From Halopiger xanaduensis SH-6 (GTDB taxonomy: Archaea > Halobacteriota > Halobacteria > Halobacteriales > Natrialbaceae): a stretch of 32,000 bases of DNA. The notes beneath the pieces are model-generated. The model saw nothing but the letters and a program-made list of their open reading frames with translations, did not search any database and had not been told where the DNA came from. Positions 1-32,000 of the stretch are shown here, in pieces. The DNA is taken from positions 290,270 to 322,269 of the forward strand of contig NC_015666.1 of the NCBI RefSeq assembly GCF_000217715.1. Direction: 5' to 3'. Numbering within the stretch: position 1 is the first letter of the stretch; each line of letters starts with the position of its first letter. The translations under genes and the position numbers were made by a program.

Positions 1-132
1 GTTGCAGTCAAAGAGGATATGCGGGGCAGCGGTCGGAGCGGAGTGAGAATTACCTGTAATCCGAATCAGGAGATCGATTTCGACGCGCTTGAATCTCAGG
101 CTCGGGAGATACTCGGCGAGACTACTGAGTGA
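1..132 (+). CDS. 3' end of an unidentified CDS entering from upstream of the window (last 43 codons)
   Basis: Frame 1 is open from base 1 to TGA at 130-132 (...CNPNQEIDFDALESQAREILGETTE*). Composition is acidic and halophile-like. It is convergent with the kwaB-like gene. No motif recognised. Confidence 0.3.
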   Translation, partial: VAVKEDMRGSGRSGVRITCNPNQEIDFDALESQAREILGETTE

Positions 133-134
133 GT

Positions 135-1145
135 CTATCCAGCATCTTGCTTTGAGAGCGAGATGTACTGCTCATTCGTAAGGGGCGAGTCGAGGTGATC
201 GTCGTTGAAGAAACGGAGAACAGCCCACACATCTCGTTTATCGTCCATTTTAATGGACATCTCTCCGTCACCGTTCTCCTCGAATTTCACGTCGGTATCG
301 AAGTTGTCGCGGATATACGCCGCGTCGTCTAAATCCATATCTTCGTACACGCCGCGTTCGTGTACCTTGTACATCAGTCTCAGCACACGGTTGTTCCCGT
401 ACACTGCCTCCTTGAACATCTCAAAGTCGTGGAAGGGGATGTCCGTTTCTTCGATTCGGTCTATGACGTCATCCGCACACCGCTCATACTCCGCGAGATA
501 ATCGAATATCTTCTCGAACCGAGACTGGTCGAAAATGTACATCATTCCATCGTAGTAGATGGAATCCACGCGGTCAGGGATCGAGATCAACGAGTCATCC
601 ACTTTCCGGTGTTTCTCACTTCCGACCAGCATACGAGCACGAGACGTTCGACCCATAATCTGGCGCCGACTGTAGTTTAGAAAGGCAATCGCCATCTGGT
701 CGTTGTCGGCATCTCGAATACGGATCGCTTGGAATTCGGGTTTCGGCGGCTCCGTATATGTCGTGTGACTAAACCGCTGTCCCTCCAGCAGGCGTTCGAA
801 GTTATCGAACTGAGGGATGTTCTCCGTGGGTTCGTACTGAACGAAGGTCTGGTCGCGATCGCGATTTTCGATGCCGTAATCCGAGAATCGAATGTTGTCG
901 CTTTCGAGCGCTGATTGCTTATGCTCGACCTTATCACGCACCAAATTCTCCAAGTCCTCTGGGAGCTCTTGATCTAACGAAATACGCTCAAACGTGTAGT
1001 CGTAGTCTTCAGCACTTTCCTCGTTCAGACGAGCCAGCAGCAGGTCGATCCCGAGTTCGCTGGTGTCGATGTCTTCGATCCGTTGGAGAAATGCAACCAG
1101 TTCGTCGAAGTGGTCTCGAGCGTCAACTCGGCTCGCTGAACTCAT
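135..1145 (-). CDS. kwaB: KwaB-like protein (DUF4868-type soluble partner of a Kiwa defence pair), 336 aa
   Basis: Its ATG shares one base with the stop of the upstream 4-TM gene (TAATG at 1143-1147). Size and gene order (small 4-TM protein followed by a ~320-340 aa soluble protein) match Kiwa. The C-terminal segment (VWAVLRFFNDDHLDSPLTNEQY) resembles what I recall of DUF4868. Not verified by profile search. Confidence 0.55.
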   Translation of the reverse strand: MSSASRVDARDHFDELVAFLQRIEDIDTSELGIDLLLARLNEESAEDYDYTFERISLDQELPEDLENLVRDKVEHKQSALESDNIRFSDYGIENRDRDQTFVQYEPTENIPQFDNFERLLEGQRFSHTTYTEPPKPEFQAIRIRDADNDQMAIAFLNYSRRQIMGRTSRARMLVGSEKHRKVDDSLISIPDRVDSIYYDGMMYIFDQSRFEKIFDYLAEYERCADDVIDRIEETDIPFHDFEMFKEAVYGNNRVLRLMYKVHERGVYEDMDLDDAAYIRDNFDTDVKFEENGDGEMSIKMDDKRDVWAVLRFFNDDHLDSPLTNEQYISLSKQDAG

Positions 1146-1714
1146 TATCTTGTGGTGATATAGACATCACTACTTATTCTTGCGGTATTGAGTGTCATGT
1201 CGTTCCCACTCAATTCCTGCTTGGTGAGGAGGATTCGTCTGTCGTGCTCAGTTTCGATTTCGTAGACGCGGTAGCGGAAGCCGATCAGAACCGGATTAAC
1301 GAACAAGCGGTTAGAGCGGATCACGATCGCGGCGACCGTGAGAAATAGCACGAGAAATGCTGCTACATCGTATATGTTCGAGAACTCGAACACGATGAAC
1401 GGGAAGATGTAGACTAAGAGGTATTCTGTGAACATATCCGACCGATTTCGGTAGTGCTCGATTTCGCTCAACTGGCCCTGTCTCGTGCGATTCATCCGTA
1501 TCATCAGAGCCAAGAAGACGACGCTAACCACGGTGAGAGCCGAGAAACCGAGCGAAAAATAGGATAACTCAACAGGCCCGATTCCGACGGGCTCCAGTTG
1601 GTACCCGAAAACCGAGTGGGTCGAATCGTGGGCGCGGAGGGCGACGATAGCGAAGAGCGGGCTATAGGAGCTCAGGAACAGGACGATCTTCGCCCAGCTC
1701 GGAATACGCCCCAT
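1145..1714 (-). CDS. kwaA: KwaA-like small membrane protein with four predicted TM helices, 189 aa
   Basis: Four hydrophobic segments: AKIVLFLSSYSPLFAIVAL, LSYFSLGFSALTVVSVVFLALMI, FTEYLLVYIFPFIVFEF, VAAFLVLFLTVAAIVI. Soluble C-terminal tail. Immediately upstream of, and overlapping, the kwaB-like gene. Confidence 0.55.
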   Translation of the reverse strand: MGRIPSWAKIVLFLSSYSPLFAIVALRAHDSTHSVFGYQLEPVGIGPVELSYFSLGFSALTVVSVVFLALMIRMNRTRQGQLSEIEHYRNRSDMFTEYLLVYIFPFIVFEFSNIYDVAAFLVLFLTVAAIVIRSNRLFVNPVLIGFRYRVYEIETEHDRRILLTKQELSGNDMTLNTARISSDVYITTR

Positions 1715-1866
1715 TAGGTTCGCTATGTTCTATTCGGAGGTCAAAGTCAGTTTTGTATCCACTTTCCGGAGAACATCACGGATACTGACCCGGCCGCTGT
1801 CCCAGAGTCTATGGACAATCTTCAAGACACCTCAATGGTTCTGCTTGAAACATCACTGAGTTTCGT

Positions 1867-4800
1867 ATGGACGGACAATCTACCCAACCCCGGAAGGCCC
1901 AGCTCGACAAGGAAGAACGCGAGCATCTCGAGGACGTCGTCACCGAGATGCGCGACCGCGTCGAGGCGAACGTTCGCTACCAGCTCGAGGACGAGTATGA
2001 CCTCGACGAGAAACCGGACGACGATGCGTCCCTAAGCGAGGAGCAGGAAGACCTCGTCGAGGCTATCGAACTCGAAGCCGTCGACGGGAATGATTGGGAC
2101 GACGGCTACGAGCAGTACATCACGGGCGTCGGCTACACGATCGTCAATCGGCTGGCCGCGCTCCGTTGTATGGAGGTTCGTGACTTCATCGACGACGAGG
2201 TCACGGCCTTCCGCGACGACGGCCTCACGCCAGCCGCCGACCGGCTGGTCACCGAGGAGTTCATGCTCGAGGAGGAAGCCGTCCTCGAAGCCTACAGGAA
2301 CGCGTGCGACGATCTCGCTGAGGAGATCGACATTCTCTTCGACCGCTCAACGGCCTACAGTCAGCTCGATCCCGACGACGACACCTACGAAGACCTCTGT
2401 GGGATGCTCGATGAGGTATCTGACGAGGTCTGGCGGGCCGACGACGTACTGGGCTGGGTCTACGAGTACTACAACGTCAATCTTCTTGACGATCTTCGAC
2501 GGAAGGGCGACCGTGAAGGACTAGAGCCTGAAGACGTGCCAGCAGCGAACCAGTTCTATACGCCGCACTGGGTCGTGCGGATGCTTACCGACAACTCGCT
2601 AGGGAAGCTCTATCTCGAAGACAACGGAACGCTGCAGGAGACGGTTGATAGACAGGACTCACTGACGCCCGACGAACGTAAGAATCGCCCACTATCCCCC
2701 GACGAGTCCCCAGATATTGCGGATTTCTGTACCTATCTCGTCCCATCTGAAGAGGAAGGTGAACCACCGGAGTTCGACGGCCCTGAAGACATCCGCGTCA
2801 TTGACCCGGCCTGTGGAAGCGGTCACTTCCTACTGTACGCGTTCGACGTGCTGGAGCGCATCTATCGGGCCGAAACAGATCTCGACCACGCCGAAATCCC
2901 ACGAGAGATTCTGCGGAACAACCTCTACGGCGTCGACCTTGATATGCGTGCCTGCCAACTCGCCGCGTTCAATCTCTATCTGAAGGGCCGGACGCGGGCC
3001 GAGGCCGAGGGCGCGAGCGGCTTCGATATGCCGGAGGTCGGCATCGTCTGTGCCGACGCGAAGGTGGCCGACATCGAGGGCGTTGAGGAGGTGTTCGACG
3101 AGGTGGCCGACGGGAAGTCAGACGTGGAGGATGCCCTCCGGCGTATCCTTGATGCGTTCGAGGAAGTTCACGGCCTCGGGAGTCTGCTGGACGTGCGTGG
3201 GACGCTCGGCGACCTGTTCGAGGACGACAGCGAGCAGGCCGGGGTTCAGATTACGCTCGGTGACGACCCGCGGGAGGATCACACGCTCGGGCAGATTCTA
3301 CACAGTCTGCGTGATGCAGTCGACCAACACCGGGAGGAGGATTCGTTCTTGGCGCAGGACTTGCGAAGCTTCGTCCGACTGCTAGACGTGCTGGCACAGG
3401 ACTATGATGTGGCGTTGATGAATCCGCCGTATGGGTCGAAGAATCGGATGCCAGACGTGGTGCAGGATTATGTTGAAGAGCACTATCGATACTCATCTGA
3501 GTTTTATATCAACTTCTTCGAGGTCTGTGATCGAGTGTCTAAGGAGGATGGGAGAATCGGGATGCTCGTTCCCCGGAGCTTTATGTACAAAAACCGGTAT
3601 CAAGACTTCCGCAGTGACTTTATTGGAGATGAGGGGAGTTTCGACTTCCTAGCTGAATATGGAATTGGCATCTTGGACAATGCCACCGTTCGGACAGTAG
3701 GTACTGTAGTCCAATCAGGAGCAAATCAGGGGTCTAAGGGGTCGTTCCTCCGACTTCACGATATACAAACTGAGCAGAAAGAGCAGGTATTCACTGAGGT
3801 TCTCTCTGATTCCAACGATAACGAGGTGATTCGTAGCTTCGATATTGAACTGCAAGAGTTCGATAAGATACCTCGCACCCCAATTTGTTACTCTATTCCT
3901 CAAGAAATCCGCGCGTTGCACGAATGTGAAACAAAACTGGACGCAGAGCACGCAGGGGTAGATGGAGAATCTATCTGTAACGCAGTTCCGGGACTTCAAA
4001 CAGCCGATGATGACCGTTTCGTCAGGCGATTCTGGGAGATTGACGATTATGAGGTTTTCAAACCGATTGCGAAGGGTGGAGCAGATGCATGGCTAGTCCC
4101 CCCGGTCACAGAGACTGTTGAGTGGAGTGGGAATGGAACCATTCTTAAACGTTCCAGCAAGTCGATCAGAACTCGGAACGAATCGCTATATGGCAACAAG
4201 GGACTGAGTTGGACTTACATAAAGGATACAGGTCGTCGATTCGGGTATTATCCGGGAGGCTTGTTCAGCCATACTGGTTTTATGCTCTTTCCCAAAACGG
4301 AGAAGTCTCTTTGGAAGATGATGGCCATACTGAATTCGACTCTCTACCACAATCTCTTTCTCTCACTGACGACAGAGCGGCACTGGAACGCAGGCGAGGT
4401 TGGTAGTGTTCCGTGGGTCGAATCGATTGATAAGCAAGACGGGTTGGAGTCTGCGGCTCGCGAGCAGTACGAAATTATGGTGGAACAGCGAGCAAATGAT
4501 CCATCGAGTCCCTACTATACAGGGCCGAGCCTACTTCCTACGGAAAGCGGCGATTCGTTCTACTCGCACCCACATTCGCGAAGTCTGTCGGAATCTGAGG
4601 CCTCAATCGATCCAAGCACCATATCGGTAAGTGACCCAATCAGACCTGCTGCACGAAAGGAGGAACAAGCCCGACTGAAGCGGCGTCAGCAGCTGGAGAA
4701 TCTATCCGAGCAGATAGATTCTCAGGTGTTCTCAGCGATCGAGCTTTCCAGCGAAGTTCAGGATAGAGCCCGACAGGAGATATTCCTCCGAACATCCGAA

Positions 4801-6192
4801 GACCCCGAAGATCGCGAAGTCCCCAACCCCGAATCCGTCCCTGAAGTCCCGGACAACCTTGACGAACAGGTTAAAGACCTTGTCCACCACTTCGCGATGA
4901 AAGCCGTCCGCGAGGAATCCGACGGCATCATTCCGCTCGAAGGTACGGACGAGCAGGCCGACATGCTCAACCACATCGTCGAGCAATTCGAGGACGCGTA
5001 CGGCGAGCACGCCGAAGACCGCCTCGTCGAGGTCGACGATATTCTCGGGGCCGAGTCCGCCGCCGACGAGGCGTACCCCAACCTCCGGTCGTTCATCGAG
5101 GACGAACTCTTCGCCTACCACGTCGACACGATGGAGAACACGCCCATCGTTTGGAAGCTTAGCACGGCGCGGCTCCTCGCCGACGCGAAGGGCGAGGGCT
5201 TCGCGTGCTTCGTCGACTACCACCAACTCGATGCCAGCCTATTCGACCGCCTGAGCAACCAGTATCTCGAACCGCGGAAAGCCGAACTCCGCGAGCGTCG
5301 GTCGGCAGCGAACCAACGTCGGAACAACGAGTCACTCTCCACAAGCGAACGCGCTGAGGCGACCGACGAGTTCGAGTTCTGCTCCAGTGCGCTCGAACAG
5401 ATCGCCGAACTCGAAGAGGTGATGCAGGAACTCGGCTCCACCAGTGAGCGCGAGTTCGACGACGACGATCGCGAACGCGTCAGCAAGCTAGCCCCCAAGG
5501 TCGCCGCGTTCCGCGAGGAGACCGCGGAGCGCATCGAGACGCTCAAACGACTCCGCGAAATGAACGGCGAGGAGTGGTTCCAAGACACCTTCTCCGATAA
5601 TTTCTGGAACGCCGTCGACGAGTGGCGTGACGAGTGGGTGGACGCTCTTGAGGAACTGGAACACGCTTGCGAGGAGTACGCCAAACCCAGCGACGAGCCC
5701 GTCGAAGCCCACCTTGCCGACCTCTTCGACTACTTCAACTGGCGGCTCAAAGGCTCGGATCATTACTCCAGCACGGGCATCCTCTTCATGACCTACTACT
5801 TCGAGCGCGAGGGGAGCGACCTCCTCGACGACGATGGTGAGCCGTTCGATAACCTCACCGAGGATGAGAAGCTGCTCGCCTCGCTCGCGACGGGTATCGA
5901 CGACGCATCCGTCCTTGACGAAGAGTACCTCCAACAGATTGCGGATGATGAAGGCGTCGACAACGTGGACGAGTTACCACCGCTAGCGGAGTTCAAGGCG
6001 CTCGCTGAGGAAATCGATGACCGCTGTCAGACGGTGGATAAGCAGATTCCCTCGGACTGGTCGGATCGTGCGCTATCGGAGATCACGACAGCGGGTTACC
6101 AGCCTGTCCACAAGCACGGCGTCGCGATCAATATTACACCGCTCGCGGAGAAGGACATCGTTCCGGAGGTAGTCGAAGACAAGGTACTGTAG
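1867..6192 (+). CDS. pglX: BREX PglX-type N6-adenine DNA methyltransferase, 1441 aa
   Basis: PglX-typical N-terminal blocks LGWVYEYYN and ANQFYTPHWVVRMLTDNSLG. AdoMet motif I VIDPACGSGHFLLYAF (nt 2797 onward). Motif IV LMNPPYG (NPPY at nt 3421-3432). C-terminal blocks TPIVWKLS...GFACFVDYHQLD and HGVAINITPL resemble PglX C-termini. ATG at 1867. Confidence 0.85.
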   Translation: MDGQSTQPRKAQLDKEEREHLEDVVTEMRDRVEANVRYQLEDEYDLDEKPDDDASLSEEQEDLVEAIELEAVDGNDWDDGYEQYITGVGYTIVNRLAALRCMEVRDFIDDEVTAFRDDGLTPAADRLVTEEFMLEEEAVLEAYRNACDDLAEEIDILFDRSTAYSQLDPDDDTYEDLCGMLDEVSDEVWRADDVLGWVYEYYNVNLLDDLRRKGDREGLEPEDVPAANQFYTPHWVVRMLTDNSLGKLYLEDNGTLQETVDRQDSLTPDERKNRPLSPDESPDIADFCTYLVPSEEEGEPPEFDGPEDIRVIDPACGSGHFLLYAFDVLERIYRAETDLDHAEIPREILRNNLYGVDLDMRACQLAAFNLYLKGRTRAEAEGASGFDMPEVGIVCADAKVADIEGVEEVFDEVADGKSDVEDALRRILDAFEEVHGLGSLLDVRGTLGDLFEDDSEQAGVQITLGDDPREDHTLGQILHSLRDAVDQHREEDSFLAQDLRSFVRLLDVLAQDYDVALMNPPYGSKNRMPDVVQDYVEEHYRYSSEFYINFFEVCDRVSKEDGRIGMLVPRSFMYKNRYQDFRSDFIGDEGSFDFLAEYGIGILDNATVRTVGTVVQSGANQGSKGSFLRLHDIQTEQKEQVFTEVLSDSNDNEVIRSFDIELQEFDKIPRTPICYSIPQEIRALHECETKLDAEHAGVDGESICNAVPGLQTADDDRFVRRFWEIDDYEVFKPIAKGGADAWLVPPVTETVEWSGNGTILKRSSKSIRTRNESLYGNKGLSWTYIKDTGRRFGYYPGGLFSHTGFMLFPKTEKSLWKMMAILNSTLYHNLFLSLTTERHWNAGEVGSVPWVESIDKQDGLESAAREQYEIMVEQRANDPSSPYYTGPSLLPTESGDSFYSHPHSRSLSESEASIDPSTISVSDPIRPAARKEEQARLKRRQQLENLSEQIDSQVFSAIELSSEVQDRARQEIFLRTSEDPEDREVPNPESVPEVPDNLDEQVKDLVHHFAMKAVREESDGIIPLEGTDEQADMLNHIVEQFEDAYGEHAEDRLVEVDDILGAESAADEAYPNLRSFIEDELFAYHVDTMENTPIVWKLSTARLLADAKGEGFACFVDYHQLDASLFDRLSNQYLEPRKAELRERRSAANQRRNNESLSTSERAEATDEFEFCSSALEQIAELEEVMQELGSTSEREFDDDDRERVSKLAPKVAAFREETAERIETLKRLREMNGEEWFQDTFSDNFWNAVDEWRDEWVDALEELEHACEEYAKPSDEPVEAHLADLFDYFNWRLKGSDHYSSTGILFMTYYFEREGSDLLDDDGEPFDNLTEDEKLLASLATGIDDASVLDEEYLQQIADDEGVDNVDELPPLAEFKALAEEIDDRCQTVDKQIPSDWSDRALSEITTAGYQPVHKHGVAINITPLAEKDIVPEVVEDKVL

Positions 6193-6361
6193 TCGATTAC
6201 GCGTTCGCTTGTCAGACAGTTCTTGAGGCGGTCTTCGACCTTTTGATTTGTTTACATTCTCGGATACTGATTTGAAAAATGCCGCTATGTTCATATATCA
6301 AACTGGAAACCAGCCTCTCGGCAAATCAGAAGACGGAACGAGAGCACTTCAACAGAACCGC

Positions 6362-7723
6362 CTACCAATATATCGCCGTGAAGCTGACCTCAAGATACCA
6401 CTCGTTACGCTCCCCTCCACGTGCGAGTGTTTCAAACTCTCTGGATAGAATCGCGTCTATCAAATCATCCCGCTTTGATTCATCGAGTTCATAGTCGTGG
6501 CTCCTGCTGTCTAGCTCACTTTCGAGTTTTTCAACCGCCTCCTCAATACCCTCGATCCTCGACGTTGTTTCGCCAGTATCCGAGAGGACAGATTGCACCA
6601 CATCCTCGGCTTCTTCCGCACTAACGTTAAGATTTGATTCGCCCTCAAGCTCATCAAGATAACTTTCCAACCGAGGTCGAAGCTCTATTTCATTCCCTTC
6701 ATCTACTGGAGCGCCGGGGTTTGCATCTTCGAATGTCTCCGGGATGTCATAAATCGACTCTCCAAGCCCAGATACTATCGAATCGACTACTGACAATAGC
6801 TTAATTGGCATCCACTCGTCTGAGACCTCATCACTGTCCAGCCGACAATAGACTGTGTACTCATCGTCGTCAAATAAGAACCTTGTTTCTTCTTGCCAGA
6901 ACTTGTCTGAATTTACAAATCCGACTATATTCAGAGGTTCACACTTGTTTTGGTACTCGGAAACGTAGTCCTCGTGTACGATGATGGGCTCATCGTCTTC
7001 AACTATGACACCATAGTTTTCTACTTCTCCCACAATTGGCACCAGCCCAGCTAACAGATGTTCGATAAGCTCGGAGAATGCCTCCAGCTCGCGCATTGAG
7101 AACTCTTCAGTATCGAGATGCCGAGAGAACTCTGATTCTTCGGGGAACAAGTCGAACATCTCTGCCATAGAACCGACTGCCGTATAGAAGTCATAAACCT
7201 CGTGAGAGCCAAGATTCACATTCACCTCCGCTAAGCTTCCTCTATCGAAATCGACCTCAGTTAGAGGTTCAGGCTCATCGTTTGATGTCAGGCGATCCCA
7301 GATCCGACGAGGAACGGACGCATGAGGCTCATATTCGTCAGATATGACCATATCATCAGCGCGCATTTCATACAGCTCCTTGAAATTCGACTGAATCACA
7401 TATCGGCGGACTGCCTCTGAACTGCTCTCCTTGGTAGCACCTATATTTGCGTTCAGAGATGATGTTTTATCGCCCAGTCCTCCCTTGATGCTTCCAGAAA
7501 TCTGACGGCGCTTTACTGTGCTTTTCTGCTCAGTGATGCCACCAGTAGTTGACGCGATCAGGCTAATTACGGAGGTTTCGTCAAGATAGACGAATTCACG
7601 GAGAGGTGGGACAGTTACATAACCTAATTTTGTCTTTGCCCAGTCTATCCCTCGTAGAGGAAGCCGAATAGTGGTGGCCGCTGCTCCTTTCACCCATGCG
7701 AGAATGCCCATATTATTCACCAC
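6362..7723 (-). CDS. Hypothetical 453-aa protein, translationally coupled partner of the AAA+ ATPase
   Basis: Long ORF with acidic composition. The start region overlaps or abuts the ATPase stop: GTG at 7723 or 7720, or ATG at 7711, against TAA at 7713-7715. The N-terminal block REFVYLDETSVISLIASTTGGITEQKS is followed by a G/S/K-rich linker. The C-terminus is an acidic coiled-coil-like tail. No catalytic motif recognised. Possible DUF6414/DolA-like N-terminus (unverified). Confidence 0.7.
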   Translation of the reverse strand: MVNNMGILAWVKGAAATTIRLPLRGIDWAKTKLGYVTVPPLREFVYLDETSVISLIASTTGGITEQKSTVKRRQISGSIKGGLGDKTSSLNANIGATKESSSEAVRRYVIQSNFKELYEMRADDMVISDEYEPHASVPRRIWDRLTSNDEPEPLTEVDFDRGSLAEVNVNLGSHEVYDFYTAVGSMAEMFDLFPEESEFSRHLDTEEFSMRELEAFSELIEHLLAGLVPIVGEVENYGVIVEDDEPIIVHEDYVSEYQNKCEPLNIVGFVNSDKFWQEETRFLFDDDEYTVYCRLDSDEVSDEWMPIKLLSVVDSIVSGLGESIYDIPETFEDANPGAPVDEGNEIELRPRLESYLDELEGESNLNVSAEEAEDVVQSVLSDTGETTSRIEGIEEAVEKLESELDSRSHDYELDESKRDDLIDAILSREFETLARGGERNEWYLEVSFTAIYW

Positions 7724-8930
7724 CGTTAGTATTCATTTGCATCATTAACCGCTCATGTGCCTTCAAGAGGTCAGAATGTCGAATCTCATCGCGGCCAGCT
7801 GCTACGCAGAGGACTCCTGCCTCGTTCAGTAACGCGCGTAGTTTTGCTCCCGTCCAGCCCTCTGTCCGAGACATCACTTGGTCAATATTTTCTTCAGTGA
7901 TTGTGTCTGAGAGATTGTATCCCTCCCGTAGAGTGTTGAAAATCTCTCTACGGTGTTCGTCACTAGGTCTCGGAAAATGTACTTGCCAGTCAAACCGACC
8001 CGGACGAAGCAACGCATCATCTATCTCATTGATTTGGTTGGTTGCAGCGATGACAAAGACGTTCTCCTGTGCTCCATCAAATCCATCAAGAACGGCTAGT
8101 AGTTGGGCAACAATCCGTTGGCTGAAATCTCGTGTGCCCTCTCCACCTCGATCGACGGCAATACTATCGATCTCATCGAAGAAGATTATCGAAGGACTCT
8201 CTTCTCGCGCATCGTCGAATATCTCGCGTATTAACCGTTCAGTGTCGCCAACACCTTTACTGACGATTTCAGGGCCCCGGATACGATAGAATTGTGCTGA
8301 AATCGACTCAGAAAGTATCCGAGCAAAGTGAGTCTTCCCTGTTCCCGGAGGCCCATAAAAAAGAGCACCCATCCGCGGTTCCGTTCCAACTGTGGAGAGG
8401 GCATCAGATTCTGTCAGAAATAGCTCGACACGTTCACGAAACTGTTCTTGCGGAGTAGTCATACCCCCAAAGTCCTTGAAGGTCAGTTCTTTCTCCTCAT
8501 CTCCATCTTGCCCGCTCGATCTGCTCTCCTTGAAGGAATTAATCAGGGACTCATTGTCTGGCCCGAAGAGAGACAGAGAAGGATCGATCCCGGGATGTAC
8601 ATCAACGATCATATTCCTACTGATCTCAACGGCGGCGCCCGGTTCCACGTTGATGTTCCTCGGATTCGGTATTTTCTGCGTGACTCCATTAATTTCCACG
8701 ATCGCAGCACCATCAAGTTGTTTCTTCACCGTCCCTAACTCACTTCTTTCTATAGAATCTGGCTTTGCCATCCCCTCAAAGGTCAAATCATCACCATTTA
8801 GTTTAATCATGTCACCGGCGCTAAGATCGGCCTTAGTGACAATGTCGAAAATACCCCCGGTGGAAAGCTCTACGGTATATTGACCACTGTCTAACTCCTC
8901 ACGTACCGTGGCGTAGACCAGACTAGACAT
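7713..8930 (-). CDS. Classical-clade AAA+ ATPase (CDC48/FtsH-like single AAA module) with a ~190-aa beta-rich N-domain, 405 aa
   Basis: Walker A GPPGTGKT, Walker B IIFFDEID, sensor-1 VIAATN, second region of homology ALLRPGRFD, and a C-terminal helical lid. The N-terminal 190 aa are beta-strand-like (VYATVREELDSGQYTVELS...AIVEINGVTQKI). Confidence 0.9.
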   Translation of the reverse strand: MSSLVYATVREELDSGQYTVELSTGGIFDIVTKADLSAGDMIKLNGDDLTFEGMAKPDSIERSELGTVKKQLDGAAIVEINGVTQKIPNPRNINVEPGAAVEISRNMIVDVHPGIDPSLSLFGPDNESLINSFKESRSSGQDGDEEKELTFKDFGGMTTPQEQFRERVELFLTESDALSTVGTEPRMGALFYGPPGTGKTHFARILSESISAQFYRIRGPEIVSKGVGDTERLIREIFDDAREESPSIIFFDEIDSIAVDRGGEGTRDFSQRIVAQLLAVLDGFDGAQENVFVIAATNQINEIDDALLRPGRFDWQVHFPRPSDEHRREIFNTLREGYNLSDTITEENIDQVMSRTEGWTGAKLRALLNEAGVLCVAAGRDEIRHSDLLKAHERLMMQMNTNGGE

Positions 8931-8959
8931 TCTTGTTACTGGTTGTATCTGTACAGTTT

Positions 8960-8971
8960 GGTATTAATACC
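8960..8971. promoter_or_regulatory. Perfect 12-bp palindrome GGTATTAATACC, a TATA-like element or operator upstream of the AAA+ ATPase gene
   Basis: The sequence GGTATTAATACC is its own reverse complement. It lies ~30 nt upstream of the ATPase ATG (8930, minus strand), in the 279-bp divergent region shared with pglZ. The A/T core fits an archaeal TATA box. Confidence 0.35.
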
Positions 8972-9209
8972 CTTCATATTCAGAGCGCAGCAGTCCCGTC
9001 AACCGAAGCTTCATCGGAACTTTGGCCATTATGTGGAAGTCTCGGGTCATCAACTCAAATTCCTGTCCAGTAGCCTCGTCGATCTCCTCCACAGTCGAGG
9101 CCTCAAAGTCATCGTATGACTGAGGCGCTGACGAAGCTATTAAAATATTGGCGAGAGCGTGATAACATAGTCCCAGTAATTTCTCCGAATCTGACTACTC
9201 GTTTCATCC

Positions 9210-11402
9210 ATGCAAGCAAGCAAATCCCTTCCAGACGCCGCGAAAAGCACCATCCGAAGCAAGTTCGACCGCGCCGAGTCGTCAGATCCGATCATCCTCT
9301 GGTGGGACGACGGGAACTATCTCGAGGACATCATCGAGCAGGCCTGTAACGAACTCGGCGTTGAGCTGAAAGTCGCCGACGAAACCCCGCTGGAACTCCG
9401 TGCCAATCCGGTCGACGGTGAACAGGTCTGGTACGTCCCACACGTCAAAGATCCCGAAGACGCCGAGGGGGAGTACGACTGGTTCCGCGACGTTGAGCAC
9501 ACGGGCGGCGAGGTGGAGATGAGCATCGAAGACCTCACCGTCCACGCGTTCGAGCGCGGACAACTCGATGCGTGGGAGCTGAAAACCGCGACGCAGGCGG
9601 ACGACCCCGCGAAGCGTCGCGAGATCGCGCGGATTCTCCACGACCAGCTCACCGGTGGGCAGCTCCCGACGCTCGAACAGCTCCGCACGCAGATCGTCAC
9701 CGGCGGCTACACCGACCCGGTCGCGTTCGTGCTGGAGAACGGCTGGGGCGACATCGACGACAGCCCCGACACTATCGAGCAGATGCAGGACTTGCTCACC
9801 AGCGAGGGCGTCGACGCGGTCGCCAGCGAGGACGAACCCGTGGGGATCGTCGCGGCGACGCGTCGGTGGGCAGTCGCCGAGTGGCTGATCCACGCCGGCG
9901 CCGACGCCGAACGCTTCCCGAGGGAGTTCCGCGCCGAGACGGCCGGCGACCACGACCTCCCCGAGCTCAAGTCGCTTCTAAACAACACCACCTCGGCCAG
10001 CCTCCTCGCCGACCGCTACCTCGGCGAGGCGATCTGGCCCGAGGTCGTCGCGGACGTCGACGACCCGTGGGAACTCGCGGACTGTATCGTCGACGCCGCG
10101 CTCGAGCGTCGCCTCTGGGAGGAGTGGCACGCGTCCTTCGACGCCGGCGACTACGAGACGTGTCTCGAGCGCGCCGAGGAGCGGTACGACGCCCTCCTTG
10201 GCAGCGAAGACTTCCGTGGCACCTACCGAGGAGCCTACGGCCCGGACAGCCCGTGGACGCAGACTTGGGAACAGGCCGCGGAGATCGCTCGGCTCGCGCA
10301 CCAGCTCGAGACGTGGGACGAGAGCGCGCCTGACGACGTCGTCTCGCTGTACGCCGACCCCGACGACGGCACGTGGCAGATCGACAACGCGGTGCTCAAC
10401 CTCGTTGTCGCCGGCGAGCCCGAGTCCGATCTCCCAGACGATCATCCCGCGACCGCCGCGCTCGACGACCTCCGCACCCAACTCCAGTCGGAATACGTCG
10501 AGTACCTCGAAGACCTCGGCGACCTCGTCACGGAGACCGTCGAAGCTGGCGCTCCGTTCGTCGAGGAGGATCACTCCTACCAGTTCTTCACGAAGGAGTC
10601 CGACGGTCTCGAAAGCGGCCAGACGGTCGCGCTGTTCGTCATCGACGCCCTTCGACTCGATCTCGCTCGCCGGCTCGCGGACGAGTTGCGCGACTACGTG
10701 GCGACACTCCCGGCCGACGCCCCCGAGTTTGCCATCGACGAAGACGTCTGGCTCGGAACGCTTCCTTCGGAGACTGAGTTCGGGAAGGCTGCGCTCACGC
10801 CGGGGGAGATCCAGATGTTCGACGTCTCGCTGGTCGACGGCGAGTTACAGCCGCTTCGAAACAACCGTCGGGTGACGACCAACCGCCGCGAGTCGCTGTT
10901 GGGCGGCGACGGCTGGACGGTCACTCGCGAGGAGGACGACGGCTGGCAGTCGACGCGTGTCGCCTACTTCAAGAACGACATCGACGACATCGGCGAGAAG
11001 GAACTCAGCGACCTCGAGGCGATGCTGGCCCGACGCGTCGACTCGCTCGCGGAGTTCATCGGCACGAAACTCGAACAGGGCGAGTGGGATCAGGCCTACG
11101 TGCTGACCGACCACGGGTTCGTCCTGCTCCCGGACAACGCGTCGCCGGAGAAAATTTCGCGCCCGGCGGAAGCATCTGACTCCGGGCGCCGATGGATCGC
11201 TGGGGAAAATGTGGACGAGGATTCGCCCGGCGTGTTGCTCGACTCCAGCTCACGACTGGGCTATCTCGATGCCAACGTCAGCGTCCTTGCCAGCCCACTC
11301 AAGCGGTTCAGAAAGCAGGGGCTCGGTGACGCTCGGTTCTACCACGGCGGACTGCTCCCACAGGAGTTCGTGCTTGACTTCATCAGCATCACGCAGGGCT
11401 AA
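9210..11402 (+). CDS. pglZ: PglZ-domain protein (alkaline-phosphatase superfamily, BREX component), 730 aa
   Basis: N-terminal block IILWWDDGNYLEDI. PglZ core VALFVIDALRLDLARRLADEL, and later AYVLTDHGFVLL (DHG metal-site-like motif). Same strand as pglX and the downstream helicase. Confidence 0.8.
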   Translation: MQASKSLPDAAKSTIRSKFDRAESSDPIILWWDDGNYLEDIIEQACNELGVELKVADETPLELRANPVDGEQVWYVPHVKDPEDAEGEYDWFRDVEHTGGEVEMSIEDLTVHAFERGQLDAWELKTATQADDPAKRREIARILHDQLTGGQLPTLEQLRTQIVTGGYTDPVAFVLENGWGDIDDSPDTIEQMQDLLTSEGVDAVASEDEPVGIVAATRRWAVAEWLIHAGADAERFPREFRAETAGDHDLPELKSLLNNTTSASLLADRYLGEAIWPEVVADVDDPWELADCIVDAALERRLWEEWHASFDAGDYETCLERAEERYDALLGSEDFRGTYRGAYGPDSPWTQTWEQAAEIARLAHQLETWDESAPDDVVSLYADPDDGTWQIDNAVLNLVVAGEPESDLPDDHPATAALDDLRTQLQSEYVEYLEDLGDLVTETVEAGAPFVEEDHSYQFFTKESDGLESGQTVALFVIDALRLDLARRLADELRDYVATLPADAPEFAIDEDVWLGTLPSETEFGKAALTPGEIQMFDVSLVDGELQPLRNNRRVTTNRRESLLGGDGWTVTREEDDGWQSTRVAYFKNDIDDIGEKELSDLEAMLARRVDSLAEFIGTKLEQGEWDQAYVLTDHGFVLLPDNASPEKISRPAEASDSGRRWIAGENVDEDSPGVLLDSSSRLGYLDANVSVLASPLKRFRKQGLGDARFYHGGLLPQEFVLDFISITQG

Positions 11403-11421
11403 CCTCTCGAACTTCGCATCT

Positions 11422-12699
11422 ATGTCATCACAGGAAATAGAAGAAGCGACCACCGCAATTCGGAGTCACATCGTCGACTTTCTGACGACGCTCGATGATC
11501 AGATGGACGAGCCACGGCTCAGTGAGATCGTCGAGGCAGACGGCACACTTCAGAGCAAGAATCTTGGCCAAACACCGGAGCGGTGTGTCGAAGATGCTCT
11601 CATCTGGCCGATTCTGGAGACGCTCGGCTACGAGTACACACCACGACCGTACTATCCCGTCGGTGACAGCGATGAACAGCCGGATTTCCGAATCGACAAT
11701 CTCTCTGAAACGGTTATCGGGGAGAACAAATCGGTCAACAACTTCGAAACCGCGCAGGGTGACATTGAGGGCTACCTCGACTCACGCCGATACGAGTACG
11801 GGATCTCGAGTGACGGATTCCGTTGGGGAATGTACGCCGTTGAAACGGATGAACGCGGTCAAGCAGACCTCGTCACCGTCGTCGAAGACCAGAACATCGC
11901 ACCAGCGGTACGACGGATTGCCCGCAATCAAGGATTAGTCAGCTACACCGAAGAGTTGCAGGAAAACAGTACCGTCAAAGGAGTGTTGGGAGACTTCTAC
12001 CAGACATTCAATCACTACGGTATCCGGCGAGCTATCGGTGGACTAACCGAGTTTTACGACCTCTACTTGGAGGTGACTACCGGCGGTGGTGAATACCAGC
12101 ATCTGGACTCGACTCTCGTGGACGCAATCGAGGAGCCGGCAGACGCCTCAAAGTCGGAGAAACTGGCCTTCGCGGCACTACTCGTTGATCGACTCGCCTT
12201 TGTGAAACTGCTGGCAGATCGCGGTATCCTCGACCGCGTCGCGCTCCACGCCCAGTGGAGTGAGCATAATCAGGGGCTCAATCGGTTCCGTGGAAGCTTC
12301 TACTCTCAATACCTCCAGCCGTTGTTCTACGATGCGCTTTCGACTCCAAAACAGCAGCGCGACGACGAACTTCCAGAGATGTTCAGCGACGTACCGTACC
12401 TCGGCGGAGGATTGTTCGAGTCGATACTGCCGGCCGAACGTGCCTTCGATGTCCCAGATTCGGTAATGAAGCCAGTTCTCACGCAATTCATCGAGAACGA
12501 AGAACGGACGTTGGTCAATGAAGCCGCCGCGGGTTCCATTCTGGAGACGTACACGGAGGAGTTTGAGAGTCGGGAGCTGGCTGGACAGATACCACAGTAC
12601 TACGCCGACATTGTAGATGCCTACGGTGCAGAGATCGAGTACGTTGAGTCGGAGATCGAACGTACCCTACGGTCGTTCGTCGCAACGGAGGCTCGATAA
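11422..12699 (+). CDS. PD-(D/E)xK nuclease-like (HSDR_N-type) domain plus the helical GGLF domain of type IIG/ISP restriction enzymes, without a methyltransferase domain, 425 aa
   Basis: ATG at 11422, 19 nt after the pglZ stop. I discarded the longer 11209 start, which overlaps pglZ with an S/R/C-rich extension. Motifs: E57 (CVEDALIWPILETLGY), D88 (QPDFRI, nt 11683-11685), E101-x-K103 (VIGENK, nt 11722-11730), then QGDIEGY...YGISSDGFRWGMY. Helical-spacer signatures RLAFVKLLADRGIL and VPYLGGGLFES. No FxGxG or NPPY motif. Confidence 0.6.
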   Translation: MSSQEIEEATTAIRSHIVDFLTTLDDQMDEPRLSEIVEADGTLQSKNLGQTPERCVEDALIWPILETLGYEYTPRPYYPVGDSDEQPDFRIDNLSETVIGENKSVNNFETAQGDIEGYLDSRRYEYGISSDGFRWGMYAVETDERGQADLVTVVEDQNIAPAVRRIARNQGLVSYTEELQENSTVKGVLGDFYQTFNHYGIRRAIGGLTEFYDLYLEVTTGGGEYQHLDSTLVDAIEEPADASKSEKLAFAALLVDRLAFVKLLADRGILDRVALHAQWSEHNQGLNRFRGSFYSQYLQPLFYDALSTPKQQRDDELPEMFSDVPYLGGGLFESILPAERAFDVPDSVMKPVLTQFIENEERTLVNEAAAGSILETYTEEFESRELAGQIPQYYADIVDAYGAEIEYVESEIERTLRSFVATEAR

Positions 12700-12754
12700 T
12701 GCGCGGACTGGCAATCTTGAAGACAGCGTGCGGTCTTGACACACACATCACTCG

Positions 12755-15673
12755 ATGACGAACTCTACCCAGTTCTCTCCGGGGCAGCGGGTAATTCTCA
12801 ACGGAGCGCCGGCTGAAGTCATCAAAACCCAAACGGTCGGAGAGATCGAGTACCTAAGAGCATACATCGACGGCGAGGGCGCCAAGACGGTCTGTCTCGA
12901 CGATGTCGAGATTCAACCGCATCGATCCGGAATCGAGGAACTGTCCAACCAGCAAATCGATGACTTTCACCCGGATCATGACGCTGTGTCCGCGCAGTGG
13001 TTCGACCTCCACACGCAGGCGACGAAACTCAAGCTCGCCCACGAGCAGGGGCAGCTCCTGAGCATTTCGAACTCGCTCGTTCGACTGGAGCCCTACCAGC
13101 TCGACGCCGTGAACTGGGTGATGCAGAAACTCCGGCAGCGAGCGCTCATCGGCGACGACGTCGGGCTCGGGAAAACGATAGAGGCGGGGCTCATCCTCAA
13201 GGAACTCGCTGCCCGGAATCGCGCCGACCGCGTCCTGTTCGTCGTTCCCGCTCACCTCCAGAAGAAGTGGATCCGGGATATGGATCGCTTCTTCGACGTC
13301 GACCTCACCGTTGCAGACCGGGCATGGGTCGAAGGTGAGCGACGACGGCTCGGCGAGGAGGCCAACATCTGGAATCAAGACCAGCAACAGCTCGTCACCA
13401 GCATGGCGTTCCTGCGACAGGACGAGTTCCGGCCTGCACTCCGGGACGCGTTCTGGGACGTCGTCGTGGTCGACGAGGCACACAAGGCCGCAAAGCGTGG
13501 AGACTCGCCGAGCAAGACGGCAAACATGGTCGATACCGTCACGGGGAACTCCGACTCGCTGCTGCTTCTCAGCGCGACGCCGCACGACGGGAAAGGCGAG
13601 GCGTTCCGCTCACTCGTCGAGTACATCGACCCGTTCCTTGTCGCCGAGAACCGGGAACTCTCACAGGAGACAGTCGACCGCGTAATGATCCGGCGCGGAA
13701 AAACTGACATCTACGACGAGGATGGTGAACGCGTCTTCCCAGACCGGGAGGTCAACTCGGTATCCGTCTCGATGACGCACGACGAGCGGCAGTTCTACCG
13801 CGCGGTCACCGATTACGTCAAAAACGTCTACAACCGCTCGGAGAAGCTGAACGAACCTGCGGTCGGGTTCGCGATGGCGCTCATGCAGAAACGGCTGGTG
13901 AGCAGCGTCGGCGCGATTCACGCGACGCTCCGCCGACGACTGGATGACCTCCTCGACGAGGAGGCGGAAACGGACGGGCTCTCTGAGGAAGCACGAGCCT
14001 ATCTCGACGGCGAGGATCTGGACGAGGACGACAAGCAACACGCGGAAGACGAGATTGCTGGCCTGACCGTCACCAGCACCGACGAACAGCTCCAAGAGGA
14101 GATCGATACGCTCCGCGATCTCGTCTCGCTGGCCGAGGATTTGCCGGTCGACTCTAAGGCCCAGAAGGTCAGACGGTTCATCTCCCAACTCCTCGAGGAA
14201 CAACCGGACGAGAAACTCCTGTTGTTCACGGAGTACCGCGATACGCTCGACTACCTACTCGAGTACGTGCAGGACGAGCCGTGGGCGGACGAGATTCTCG
14301 TGATTCACGGTGACGTGGACAAGGAAGAGCGGGCGCGGATCGAAGACGAGTTCAACCACGGCCAGCCGCGGCTCCTGTTCGCGACTGACGCAGCGAGCGA
14401 GGGGATCGACCTCCAGCACAGCTGCCACATCATGGCCAACTACGAGCTTCCGTGGAACCCGAACCGCCTCGAACAGCGGATCGGCCGCATCCATCGCTAC
14501 GGACAGGAGGAGGAGGTCAAGGTCTGGAACTTCCTCTTCGACGACACCCGCGAGAGCGAGATCTTCGAGATGCTCCAAACCAAGGTCGAGGAGATCCGCT
14601 CCCAGCTCGGAAACACGGCGGACGTGCTCGGCATCCTCGACGACATCGACGTGGACTCGCTCATCATGGAGTCCATCGAGAACGACGAACCGCCGAGTGC
14701 GACCAAAGAGGAACTCGAGGAGATGATCGAGGAGCGTCAGCGGACGCTCGAGGAGTGGTACGAGCGGAGCCTCGTCGATACGAGCACGTTCGACGCGGAG
14801 AGCCGTCGGCAGATTCAGGAGGTCGTCGACGAGTCAGAGGACGTCTACGGAAGCGAGGGAGACATTCGCGAGTTCTTCGAGCGAGCAGTCGAAGCCTTCG
14901 GAGGCGAATTCGAGAAGCGCGGCACCAACCTCTATCAAGCCGAACTACCGGACGGGATCAATTCACCCGGCCAAGACGCGACGTTCGGCCCGTTCACGTT
15001 CGATCGCGACTTCGCGATGGATCACGAGGACATCACCTACCTCGCTCCCGATACGGACGTCCTGCAACGACTCATGGCACGCGTGTTGGAGGACGAGCGT
15101 GGAGAGGTCGGACTCAAACTGCTTCCGTTCGTCGACACTCCGGGGATCACCTACAACTATCGCGTGGCGTTCGAGGACGGCACCGGCGACGTGATTCGCG
15201 AGGAGACCATCCCCGTCTTCGTGGATGCTGCGCAAGAGGATGCTCAGCAGGCGCTTGGTGAACGTGTCGTCGAGGGCGACTCGGTAGCAGCAAAGCCCGA
15301 CGTCGACGACCTTCGGACGGTTCTCGACGCTCAATCCGACTTACGGACGGCTGCCGATCGATACGTGAGCGTGCGGGTTAACGAGATCAAGAACCATCTT
15401 CAGGAGAAGCGTCACGAGGAGACCGCTCGAGAGCTGGAGAATCTCGAGGAATACGCACAGGCAGAACGAGAACGGATCGAGTCCTTCATCGAGGAGTACG
15501 AGCGCAAAGCCGACGCCGGCTCGGATATGGACATCGCGATCCGTGGTCAACAGGAGCGGCTCGAACAGCTTGAGGACAGAATCGAAAAGCGTCGCGAAGA
15601 ACTCCGGCGTCGAGAGCAGATTATCTCCCTTGCGCCCGAGGTCGAGAACTACTGTCTCACGCTACCTCTTTAG
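12755..15673 (+). CDS. SNF2-family DEAH-box helicase/translocase (BrxHII-like), 972 aa
   Basis: Motif I DDVGLGKTIEAG, motif II VVVDEAHKA, motif III LLLSATPHDG. Helicase-C block LLFATDAASEGIDLQ...NYELPWNPNRLEQRIGRIHRYGQ. N-terminal FSPGQRVILNG...EVIKT is Tudor/SH3-like as in RapA-type SNF2 proteins. The C-terminal ~330 aa are unassigned and end in a coiled coil. Confidence 0.85.
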   Translation: MTNSTQFSPGQRVILNGAPAEVIKTQTVGEIEYLRAYIDGEGAKTVCLDDVEIQPHRSGIEELSNQQIDDFHPDHDAVSAQWFDLHTQATKLKLAHEQGQLLSISNSLVRLEPYQLDAVNWVMQKLRQRALIGDDVGLGKTIEAGLILKELAARNRADRVLFVVPAHLQKKWIRDMDRFFDVDLTVADRAWVEGERRRLGEEANIWNQDQQQLVTSMAFLRQDEFRPALRDAFWDVVVVDEAHKAAKRGDSPSKTANMVDTVTGNSDSLLLLSATPHDGKGEAFRSLVEYIDPFLVAENRELSQETVDRVMIRRGKTDIYDEDGERVFPDREVNSVSVSMTHDERQFYRAVTDYVKNVYNRSEKLNEPAVGFAMALMQKRLVSSVGAIHATLRRRLDDLLDEEAETDGLSEEARAYLDGEDLDEDDKQHAEDEIAGLTVTSTDEQLQEEIDTLRDLVSLAEDLPVDSKAQKVRRFISQLLEEQPDEKLLLFTEYRDTLDYLLEYVQDEPWADEILVIHGDVDKEERARIEDEFNHGQPRLLFATDAASEGIDLQHSCHIMANYELPWNPNRLEQRIGRIHRYGQEEEVKVWNFLFDDTRESEIFEMLQTKVEEIRSQLGNTADVLGILDDIDVDSLIMESIENDEPPSATKEELEEMIEERQRTLEEWYERSLVDTSTFDAESRRQIQEVVDESEDVYGSEGDIREFFERAVEAFGGEFEKRGTNLYQAELPDGINSPGQDATFGPFTFDRDFAMDHEDITYLAPDTDVLQRLMARVLEDERGEVGLKLLPFVDTPGITYNYRVAFEDGTGDVIREETIPVFVDAAQEDAQQALGERVVEGDSVAAKPDVDDLRTVLDAQSDLRTAADRYVSVRVNEIKNHLQEKRHEETARELENLEEYAQAERERIESFIEEYERKADAGSDMDIAIRGQQERLEQLEDRIEKRREELRRREQIISLAPEVENYCLTLPL

Positions 15674-16006
15674 TGAAGAGGAAAGGCAGAAGCGTTAGTG
15701 GATACTTCTGAGAGAAGCGAAGTAACACTTCGTGGAAAATCAACCACGAGGTCGCTCAGCTGGCGAGACTCAACAAGAGATCTTTCAGTCGTTTCTGCGC
15801 GCTTCATGCTCAACGCGGCAGATGTTGACCGGGTTGGCACCCTCCTCGAGTTGAGTGTGCTACTCGCGGTGCCAGAGGCAGAACAACCGGACGACGTCTC
15901 GGTCTCCATCGAAATCGATGCGGCTGGAGACTAATTCGGGTTCTCTACGTGACGCTGCGTTCTGTCGTTTCGGTGCTGTTCGGACACACTGCAGTGGGAA
16001 GACTCA

Positions 16007-17047
16007 TTGCCCCTTCGAGGTTCTCCAGAGAGAGTGGGAAAGATAGAGACAACGGACATCACGGTACGAGTGTTGGGGCCGCCCAAATTTGACCGACACG
16101 GCAACCACGAGGTTCCCGTTGAAGACGCCGACGGACGAGTTTCCGATCTCAGGGTGTGGAGTAAGCACCACGGACAAGTCGAGTGGCGGGTCGGCTCGAT
16201 GTACGATTTAGTAGAGGTCAAGCGGAATCCCGTCGAGGCCAACAAGGCCCAGTACGAGACCGCTGCGAATACACAGATTTCGAGAGTAGGACATCCACAG
16301 GATCCGGAAGTGAGCCTTCTCCACGTGAGCGATACCCATCTCGGTCGTCCTCTGACCGACAAGGAACACATGGGGAACGCGAATCAGCTGGAGCGATTTC
16401 TCGATGCGGTCAATCTCGCGGTCAAATCTCGAGTGGATGCGATCATCCACACTGGCGACATCTTCGACGACGATGTCGATGAAGCGACCGTGCAGACCGT
16501 CGAAGAACATGTCGAGTTGTTGGCCGACGCCGGTATTCCGATCTACTACGTTCGAGGCAATCACGGGTGCGACCGAGGGGACGCGTTTCTTCAATCACAG
16601 ACCGAGGCAGGACGAATGATACATCTCTCAAGTGAGCCTCAGTTGCTCGGTAAGGGAACTCTCGCCCTCTACGGGATGGATGCCGATGCATCTGTGAACG
16701 GACTCTCAGAAGTAGCTCCTGTCGGTGACGCACCACAGGACGCGTACCGGCTGTTGGCGTGGCACGAGGCCGTCGAGCCCATCGCCAGAGATGGAATCTC
16801 AATTGGGGAGCTGGTGGACGCCAGCGAAGTCGAACTGGATGCTCTCGCCCTCGGCGACCTGCACAAGCACAAGCGAGCCTACATCGGTGATGTCTACAAG
16901 GACAGCGGGAAACGGTTTCGTGCGTTCTACGCCGGCGCGACGACGGGCATCGCGCGGAACTCAGAAGGGTACGAACCAGCTGCGTGGCTGCTACAGATAA
17001 CTAACGGTACGCTTGAGCGACATCGACTACCCCTTCGACCTCGGTAG
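16007..17047 (+). CDS. Fusion of an OB-fold-like N-domain with an Mre11/SbcD-type calcineurin-like metallophosphoesterase, 346 aa
   Basis: Phosphoesterase motifs in order: LLHVSDTHLG (DxH), IHTGDIFD (GD), YYVRGNHG (GNH), LLAWHEAV (H), ALGDLHKH (GDxH). The first ~100 aa (ITVRVLGPP...VEDADGRVSDLRVWS...GSMYDLVEVK) follow an OB-fold strand pattern. Start uncertain: TTG at 16007 or GTG at 16034. Confidence 0.75.
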   Translation: MPLRGSPERVGKIETTDITVRVLGPPKFDRHGNHEVPVEDADGRVSDLRVWSKHHGQVEWRVGSMYDLVEVKRNPVEANKAQYETAANTQISRVGHPQDPEVSLLHVSDTHLGRPLTDKEHMGNANQLERFLDAVNLAVKSRVDAIIHTGDIFDDDVDEATVQTVEEHVELLADAGIPIYYVRGNHGCDRGDAFLQSQTEAGRMIHLSSEPQLLGKGTLALYGMDADASVNGLSEVAPVGDAPQDAYRLLAWHEAVEPIARDGISIGELVDASEVELDALALGDLHKHKRAYIGDVYKDSGKRFRAFYAGATTGIARNSEGYEPAAWLLQITNGTLERHRLPLRPR

Positions 17048-17181
17048 TGGCCTTCCTCCACGAGAGCCACACGAATCTATTCGAACTACGGACTGAGCAG
17101 AGGCGTCGAGCAAATATCTGCTGAAAGTGGGTACTTCTCCCGGGCCGGCATACAAGTAGGAGCAGTGGCGCCAGATCTAGT

Positions 17182-17820
17182 ATGGCCGCACACGAGGGGT
17201 GTAAGGTCGAACGCGTCACCGAGAGGTACGACCTGCACGAAGCCGATGAGCGCCTGCTTCGCCGCCGAGAAAACGAAGACGCCAGTCTCCGAGAACTCGA
17301 AACCCATCTGAACAGGCGGCTGCTCAAGAGAGAGATGTTCGAACAGGGGATGAGTCCCCTTGATGGCGAGGTCGAGAACTACTATCGGCTCCTCACGGAT
17401 GACACGGTGATGACTACTGCGCGTCGAGAGGCACGCCGAAAGCTCGAGGAGGCGGGAATCGACGTGGACGGAGTTAAGGCCGATTTCGTCTCGTACCAGA
17501 CTGTCCGTAAACACCTCAACGAGTGTCTCGACAAGGACACTAGTGAAGAATACACGCCGAAGCCAGACAACGACCGCAGAAACATCGAGAAGATTCAGCA
17601 GCGACTCCAGAAGGTCGTGGAAAAATCAGTCAGGCGCCTGACGGAGCACGACGTCATTCAGATCGGTTCGCCTGAAGCCACCGTCTCGGTGAAAGTCACT
17701 TGTGGCGATTGCGGACGTACCTACGGGATTACCACGCTATTTCGACGCCGCGAGTGTCCGTGTGTTGCCAACGAGAGTGATGCGGCTGCCTCGGAACAGA
17801 AGGCTACTAACTTGAACTAG
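17182..17820 (+). CDS. rdfA: RdfA-like protein (haloarchaeal rod-determining-factor-A family) with a C-terminal Cys cluster, 212 aa
   Basis: CKVERVTERYDL...SLRELETHLNRRLL...GMSPLDGEVENYYRLLTDD...ARRKLEEAGIDVDGVKADFVSYQTVRKHL, followed by VTCGDCGRTYG...RRECPC. This matches the conserved layout I recall for proteins annotated RdfA. Family call is from memory, not a search. Confidence 0.55.
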   Translation: MAAHEGCKVERVTERYDLHEADERLLRRRENEDASLRELETHLNRRLLKREMFEQGMSPLDGEVENYYRLLTDDTVMTTARREARRKLEEAGIDVDGVKADFVSYQTVRKHLNECLDKDTSEEYTPKPDNDRRNIEKIQQRLQKVVEKSVRRLTEHDVIQIGSPEATVSVKVTCGDCGRTYGITTLFRRRECPCVANESDAAASEQKATNLN

Positions 17821-18002
17821 CTAGCTATAGTAGGTACCTGCTGCACGTTCTTTCACCTAAGACGCTTCATGACCTGTTGGTTTCCAGTATCAGTACGCCA
17901 AAGAATGATTTGTGGTTCAAATGGAGATGAAGCGGGACAAGTTGTAGCGTGTTCCCTCGAATCCCCCGCGAAACCCCAAGTATCAAGTTAGTGAAATAAT
18001 AA

Positions 18003-18857
18003 GTGGGTGGAGCACCTTCTACGGACAGTATGCTGGAGTACCCCGAATCCGCGTTTGTCCGAGAGGACATCACGGTTACCGACTATCAGGGAGTGGGTGT
18101 CTACGTTGACGACGATGGTGCGCTGTGCCCGACGGTCGTGGATGTTGTTGATCGTATCGACTTTAGTGAGGAACCGGGAAGACTGTACGAGCCTTTGATG
18201 CCAACGGACGGGGTGAACCGCACGACCGACCGCCCCGACCTGATACGCTGGTACGCCGCCCGTGTCGGCGAGTTGGCGCACGACTATATCGCCGACTACG
18301 TAGACCTGACGTACGAAGCCGAAGCAGACGACATTTGCGACCGTATTCACGATGCGGTTGGTATTGATGCTGACTCGGGAGAAGTTGTTGAGGCGCTGGA
18401 TGAGTACCGACACGAAGAGTACGTAGCGGATGATGCCGTGACGCAAGCGCAGCGGGATGCGAAGACATTGAAGAGCGTCTGGATGGATTGGGCAGACGAC
18501 CACAACGTAGATTGGCTTCAGGACACGATCCGGGCGGAGTGGCGGACAATCTATAAAGTAGAGGTGGACTGGGACACCCGGGTCGGCATCCGACCAGATC
18601 TAATCGTGTGGTTGGATGGTGACGTGACGGCGGTATCGCTAAAGACGGGGTATCGGATTACGATGGCGCACCGGATGCAGGCGACGATTACCGCGAAATT
18701 CGAGGGCGCGATCGACCGCGTGATGATCGTGCGACTTGACCGTGATACCGAGACGTACGAGATTGAGGAACCAGATGGGAACGAGGACTGGCCGACTGCA
18801 TTGCTAGATGTACGATTCCGGGAGGAAGCACGGAAGTTATTCCGTGCGCTGAACTAG
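18003..18857 (+). CDS. Hypothetical 284-aa protein with a possible degenerate PD-(D/E)xK nuclease fold
   Basis: Long acidic ORF. Start is GTG at 18003 or ATG at 18030. The C-terminal segment KVEVDW...IRPDLIVWLDGDVTAVSLKTGY resembles an E...D...(S)xK nuclease core. The acidic residue before K is replaced by Ser, so the call is weak. Confidence 0.5.
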   Translation: MGGAPSTDSMLEYPESAFVREDITVTDYQGVGVYVDDDGALCPTVVDVVDRIDFSEEPGRLYEPLMPTDGVNRTTDRPDLIRWYAARVGELAHDYIADYVDLTYEAEADDICDRIHDAVGIDADSGEVVEALDEYRHEEYVADDAVTQAQRDAKTLKSVWMDWADDHNVDWLQDTIRAEWRTIYKVEVDWDTRVGIRPDLIVWLDGDVTAVSLKTGYRITMAHRMQATITAKFEGAIDRVMIVRLDRDTETYEIEEPDGNEDWPTALLDVRFREEARKLFRALN

Positions 18858-19101
18858 CCCTCTATTGTCAGCTTCATCGGTTACCAACAGATCACTGACC
18901 ACGAGTGATCCGGATGCGTACCATCACCAGCGCCTTCGTCGCAGTCACCATCGTCCAGTCTGTGGCCATCCAGCATTGTCCCTGCAGCCATCGTGTCGTT
19001 CGGAGAGTGGAGAGAAGCGGACTACGTGGCCATCGCATGAACTAGATCTGACCGACGAGTCCGCACGTACGTTGTCAAGGCTGCTAATTACACGTTCCGT
19101 C

Positions 19102-19350
19102 CTAATCCTTCTTTTCCGGTGATTTGAGCCTCCACTCCCCATCCGTAAGGGAGATCGATGCTTGCTCTCCGTTTCCGTTACCGACGACCGTGACTGTCTG
19201 TCCCTCGACAGCGGTGATGTAAACCCGATGTTCTGACCCCTCAACGGCGAGTTCGACGTGCTCTCCCTCGGTGAGCTGTTCGCGGTCAACTTCGTGAATG
19301 CTCGGCGTCACTACCAACGCGGTCGAGCAGCATCGGTCAAAAGGATCCAC
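19102..19350 (-). CDS. Small beta-rich hypothetical protein (82 aa, or 70 aa from GTG at 19311)
   Basis: Acidic composition (EVDREQLTEGEHVELAVEGSEHRVYITAVEGQTVTVVGNG). Divergent from the zinc-ribbon gene pair. No motif recognised. Confidence 0.35.
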   Translation of the reverse strand: MDPFDRCCSTALVVTPSIHEVDREQLTEGEHVELAVEGSEHRVYITAVEGQTVTVVGNGNGEQASISLTDGEWRLKSPEKKD

Positions 19351-19406
19351 GTTCCTCCGCAGCCACCGGTGGCAGCCGGCGAGCCGGCATTCAAGTCGAA
19401 TCTCAC

Positions 19407-19640
19407 GTGTCGACGATAGTGATGGCGACGATCACAGATGATTGCGACGCGTGCGGTACGGAACAGGAGTGGACAGTCGAACGCAACCTCCGCCACAACA
19501 GCTGCTCCGAATGTGGGATGCGGCATATGATCTCCCTTTCTGAAAGGGAAGCGTTCGAACATAAGCAGAAGAGTCAGTCCGAGCAGCAGGAGATGTTCGA
19601 CAAACTGCGGAAGTGGGACGAAGAGGAGGTGGGCGTGTAA
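19407..19640 (+). CDS. Small zinc-ribbon protein (77 aa from GTG; 72 aa from ATG at 19422)
   Basis: Two CxxC pairs: DDCDACGTEQ ... NSCSECGMRH. The C-terminal helix is charged. The stop overlaps the next start (TAATG at 19638-19642). Confidence 0.5.
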   Translation: MSTIVMATITDDCDACGTEQEWTVERNLRHNSCSECGMRHMISLSEREAFEHKQKSQSEQQEMFDKLRKWDEEEVGV

Positions 19641-19801
19641 TGCCGGTCGTCAAAACGGAGTGCGATCGACGCGACCGCGGCGGCGAAATCACCTACACGG
19701 GCGTCGATCCCGATGGGGAACTCAGAAACTGCCCTGACTGTGGGTGCGAGGTGGCAGTCGACCCAGAAGCCGGTGAGGCGCTTCACGTCGAGAAAGAGTA
19801 A
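19640..19801 (+). CDS. Small zinc-ribbon-like protein, 53 aa
   Basis: ATG at 19640 shares a base with the upstream TAA. MPVVKTECDRRDRGGEITYTG...NCPDCGCEV contains CxxC plus additional Cys. Acidic. Confidence 0.45.
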   Translation: MPVVKTECDRRDRGGEITYTGVDPDGELRNCPDCGCEVAVDPEAGEALHVEKE

Positions 19802-19848
19802 CTGTACAAGCTACTCACAACGTCTGATAGGGGAAATTCTCCGTCTCT

Positions 19849-20013
19849 CTATTCATCCAGAATCCGGAATGCCTCGCGGATGTGCTCGTGAGCCTGCTTG
19901 ACTTCCTCGATGGCATCACCATCCATGTCCTGTTCCTCCGCCTCCGCGACCCAGCCTTTGCATCCACTCACGGACATCGCCAGCTTCGCCTTCAGCCGTT
20001 CTTCATCCTCCAT
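19849..20013 (-). CDS. Small acidic helical protein, 54 aa
   Basis: MEDEERLKAKLAMSVSGCKGWVAEAEEQDMDGDAIEEVKQAHEHIREAFRILDE. I preferred the internal ATG over the 79-aa extension, whose N-terminus is basic and atypical for this window. Confidence 0.3.
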   Translation of the reverse strand: MEDEERLKAKLAMSVSGCKGWVAEAEEQDMDGDAIEEVKQAHEHIREAFRILDE

Positions 20014-20263
20014 AGCGCCGGCATTCTCACCCCTATTACCGGATAAATGTCGGCACGTGGGTCGTCTACTTTTTACCACTAGCTCCATGACGACGTGTCG
20101 ATAATCGAAAGGGGATGGCTCCCCCAGAACCTAGGTGGTCGACTCCACCTGCCCACCGGCGGGTTCTATCCCGCCAGTCTATCAATATGTTCCCTCCCAC
20201 CGTAAAACCAGCGCAGAAGCCGCGAAAATGCCCCTAGCTATCATTTAGGACGTCAAAGCGACT

Positions 20264-21232
20264 ATGCCGGTGGCGGCCGCGGATACTAGTATGCTCGACG
20301 ATCCTCCTGACATCGGCCCTGACGAAAAGTGGCCCGACGACTGGTCTCGAGAGGAACGCGTCGAAGCAGTCGATGACACACTACATGAGCCTCGGAATGT
20401 CGACTGGATCGCCGACGAGGCTGACGTCAACCCCGAGTTTGCTCGCTCGATGCTCGCCGAACTGGCCAAGTCAGATGACGCGTTCGTTCGCGTCGACGAG
20501 GGATACTGCTGGGACGAACAAAAACTGCGCCTGCAGAAGCGCGAACGTCTCGCAGAGAAACCAGCCGCTGAACTGCGCGAGGAACTGAACCGAATCAACG
20601 ACGAGATCGATGAGTGGCGCGAAGAGCACGACGCCGACAGCCCCGACGAGGTCGATGACTATCGAGTCGCGTATGACTGGCGTCGCTCTCGCCACCTGCA
20701 GAGGATGATCCGCGGTCTGCTCGCAGACGACGCGTTCCTCGAGGCCGTTGGCGCCGTTGCGTGCGGCTATGAGTCGCTGCCCGAAGCCGCGGATCGCCGA
20801 GGAGTCGACGCAGAAGATGTCGCCCGCGCACTCAGCCGCCACCAGTACCGCGAGGATTACTCGTGTCGACTCTGGGCAGATCGGCGATCCGACGGCAAGG
20901 ACGACATCGGCGAGCAATCAGACTACTCAGACACGCGGTGGTCGGACGACAGCACGCTTAACGTGCGGTCAGGGGAGGAGATTGCGCGAGCTAACGGCGT
21001 TGACGTTGAGGTCGTAGAGGAGTTCATCGAGGCGATGTCGGAGCAGGAGCAGGCAATAATCGATGACCGTATCGAGGAGATTGAAGACGACACTCGCCGC
21101 TACTCAACCGAAGATGTCGCTGACGATCTCGGGATAGACCTCGGCGATCGCGTCACGGAACTCGAGAACGAGGAAGGACTCGAAGACATCGACGACCTTC
21201 TCGATGATCTCCCGGACGAGGAGCAAGATTGA
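20264..21232 (+). CDS. Highly acidic hypothetical protein with a possible N-terminal wHTH, 322 aa
   Basis: Long ORF with an extreme D/E content. The N-terminal VDWIADEADVNPEFARSMLAELAKSDDAFVRVDEGY fits a helix-turn-helix plus wing pattern. Followed directly by the ORB-like repeat region. Confidence 0.6.
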   Translation: MPVAAADTSMLDDPPDIGPDEKWPDDWSREERVEAVDDTLHEPRNVDWIADEADVNPEFARSMLAELAKSDDAFVRVDEGYCWDEQKLRLQKRERLAEKPAAELREELNRINDEIDEWREEHDADSPDEVDDYRVAYDWRRSRHLQRMIRGLLADDAFLEAVGAVACGYESLPEAADRRGVDAEDVARALSRHQYREDYSCRLWADRRSDGKDDIGEQSDYSDTRWSDDSTLNVRSGEEIARANGVDVEVVEEFIEAMSEQEQAIIDDRIEEIEDDTRRYSTEDVADDLGIDLGDRVTELENEEGLEDIDDLLDDLPDEEQD

Positions 21233-21276
21233 ATCGGACACGATGACTGTTCGCTGCTGGCGAAGACGCGATACCC

Positions 21277-21551
21277 CACACCCCCTTCAGTTCTGATGTA
21301 AACCGCCCCAGTGAACGACGATCTGCGATTATGGTACATACCCCCCGGTTCCAATGAAGGAGCCGGGGGGACACCCCACCTCTTGAATGAAAACCAGCAG
21401 ATAGAGAACCTCACACCCCCTCGACTTCCGATGTAAAATCCCCCTACGGAACGTCGATCTCCGGCCACGCGCACGCACCCCTCGGTTCCGATGAACGGAT
21501 TAGAGGGAGACACCCCACGTCTGGAATGTAAAACCAGCAGATACGGAACCT
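21277..21551. repeat. Two degenerate tandem units (~135 and ~140 bp), each carrying three ORB-like C/G-string elements
   Basis: Unit A is 21277-21411 and unit B is 21412-21551. They align by eye through conserved blocks: CACACCCCC, GATGTAAA, GAACG.CGATCT, GGTTCC.ATGAA...GGG, GACACCCCAC, GAATG(T)AAAACCAGCAGATA.(G)GAACCT. They lie in the convergent intergenic gap between 20264-21232 (+) and 21560-22321 (-). Confidence 0.75.
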
Positions 21552-21559
21552 ACAAGCCG

Positions 21560-22321
21560 TCAATCCTTTCCCCACATCCACTCTCGGAACTTCCGACTGA
21601 TCTTCTCGTGCCGCTTCTCGTCTGGGCCCTTCCTCGCAACAACGCCGCGAATTTCGCCCCCCACGTCCATCCACGGCAATCGCTGTCCGTTGTCGGGGTT
21701 CCGTACGTTATCAATCCAACTACCGACTGACCATGCCCACGCCTCCTCCGCGATCTTCTTCGTCTTCTTCGACCGCTCCTCGTTCGCGTTGACCTTGTCG
21801 CTCAACTCCTTGACTTCCTCACGAAGTTCCTTGTTCTCCTCTTCCAACTCTTTCACGCGGTTACGCCACTGTCCGAACTCGGACTTGAGGTTACCACGCT
21901 CATCTTCTGCCTCATCTTCGACAGCCTCGATTGATTCCTTGAGTTCGGATTGGTTGTCCCGAATCTCGTCGAGGAGATCGCGGACAAGACCCATTTCGTC
22001 ATTCATCTCGCGGGTGGCATCGAGTACCTCTTCTCGGAGCGCGTAATGGGCGAGGTCACTCCACTGGTCGCTTACGTACCGGTTCCCCTCTGTTGTTAGC
22101 TTGAATACTCGAACGTCATTACCTGCGTGCGGGCGTGTTCCACACTGCTTGACGAGCCCTGCGGGTGCGAGCCACTCGTCGATTCTGTGCTTGATGAGGC
22201 GCGGCTTCCCGCCGGTCATCTCTTTCAGCTCTGTCGTGCTGCACCGACCACGTTTGAACAGCGCAGTAAGTGTCTTCTCAGCGAGGAGATCCATTTTCTC
22301 CGGTTCCTCGTACCTCGCCAT
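21560..22321 (-). CDS. Winged-HTH DNA-binding protein with a central coiled coil and a Trp-rich C-terminus, 253 aa
   Basis: N-terminal LTALFKRGRCSTTELKEMTGGKPRLIKHRIDEWLAPAGLVKQ...VRVFKLTTEGNRY fits a wHTH pattern. Heptad-rich region: LLDEIRDNQSELKESIEAVEDE...VKELEEENKELREEVKELSDKV. An AT-rich stretch (GTTGTTTATTTATCAATAATG, ~22328-22348) sits immediately upstream. Confidence 0.75.
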   Translation of the reverse strand: MARYEEPEKMDLLAEKTLTALFKRGRCSTTELKEMTGGKPRLIKHRIDEWLAPAGLVKQCGTRPHAGNDVRVFKLTTEGNRYVSDQWSDLAHYALREEVLDATREMNDEMGLVRDLLDEIRDNQSELKESIEAVEDEAEDERGNLKSEFGQWRNRVKELEEENKELREEVKELSDKVNANEERSKKTKKIAEEAWAWSVGSWIDNVRNPDNGQRLPWMDVGGEIRGVVARKGPDEKRHEKISRKFREWMWGKD

Positions 22322-22683
22322 ATTCGTGTTGTTTATTTATCAATAATGCGGTAAGAACCTCTCGGAACAGGGGTGGGAATGTTCGGCCATAGGCGGAATA
22401 TTTCGGGGGGATATTCTGAGGGTATTCGGCCTAACTGGAACGCCGTCCGAATACCGCATGCGGGTACCCCTTCCAGTAGTTGCTCCCGGGACGCATGCCC
22501 CACCGAAGCGACAAGGGGCGCTCAGGCGCCGCGCCCCTACGAACCCCCGGCTCCAACGTGTTGGGGAGTTGTGGATTCCAGCGAGGAGAGCTTTTGAGCA
22601 GACCTGAAAGTTTCCGGAGTACAGACCCGCAACAATGAGAGGATGCATTCCTTGGCGGAAGAGCTTCCCCGCTACGAAAGCGA

Positions 22684-22788
22684 GTTTCATCGGAACTGAG
22701 GGGGTGGGAGAAGTGTGTGGACTCCACCCGAACTAAGGGGGTCTCCATCGACTTCGGCGGTTTCGAGTTTTCATTCAAGAGGTGGGGT
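22684..22788. repeat. Cluster of ORB-like G-string elements, inverted relative to those at 21277-21551; includes one arm of a perfect 22-bp inverted repeat
   Basis: GTTTTCATTCAAGAGGTGGGGT (22767-22788) is the exact reverse complement of ACCCCACCTCTTGAATGAAAAC (21373-21394). GTTTCATCGGAACTGAGGGGGTGGG (22684-22708) is close to the reverse complement of the element at 21412-21440. Further copies: CGAACTAAGGGGGTC (~22729-22743) and CGGAACAGGGGTGGG (22363-22377). Confidence 0.65.
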
Positions 22789-22953
22789 ATCCCCCACGTG
22801 GCAGCAAGATTACTCCACTAGTAATGTGTAGTCTCTCCTCGAGCTACTCCTTCCCATATTCAACCCCTAAGTGAGGTACGTAGCGTCGGTGAGGCGAATG
22901 ATCTCGACTATGGATGGTACGCAAGTCGCAAAAGAAGCGTAAGTAACGTAGCA

Positions 22954-25575
22954 GTGAAATTAGCTATACTCAACCTTTTTGAGATATACGCCAAGAGTAC
23001 CAGTGTGTCATTCAAACGGTCTCGTTCTATCGACGCTCTCTATGACGCAGTCGAGGATTACGATCTGGTGTTGACGACTGATGCACCACTCAGTCATGCC
23101 CTGAATCGCCGACTCGATCGTCCACACCTCGGTCGCTTCGCGGCCACCCCACGGATGCTCGCGTCGGGTGAATTTGACCCGCAAGACGATCGAACTCTGT
23201 TTTTGCGCCTCATCGACGAAACGGATCTGAGTTACAAGCACGCCGCCTATCTCCTCGAGAACATCCTCGGTTGTTGGGAGGAAACTGGAGACCTGCGTGC
23301 GATTCTCGACTACGACCGATTCGATAGCGAGGAGACGCGTCAAGCTATTTCGGTGATCGAGTCCGCCGAGAGTTCCCATCGAGACCTCGCCGAGTATCGC
23401 ATCGAGGATGGAACGTCGGTCGCGCTCATCGGCGAGAAGCAGTTCACGGCGCTCGACAAGTCGGTGCTTCCGGACTCCTACGACGCAATCGATCCGTTTG
23501 CTGACGACGGGTTCGACCTGCCGGAGTTCCACGTCTTCGACGGCCCGACCGCGATCGTCGACGCCGTCGTTGATAACGTCTCGCCGGACACCGCCGACGA
23601 CGTCGCGATCATTATGGACAGCGGCGGGGAGTATCCCGCCCTCGTCGAATCCGCGTTCGAGGCGGCTGGCATCCCCTTCTACGGCGGGCCGGGATTCACC
23701 GACGACGAGACTATCCGCACGTACCTCCGGTTGCTGCGCACGGCGCACAGCGATTCCCGGGCACGCGTCAGCGACGTTCGACCGATCCTCACCCATCTCG
23801 GTCGCCCGCCATCCGTCGTCGACGACGAGAAGTTCCTCCACGAACTCAACCACGAGGAACTCCGCCCTCTGCAGGAGTTCTGTCGCACCATCGACGACTA
23901 CACGTTCGGTGAGACGGTGGCCACGTTCGAAGACTGGAGCGGGAAGACGCTGGACGCGTTCCACGAGGAACTGCGGGAACTCGGACTACACGATGATCGG
24001 GTGACGAGCGACTCGATCGATGATCTCGAGTTCTACCTCCAGTCGTTCGACGTGCCCGTCGATCGCGACGACTCGGGCGTACTGCTGGCCGATGCCACCG
24101 CCGCGGCCTACGTCGACCGTCCGGTCGTGTTCTACCTCGGGATGGACGTGGACTGGACGCATCGGATTCTCGACCGCCCGTGGATCGACGCCGACGCGAA
24201 GGACGAGCAGTACCTTCGACAGTTCCAAATTCTTCTCCAGAACGGTCGCGATCAGTACTATCTGGTACAGGAGACGAGCGCCGGCCAGCCCGTTACACCG
24301 TGTCTCTACTTCCACGATCTCCTCGACGACGACTTCGAGACGATCGGAGACCTGCCGCATATCTCCCACAGTCGCCTCAGTAGTGACGGCGACACTGGCT
24401 TCGAGAAGGAGGATGTAGATGTCGCGCCAAGCGAGATCGATGTGGTCAGCCAGTCGAGCCTGAACACCTTCATCAACTGCCCGCGGGACTACTACTTCGA
24501 CAGGATCGTCGACAACCCTGACCGTGATTACTTCCAGAAGGGCAATCTCTTCCACGACTACGCTGAGTTCTACGTCAATCACCCCGACGTGGTCGAGGGT
24601 GCCGACCGTTCGGAGCTGGTCGATCTGATGCTGGCGGAGATGCGACCATACGTCCCCGATGTCGAACTGGAACCGCTGGAGACCGAGTTCGAAATCGGCC
24701 TCGACACGATCGAGCAGTTCGTCGCCGCCGATCCGCCTACCGACCGGGAGTACAGCCACTACGAACGACAGGAGGGGGACAACTTCTTCGCCGACCACTT
24801 CGAGAAGTCGATTGACTCCCCCATCACCGAGCGCTGGTTCGAGAATCCAAACCTCGGCGGCAAGGGGAAGGTCGACCTGATACACGCACCGGAAACGCTT
24901 CTCGACTACAAGAGCGGCGGCCGCAAGTCAGCGTCCAAGGTCGTCTCACGGTCGGACATCGAGGAAATCAGCGACGAGCCCGACTTCCAAGCGCTGCTCT
25001 ACCTCGCCCACCATCGACAGGAGCACCCAGATGAGCGTCTCGAGTTCGTCTTCTTCCACTTTCTGGAGTTGGTTGACGACGTCGTTGCCGGGGAGCCGGA
25101 TCTCGAGGATGCACTCGTCCGGGTCACCTACCACCCGATGCCGTTCAGGACGTATGCTGGCAATCGCGAGGCGTTCGATGCGCTCTGTGATGGCGTCGCC
25201 GAGAGCAACGACCGGCGGAAGACGCTGGAGCGGATGGGGTACGACGCGTATGCATCGTTCTTCGAGCGACACGACTTCCCGGAGACTGACGACACCGACG
25301 AGCTGCTCGCAACCGACTTCGCGGCCCGCTTCACCGAGTACGCGAAAGCGGAGGTCGGAGACTACGTCTACGTCGAAGACGGGACGGAAAGCGCGCTCAA
25401 GAAGCTCGTGCGGATTCGCGGTCGCAATTACTTCGAAGGCGAGGTCGACGCGTTCGAGGACTTCCTCAACGCACAGATCGACCGGATAAACCAGTATCGC
25501 ACGTCGCAGTTCCCCGTCGAGGAACCGAACTTCGACCGAGTCACCCACCGCGACCTGATCCGAACCGATGACTGA
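22954..25575 (+). CDS. AddB-like protein: degenerate helicase-like scaffold with a C-terminal RecB-family PD-(D/E)xK nuclease domain, 873 aa
   Basis: Nuclease-domain signatures: SQSSLNTFINCPRDYYF, GNLFHDYAE, GKVDLIHAPETLLDYKSGG (D...DYK), QALLYL (QxxxY). No Walker A in the N-terminal two-thirds. The stop overlaps the start of the downstream helicase (ATGACTGA, 25568-25575). Start uncertain: GTG at 22954, or GTG at 23005 preceded by a TATA-like CTTTTTGAGATATA ~26 nt upstream. Confidence 0.7.
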   Translation: MKLAILNLFEIYAKSTSVSFKRSRSIDALYDAVEDYDLVLTTDAPLSHALNRRLDRPHLGRFAATPRMLASGEFDPQDDRTLFLRLIDETDLSYKHAAYLLENILGCWEETGDLRAILDYDRFDSEETRQAISVIESAESSHRDLAEYRIEDGTSVALIGEKQFTALDKSVLPDSYDAIDPFADDGFDLPEFHVFDGPTAIVDAVVDNVSPDTADDVAIIMDSGGEYPALVESAFEAAGIPFYGGPGFTDDETIRTYLRLLRTAHSDSRARVSDVRPILTHLGRPPSVVDDEKFLHELNHEELRPLQEFCRTIDDYTFGETVATFEDWSGKTLDAFHEELRELGLHDDRVTSDSIDDLEFYLQSFDVPVDRDDSGVLLADATAAAYVDRPVVFYLGMDVDWTHRILDRPWIDADAKDEQYLRQFQILLQNGRDQYYLVQETSAGQPVTPCLYFHDLLDDDFETIGDLPHISHSRLSSDGDTGFEKEDVDVAPSEIDVVSQSSLNTFINCPRDYYFDRIVDNPDRDYFQKGNLFHDYAEFYVNHPDVVEGADRSELVDLMLAEMRPYVPDVELEPLETEFEIGLDTIEQFVAADPPTDREYSHYERQEGDNFFADHFEKSIDSPITERWFENPNLGGKGKVDLIHAPETLLDYKSGGRKSASKVVSRSDIEEISDEPDFQALLYLAHHRQEHPDERLEFVFFHFLELVDDVVAGEPDLEDALVRVTYHPMPFRTYAGNREAFDALCDGVAESNDRRKTLERMGYDAYASFFERHDFPETDDTDELLATDFAARFTEYAKAEVGDYVYVEDGTESALKKLVRIRGRNYFEGEVDAFEDFLNAQIDRINQYRTSQFPVEEPNFDRVTHRDLIRTDD

Positions 25576-28447
25576 GTACGAGCCAAACGAGCGACAGCAA
25601 GAACTGATCGATGCGACGAGCGGCATCCACGTCGTCGACGCCGGCGCCGGAACTGGCAAGACCTTCACCATCACTCGCCGCTACGCGAACCTCCTCGAAC
25701 AGGGAGACGTCGAACCAGAGGACATCCTCCTGATCACGTTCACGAACAACGCGGCGGGCGAGATGAAGGAACGCGTCGTGGCCAATTGCGACTACTCGAT
25801 GTCAGCGTTACGGGACGCACCCATCAACACGTTCCACGGGTACTGCCACGATCTGCTCATCCGCCACGGGTTCGACGCGCCGACGCGTCTCGGCATCGAC
25901 GACCGGATCACGTCGTCGACGCAACTCCTCGAGAACGAAGTCATCGAGGAAGACCGCTTCCGCAAGTTCCTCGACCAGTTCATCGAGGCACATCCCGATT
26001 ATCACGACTACTTCAGGACGCTCAACGACGCGACATCGATCCTCGATCTGATCAAGGAGCTCGCCGCCAAGGGAGTGTTCCCGACCGACGAGGGCTGGTT
26101 CCGCGATGGTGAGTCCTTCCTCGATGGCGACTACGAGGAGTTCAAGACGCTCTTCGATGAGGCCAACGAGCCGAACGAGGGCGCGAACGGCGCGACTCAA
26201 TCGGACTTGCGCGACGGTCTGAGCGGGTTCGAGCGGAATCGCTGCTACGAGCCCGACGCCCCTAATGAGGGGGAACTCCGGGACGGCTATCCGCAAATCG
26301 ACGACGCGTGGGCCAGCCGAGCGTTCGAGGAAGACCGTGACGACCTGAAGGCGTTCGTCCACGACGTCTACCTCGAGTACATCGCGTTCGCGCTCCAACG
26401 GAACTACCTGAACTTCAGTTTCCTGCTGATGTTCACCTTCGCGATGCTTTGCGAGGATCACTCGCTGCGGGAGTCGGTTCAGTTCGACCACGTGCTCGTC
26501 GACGAGTTTCAGGACACGAGCGAGATTCAGTTCAAGCTCGCCCTGTTGCTCGCGGGCACGGACAACCTCTGTGTCGTCGGCGACTGGAAGCAGAGCATCT
26601 ACTCGTTCCAGTACGCCTCAGTCGACAACATCCGTCGCTTCGAGGAGCGTCTCCAGACCTACAAGCGAGAACTCAACGGCGACTACGCGCGGGTCGATTT
26701 CCCGGTTGACGACGTGAACGAGATCTCGCTGGTCGAGAACTACCGCTCGACACAGTCCATTCTCGACTTCTCCGAACACAGCCTCACGCTGCCCGCAACG
26801 GGAAGCGAGGAGGTCGATCCAGAGATACAGGACGACATCACATCGCTAGCAGCGACAACGGAGCACGACCACAGCAACATCGAGGCGTTCACGTGCGATG
26901 ACGAGCAGGAGGCGATCCTGACGCGGATACAGGAGATCGTCGGCAATCGCGAGTACGCCGTCGAGGACGATGGCGAACTTCGAGCGCCGACGTACGACGA
27001 CGTTGCGGTGCTGACGCGGACGCGTGACTTCGGGCGCGAGTTACAGGCGTGTGCCGCAGACTACGGGATTCCCGTGGCGTACGAAGGCGGCGTCGAGCTG
27101 TTCGGAACCGAGCAGTCGATTCTCCTGCTCGCGTGGCTGCGCATCCTCGAACATGAGGACTCCAAGCGCGGCTGGGCAGTCGTCCTCGAGGAGGCTGGCT
27201 ATACGCTCGACGAGGTGAAGCACGTCCTCGAGACCAGCACGTATCCCACGGGTATGGTCGAGTTCCGCGACCAGCTCGCGGAGGCGGAGACCATCGGTGG
27301 AATCGCGCGACGGGTATTCGATCGATACGGGTTCGACGACGCGTACGCGGATGGGCTCGTCTCGCTGTTACAGGGCACCTTCGACAGCACCCACCACAAC
27401 CGCGGTGACATCGTGCGATTCCTCGAACGGAGTCTCGACGCCGATGCCACCCACGAGGTTGAGGACAACCCCGGCGGCGACTCGGTAACGGTGCAGACCA
27501 TTCACGCCGCCAAGGGGCTCGAACACCCCATCGTCATCATGGCGAACATGAACCAGCACCGGTTCCCGCCGTCCGGTGGTGGCGCGGATCGGATTCGGTA
27601 CGAGGAGCGGGTCGGCCTCCGACAGAGCAAGCGATACACCGATGCGCACGGTCGTCCCCATCTCTACGATAACTGGCGGTATCGGCTTCTCTCGAAATGT
27701 CTGGGCCGAGAGTACGACGAGGAACGGAGGCTGCTGTACGTCGCCATCACGCGTGCAGAGAGCCATGTACTGTTCTCCGCCGGAGAGTCGCCGAGCCCGC
27801 TCTTCGAAAACCTCCCGCTCGAGCCGTCGACGGTCGAGCCGGACGTCGAAGATGCCGCTGTCGGCGGGACGGAGCAGACCCAACTCCAGATTTCGGTGCC
27901 TGTTCCGGAGACGCCGTCCGGCCAGTCCCCTCATTCGCTGATGGACGACAGCGTGTTTAGCGATGTTGAGGACGGGAAGGGAATGGAGTTCGGCACACGC
28001 GTCCACGATTTCGCTGAGCGATACGCGATAGGGGAGGCAGTCGAACCAACAAGTCCCGACGAACGGAACGTGCAGAGGTTCCTCGATTCGCTGCCCGGCA
28101 AGTTTCGGGTTGAGGAGAACGTCTACCTCCCAGTGTCGGTTGATGGGCAGCAGGTGACGATCTCCGGGATCGTCGATCTGCTTCACGTGACCGACGACTG
28201 GGTCGAGATCGTGGACTACAAAACCGACCGTGGCCGCCACGCGGAGGCCGAGTACCGGAAGCAGTTGAGTGTCTACTACCACGTCGTCCGGCAGGAATAC
28301 CCTGACCGACGGGTCTCGACGAGTATCTACTACACTGCTGATGGCGAACGAGTCGAAGTCGATCCGCTCCTACTGGATGAACTCGGAGAACTTGTCAACG
28401 TCGACGGAACGCACGAAGAACGCGGGGAAGATCCCCGAATTCGGTGA
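25568..28447 (+). CDS. AddA/UvrD-PcrA-type SF1 helicase with a C-terminal RecB-family nuclease domain, 959 aa
   Basis: SF1 motifs: I DAGAGTGKTF, Ia ITFTNNAAGEMKERV, II VLVDEFQDTS, III VVGDWKQSIYSFQYA, IV ENYRSTQSIL, V VQTIHAAKGLEHPIV, VI RLLYVAITRAESHV. Nuclease domain: GTRVHDFAE, ISGIVDLLHV, VEIVDYKTDR, QLSVYY. Confidence 0.9.
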   Translation: MTEYEPNERQQELIDATSGIHVVDAGAGTGKTFTITRRYANLLEQGDVEPEDILLITFTNNAAGEMKERVVANCDYSMSALRDAPINTFHGYCHDLLIRHGFDAPTRLGIDDRITSSTQLLENEVIEEDRFRKFLDQFIEAHPDYHDYFRTLNDATSILDLIKELAAKGVFPTDEGWFRDGESFLDGDYEEFKTLFDEANEPNEGANGATQSDLRDGLSGFERNRCYEPDAPNEGELRDGYPQIDDAWASRAFEEDRDDLKAFVHDVYLEYIAFALQRNYLNFSFLLMFTFAMLCEDHSLRESVQFDHVLVDEFQDTSEIQFKLALLLAGTDNLCVVGDWKQSIYSFQYASVDNIRRFEERLQTYKRELNGDYARVDFPVDDVNEISLVENYRSTQSILDFSEHSLTLPATGSEEVDPEIQDDITSLAATTEHDHSNIEAFTCDDEQEAILTRIQEIVGNREYAVEDDGELRAPTYDDVAVLTRTRDFGRELQACAADYGIPVAYEGGVELFGTEQSILLLAWLRILEHEDSKRGWAVVLEEAGYTLDEVKHVLETSTYPTGMVEFRDQLAEAETIGGIARRVFDRYGFDDAYADGLVSLLQGTFDSTHHNRGDIVRFLERSLDADATHEVEDNPGGDSVTVQTIHAAKGLEHPIVIMANMNQHRFPPSGGGADRIRYEERVGLRQSKRYTDAHGRPHLYDNWRYRLLSKCLGREYDEERRLLYVAITRAESHVLFSAGESPSPLFENLPLEPSTVEPDVEDAAVGGTEQTQLQISVPVPETPSGQSPHSLMDDSVFSDVEDGKGMEFGTRVHDFAERYAIGEAVEPTSPDERNVQRFLDSLPGKFRVEENVYLPVSVDGQQVTISGIVDLLHVTDDWVEIVDYKTDRGRHAEAEYRKQLSVYYHVVRQEYPDRRVSTSIYYTADGERVEVDPLLLDELGELVNVDGTHEERGEDPRIR

Positions 28448-28516
28448 GCACGTTCGTACGGCGCAGCTCACAACCATCCATCGAAGTGTTCTCTCAGAGC
28501 AAAGCCTACCCATCCT

Positions 28517-28550
28517 CTGTTAACACAACAAGATTATGTTATGTTAACAG
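28517..28550. promoter_or_regulatory. 9-bp perfect inverted repeat CTGTTAACA-N16-TGTTAACAG, a candidate operator or terminator between the helicase-nuclease gene and the RHH gene
   Basis: Arms at 28517-28525 and 28542-28550 are exact reverse complements, separated by an AT-rich spacer. A third GTTAAC lies at ~28640-28645. A TATA-like TTTTATTAGA (28625-28634) sits ~20-28 nt upstream of the GTG starts at 28651 and 28657. Confidence 0.45.
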
Positions 28551-28650
28551 GGTAATCCTCGACTATTCTACGAGAGAGTCTGGAAGAAGAGGCGTTGTCC
28601 AACGACCCCCTCGGTCTTAACCCTTTTATTAGATACCCAGTTAACCGGCG

Positions 28651-29412
28651 GTGCAAGTGGCGAAATCAGACTGGCCCGTCGTTGGCTTCCGAATGCCCGA
28701 AATCCAGCGTAAGAAGCTAAACCGGATGCTCGAGGAAAGCGACGAATACGACGATCAGCAGGACTTCCTGCACCAACTCGTCCTTGACGAAATCCGTGAT
28801 GTCGAGTTTACCGATCCGCGAGACGAACTCGAGGACATCCGCCAGCAAAAGAAGCAGCTGCGTGATGAAATCGAAGAGGTCGTTGCGGAGGTCGAAGAGA
28901 TGCGTAACCGGCTTAGTGAACTGGAAGAGCGGGAATCCGAACTACAGGCCATTGCCGAGGACTATAACGTGACGTCGGCAGAGTCTTACGAAGAATCCGT
29001 ACGAGAAGCGGCCAACGAAATCATTAGAGACGAGCTGAAGGTATCTGAACGGTGGGAGCGCGTCCAACAGATTAGTGAGAAGTGGCAGGAAACTCCCATA
29101 GATGTTCTGCGCGACATCTACGAGCAAGATCCACGAATCACCTCAAAGCAGGTGAAGCCGTACGGGCGGAAAAGTGTCCCCGAGGAGTGGCAAACGCGTG
29201 TCGGCGATACTCGCGAGGAGGGAGTCCGACTTGTGCGCCTGTATTGCGAGGAGAACAAGGATGAGGAGAGGTATAATGGTTCAGGCGTGTATATCGAGGA
29301 TGAGTACGTCAGCCGGGTCGCGGAGGAACACAGTGCAGACTGTGAATCACTGCTCCGTGAGGCCGCTGAACGAATGGATGAAACATTCGAAGAGATAGTC
29401 TACCGAGTCTAA
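28651..29412 (+). CDS. Ribbon-helix-helix (CopG/Arc-like) N-domain protein with a long coiled coil, 253 aa
   Basis: VVGFRMPEIQRKKLNRMLEESDEYDDQQDFLHQLVLDEI fits a strand-helix-helix RHH pattern. It is followed by charged heptad repeats (LEDIRQQKKQLRDEIEEVVAEVEEMRNRLSELEERESELQ). GTG start at 28651 or 28657. Confidence 0.6.
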   Translation: MQVAKSDWPVVGFRMPEIQRKKLNRMLEESDEYDDQQDFLHQLVLDEIRDVEFTDPRDELEDIRQQKKQLRDEIEEVVAEVEEMRNRLSELEERESELQAIAEDYNVTSAESYEESVREAANEIIRDELKVSERWERVQQISEKWQETPIDVLRDIYEQDPRITSKQVKPYGRKSVPEEWQTRVGDTREEGVRLVRLYCEENKDEERYNGSGVYIEDEYVSRVAEEHSADCESLLREAAERMDETFEEIVYRV

Positions 29413-29738
29413 GATCTCTTGTACAGGTCGTGGCGACGCACTCTGCGAACTCGTCCGTGACTGTGCCCTGCACGCCGGCGATGTGGACTTCGTCCTTCAG
29501 CGTCACCACCGGCCACGGGAGGACGTGCTTGACGTGAGTGGCCGGTCGGGATGAAACGCGGTGTTCGCGCTCCAGCACTTCCTCGCCGATGGGGAGTGAA
29601 TACGGCGGTCACACCTAAGATGGGGTGCTCCGTTGTGGGGACATCTCCGTCAACCTCTACACGATTCCTTCGGTGAGCAACCCTCACCCGGATTATGATG
29701 AGGAGGTCTAAGCAGGACGACTGACAACAGGGCCACCA

Positions 29739-31178
29739 ATGACAGAGTCTGGCGACCAAGACGATGAGGAAGAGGTCGCATCGGCCGAGGAGCTAATGGA
29801 ACATATCGAAGAGAACTGGCAAGAGAAGGTCGAAATGGCCTCACTCAACGACTGCAGGCAAATTCGCACAGCGGGCGAGTATGTCCGAGCGGCGGACAGT
29901 TGGCAGAACGCCGTCGACCGGGTCGCCGACGGGCTGGACATCCCTGACGAACGGGCAGAATGGCTCGTCGGACTCTACATCAAGATATTCACTGACCCGT
30001 CGAAGAGCATCTCGGGGTACGGCCTGAACATCGGCGGACGCTACTTCAGCACGAAGAAATCCGTGGAGGAACTCCAACCGAATACGAAGATAGACTCCGT
30101 GGAGGAGGCCGAGGAATACCTCCGGGAGTACGTCGGGGCACACGCCGACGAGGTAGACATAGCCGAGTTGACGTTCACCGACGACTTGCCAGATAAACCT
30201 CCGTACCCCTCTATTGACCTCGACATCGAAATCCCAACGCCGCAACTCACAGGCCTCACGGAAGCGTTGGAAACAATCACCACATCGTACCAGCAGCAAT
30301 TGGCTACCCAAATCGCCACATCGTTCGACTTCAGTAGCTACTTCAACTCGTTCCTGCGCGACGCATTAGAGCCGCTCTCAGACCTCACCGAACAGTATCG
30401 TGAGATCGAGGAGTCGGACTTCGAGTTCAAGTGGCTCTCCAACGTCAAGCACGGCGCCTTCATGCAGCTCTACCGCGAGTACCGCGAGGAGGGAAACGAG
30501 GCCGCAGCCGAACTCCTCGCCGCCCAGCTCCGGGACGAGGAGGACATCAAGGGCTTCAAAGAGTATTTCCAGTCGTTCGACGAGTACGAACAACGGCAGG
30601 CAATCATCGACGAGGCCCTCGACGCCCACGCCGAAGGCCGGTATGCCCTCAGTATTCCCACCCTCCTTACCCAACTTGACGGCGTCTTCATCGATACCGC
30701 TCTCGACATCGGCCTCTGGCGTCCCGATGCCGACGTGACCGGCGTCGCAGTCGTCGGAAAAGGTGAAGGAAGCCCACGCCACATATCCGAGATCGACGAG
30801 GAGTTCCGGGACTACTATCGGAGCCGTCTCTGGCCGAACCGCGTCGACATCCTTCACGGGAAACGCGCAGACTACGCCGACGATGAACTCCTCTCGGCGA
30901 AGCTTATCTGGCTTCTCTTCCAGACCCTCCACACAGTCGAGAACATCCGTTCAGCCGAGGACTTCGGAGACTATCACATACTGCACGCCGTCACCGAGAG
31001 CGACGTACAATCTATTACGGCAGTCGCCGACCGCCTCGACTATCAAGTGGACTACGTCGAAGATCGATGTGAGTCCCTCGAAGAGCAGGATGCACTCATC
31101 GTTGCGGATGACGGTGAGGTATCCATCACCGAGACCGGGCATGAGTACCTCGAAGGCGAGCGAAGTCTCACGGACTGA
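29739..31178 (+). CDS. Hypothetical 479-aa protein with a HEPN-like R-x4-H-G motif and a C-terminal wHTH
   Basis: ATG at 29739. Central helices QAIIDEALDAHAEGRYALSIPTLLTQLDGVFID, then RLWPNRVDILHGKRADY (R368 at nt 30840-30842; H373 at nt 30855-30857). The C-terminal SITAVADRLDYQVDYVEDRCESLEEQDALIVADDGEVSITETGHEYL fits a wHTH pattern. Confidence 0.7.
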   Translation: MTESGDQDDEEEVASAEELMEHIEENWQEKVEMASLNDCRQIRTAGEYVRAADSWQNAVDRVADGLDIPDERAEWLVGLYIKIFTDPSKSISGYGLNIGGRYFSTKKSVEELQPNTKIDSVEEAEEYLREYVGAHADEVDIAELTFTDDLPDKPPYPSIDLDIEIPTPQLTGLTEALETITTSYQQQLATQIATSFDFSSYFNSFLRDALEPLSDLTEQYREIEESDFEFKWLSNVKHGAFMQLYREYREEGNEAAAELLAAQLRDEEDIKGFKEYFQSFDEYEQRQAIIDEALDAHAEGRYALSIPTLLTQLDGVFIDTALDIGLWRPDADVTGVAVVGKGEGSPRHISEIDEEFRDYYRSRLWPNRVDILHGKRADYADDELLSAKLIWLLFQTLHTVENIRSAEDFGDYHILHAVTESDVQSITAVADRLDYQVDYVEDRCESLEEQDALIVADDGEVSITETGHEYLEGERSLTD

Positions 31179-31281
31179 GGCAAAGGGTGATGTCCGGCAT
31201 CTCCCAGCTTCGCAGCGTGACTGCCTACGAGCCAACCAGATCGACCTGAGGATTGTCGGCCGTGACGTGGCAGGAGAGCAA

Positions 31282-31518
31282 ATGAATCGTCTATTCCTCC
31301 CCGACAGCCAAAGTGGACGAGTGTCCTATCTGCGGGAGGGGGATGAGGGAATATTTGCTGAGAAGGACTTTTCGTGGGTTGCCGGGGTGCTATTCGTGGA
31401 CAGAACGGAAACCTGCCACTATCTCCCGAACATCTACACCGATCGTGTCGAGTTCCGGCAGCTGTACGAGACCTTCGAGAATAGCGTACAGAAAACAGAT
31501 CTCCAACGGCTAATTTAG
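31282..31518 (+). CDS. Small hypothetical protein, 78 aa
   Basis: The ATG at 31282 lies inside a longer out-of-frame ORF that overlaps the previous gene. Only the part downstream of 31178 is free of overlap. MNRLFLPDSQSGRVSYLREGDEGIFAEKDF... No motif recognised. Confidence 0.3.
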   Translation: MNRLFLPDSQSGRVSYLREGDEGIFAEKDFSWVAGVLFVDRTETCHYLPNIYTDRVEFRQLYETFENSVQKTDLQRLI

Positions 31519-31578
31519 GCGCTCTCTCGAAGTCCCATCACAGGATTAAGTAGACAAGTCCTCGAGATTCGAATACTT

Positions 31579-32000
31579 GTGGTCTCATCGCGAAATCTTA
31601 GTTCCGGTAACACGAATCTGACCTGCCCGCAATGCGAAGAACGAATTGACACTCTCCACCTCCAACCCGCAGGGGAGAATATTGACCCTGACGCGTACCT
31701 CATCTGTCCCTATTGCGAGGCATGGTTCTTCCCAGAGAACGGTCTGCTCTATACGCTCCATAACTTGGACGGTGATGCCTACTTTGGCTTCCCGTTCGCT
31801 CTCGGCGGGAGCAAGATGCGGAACTACACCACCGTGACGGTTGGAGAGACGCGTAACCACGTCGTTAACAACCTCTTTTCAGGATACGAGTTCGAAACCG
31901 TCCAACTCCTCGGTGCGGAGCGTGAAGGCGCAAGCGGCGACAACCGGCTTCCAGTCGAGCGACTCGACGACTCGTACACGCGTGCGGCCTTGGGCGACTC
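31579..32000 (+). CDS. Zinc-ribbon protein, 5' partial view (runs off the right edge of the window)
   Basis: The frame is open from the TAG at 31516-31518 to the window end. The first start codon is GTG at 31579. CPQCEERID...(24 aa)...CPYCEAW forms two CxxC knuckles. The downstream sequence is acidic (GAEREGASGDNRLPVERLDDSY). Absent from the supplied ORF track, presumably because there is no stop inside the window. Preferred over the antisense 91-aa ORF at 31585-31860. Confidence 0.5.
   Translation, partial: MVSSRNLSSGNTNLTCPQCEERIDTLHLQPAGENIDPDAYLICPYCEAWFFPENGLLYTLHNLDGDAYFGFPFALGGSKMRNYTTVTVGETRNHVVNNLFSGYEFETVQLLGAEREGASGDNRLPVERLDDSYTRAALGD

Follow-up and report, generated by a model that had tools for sequence, protein, structure and literature searches.

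The window, a 32,000-nt stretch of the Halopiger xanaduensis SH-6 genome, carries a BREX-5 locus in which the plus-strand genes pglX and pglZ flank a segment with two minus-strand genes, an AAA+ ATPase and a protein of the DUF6414 family (Table 1). The sister-locus counterparts of the window pglX are annotated BREX-5 PglX, and the window PglZ is 94–96% identical to the annotated BREX-5 PglZ of seven haloarchaeal plasmids. An earlier note, made from the sequence, had described the pair as two tightly coupled minus-strand genes amid plus-strand BREX-like genes. Both ORFs are confirmed: the ATG of the partner (7711–7709) sits one base past the TAA stop of the ATPase (7715–7713). The note had given the partner 453 aa; the ORF is real, but the protein is likely 449 aa, starting at this ATG as in the gene call of the public assembly, while the longer form from a GTG at 7723 is less likely and would share 11 nt with the ATPase gene. 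The two genes make up an operon, translationally coupled, that begins with the ATPase, and the segment holds both together with their own candidate flanking control regions.

Table 1 Features of the cargo segment and its BREX-5 flanks (window coordinates)
Feature	Position	Strand	Basis
BREX-5 pglX, 1441 aa, left flank	1867–6192	+	PADLOC PglX PDLC02518, full length
Cargo segment between pglX stop and pglZ start	6193–9209	.	blastn boundaries, G+C and GC3
Candidate archaeal terminator, T5 run ~85 nt 3′ of the DUF6414 stop	6275–6279	-	Sequence reading
Long-form DUF6414 protein, 449 aa + stop, second gene	6362–7711	-	Pfam PF19952
C-terminal extension: acidic helical bundle (residues 345–431) and terminal β-strand ...AIYW	6365–6679	-	AF2 prediction
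REFVYLDE motif, residues 38–45, N-terminal family signature	7577–7600	-	Family alignments
AAA+ ATPase, 405 aa, ATG start, TAA stop	7713–8930	-	Pfam, PDB search, AF2/Foldseek
Walker B IIFFDEID, residues 248–255	8166–8189	-	Sequence and family alignments
Pore loop 1 SKGVGD, residues 224–229, Gly for the usual aromatic	8244–8261	-	Family alignments
Walker A GPPGTGKT, residues 193–200	8331–8354	-	Sequence; invariant in 69 homologues
ATPase N-domain, residues 1–112, two small β-barrels (4–54, 64–112)	8595–8930	-	AF2 secondary structure
Candidate archaeal TATA box TATTAATA, 32–39 nt 5′ of the ATPase ATG	8962–8969	-	Sequence reading
BREX-5 pglZ, 730 aa, right flank	9210–11402	+	PADLOC PglZ PDLC02562, full length

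Cargo exchange at the pglX–pglZ junction

The lower G+C content claimed for the pair on first reading is borne out. The 3.0-kb cargo segment has 48.0% G+C against 58.1% for the remainder of the window, and GC3 is 47–49% in the ATPase and DUF6414 genes, compared with 69% in pglX, 84% in pglZ and 78% in brxHII, giving the two genes a foreign codon composition. Low G+C is not peculiar to them, since Kiwa (51–52%) and the middle of pglX (3501–4500, 47–50%) are also G+C-poor. When the window is compared by blastn with six sister BREX-5 loci, similarity ends at 6181–6238 and restarts at 9209/9210; its loss falls at the pglX stop and its resumption coincides exactly with the pglZ start. The slot between these genes holds an OLD/GajA-like pair, an LmuB-like ATPase or a small ORF in the sister loci, and the pglX–pglZ junction of archaeal BREX-5 swaps cargo of at least four kinds between loci whose flanking sequences are nearly identical. 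A further defence system, Kiwa, was found by PADLOC adjoining the window BREX locus, beyond pglX from the pair.

Searches around 6193–9209 for flanking direct or inverted repeats, terminal inverted repeats and target-site duplications returned only short, chance-level matches, so a transposon-type insertion of the cargo is not supported, and the cargo was more probably exchanged by recombination within the conserved flanks. A provirus or phage origin of the pair was rejected, as IMG/VR viral contigs and PHROGs contained no DUF6414 relative. The proposal of an acquired, independent cassette in the earlier note agrees with the break of sister-locus homology at the slot edges and with the different cargo in other genomes, and these observations support a self-contained cassette that was acquired and lies nested in the BREX locus.

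That BrxC is missing, as had been noted, also holds: brxA, brxB and brxC are all absent beside the window BREX-5 locus, including from the expected upstream position. With the pair inside the BREX gene array, and BREX needing an ATPase, this gap could suggest an accessory BREX-5 arm that replaces the missing BrxC or BrxL, the alternative first offered alongside the cassette. Such a substitution is very improbable and largely refuted. Halorhabdus tiamatea pHTIA has the same truncated BREX-5 layout without brxA/B/C and a different gene in the slot. In the sister loci with upstream DNA in view, brxB and brxC are present (the genes at the brxC position, annotated merely as hypothetical proteins, encode 1227–1280 aa), yet other cargo fills the slot. 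The pair itself lies on the opposite strand with foreign GC3, and among the PADLOC matches of its ATPase are neither BrxC (an ATPase of about 1200 aa) or PglY nor BrxL (Lon-like). Dozens of bacterial and archaeal genomes carry the pair with no BREX genes, and this holds for all the bacterial and other archaeal loci examined. Because the slot holds other cargo in sister BREX-5 loci, we regard the pair as an independent mobile module rather than a stand-in for BrxC or BrxL.

The ATPase and its DUF6414 partner

The ATPase is composed of a double β-barrel N-domain, a classical AAA core and an AAA_lid_3 domain. Pfam assigns it to AAA (PF00004, 3e-41) and AAA_lid_3 (5e-9), and a sequence search of the PDB retrieves VAT/Cdc48/p97 at 1e-95. 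Sensor-1 (N298) and the Arg fingers (R309/R312) accompany the Walker A and B motifs, and with two barrels modelled at the N terminus the initial description of a classical AAA+ ATPase with a β-rich N-domain stands. In Foldseek searches the AF2 model (pLDDT 76) retrieves Rpt subunits and Mpa at E 1e-25 to 1e-28 (Rpt at 5e-28), and the Mpa alignments cover the whole length of the query (453–461 columns). The N-domain is predicted with moderate confidence (pLDDT about 70–84) and found no match among PDB chains by sequence. An N-terminal coiled coil is absent from the model, in which a β-strand begins at residue 4. As modelled, this domain is probably a substrate- or partner-binding ring atop the motor. 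Sequence motifs and model together indicate a single-ring classical AAA ATPase with an Mpa/Rpt-like β-barrel N-domain and intact ATP-hydrolysis motifs.

The aromatic position of pore loop 1 is occupied by W or F in 67 of 69 homologues, and Gly there is confined to the window protein and the haloarchaeal clade closest to it. Gly at this position fits poorly with processive threading, and the natural Trp-to-Gly change in the haloarchaeal clade offers a ready-made test of the substrate-threading requirement.

By sequence, the partner is a clear member of Pfam DUF6414 (E 3.3e-45; 155.5 bits, with a gathering cut-off of 25 bits), with residues 37–344 aligned to model positions 1–247 of 283. It had been called unknown, a label that fails because the protein already carries the name DUF6414 family protein in Pfam and NCBI. 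No motif of the family is more strongly conserved than the REFVYLDE..S block, in which E39, F40, Y42 and D44 are invariant or nearly so. C-terminal to this block, residues 60–94 are rich in G, S and K and are of low confidence in the AF2 model, which has a pLDDT of 72. The Pfam match ends at residue 344, and the C-terminal extension beyond it is modelled with a pLDDT of 86–95 over most of the region; Y448 and W449 are invariant in 70 partner-family sequences. The conserved N-terminal block, G/S/K-rich stretch and acidic tail that the earlier note picked out correspond to the REFVYLDE motif, residues 60–94 and the acidic helices of the extension, respectively.

Searches of the partner model against PDB folds gave nothing usable (weak PriB/SSB-like fragments, best E 0.43), and the DUF6414 family profile had no match among PDB sequences. 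Neither the fold nor the profile search revealed a recognizable catalytic site, in agreement with the first reading of the protein, and with no structural relative either, an effector role for DUF6414 is a guess. A nuclease of the PD-(D/E)xK type, as the conserved acidic and basic residues might suggest, had no fold or profile support. The C-terminal I-Y-W was likewise rejected as a proteasome-docking HbYX motif: AF2 buries the strand in the β-sheet core (pLDDT about 93), and most bacterial host phyla of the pair are expected to lack 20S proteasomes.

Distribution and proposed function of the pair

We define the AAA–DUF6414(long) operon by overlapping or abutting genes, an ATPase immediately upstream and a partner that ends in ...IYW. 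The window pair belongs to this family, having an adjacent same-strand ATPase orthologue upstream, a ~450-aa DUF6414 protein and the ...IYW end. In 78 of 80 related loci the DUF6414 gene directly follows the ATPase gene on the same strand; contig edges truncate the remaining two. All 78 related genomes with upstream DNA, drawn from Halobacteria and at least five bacterial phyla, keep this order, and the host taxa include Halobacteria, Actinomycetota, Chloroflexota, Acidobacteriota and Alphaproteobacteria. The two proteins diverge in close step (Spearman 0.86, 2346 pairs), and no conserved third gene was found near the pair across related genomes. Homologues of the partner number more than 200, with 821 clusters at 50% identity among 1.84 billion representatives. 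The pair is rare and patchy: a survey of 185,579 species genomes confirmed 133 loci (about 0.07%).

Two observations had been named in advance as counting against a defence module, a lack of co-occurrence elsewhere and a conserved housekeeping operon; the genes proved adjacent in every related locus with its upstream DNA present, and the pair proved rare with variable neighbourhoods. Resemblance to proteasomal and Cdc48 unfoldases might still suggest a core-genome protein-quality-control ATPase with its adaptor. Presence in so few species genomes refutes this housekeeping role, to which we attach almost no probability; the variable neighbourhoods, the foreign codon composition and an ATPase with neither an HbYX/GQYL docking tail (C terminus ...NTNGGE) nor a coiled coil also speak against it.

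The pair most similar to that of the window, at 83% identity, is flanked by a resolvase, a GmrSD/HNH protein, a GIY-YIG protein and a DpnII-like restriction enzyme. Among 124 neighbours at 37 bacterial and archaeal loci, counted as raw occurrences and not as enrichment, are strong matches to CBASS cyclases and effectors, type III and type IIG restriction-modification, GajB, HmaA/DrmD, AbiEii and serine recombinases. The same set also holds housekeeping genes (RNR, Pol III alpha and PheRS), and some homologues lie among ordinary metabolic genes or hypothetical ORFs without a defence neighbour.

Operon structure and composition, synteny, co-variation, Pfam DUF6414 membership, the ATPase clade, the defence cargo in the slot, Kiwa beside pglX, the defence genes near related loci and the patchy distribution were all counted towards the best explanation of the pair.

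It is likely that the pair acts as an independent antiviral or anti-mobile-element system. We further consider it fairly probable that it represents a self-contained, horizontally mobile AAA+-then-long-DUF6414 module, a divergent relative of Dodola carried as cargo in the variable BREX-5 pglX–pglZ slot. The two genes are also tightly coupled, mobile and patchy, often beside recombinases and on plasmids, and show no catalytic motif from which a defence mechanism could be defined, features that would suit an addiction module as well. In such a toxin–antitoxin-like arrangement the DUF6414 protein would be a toxin checked by the ATPase through unfolding or sequestration, stabilizing its mobile element or plasmid with no dedicated antiviral role. 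We consider this unlikely: the homologous DolA/DolB family gives measured phage resistance (10.1101/2022.05.11.491447, supplement; 10.1101/2024.10.22.618286), and a BREX-5 cargo slot with Kiwa and OLD-like genes is a placement typical of defence genes. Addiction and antiviral roles are, moreover, not mutually exclusive.

For an antiviral pair, we offer a tentative mechanism that we regard as possible but doubtful. The ATPase would assemble as a hexamer, and its β-barrel ring would bind the DUF6414 partner or a viral protein that the partner presents. Remodelling by the hexamer, driven by ATP, might then turn an inert DUF6414 protein into an active one and back. Here the DUF6414 protein is taken as the putative effector or specificity subunit, and its basic, aromatic N-terminal helix and Gly/Ser-rich segment could engage membrane or nucleic acid.

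Comparison with known systems

Dodola consists of DolA, a DUF6414 protein, and DolB, a ClpB-like ATPase, and was validated from Bacillus cereus FM1 (Millman et al. 2022; validated DolA sequences in the supplement of 10.1101/2022.05.11.491447); as late as March 2026 it was described as "largely uncharacterized" (PMC13078230). Like the pair, it is a two-gene operon that joins a DUF6414-family protein to an AAA+ ATPase of about 360–400 aa, and both occur in defence islands. They share an N-terminal block of the pattern hydrophobic-hydrophobic-Y-hydrophobic-D-E-x-S (VVYFDESS in DolA), followed by a Gly/Ser-rich segment. The check for DUF6414/DolA similarity that the earlier note had proposed was positive, with the partner at 3e-45 and the validated B. 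cereus DolA at 1e-21 (78.2 bits, model positions 2–282) on the same Pfam model. The PADLOC DolA model (PDLC03837) found nothing in the window partner even at E ≤ 1 and matched 6 of 70 partner relatives weakly (best E 9e-4), and comparison of the long-clade profile with validated DolA by hhalign and hmmsearch was not significant. The link to Dodola therefore runs through the shared Pfam model, and we claim common Pfam membership only, not direct pairwise homology with DolA.

The motors of the two systems differ. The pair ATPase joins PF00004 and AAA_lid_3 to an Mpa-like double β-barrel N-domain, whereas DolB is of the AAA_2/Clp type. Pfam AAA_2 matches validated DolB at 8e-20 and the window ATPase at 6e-4, under the cut-off; the PADLOC DolB model touches only 28 P-loop residues of the window ATPase (E 3e-4), and hhalign of the window ATPase with DolB returns a probability of 44%, confined to the generic core. 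By these profile comparisons, the ATPase comes from a different AAA+ clade than the Clp-type DolB. Gene order is reversed, with the ATPase first in the window and the 78 related loci and DolA upstream of DolB in every system examined from Table S21 of the describing preprint. The DUF6414 protein of the pair, at 449 aa compared with 256 aa for DolA, has a helical extension at its C terminus that ends in an invariant YW, and Dodola is found mostly in Firmicutes, in contrast to the haloarchaeal, actinomycetotal, chloroflexotal, acidobacteriotal and alphaproteobacterial hosts of the pair.

A classical Dodola (DolA plus DolB) in an archaeon, covered by existing definitions, would account for the shared Pfam family and for the union of DUF6414 with an AAA+ ATPase of similar size, and a survey lists Dodola in Euryarchaeota (10.1101/2024.10.26.620412). 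However, one such published case is a gut Methanobrevibacter, and Halobacteria, Euryarchaeota and Chloroflexi are all missing from the Dodola systems that the preprint lists in Table S21. The Pfam assignments point to a place for the ATPase outside the DolB clade; together with the reversed order, the longer partner, the P-loop-only DolB match and the missing DolA match, they make a classical Dodola quite improbable. Of the earlier suggestion of a distant Dodola-like system, membership in the family of DolA stands, but the ATPase is not DolB-like, the order is reversed and the PADLOC models fail.

The module resembles an undescribed relative of Dodola that is rare and strictly conserved; while the DUF6414 name and Dodola are already known, the long-form AAA–DUF6414 operon looks undescribed. 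The pairing of DUF6414 with two unrelated unfoldase-type AAA+ families suggests a system built around DUF6414, with a motor that can be exchanged. On balance we lean slightly towards the operon working as an antiviral system in its own right, which might be called a "type II Dodola", with a proteasome-type AAA ring in place of the Clp-type motor. If so, DUF6414, a fold without a solved relative, would be a conserved effector or sensor core that any unfoldase can drive, the system would span Archaea and at least five bacterial phyla while invisible to PADLOC, and the archaeal BREX-5 pglX–pglZ junction would be a dedicated hotspot for the exchange of defence-gene cargo. Two non-orthologous AAA+ motors, two gene orders and both prokaryotic domains provide a comparative handle on Dodola, in which DUF6414 activity would need some ATP-driven remodeller and not one particular kind. 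Because PADLOC misses the long clade, surveys based on its models undercount the DUF6414 family, particularly in Halobacteria, Actinomycetota and Chloroflexota. The cargo slot of archaeal BREX-5 can itself be used to find new archaeal defence genes.

Ietswaart combines the AAA ATPase IetA with the subtilase IetS (Gao et al. 2020), and the pair resembles it in having two genes, a small classical AAA ATPase and a partner. IetA (PDLC02196) is the best PADLOC match of the window ATPase (E 1.2e-37), on the AAA core only (residues 167–395), and is matched by 69 of 69 ATPase family members; by this PADLOC-model test the two N-domains are unrelated. The partner of the pair is no serine protease and had no PADLOC match and no Pfam peptidase match, leaving the pair without an IetS.

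The best structural matches of the ATPase model are the proteasomal ATPases PAN, Rpt1–6 and Mpa/ARC, which it appears to resemble in carrying one or more β-barrel (OB-like) N-domains above one classical AAA ring; the double barrel modelled for the pair ATPase is also found in Mpa. Unlike PAN, Mpa and ARC, the pair ATPase lacks both a coiled coil at the N terminus and an HbYX/GQYL docking motif at the C terminus (it ends ...MQMNTNGGE), and the window protein, unlike proteasomal ATPases, has no pore-loop aromatic. The pair also occurs in phyla expected to be without 20S proteasomes.

Defence genes nested in BREX loci have a precedent in the GmrSD-type BrxU of the Escherichia fergusonii pEFER BREX locus. 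The pair is like BrxU in being an unrelated, here putative, defence module inside a BREX gene array, and differs from it in that the host array is an archaeal BREX-5 and the slot lies at the pglX–pglZ junction.

A foreign cassette in the BREX-5 exchange slot

The gap between pglX and pglZ is occupied by two minus-strand ORFs, an AAA+ ATPase gene and a DUF6414 partner gene, while both flanking genes lie on the plus strand. One base separates the ATPase TAA from the partner ATG, and both starts are those called in a public assembly with an identical protein. The 3.0-kb segment between the flanks has 48.0% G+C versus 58.1% in the remainder of the window, and GC3 is 47–49% in the two genes versus 69–84% in pglX, pglZ and brxHII. 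The ORF calls and these values bear out the coordinates, gene coupling and G+C contrast reported in an earlier note. Relatively low G+C extends beyond the pair, to Kiwa and mid-pglX; the middle of pglX has 47–50% G+C versus 56–63% in the segments beside it, and could be an exchanged target-recognition region.

Features of the locus and of its relatives (window coordinates unless a record is named)
Feature	Position	Strand	Description
Kiwa pair (KwaB; KwaA)	135-1145; 1145-1714	-	complete; PADLOC E 1e-19 and 5e-26; just upstream of pglX
pglX	1867-6192	+	left flank of pair
Middle of pglX	3501-4500	+	low G+C
Low-G+C segment	6193-9209		between pglX and pglZ
DUF6414 partner gene	ATG 7711-7709, end 6362	-	449 aa
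Partner C-terminus	6365-6373	-	residues 447-449
ATPase gene	7713-8930	-	405 aa; upstream gene of pair; TAA stop 7715-7713
ATPase pore loop 1	8244-8261	-	residues 224-229
pglZ	9210-11402	+	right flank of pair
ORF	11422-12699	+	425 aa; between pglZ and brxHII; only a weak, sub-threshold DUF7814 match
Metallophosphoesterase + RdfA homologue	16007-17820	+	calcineurin-like, 346 aa; 212 aa; downstream of brxHII
AddAB-like pair	22954-28447	+	PD-(D/E)XK nuclease (873 aa) and UvrD-type helicase-nuclease (959 aa); 8-nt overlap
OLD-like slot pair (sister loci)	L087 7613-11845; L082 11621-15845	-	PADLOC Old 3e-38 for ATPase-nuclease
Region lacking brxA, brxB and both brxC (extends upstream of window)	1-1866; L001 17580-21350		HNH-repeat, DUF6036, MarR/TrmB-type genes before the NucS-like gene

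Seven haloarchaeal plasmids encode a PglZ 94–96% identical to that of the window, annotated "BREX-5 system phosphatase PglZ". In six of these sister loci, DNA similarity to the window stops at the pglX stop (6181-6238) and restarts exactly at the pglZ start (9209/9210). The intervening cargo is a 143-aa ORF in Halobacterium sp. BOL4-2, a 176-aa ORF in H. salinarum PHS3 and Halorubrum ezzemoulense, and a 68-aa ORF with an 822-aa LmuB-like SMC ATPase in Halorhabdus tiamatea. Natrinema thermotolerans and Halorubrum trapanicum carry a minus-strand pair instead, an OLD/GajA/AriA-like nuclease-ATPase with an 820-aa protein that has no PADLOC match, which is a second candidate two-gene defence module. 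The region upstream of pglX is another variable slot: Kiwa occupies it in the window, the BOL4-2 plasmid has the same Kiwa insertion, and PHS3 carries an AriA/OLD-like ATPase instead. The cassette is not bordered by repeats, and exchange is explained most simply by recombination in the conserved flanks. The foreign GC3, the homology breaks at the slot edges and the varying cargo uphold the note's reading of an acquired cassette: the pair is a real feature, foreign cargo in a BREX-5 exchange slot.

As an alternative, the note had suggested that the pair may substitute for BrxC or BrxL. In the BREX-5 array of the window, brxA, brxB and both brxC are missing at the expected position. The order in BOL4-2 is brxA, brxC, brxB, brxC, a NucS-like gene (PADLOC candidate PDC-S11), Kiwa and pglX; in the window's genome, HNH-repeat, DUF6036 and MarR/TrmB-type genes precede the NucS-like gene in place of the brx genes. 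H. tiamatea pHTIA shows a similar brx-less layout, again preceded by these MarR and DUF6036 genes, and its slot holds a different gene. Because nearly all other copies of the pair occur without BREX, it is not a BREX component, and the substitution idea is not supported.

Elsewhere in the island, wherever the gene table of a BREX-5 locus covers the stretch between pglZ and brxHII, it shows an unnamed ORF there (425 aa in four loci, 511 aa in BOL4-2), which looks like an uncharacterised core BREX-5 gene; the 496-aa ORF listed with a start at 11209 extends too far and runs into pglZ. The AddAB-like pair also lies beside the BREX-5 loci of BOL4-2, PHS3 and pHTIA, and this recurrence suggests that it is functionally linked to, or hitch-hiking with, BREX-5. 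The RdfA (rod-determining factor A) homologue after brxHII matches its Pfam model at 3e-64.

Conservation and neighbourhoods of the pair

The DUF6414 partner has more than 200 detectable homologues of ~450 aa. Searched exhaustively with a profile, 1.84 billion representatives yielded 821 clusters at 50% identity. In a scan of one genome per species (185,579 species), 133 loci were confirmed; Halobacteria, Actinomycetota, Chloroflexota, Acidobacteriota and Alphaproteobacteria are among the groups represented. The earlier note had staked its reading on the two genes occurring together elsewhere: in 78 of the 80 loci fetched, the gene immediately upstream, in the same orientation and usually overlapping by 4 nt, encodes an ATPase orthologue, and the other two loci are cut by a contig end. 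These orthologues match the window ATPase at E 1e-17 to 1e-172, the weakest being genes split or shortened in assemblies. Pairwise identities of ATPase and partner correlate strongly (Spearman 0.86, 2346 pairs), indicating that the two genes are inherited together, and no third conserved gene was found beside them in the neighbourhoods. The pair is almost certainly a conserved independent module.

Its closest relative (83% identity) lies outside this slot, flanked by genes for a resolvase, a DpnII-like restriction enzyme and GmrSD/HNH and GIY-YIG proteins. Other copies in haloarchaea have metabolic genes as neighbours or belong to an island of small ORFs. A set of 124 neighbouring genes, from 37 loci, included strong matches to defence and mobility genes: CBASS cyclases and effectors, restriction-modification of types III and IIG, GajB, HmaA/DrmD, AbiEii and serine recombinases. 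Ordinary housekeeping genes occur there too. The long DUF6414 clade has no members in IMG/VR contigs or PHROGs. We consider antiviral or anti-mobile-element defence the probable role of the pair.

Architecture of the ATPase and its partner

The ATPase matches Pfam AAA (3e-41) and AAA_lid_3. It retains intact Walker A and Walker B motifs, sensor 1 and both arginine fingers, none of which varies across the family. By sequence, its nearest solved relatives are VAT, Cdc48, p97 and Afg2 (E ~1e-95), with matches confined to residues ~124–396, mostly 142–385. An AlphaFold2 model (pLDDT 76) places two small beta-barrels (residues 4–54 and 64–112) before the AAA core, in keeping with the complete AAA+ module and beta-rich N-domain described previously. 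The top Foldseek matches of this model are proteasomal Rpt subunits and mycobacterial Mpa. Mpa likewise has two barrels, and the alignment to it spans the whole of the window ATPase. Of the elements with which Rpt and Mpa dock on the 20S particle, the window ATPase has neither the coiled coil nor a C-terminal HbYX/GQYL tail. Pore loop 1 reads SKGVGD: where 67 of 69 homologues keep Trp or Phe (SKW.G), the window ATPase has Gly, as does its closest haloarchaeal clade (59–87% identity), and an intermediate clade has Met. Since the aromatic residue is replaced by Gly, this haloarchaeal clade may act as a switch, not a processive translocase.

No catalytic motif is recognisable in the partner, as the note had said, but it clearly belongs to a known family, Pfam DUF6414 (PF19952), scoring 155 bits (E 3.3e-45; cut-off 25 bits). 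In an AlphaFold2 model (112-sequence alignment, pLDDT 72), an N-terminal helix comes first, then the conserved REFVYLDE strand and a Gly/Ser/Lys-rich low-confidence segment; beyond these lie a core of mixed alpha/beta structure, an acidic helical bundle (345–431) and a terminal strand ending in an invariant AIYW. No relative in the PDB was recovered, either by fold from this model (best E 0.43) or by a profile search with the family. Across the family, the ~30 residues ahead of the conserved motif form a basic stretch, with a mean net charge of +6.3, that is also aromatic, and a Gly/Ser-rich segment follows the conserved N-terminal block, likewise in DolA of the Dodola system; we speculate that these features would suit membrane or nucleic-acid engagement. 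The A-I-Y-W end, found on the partner and not on the ATPase, formally fits HbYX (hydrophobic-Tyr-any). Its resemblance to a 20S-docking tail is probably coincidental, as AlphaFold2 buries the strand in the core (pLDDT ~93).

Motifs and predicted folds together show that the module couples a DUF6414 protein to a single-ring AAA motor of the Mpa/Rpt type that is competent for ATP hydrolysis. Tentatively, the beta-barrel ring of a hexamer would bind the partner, or a viral protein presented by it, and ATP-driven remodelling would switch the DUF6414 protein into, or out of, its active state; we regard this mechanism as possible and rather doubtful.

Relation to Ietswaart and Dodola

In PADLOC the ATPase scores best against IetA of Ietswaart (1e-37), but the partner is not a protease, and this assignment was rejected. 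Dodola pairs DolA (DUF6414) with the ClpB-like DolB (PMC11514479; 10.1101/2024.10.26.620412). We compared the pair with the validated B. cereus FM1 sequences from the supplement of the preprint describing Dodola (10.1101/2022.05.11.491447), and the suggestion of a distant Dodola-like system holds in part. The DUF6414 component and the two-gene logic are common to both: DolA (256 aa) matches the same Pfam model (1e-21) along the model's entire length. All other tested features differ. The window partner is almost double the length of DolA, the long-clade profile gives no significant match when compared directly with DolA, and the PADLOC DolA model has no match to the partner and weak matches in 6 of 70 relatives. 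DolB (362 aa) is an AAA_2, Clp/Hsp100-type ATPase (8e-20) from another AAA+ clade; its PADLOC model hits only the P-loop of the window ATPase, and in hhalign the generic core aligns at 44% probability. In the Dodola systems compared, DolA lies upstream of DolB; here the order is reversed. The Dodola list in the preprint supplement contains no Halobacteria, Euryarchaeota or Chloroflexi.

We therefore file the pair as a variant of the Dodola kind with a non-orthologous ATPase, not as a Dodola member. DUF6414 proteins are found with motors of both the Clp type and the proteasome type, which argues for a generic motor and for DUF6414 as the specific core. The pair reveals a blind spot in detection and opens a comparative approach to mechanism. 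Dodola-type systems are already known, though mechanistically unexplained, and the pair is not categorically new; it extends them to Halobacteria and several bacterial phyla.

What the first reader, a model, noticed from the sequence alone, without database searches (positions are those of the whole stretch)
11422..12699. Stand-alone restriction-enzyme N-terminal module (PD-ExK nuclease plus GGLF helical spacer) between pglZ and the SNF2 helicase
Seen in sequence: the protein has an E...PD...ExK core (E57, D88, E101-x-K103), followed by Q...Y and SDGxxW as in HSDR_N-type nuclease domains. It then carries the RLAFVKLLADRGIL and YLGGGLFE signatures typical of the helical region preceding the methyltransferase domain in MmeI-like type IIG enzymes and PglX. 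The ORF ends without any AdoMet or NPPY motif.

Inference: the methyltransferase/TRD part may be supplied in trans by PglX and the motor by the adjacent SNF2 helicase. Nuclease, SF2 ATPase and methyltransferase-TRD together make up the domain set of single-polypeptide Type ISP enzymes, here split over separate genes and joined to PglZ. This would give a BREX-like system an explicit nuclease arm, which canonical BREX lacks.
Basis: partly seen in the sequence, partly recalled or inferred. Interest (0 to 1): 0.7.

Follow-up and report, generated by a model that had tools for sequence, protein, structure and literature searches.

The report
Restriction-enzyme nuclease half inside BREX
This gene encodes only the front half (probable DNA-cutting domain plus helical connector) of a one-piece restriction-modification enzyme, kept intact by selection and always placed just before the helicase gene of an archaeal BREX anti-virus locus, so it is probably an add-on nuclease for that locus, though this has not been tested.

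Summary
The ORF (11422-12699, +, 425 aa) is real. Its motifs are present and invariant in 29 haloarchaeal homologues.

A profile search of 1.84 billion proteins shows it is collinear with the first ~400 residues of many 1050-1300-aa type IIG enzymes, which then continue into MmeI_Mtase/Eco57I domains. The ORF stops about 20 residues after a degenerate copy of the first methyltransferase motif (GAYYTP has become DAYGAE).

It is not a pseudogene: dN/dS is 0.07-0.15 in all three segments.

It is a discrete ~1.35-kb cassette between pglZ and brxHII of a BREX type 5 locus. In about 25 loci of its clade brxHII follows immediately. Upstream is pglZ or a second pglX. The same slot is empty, or holds an unrelated ORF, in other BREX-5 loci.

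A ~48%-identical sister clade and 217-231-aa nuclease-only relatives sit beside other partners: a conserved 351-aa protein, Snf2 helicase plus type IIG-like methylase, and Hma.

The PD-(D/E)xK fold rests on motif placement on the predicted αβββαβ core. Profile and fold searches against solved nucleases were not significant.

The split Type ISP idea remains untested. Embedded accessory nucleases in BREX are already described, so this is a new variant of a known kind.

The parts
11422..12699 (+). The gene: 425-aa protein equal to the N-terminal half of a type IIG restriction-modification enzyme (stop codon included)
   Evidence: ORF list. 55 haloarchaeal homologues. Collinear with residues ~1-400 of 1050-1300-aa type IIG-like proteins. 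dN/dS 0.07-0.15.
11554..11901 (+). Predicted nuclease core, residues ~45-160: helix 52-68, strands 72-74, 89-91 and 98-102, helix 108-118, strands 126-130, 134-142 and 148-158
   Evidence: AF2 secondary structure, mean pLDDT 80. Motifs fall where a PD-(D/E)xK core expects them. Foldseek gives only weak hits to Hjc and LHK-Exo, E about 2.
11578..11580 (+). Codon of E53, the helix glutamate invariant in the family and in 58/58 full-length relatives
11683..11685 (+). Codon of D88 (of P87-D88), invariant in 58/58 full-length relatives
11722..11730 (+). Codons of E101-N102-K103. E101 is invariant. Position 103 is K or E and covaries with position 57.
11974..12516 (+). Helical spacer domain, residues ~185-365, including R257 and GGLF 329-332 (nt 12406-12417)
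   Evidence: Pfam DUF7814. MmeI 5hr4 residues 188-311. 30% identity to residues 163-272 of a haloarchaeal type IIG-like methylase, E = 6e-10.
12517..12696 (+). Vestigial start of the methyltransferase domain, residues 366-425. 'NEAAAGSILETY' aligns to 'DPAILGSVFEKT' and 'VDAYGAEIEYV' to 'IGAYYTPNDVT' of full-length relatives. Conserved helical tail.
   Evidence: Alignment. MmeI 292-311 alignment. Tail under purifying selection.
11399..12747 (.). Cassette boundaries: DNA homology to target-less BREX-5 loci stops 4 nt before the pglZ stop and resumes 7-19 nt before the brxHII start
   Evidence: blastn of the window against L024 (BOL4-2) and L025 (Halocatena). GC3 is 0.64 against 0.84 for pglZ and 0.78 for brxHII.
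9210..11402 (+). pglZ (BREX-5), upstream neighbour, 19-nt gap
   Evidence: Pfam PglZ. PADLOC PDLC02562, 1503.7 bits.
12755..15673 (+). brxHII Snf2-family helicase, downstream neighbour, 55-nt gap. Directly follows the target wherever the flank extends far enough, about 25 loci.
   Evidence: PADLOC PDLC02504, 2116.8 bits. Pfam SNF2-rel_dom and Helicase_C. Synteny.
1867..6192 (+). pglX (BREX-5 methyltransferase and specificity protein), the proposed trans partner
   Evidence: PADLOC PDLC02518, 2662 bits. Pfam Eco57I and MmeI_Mtase. No similarity to the target.

Best explanation
The gene is a domesticated N-terminal half of a haloarchaeal type IIG restriction-modification enzyme. It has a Mg2+-type PD-(D/E)xK nuclease core (E53, D88, E101-x-K103), the MmeI-like helical spacer, and a vestige of the first methyltransferase helices. 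It has no methyltransferase and no DNA-recognition domain. It was inserted as a ~1.35-kb cassette directly upstream of brxHII in one lineage of BREX type 5 loci.

Most likely it is an accessory, partner-dependent DNA nuclease. Because it cannot recognise DNA itself, it would use the retained spacer and vestigial interface region to dock on a locus-encoded partner. The Snf2 helicase BrxHII, its constant neighbour, is the first candidate. A PglX-type methylase is the second. It would then cut invader DNA that the BREX machinery has marked as unmodified.

Shown: ancestry, domain limits, residue conservation, purifying selection, cassette nature, synteny.

Inferred: nuclease activity, docking, choice of partner, dependence on methylation state.
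For: - Collinear homology to the first ~400 residues of type IIG-like proteins, E down to 2e-72. These proteins carry DUF7814/MmeI_hel followed by MmeI_Mtase/Eco57I/N6_Mtase.
- Full-length relatives in haloarchaeal plasmids are solitary single-gene enzymes.
- Direct MmeI match over the spacer.
- E53, D88, E101, G132 and W135 are invariant in 58 full-length relatives and in the family. Positions 57 and 103 show a charge swap.
- The AF2 model puts these residues on the helix-strand-strand-strand-helix-strand core.
- dN/dS is 0.07-0.15 for the nuclease, spacer and tail separately. The non-catalytic 250 residues are therefore also needed, which fits an adaptor role.
- brxHII follows at ~55-65 nt in every main-clade locus with enough flank, about 25 loci. 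The upstream gene varies between pglZ and pglX2.
- The sister clade also turns up beside the brxA end of BREX-5.
- Nuclease-only relatives of 217-231 aa sit beside Snf2 helicase plus methylase systems: Hma, and HKD-Snf2 plus type IIG-like methylase.
- The literature reports helicase-nuclease fusions in BREX-related systems and an inactive nuclease-like domain in BrxHII.
Against: - No biochemical data exist.
- The slot is variable. BrxHII that is 97.6% identical coexists with an unrelated ORF, and BrxHII that is 84.6% identical coexists with nothing, so the helicase does not need this protein.
- Sister-clade genes occur far from any BREX gene or with a different conserved neighbour.
- GC3 differs from both flanks, as expected of independent cargo.
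- In H. hispanica the brxHII deletion has no phenotype.
- No similarity between the spacer and BREX-5 PglX.
Confidence: 0.45

Rival explanations
1. The protein, BrxHII and PglX work as one split machine equivalent to a Type ISP (or Type III) restriction enzyme. PglX supplies methylase and sequence recognition, BrxHII supplies ATP-driven translocation, and this protein cuts.
For: - All three domain classes are encoded in one co-oriented locus with short gaps.
- The target-brxHII adjacency is constant, and in some loci a second pglX lies immediately upstream: pglX2-target-brxHII, with a 9-nt gap in Halorubellus.
- The same triad occurs as separate genes elsewhere: a short nuclease, a Snf2 helicase and a type IIG-like methylase in L019 and L020.
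Against: - The BREX-5 PglX has its own N-terminal region and shows no similarity to the target's spacer.
- BREX-5 defends and methylates without brxHII in H. hispanica.
- The slot is empty or differently filled in close relatives.
- Sister-clade genes lack both partners nearby.
Confidence: 0.17
2. Independent cargo. The cassette is a self-contained defence or addiction gene, or one half of a module whose partner lies elsewhere. It is merely parked in a recombination hotspot of a defence island and has no functional tie to BREX.
For: - Precise cassette boundaries and replacement by an unrelated ORF between 93%-identical flanks.
- Distinct GC3.
- Other cargo is embedded in the same locus: Kiwa, and the DUF6414 plus AAA ATPase pair.
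- The sister clade pairs with a conserved 351-aa protein or stands alone.
Against: - A nuclease with no recognition or regulatory domain and no adjacent immunity gene would be toxic or useless alone.
- The position immediately 5' of brxHII is kept across 63-96% protein divergence and two different upstream genes.
- The sister clade is again found beside BREX-5 genes.
Confidence: 0.28
3. Non-catalytic adaptor or regulator. The nuclease-like fold binds DNA or senses a signal, and the protein modulates PglX or BrxHII rather than cutting DNA.
For: - The fold could not be matched significantly to active nucleases.
- Inactive nuclease-like domains acting as sensors are described for BrxHII itself.
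- The long helical part is under selection as strong as the core.
Against: The full acidic/basic set (E53, D88, E101, K103) is invariant here and in full-length restriction enzymes, where it must be catalytic. Degenerate domains normally lose these residues.
Confidence: 0.07
4. Decaying remnant: a truncated pseudogene left from a full-length type IIG gene.
For: - The ORF ends just inside the old methyltransferase domain with a degenerate YYTP motif.
- Occasional frameshifted copies exist: Halomontanus and L043.
Against: - The length of 419-427 aa is kept across 47-96% identity in more than 50 proteins.
- dN/dS is about 0.1 in every segment, with dS up to 2.
- No methyltransferase remnant lies downstream; brxHII starts 55 nt later.
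Confidence: 0.03

Closest known systems
Type IIG / IIL single-chain restriction-modification enzymes (MmeI family; PDB 5hr4)
   Same: Same lineage. The N-terminal nuclease-like domain and the helical spacer (DUF7814/MmeI_hel) with the R...GGLF motif align collinearly with full-length members. MmeI itself aligns over residues 188-311.
   Different: - Lacks the whole methyltransferase (no AdoMet or NPPY motif) and the target-recognition domain.
- The first methyltransferase motif is degenerate.
- It is a separate 425-aa gene in a multi-gene locus, not a solitary enzyme.
Type ISP enzymes (LlaGI, LlaBIII) and Type III Res/Mod
   Same: The sum of the neighbouring genes (nuclease, SF2 Snf2-family ATPase, gamma-class methylase with recognition domain) equals their domain set. 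The domain order of these families is from my own knowledge.
   Different: - Here the parts are three genes.
- The ATPase is a RapA-like Snf2 protein (BrxHII), not the Type ISP or Res motor.
- No evidence that the three act together.
- The locus also needs BrxB, BrxC and PglZ.
Accessory ('auxiliary/backup') nucleases embedded in BREX loci: BrxU/GmrSD, NucS in H. hispanica, stand-alone PD-(D/E)xK nucleases (PMC12839542; bioRxiv 10.64898/2026.04.28.721311)
   Same: A nuclease gene inserted among core BREX genes, variable between related loci, not part of the six-gene definition.
   Different: - This one derives from a type IIG enzyme and keeps its spacer.
- Its position next to brxHII is fixed.
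- I did not find it mentioned in those papers, and a search of the held supplementary files of the NAR paper for the pHS3 protein's accession found nothing.
Helicase-nuclease pairs and fusions in defence: helicase-nuclease of DUF499/Hma 'BR' systems, Hachiman HamA-HamB
   Same: A nuclease encoded next to, or fused with, an SF2 helicase. A short relative of this nuclease lies beside an Hma system. Fusions are reported for BrxHII-like helicases.
   Different: - Different nuclease families and positions.
- No fusion of this nuclease family to a helicase was seen among the 150 best profile hits.

Membership tests
Type IIG (MmeI-like) restriction-modification enzyme | N-terminal nuclease domain homologous to that of family members | tested here: met
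   Profile positions ~10-200 align to the N-termini of 58 proteins of 900-1300 aa with a type IIG architecture. E53, D88 and E101 are invariant.
Type IIG (MmeI-like) restriction-modification enzyme | Helical spacer between nuclease and methyltransferase | tested here: met
   DUF7814 at 27.9 bits on the C-terminal half. MmeI 5hr4 E = 0.005-0.008. PADLOC REase_MTase_IIG models hit residues 237-376.
Type IIG (MmeI-like) restriction-modification enzyme | Gamma-class N6/N4 methyltransferase domain (AdoMet motif, NPPY/F) in the same polypeptide | tested here: not met
   No methyltransferase Pfam hit. The ORF ends ~20 residues after a degenerate GxYYTP motif.
Type IIG (MmeI-like) restriction-modification enzyme | C-terminal target-recognition domain | tested here: not met
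   The protein ends at residue 425. Full-length relatives continue for a further 600-900 residues.
PD-(D/E)xK nuclease superfamily | alpha-beta-beta-beta-alpha-beta core with an acidic residue at the start of strand 2 and (D/E)xK on strand 3 | tested here: inconclusive
   Pfam has no hit on residues 1-176. hhalign against the EcoKI HsdR N-terminus gives probability 0.14%. Against Mrr it gives probability 1.2% for a single sequence and 0.15% for a 22-sequence profile, although the alignment register pairs the motifs.
Type ISP restriction enzyme | Nuclease, SF2 ATPase, methyltransferase and recognition domain in one polypeptide | tested here: not met
   Three separate genes: 11422-12699, 12755-15673 and 1867-6192.
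Type ISP restriction enzyme | ATP-driven translocation coupled to cleavage at collision sites | not testable with these tools
   Needs biochemistry.
BREX type 5 locus (the context) | brxB, brxC, pglX, pglZ and brxHII together | tested here: met
   PADLOC full-length hits to PglX, PglZ and BrxHII. BrxC at 2638 bits and BrxB upstream on the source contig.
BREX type 5 locus (the context) | This gene is a listed or required component | tested here: not met
   Absent from PADLOC and NCBIfam models. Absent from Halanaeroarchaeum, Halocatena and BOL4-2 loci. Not mentioned for H. hispanica.

The most novel reading that the evidence does not exclude
A type IIG restriction enzyme was split in evolution. 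Its nuclease-plus-spacer half survives as a detachable subunit that plugs into the BREX type 5 machinery. It docks through the old nuclease-methylase interface onto PglX, or onto the inactive nuclease-like domain of the Snf2 helicase BrxHII, and converts BREX recognition of unmethylated sites into helicase-driven DNA cleavage. That would be a three-gene equivalent of Type ISP/III restriction built inside BREX.
Probability: 0.17. Interest if true: 0.8.

Novelty: new variant of a known kind. Interest (0 to 1): 0.5.

Why it matters
How BREX stops viral DNA is still debated. Type 5 is the least studied type, and its helicase BrxHII had no phenotype in the one system tested.

A conserved, selected nuclease gene fixed directly upstream of brxHII in one BREX-5 lineage gives a concrete testable handle. 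Haloarchaeal genetics (pop-in/pop-out deletions and the halovirus panels already used for H. hispanica) could show whether this lineage has a helicase-nuclease arm that the H. hispanica system lacks.

It also documents a way new defence parts arise. A single-chain restriction enzyme is cut inside its methyltransferase domain, and the nuclease-spacer half is kept and redeployed with different partners: BREX-5, a 351-aa protein, and Snf2-plus-methylase systems.

If the protein proves to be only parked cargo, it is an ordinary member of the growing list of nucleases embedded in BREX islands.

Tried and rejected
1. Pseudogene or remnant. Rejected by conserved length and dN/dS of about 0.1 in every segment.
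2. Remnant of a second pglX (brxX2). Rejected: no similarity to PglX, and it coexists with pglX2 in Halorubellus and in three metagenome loci.
3. HSDR_N or Mrr membership. Pfam and hhalign were not significant. The Mrr homologue set was too shallow (at least 70% identity) to make a strong profile.
4. Linking the N-terminal domain to solved structures by sequence profiles (A2, A3, and long relative P0100). This found only the spacer/methylase part of MmeI and BREX PglX/BrxX.
6. NCBIfam. No model for the protein or for the short relatives.
7. The 511-aa ORF that replaces the gene in BOL4-2. No similarity to the target and no Pfam hit, so I cannot say whether it is a functional analogue.
8. A look-up of ten cluster names timed out. 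The smaller look-up gave no names.
9. The Goldfarb 2015 paper was not held, so the original type 5 gene list could not be re-read.
10. Literature search for DUF7814: no papers.
Full report
**The gene and its setting**

The window is a haloarchaeal defence island with 57% G+C and acidic proteins. The ORF in question runs from ATG 11422 to the stop at 12697-12699 and encodes 425 aa. A longer reading from 11209 overlaps the end of pglZ and is not used by homologues, which all start at MSS/MDS.

| Coordinates | Strand | Gene | Evidence |
|---|---|---|---|
| 135-1714 | - | Kiwa (KwaB, KwaA) | |
| 1867-6192 | + | pglX | PADLOC PDLC02518, 2662 bits |
| 6362-8930 | - | DUF6414 plus AAA ATPase pair | |
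| 9210-11402 | + | pglZ | PDLC02562, 1503.7 bits |
| 11422-12699 | + | the gene | this report |
| 12755-15673 | + | Snf2 helicase brxHII | PDLC02504, 2116.8 bits |

On the source contig, brxB and a 1280-aa brxC (2638 bits) lie further upstream, past more inserted cargo. This is a BREX type 5 locus. The same arrangement is on Halobacterium salinarum R1 plasmid pHS3. There the gene is annotated only as a hypothetical protein (WP_012289694.1) and brxHII is broken by an IS element.

**Checking the observation**

In an alignment of 29 homologues (47-93% identical, all haloarchaeal) these residues are invariant: Q50, E53, R54, E57, D58, P87, D88, F89, G100, E101, N102, K103, Y118, D131, G132, W135, R257 and GGLF 329-332.

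Pfam finds only DUF7814 over 241-335, at the threshold. It finds nothing on residues 1-176. PDB sequence search finds only MmeI, over its helical spacer.

Three details need correcting:
- Q112 is not conserved.
- The resemblance to HSDR_N is not supported by any profile test.
- The C-terminus is not a clean domain end (see below).

**What it is**

The decisive result is a profile search of 1.84 billion representative proteins. After the family itself come dozens of 1050-1300-aa proteins. Their first ~400 residues align in one stretch to profile positions ~10-395, with E from 2e-72 to 1e-20.

Eight of these were scanned. All carry DUF7814/MmeI_hel at about 250-350, then MmeI_Mtase, Eco57I and N6_Mtase from about 450 onward. 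PADLOC calls them type IIG restriction enzyme-methyltransferases. Relatives on haloarchaeal plasmids are solitary genes, as expected of single-chain restriction-modification enzymes.

In 58 such proteins E53, D88, E101, G132, W135 and F332 are invariant. Position 103 is K or E, and it swaps charge with position 57: E/K in 17 proteins, K-or-R/E in 21. Fisher p = 3e-5, uncorrected for phylogeny. This suggests the two residues are neighbours in an active site.

Past the spacer, full-length relatives read '...DPAILGSVFEKTINHIE...IGAYYTPNDVT...', the start of the methyltransferase fold. The target reads '...NEAAAGSILETYTEEFE...VDAYGAEIEYVESEIERTL' and then stops. So the gene is a type IIG enzyme cut about 20 residues inside its methyltransferase domain, with the YYTP motif lost.

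**Not a pseudogene**

- Length is 419-427 aa across the family.
- Pairwise dN/dS is 0.07-0.10 for unsaturated pairs (dS 0.2-0.33) and 0.10-0.15 for more distant pairs.
- The values are similar for the nuclease part, the spacer and the vestigial tail.
- A few copies are frameshifted: Halomontanus and L043.

**Is it a nuclease?**

The AF2 model has mean pLDDT 80. It gives helix 52-68, strands 72-74, 89-91 and 98-102, helix 108-118 and strand 126-130. E53/E57 sit on the helix, D88 at the start of the second strand and E101-x-K103 on the third. This is the canonical PD-(D/E)xK layout. The layout itself, and the MmeI motif D70-X9-E-X-K82, are from my own knowledge.

No search linked the domain significantly to a solved nuclease:
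- Foldseek gave Hjc, LHK-Exo and AFV1 ORF157 at E of about 2.
- PDB profile searches were empty. A sub-threshold Bax1 match had E = 0.58.
- hhalign against EcoKI HsdR and against Mrr, as a single sequence and as a profile, was not significant. The Mrr alignment did pair the motifs in register.

I therefore rate the fold as strongly suggested but not proven. The best argument is that this domain is the only candidate for the cutting function in its single-chain relatives.

**Context across loci**

In the main clade (63-96% identical), brxHII follows at about 55-65 nt in every locus with enough flank:

| Source | Loci |
|---|---|
| Species genomes | 9 |
| Plasmid records | 6 |
| Metagenome contigs | 9 |
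| The window | 1 |

These sets may overlap in part.

The upstream gene is pglZ in most loci. It is a second pglX in Halorubellus and in three metagenome loci.

The gene is nevertheless a cassette. DNA homology to Halobacterium BOL4-2 (93%) and to Halocatena stops 2-4 nt before the pglZ stop and resumes 7-19 nt before the brxHII start. BOL4-2 has an unrelated 511-aa ORF there, and Halocatena has only 65 bp. Halanaeroarchaeum has pglZ and brxHII 6 nt apart.

Among 20 plasmid records with BrxHII at 63-98% identity, six carry the gene. Its GC3 (0.64) differs from pglZ (0.84) and brxHII (0.78).

**Relatives with other partners**

A ~48%-identical sister clade of the same length, with the same invariant residues, is found in several settings:
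- in ordinary-looking neighbourhoods;
- divergent from brxA of another BREX-5 locus;
- 3 kb from another BREX-5 locus;
- in five contexts, convergent with a conserved 351-aa protein of unknown family.

Homologues of that 351-aa protein also sit just upstream of 231-aa nuclease-only relatives in L019 and L020. Those relatives lie beside an HKD-Snf2 helicase and a type IIG-like methylase whose spacer resembles the target's. Another short relative lies beside an Hma system of Snf2 helicase, methylase and DUF499 ATPase.

The family profile finds no such domain in PglX, PglZ or BrxHII, and the spacer profile does not hit the BREX-5 PglX.

**Literature**

- The first functional study of a type V BREX (H. 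hispanica) lists brxA, brxB, brxC1, brxC2, nucS, brxX1, brxZ, brxX2 and brxHII. It reports that deleting brxA, nucS or brxHII affects neither defence nor methylation, and it notes that BrxZ has been shown to be a nuclease. No gene like this one is mentioned.
- A 2026 survey reports accessory and backup nuclease effectors closely linked to BREX and related systems in at least 4363 taxa. PD-(D/E)xK nucleases, stand-alone or fused, are the most prevalent class. It describes BrxHII as TUDOR-Snf2-inactive nuclease-alpha/beta, and mentions helicase-nuclease fusions in related systems and in a subset of type 5.
- I found no mention of a type IIG-derived half enzyme there. A search of its held supplementary files for the accession of the pHS3 protein found nothing.

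**Interpretation**

The ancestry, limits, conservation and cassette nature are shown. That the protein cuts DNA is a strong inference.

That it needs a partner follows from two points. It has no recognition domain. And selection keeps 250 non-catalytic residues that, in the parent enzymes, connect and pack against the methylase.

The constant adjacency to brxHII makes the helicase the first candidate partner. The pglX2-target arrangement and the type IIG ancestry keep PglX in play.

Against an obligate machine:
- near-identical BrxHII works without the gene;
- sister-clade genes live elsewhere;
- BREX-5 functions without brxHII in H. hispanica.

I therefore favour an accessory, partner-dependent nuclease (0.45) over parked independent cargo (0.28), the full split Type ISP machine (0.17), a non-catalytic adaptor (0.07) and a decaying remnant (0.03).

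**Verdict**

It is a new variant of a known kind, an embedded BREX accessory nuclease of unusual origin: a type IIG half enzyme. It is moderately interesting, mainly because it makes the role of BrxHII in type 5 BREX directly testable.

Noticed in passing
L028/L029 9281-10336 (-); L031 10318-11376 (-); L044, L045; L020 8809-9891 (+); L019 8793-9892: A conserved ~351-aa protein with no Pfam or PDB match contains 'GEGDFIVDDLLVDIKTT', a possible D...DxK motif. It is the convergent neighbour of the ~48% sister clade and the upstream neighbour of the 231-aa nuclease-only relatives. It may be the native partner of this nuclease family outside BREX.
   Followed up: partly
L024 (Halobacterium sp. BOL4-2 plasmid) 10356-11891, equivalent to window 11399-12747: An unrelated 511-aa ORF with no Pfam hit fills the pglZ|brxHII slot between flanks 93% identical to the window. 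This is a clean cassette swap, and the ORF may be a functional analogue.
   Followed up: partly
window 6362-8930 (-): A DUF6414 protein plus an AAA ATPase (IetA-like by PADLOC) is inserted on the opposite strand between pglX and pglZ. Its GC3 is very low (0.47-0.49) against 0.69-0.84 for the BREX genes. Related loci have a different AAA ATPase or nothing there.
   Followed up: partly
window 135-1714 (-): A Kiwa pair (KwaB, KwaA) is embedded between the brxC side and pglX of the BREX-5 locus. It is also present in Haloplanus sp. C73 and Halobacterium BOL4-2.
   Followed up: partly
window 22954-28447 (+): An AddAB-like pair (873-aa ORF with a Cas4-like motif, and a 959-aa UvrD-family helicase) lies downstream of the BREX locus. 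The counterpart pair at the same position on R1 pHS3 and BOL4-2 is annotated 'PD-(D/E)XK nuclease family protein' plus 'UvrD-helicase domain-containing protein'.
   Followed up: no
L022 11014-12057 (upstream of the window on the source contig); L024 727-1770: A 347-aa protein matches PADLOC candidate system PDC-S11. The gene at the same position beside Kiwa in BOL4-2 (L024 727-1770) is annotated 'endonuclease NucS domain-containing'. This recalls the nucS gene inserted in the H. hispanica type V BREX, whose deletion had no phenotype.
   Followed up: no
L003/L011 (Halorubellus), L037, L038, L043: Some BREX-5 loci carry two pglX genes (pglX-pglZ-pglX2), as in H. hispanica where the two methylate different motifs. 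In these loci the target sits between pglX2 and brxHII.
   Followed up: partly
window 11590-11592 and 11728-11730 (codons 57 and 103); alignment of 58 type IIG relatives: Charge-swap covariation between helix position 57 and strand position 103: E/K against K-or-R/E. It suggests a migrating catalytic lysine in this type IIG nuclease family.
   Followed up: partly
window 16007-17820 (+): A metallophosphoesterase (Metallophos) and an RdfA-family protein lie directly downstream of brxHII. Their function here is unknown.
   Followed up: no

Follow-up and report, generated by a model that had tools for sequence, protein, structure and literature searches.

Inverted arrays of ORB-like elements around a winged-helix gene in a haloarchaeal cassette: a candidate origin or Orc-binding region without an adjacent initiator gene

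Haloarchaeal replication origins are currently predicted by searching beside orc1/cdc6 genes. The locus described here raises the question of what arrays of origin boxes do when the gene between them does not encode an initiator. It lies in the window, the whole stretch of 32,000 nucleotides analysed, on the 3.67-Mb main chromosome of Halopiger xanaduensis SH-6. The arrays flank the gene of P0001, a 253-aa winged-helix (wHTH) and long coiled-coil protein (21560-22321, minus strand). The locus belongs to a well-defined and apparently horizontally spreading class of origin-box arrays, with no initiator neighbour found at any of the loci compared. Alongside the arrays come a constant set of tiny genes and a DNA-binding protein that is exchangeable.

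Ten ORB-like elements are arranged on the two sides of the 253-aa gene, six at 21273-21551 in two tandem units of 135/140 bp and four, inverted, at 22355-22795. Tandem unit 1 (21273-21411, also bounded from 21277, minus strand) holds elements at 21273-21309, 21340-21360 and 21366-21394, and tandem unit 2 (21412-21551, minus strand) holds elements at 21408-21444, 21476-21497 and 21505-21532. On the other side, the promoter-proximal site R1 (22355-22381, plus strand) is followed by the upstream array (22684-22795, plus strand), with elements at 22684-22710, 22722-22743 and 22767-22795. The G-strings of the tandem units and of the upstream array are directed away from the gene. The two units are 74-80% alike, and the repeat families D1, D4 and D6 show spacings of 135/139/140. 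Elements of the tandem units have the form C-string ... TTCCGATG(T)AAA, or the variant CCCCAC.TCTTGAATG(T)AAAA. The class consensus is (T)TT(T/A)CATCGGAA(C/G), 2-4 bases, then GGGG(G)TG, with a variant consensus TTTTCATTCAAGA(G/C)-N-TGGGGTGTCCCC. All ten elements fit (T)TTNCAT(C/T)(G/C)(G/A)AA(C/G/A), 1-5 nt, GGGG(G)T, that is, a mini-ORB-like core, a spacer and a G-string.

An exact 22-bp inverted repeat across the gene had been described in a sequence-only reading of this DNA. It is confirmed and can be lengthened to 29 nt at 97% (21366-21394 against 22767-22795), and a second pair, 21478-21495 against 22686-22703, matches over 18 nt at 94%. The two tandem units, which that reading placed at 21277-21411 and 21412-21551, are present as well, as are the three elements of C-string and core in each and the inverted copies beyond the gene. 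A weaker copy claimed at 20202-20212 does not hold up: only 11-14 nt agree there with sequence flanking the variant element (AAAACCAGC), and the site is left out of the element count because it has no mini-ORB and no G-string. The clustering is not random. The class regular expression gives 9 matches in 21233-22953 (1.7 kb), where 2000 first-order Markov simulations gave 0.035 on average (maximum 2); there are none in the rest of the window and 44 in the whole genome (4.36 Mb). Tandem unit 1 is kept in two other genomes (G345 and G399), and the three elements of the upstream array occur in the same order in loci L016, L017, L260, L261 and L270. Related metagenome loci have one unit only, so the tandem duplication is secondary.

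Judged by their sequence, the repeats are ORB-type elements that form a separate class. They share the layout of mini-ORB, spacer and G-string with the ORBs beside the eight orc1/cdc6 genes of the genome, examples of which are TTTCACTCTGAACGAGGGGTGTGGG at 1.99 Mb and GTTTACACTTCGAACACGGGGGGT on C3; the orc-adjacent ORBs of G345 read AACGACGGAAACGTGGGGTG. About 10 of the 14 core positions agree with the published euryarchaeal mini-ORB consensus, GTTCCAGTGGAAAC-AAA-GGGGG (PMC1868953). The sequence-only reading had called the repeats ORB-like and proposed this comparison, which bears it out. The inverted arrangement with outward G-strings is that of oriC1 of the same genome. ORBs on both sides of a gene are also seen around two of its orc genes and are known in published haloarchaeal origins (PMC3528665). 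The locus thus shares with orc1/cdc6-adjacent origins, such as Haloferax volcanii oriC1 and Haloarcula hispanica oriC2-cdc6E (Norais et al. 2007; Wu et al. 2012/2014), the core with G-string in multiple copies, the inverted arrangement in both gene-flanking intergenic regions and a G+C content below that of the chromosome. It differs from them in that the flanked gene encodes a wHTH/coiled-coil protein rather than an AAA+ initiator, in that the long AT-rich unwinding element is missing and in that the core (CATCGGAAC) is unlike every orc-adjacent class seen in the analysis. A cognate cis Orc elsewhere was considered and rejected; the class is absent from the eight orc-adjacent ORB sets here and from those of G345.

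Another difference from such origins is the absence of an initiator gene. No Cdc6_C or AAA+ initiator is encoded within the window, as the sequence-only reading had observed, and the closest orc1/cdc6 match lies ~420 kb from the locus. There is no orc1/cdc6 on the G345 or G399 contigs and none in the fetched flanks of ~15 loci, and neither these loci nor the 401 sampled Halobacteria showed the repeat class next to an orc gene. Haloarchaeal origins have been reported to depend on their adjacent cdc6 (PMC3936714; PMC4595724), and the lack of orc in the flanks argues against an origin here. A precedent that favours an origin is oriC10 of Natrinema sp. J7, which has 7 ORBs and no adjacent cdc6; its 2-kb fragment replicates autonomously and, as pFJ6, is stably kept at about one copy (PMC5350488). 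The predicted oriC10 and oriC3 of that strain (Archaea 2017, PMC5350488) resemble the present locus in having ORB clusters (7 and 3) away from any cdc6, low G+C (53-56%) and a place on the chromosome of a member of the same family-level group. They differ in that their description mentions no accompanying wHTH or zinc-ribbon genes, and the likeness is one of published description.

Our preferred reading, a tentative one, makes the inverted arrays together an ORB-type origin without orc, or failing that an array to which Orc1/Cdc6 would bind; a conserved initiator paralogue of the host would act on it in trans. The candidate trans initiators are Orc1 and a near-universal orphan Orc-like protein (C1:889829-890986). 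They are the only Orc proteins common to G000 and G345 (73% and 77% for Orc1 and the orphan, respectively), and 119 of 121 sampled genomes carry the orphan. The 253-aa protein would be an exchangeable, autoregulated accessory, predicted to bind R1 and to act in control, bridging or partition. Between Natrialbales-like, Haloferax, Halorussus and other genomes the array elements hardly vary, although the adjacent protein differs, which points to a conserved trans factor. An origin is further supported by the layout common to the orc-adjacent ORBs of the host, by the inverted outward arrays and by an integrase beside the cassette in two loci.

The repeat class travels with a ~4-kb cassette (~19.1-22.8 kb) of four small genes, a DUF7342 gene and the wHTH/coiled-coil gene, and comparison across loci indicates that the repeats are the conserved non-coding part of this horizontally mobile unit. 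The first small gene (82 aa, 19105-19350, minus strand) is matched by tblastn in L213 (71%), L016 and L261, where the gene order is the same, and its product gave no family match. Zn77, a 77-aa zinc-ribbon mini-protein (19407-19640, plus strand), has homologues that adjoin arrays in L016, L212, L213, L214, L232 and L261; a family search gave only a weak, sub-threshold Lar/zinc-ribbon match. Coupled to it is Zn62, a second zinc-ribbon mini-protein of 62 aa (19613-19801, plus strand), with homologues of 63-94% in L213, L214, L232 and L261 that directly abut an ORB-like element in two loci. The fourth small gene (79 aa, 19849-20088, minus strand) keeps its order in L213 (58%), L016, L232 and L261 (94%). 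The 322-aa acidic protein (20264-21232, plus strand) carries the DUF7342 domain (PF24033, E=1.6e-19), and its gene adjoins the array in L016 (44% over part), L260, L261, L265 and L270.

P0001 itself, in its AlphaFold model, has a wHTH at residues 12-85 and a single helix at 87-207. Its best Foldseek matches are the MarR family, TFE-alpha and the centromere-binding protein AspA, and the wHTH fold reaches TM-scores, normalised by target length, of 0.65-0.73 against MarR proteins and pNOB8 AspA. A cut-down Orc1/Cdc6 winged helix was rejected as its identity, with no Pfam or NCBIfam match, no PDB sequence match and no Orc winged helix in the top 50 Foldseek matches. The family is tiny, with 13 clusters.

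This fold bears on the main rival, a somewhat less likely alternative, in which the arrays are predicted sites for a cassette-encoded protein, either the wHTH/coiled-coil protein or a zinc-ribbon mini-protein, and are centromere-, iteron- or silencing-like, with a convergent likeness to ORBs. Such a protein would spread or bridge between the inverted clusters and control genes of the cassette or island, or segregate an excised form. A gene for a wHTH and coiled-coil protein stands beside the array in five independent contexts (the window, L016, L212, L213 and L214), its fold is that of MarR and AspA, and iterons and centromeres typically show direct tandem repeats next to a DNA-binding-protein gene. 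Of the 401 Halobacteria sampled, 6 have clusters of the repeat class, and Zn77 is present in just these 6, a co-occurrence (6/6) that fits equally well with a cassette-encoded binder and with the preferred reading. However, the same elements, near-identical, flank wHTH/coiled-coil genes that are not detectably homologous (hhalign probabilities 5-66%) and, in one locus, a nuclease-like gene, and P0001 homologues at 48-51% identity and one at 80% occur without arrays. The co-variation of site and protein expected of an iteron or centromere array is not seen. A mini-ORB-like core with a G-string at canonical spacing is also unexpected for a non-Orc binder. Plasmid centromere and iteron arrays with a winged-helix binder, such as AspA of Sulfolobus pNOB8, likewise pair a small wHTH gene of AspA-like fold with repeated sites. 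The present arrays differ from them in their ORB architecture and in their partners, since a domain search of the cassette genes found no ParA/ParB-like, Rep or other partner gene.

R1 is the exception. This partly palindromic site (GAACCTCTCGGAACAGGGGTGGGAATG), which contains CTCGGAAC and GGGG, accompanies all P0001 homologues of 59-100% identity, also those that lack arrays (L018 and L019), and a different repeat replaces it at the same place in the homologues of 48-51% identity. It alone among the sites co-diverges with the protein, a point in favour of a cassette-encoded binder, and we regard it as the probable operator of the 253-aa protein. The proposal of the sequence-only reading that the repeats are binding sites of the flanked wHTH protein remains likely for R1, which follows the protein, but is weakened for the arrays.

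The AT-rich stretch noted earlier at 22328-22348 (minus strand) exists, with 77% A+T over 30 bp, but it is probably the promoter of the 253-aa gene: relative to the start codon (ATG) it sits at -11 to -26, the expected place of TATA/BRE in a leaderless gene. When 80-120 bp are considered, most bona fide origins of the host genome are richer in A+T. The space between the arrays is filled by a gene and this short stretch (~20-30 bp) is its sole AT-rich part, which counts against an origin. The lack of a clear unwinding element, together with the ORB architecture, would suit arrays that are predicted to bind Orc1/Cdc6 without firing, as a titration sink or decoy that damps a host origin or soaks up a viral or plasmid initiator. 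The high copy number (10 elements, with a three-element unit secondarily duplicated) and the neighbourhood of BREX, Kiwa, AddAB-like, McrBC and HerA/NurA genes also suit such a role. An ORB-rich negative regulator has been described downstream of H. hispanica oriC2-cdc6E (Wu et al. 2014, PMC3936714); the ORB cluster there is not itself an initiation site and has been proposed to titrate an initiator by binding. That region, however, adjoins its cognate cdc6E and origin, while here neither is linked. We consider a sink improbable: no cognate Orc with the repeat class was found, cellular or viral, and the cassette neighbours differ in every locus, with no genetic link to a particular defence system. 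If the arrays do only bind Orc, they would be a natural initiator sink inside defence islands.

Several haloarchaeal genera carry the cassette, in defence islands or in elements with an integrase. The sequence-only reading had suggested that the repeats may mark a plasmid or an integrated element; the plasmid is contradicted by the location on the main chromosome, and what stands is that this is horizontally moving DNA. Searches of PLSDB plasmids, INPHARED phages and IMG/VR did not reveal the cassette, the plasmid and phage collections giving no match to its DNA or its proteins. Evidence of the cassette as a free replicon is thus lacking, and this too argues against an origin. A contig scan with TTCATCGGAACN{2,4}GGGG was unspecific, since the matches listed were mainly single chance bacterial ones, the Haloferax mucosum locus L131 alone being useful; in IMG/VR the matches listed were chance singles only. 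A stricter 20-nt pattern had no match in IMG/VR and gave, in metagenomes, four further cassette copies and chance singles.

Mobility might also mean that the inverted elements are the ends of a mobile cassette or its recombination sites, either terminal inverted repeats or sites of a small tyrosine recombinase (Haloferax-type loci). This would explain the different genes between the elements. Inverted pairs 1.1-1.2 kb apart surround different genes in L213 and L234, and a 203-aa tyrosine-recombinase-like gene lies <1 kb from the elements in L214 and L232. We nevertheless find this very unlikely. The window encodes no transposase and no integrase (in the host genome the closest integrase homologues lie at 1.85 and 2.24 Mb), mobile-element ends do not typically consist of 3-6 copies with G-strings, and a reading of the outer borders, cursory rather than rigorous, showed no target-site duplication. 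Both repeat-bearing intergenic regions are single-copy in the genome, and a MITE or insertion sequence was rejected on this ground; the enclosed gene is that of the wHTH/coiled-coil protein.

A bolder form of the orc-less origin, and a long shot, would see the cassette as a satellite replicon module complete in itself. Its ORB-type origin without an initiator gene would use a conserved host Orc paralogue or the Orc of an infecting virus or plasmid and amplify or mobilise the defence island, with the wHTH protein as a specificity or immunity switch; or the small cassette proteins would themselves be a novel initiator, one that recognises ORB-like DNA independently of Orc. It would then be a haloarchaeal counterpart of phage-inducible chromosomal islands. 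Returning to the preferred reading, if the arrays fire, origin and initiator would be separable and origins could move between genera as small cassettes, which would account for the unexplained cdc6-less ARS of Natrinema sp. J7. Whether they fire or only bind, the locus offers a 1.7-kb fragment and a 29-bp probe with which to ask which Orc paralogue, the universal orphan included, reads which DNA.

Between R1 and the upstream array lies a spacer of ~300 bp with G+C-rich hairpins (22382-22683). A structured RNA was rejected here, as the RNAalifold covariation term is unfavourable on both strands (with one divergent sequence only, and low power), and a known RNA family was rejected with no Rfam match in 19800-23200. 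The indels of the spacer are not multiples of three. It is conserved at ~97% in G345, G399 and L017 and is still alignable in Halorussus L016.

The gene of P0001, a 253-aa winged-helix/coiled-coil protein (21560-22321, minus strand), is bracketed by repeat elements on both sides. On one side, 21273-21411 and 21412-21551 form two tandem units (spacings 135-140 bp) of three elements each; on the other, four elements run in the opposite orientation at 22355-22795. Reading of the sequence from 19900 to 23200 and a repeat finder agree on this arrangement, which the sequence-only reading had proposed. Its exact 22-bp inverted repeat is also present and belongs to a longer match of 29 nt at 97% (21366-21394 and 22767-22795); the copy that it claimed at 20202-20212 is a short flank match only and not an element. 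With the G-run placed 3', the ten elements read (T)TT(T/A)CAT(C/T)(G/C)(G/A)AA(C/G), 1-5 nt, GGGG(G)TG, and one sub-type is TTTTCATTCAAGAGGTGGGGTGTCCCC. All six elements to the left lie on the minus strand and all four to the right on the plus strand, so the T-rich ends face the P0001 gene and the G-strings point outward. A pattern for the class makes 9 matches in 21233-22953 against a mean of 0.035 expected from 2000 Markov simulations, zero elsewhere in the window and 44 in the whole genome. Both array-bearing intergenic regions are single-copy in this genome. A lone well-formed element of the class, TTTTCATCGGAACCAAGGGGGCAGG, is found about 7.5 kb beyond the window (C1:329786-329815), where it precedes a small ribbon-helix-helix-like gene by ~60 bp, and the same is seen at G345:C4:231880 in a second genome.

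The arrays fall within the sequence definition of origin recognition boxes (ORBs). They share the mini-ORB/G-string build with the ORB consensus, GTTCCAGTGGAAAC-AAA-GGGGG with the halophile G-string (PMC1868953; PMC3528665), and with repeats beside the orc1/cdc6 genes of H. xanaduensis itself. Examples include GTTCCACCTGAAACGAAGGGGTGGGGGG at oriC1 and TATACAGCGGCAACGAGGGGTGTG at 1.35 Mb; the orc genes at 1.99 Mb and on contig C3 are flanked on either side by TTTCACTCTGAACGAGGGGTGTGGG and GTTTACACTTCGAACACGGGGGGT, respectively. The arrays are oriented like the ORBs of oriC1, where the one to the left is a minus-strand element and those to the right are plus-strand elements. Because the build matches both the orc-adjacent repeats and the published consensus, the resemblance is, at the level of sequence, specific rather than loose. 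The core class CATCGGAAC is not found beside any orc gene of H. xanaduensis or G345.

The arrays do not qualify as a classical orc-adjacent origin, because they lack both an orc gene next to them and a clear unwinding element. Of the eight Cdc6_C-positive orc1/cdc6 genes in the genome, the closest lies ~420 kb away. The AT-rich stretch at 22328-22348, listed earlier among the origin-like features, is on a par with the genome's bona fide origins over 30-50 bp and weaker over 80-120 bp; it sits at -11 to -26 from the P0001 ATG, the expected position of a promoter. In Natrinema sp. J7, 2 of 12 predicted origins, oriC3 (3 ORBs) and oriC10 (7 ORBs, 52.7% G+C), have no neighboring cdc6 gene, and a 2-kb piece of oriC10, devoid of cdc6, is capable of stable autonomous replication (PMC5350488). 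The arrays resemble oriC10 in having ORBs without an adjacent cdc6, whereas the origins of Haloarcula hispanica and Haloferax mediterranei are reported to need theirs (PMC3936714, abstract; PMC4595724). We tentatively read the locus as an orc-less ORB-type origin or an Orc-binding array that would be served in trans; the wHTH/coiled-coil protein would be its exchangeable and autoregulated accessory. An ORB-rich region is also able to act as a negative, initiator-titrating element (PMC3936714, abstract); the arrays would then be an initiator sink or decoy, which we regard as improbable.

The locus lies on the main chromosome C1 (3.67 Mb, 66% G+C; there are three contigs besides), and G+C in the window ranges from 49 to 67%. 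By domain annotation the window is a defence island, with Kiwa KwaA/KwaB, a BREX methylase and PglZ, a SNF2 helicase, an RdfA paralogue and an AddAB-like pair. It holds no tRNA gene, and an Rfam search around the arrays and P0001 region gives zero matches. The entire island is 88-95% identical in G345, a genome of another family, and in G399, with the arrays conserved in both; such identity across families means that it moved horizontally. There is no orc gene on the island contigs of these two genomes or in the fetched flanks of any compared locus. Between H. xanaduensis and G399, homology is lost for ~150 bp (22816-22967), precisely from the upstream array to the AddB-like gene, and then resumes; in at least one lineage, therefore, a recombination boundary coincides with the array's outer edge.

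The P0001 homologue of Halorussus sp. AFM4 (L016) is 59% identical and has neighbors different from those in the window (McrBC, a ParB-methylase and HerA/NurA); the same elements flank its gene on both sides in unchanged orientation. Metagenome loci L017, L260, L261, L265 and L270 show the same flanking with one three-element unit downstream, and the two units of the window are therefore a secondary duplication. At L018 and L019 (homologue 80% identical), R1, the promoter-proximal ORB-like site at 22355-22381, is the only element kept. L004-L006 (48-51% homologues) have no arrays; their upstream region is otherwise similar, with a different short repeat at the place of R1. Since R1 stays with the 80% homologue and is replaced in the 48-51% homologues, it appears to behave like P0001's own operator. 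Between R1 and the upstream array, a non-coding spacer of 300 bp (22382-22683) is conserved above the flanking gene and is alignable even at 59% protein identity. It has many G+C-rich hairpins, e.g. GGCGCTCAGGCGCC, and indel lengths that are not multiples of three, with no Rfam match or covariation support.

The class pattern CATCGGAAS-N2-4-GGGG was scanned in 401 Halobacteria, where clusters, among the matches listed, occur only in G000 (H. xanaduensis), G345, G399, G088 (Haloferax mucosum), G143 and G278. Beyond the island genomes, the gene adjacent to the cluster again encodes a winged-helix plus coiled-coil protein, with no detectable homology to P0001. In H. mucosum, a textbook origin-like structure (L131:4800-5220; contig_7, G088:C7 ~12800-13220) lies 400 bp downstream of this gene. 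Its ~50-nt AT-rich core has a C-string block on one side and a G-string block on the other, both inside inverted ~25-nt repeats TCTTCTATATCGTGAAAAGGTGTGG, with one extra direct copy. In G327, an inverted element pair (L234:4494-5716, on G327:C3) brackets not a wHTH gene but one for a 371-aa nuclease-like protein, and a HerA/DUF87-like ATPase gene comes next; the final 40 residues of the nuclease-like protein are found again in the G345 island.

The elements are near-invariant among genera, and CATCGGAAGTCGAGGGGGTG is common to G000, G345, G399, G278 and G088. Such constancy, next to a wHTH protein that varies beyond recognition, favors a conserved factor that would read the elements. G345 has three Orc-like genes only, and its orc-adjacent ORBs belong to other classes. 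It shares only two Orc paralogues with H. xanaduensis, Orc1 (73% identity) and an orphan Orc-like protein (C1:889829-890986, 77% identity), and these would be the obvious candidates for binding in trans. The orphan gene occurs once per genome in 119 of the 121 Halobacteria sampled, with identities of 67-95%, and no ORB-like repeats lie within 2 kb of it; it is predicted to be a universal 'orphan' initiator paralogue. It lies outside the window and was missed by the Cdc6_C Pfam search.

P0001 has no relative in the PDB by sequence and no informative domain in Pfam or NCBIfam, where its matches are coiled-coil noise. Its AlphaFold model (mean pLDDT 73) predicts a winged helix-turn-helix at residues 12-85, a single helix spanning residues 87-207 and a low-confidence tail. 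Foldseek matches of the model are MarR-family regulators, TFE-alpha and the pNOB8 centromere-binding protein AspA, with no Orc1/Cdc6 in the best 50. The family is tiny (13 clusters in 5.8 billion proteins) and includes proteins of Natrinema pallidum and Halorussus sp. AFM4.

The repeats seen earlier around the wHTH gene are confirmed, and the unit is wider than two repeat clusters around one gene: it is a ~4-kb mobile cassette. Homologues of the small upstream genes of the window (an 82-aa gene, zinc-ribbon 77-aa and 62-aa genes, a 79-aa gene and partly DUF7342) stand beside arrays, with order kept, in L213, L016 and L261, and partial sets are found in L212, L214 and L232. The 77-aa zinc-ribbon protein occurs in exactly the same 6 of 401 genomes as the listed element clusters. 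A conserved cassette protein, such as one of the zinc-ribbon pair, may be the alternative binder, and the array would then be read by cassette proteins as a centromere, iteron or silencing site; we find this somewhat unlikely. The small cassette proteins match no described family, and nothing matching the cassette is found in PLSDB, INPHARED or IMG/VR. The 77-aa protein (19407-19640) resembles the restriction-alleviation protein Lar in a weak match below threshold (PF14354, E=0.003), which may reflect the zinc ribbon alone and is curious within a restriction/BREX island.

A 203-aa tyrosine-recombinase-like gene adjoins the module in two Haloferax-type loci, and no homologue of it is found near the window in H. 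xanaduensis. That the elements are themselves recombination or terminal sites seems very improbable. The two recombinase-like genes (L214:15679-16290 and L232:3318-3929) are unusually short and 85% identical in two genera. They are linked with zinc-ribbon genes and single ORB-like elements, and the combination looks like a small integrated element.
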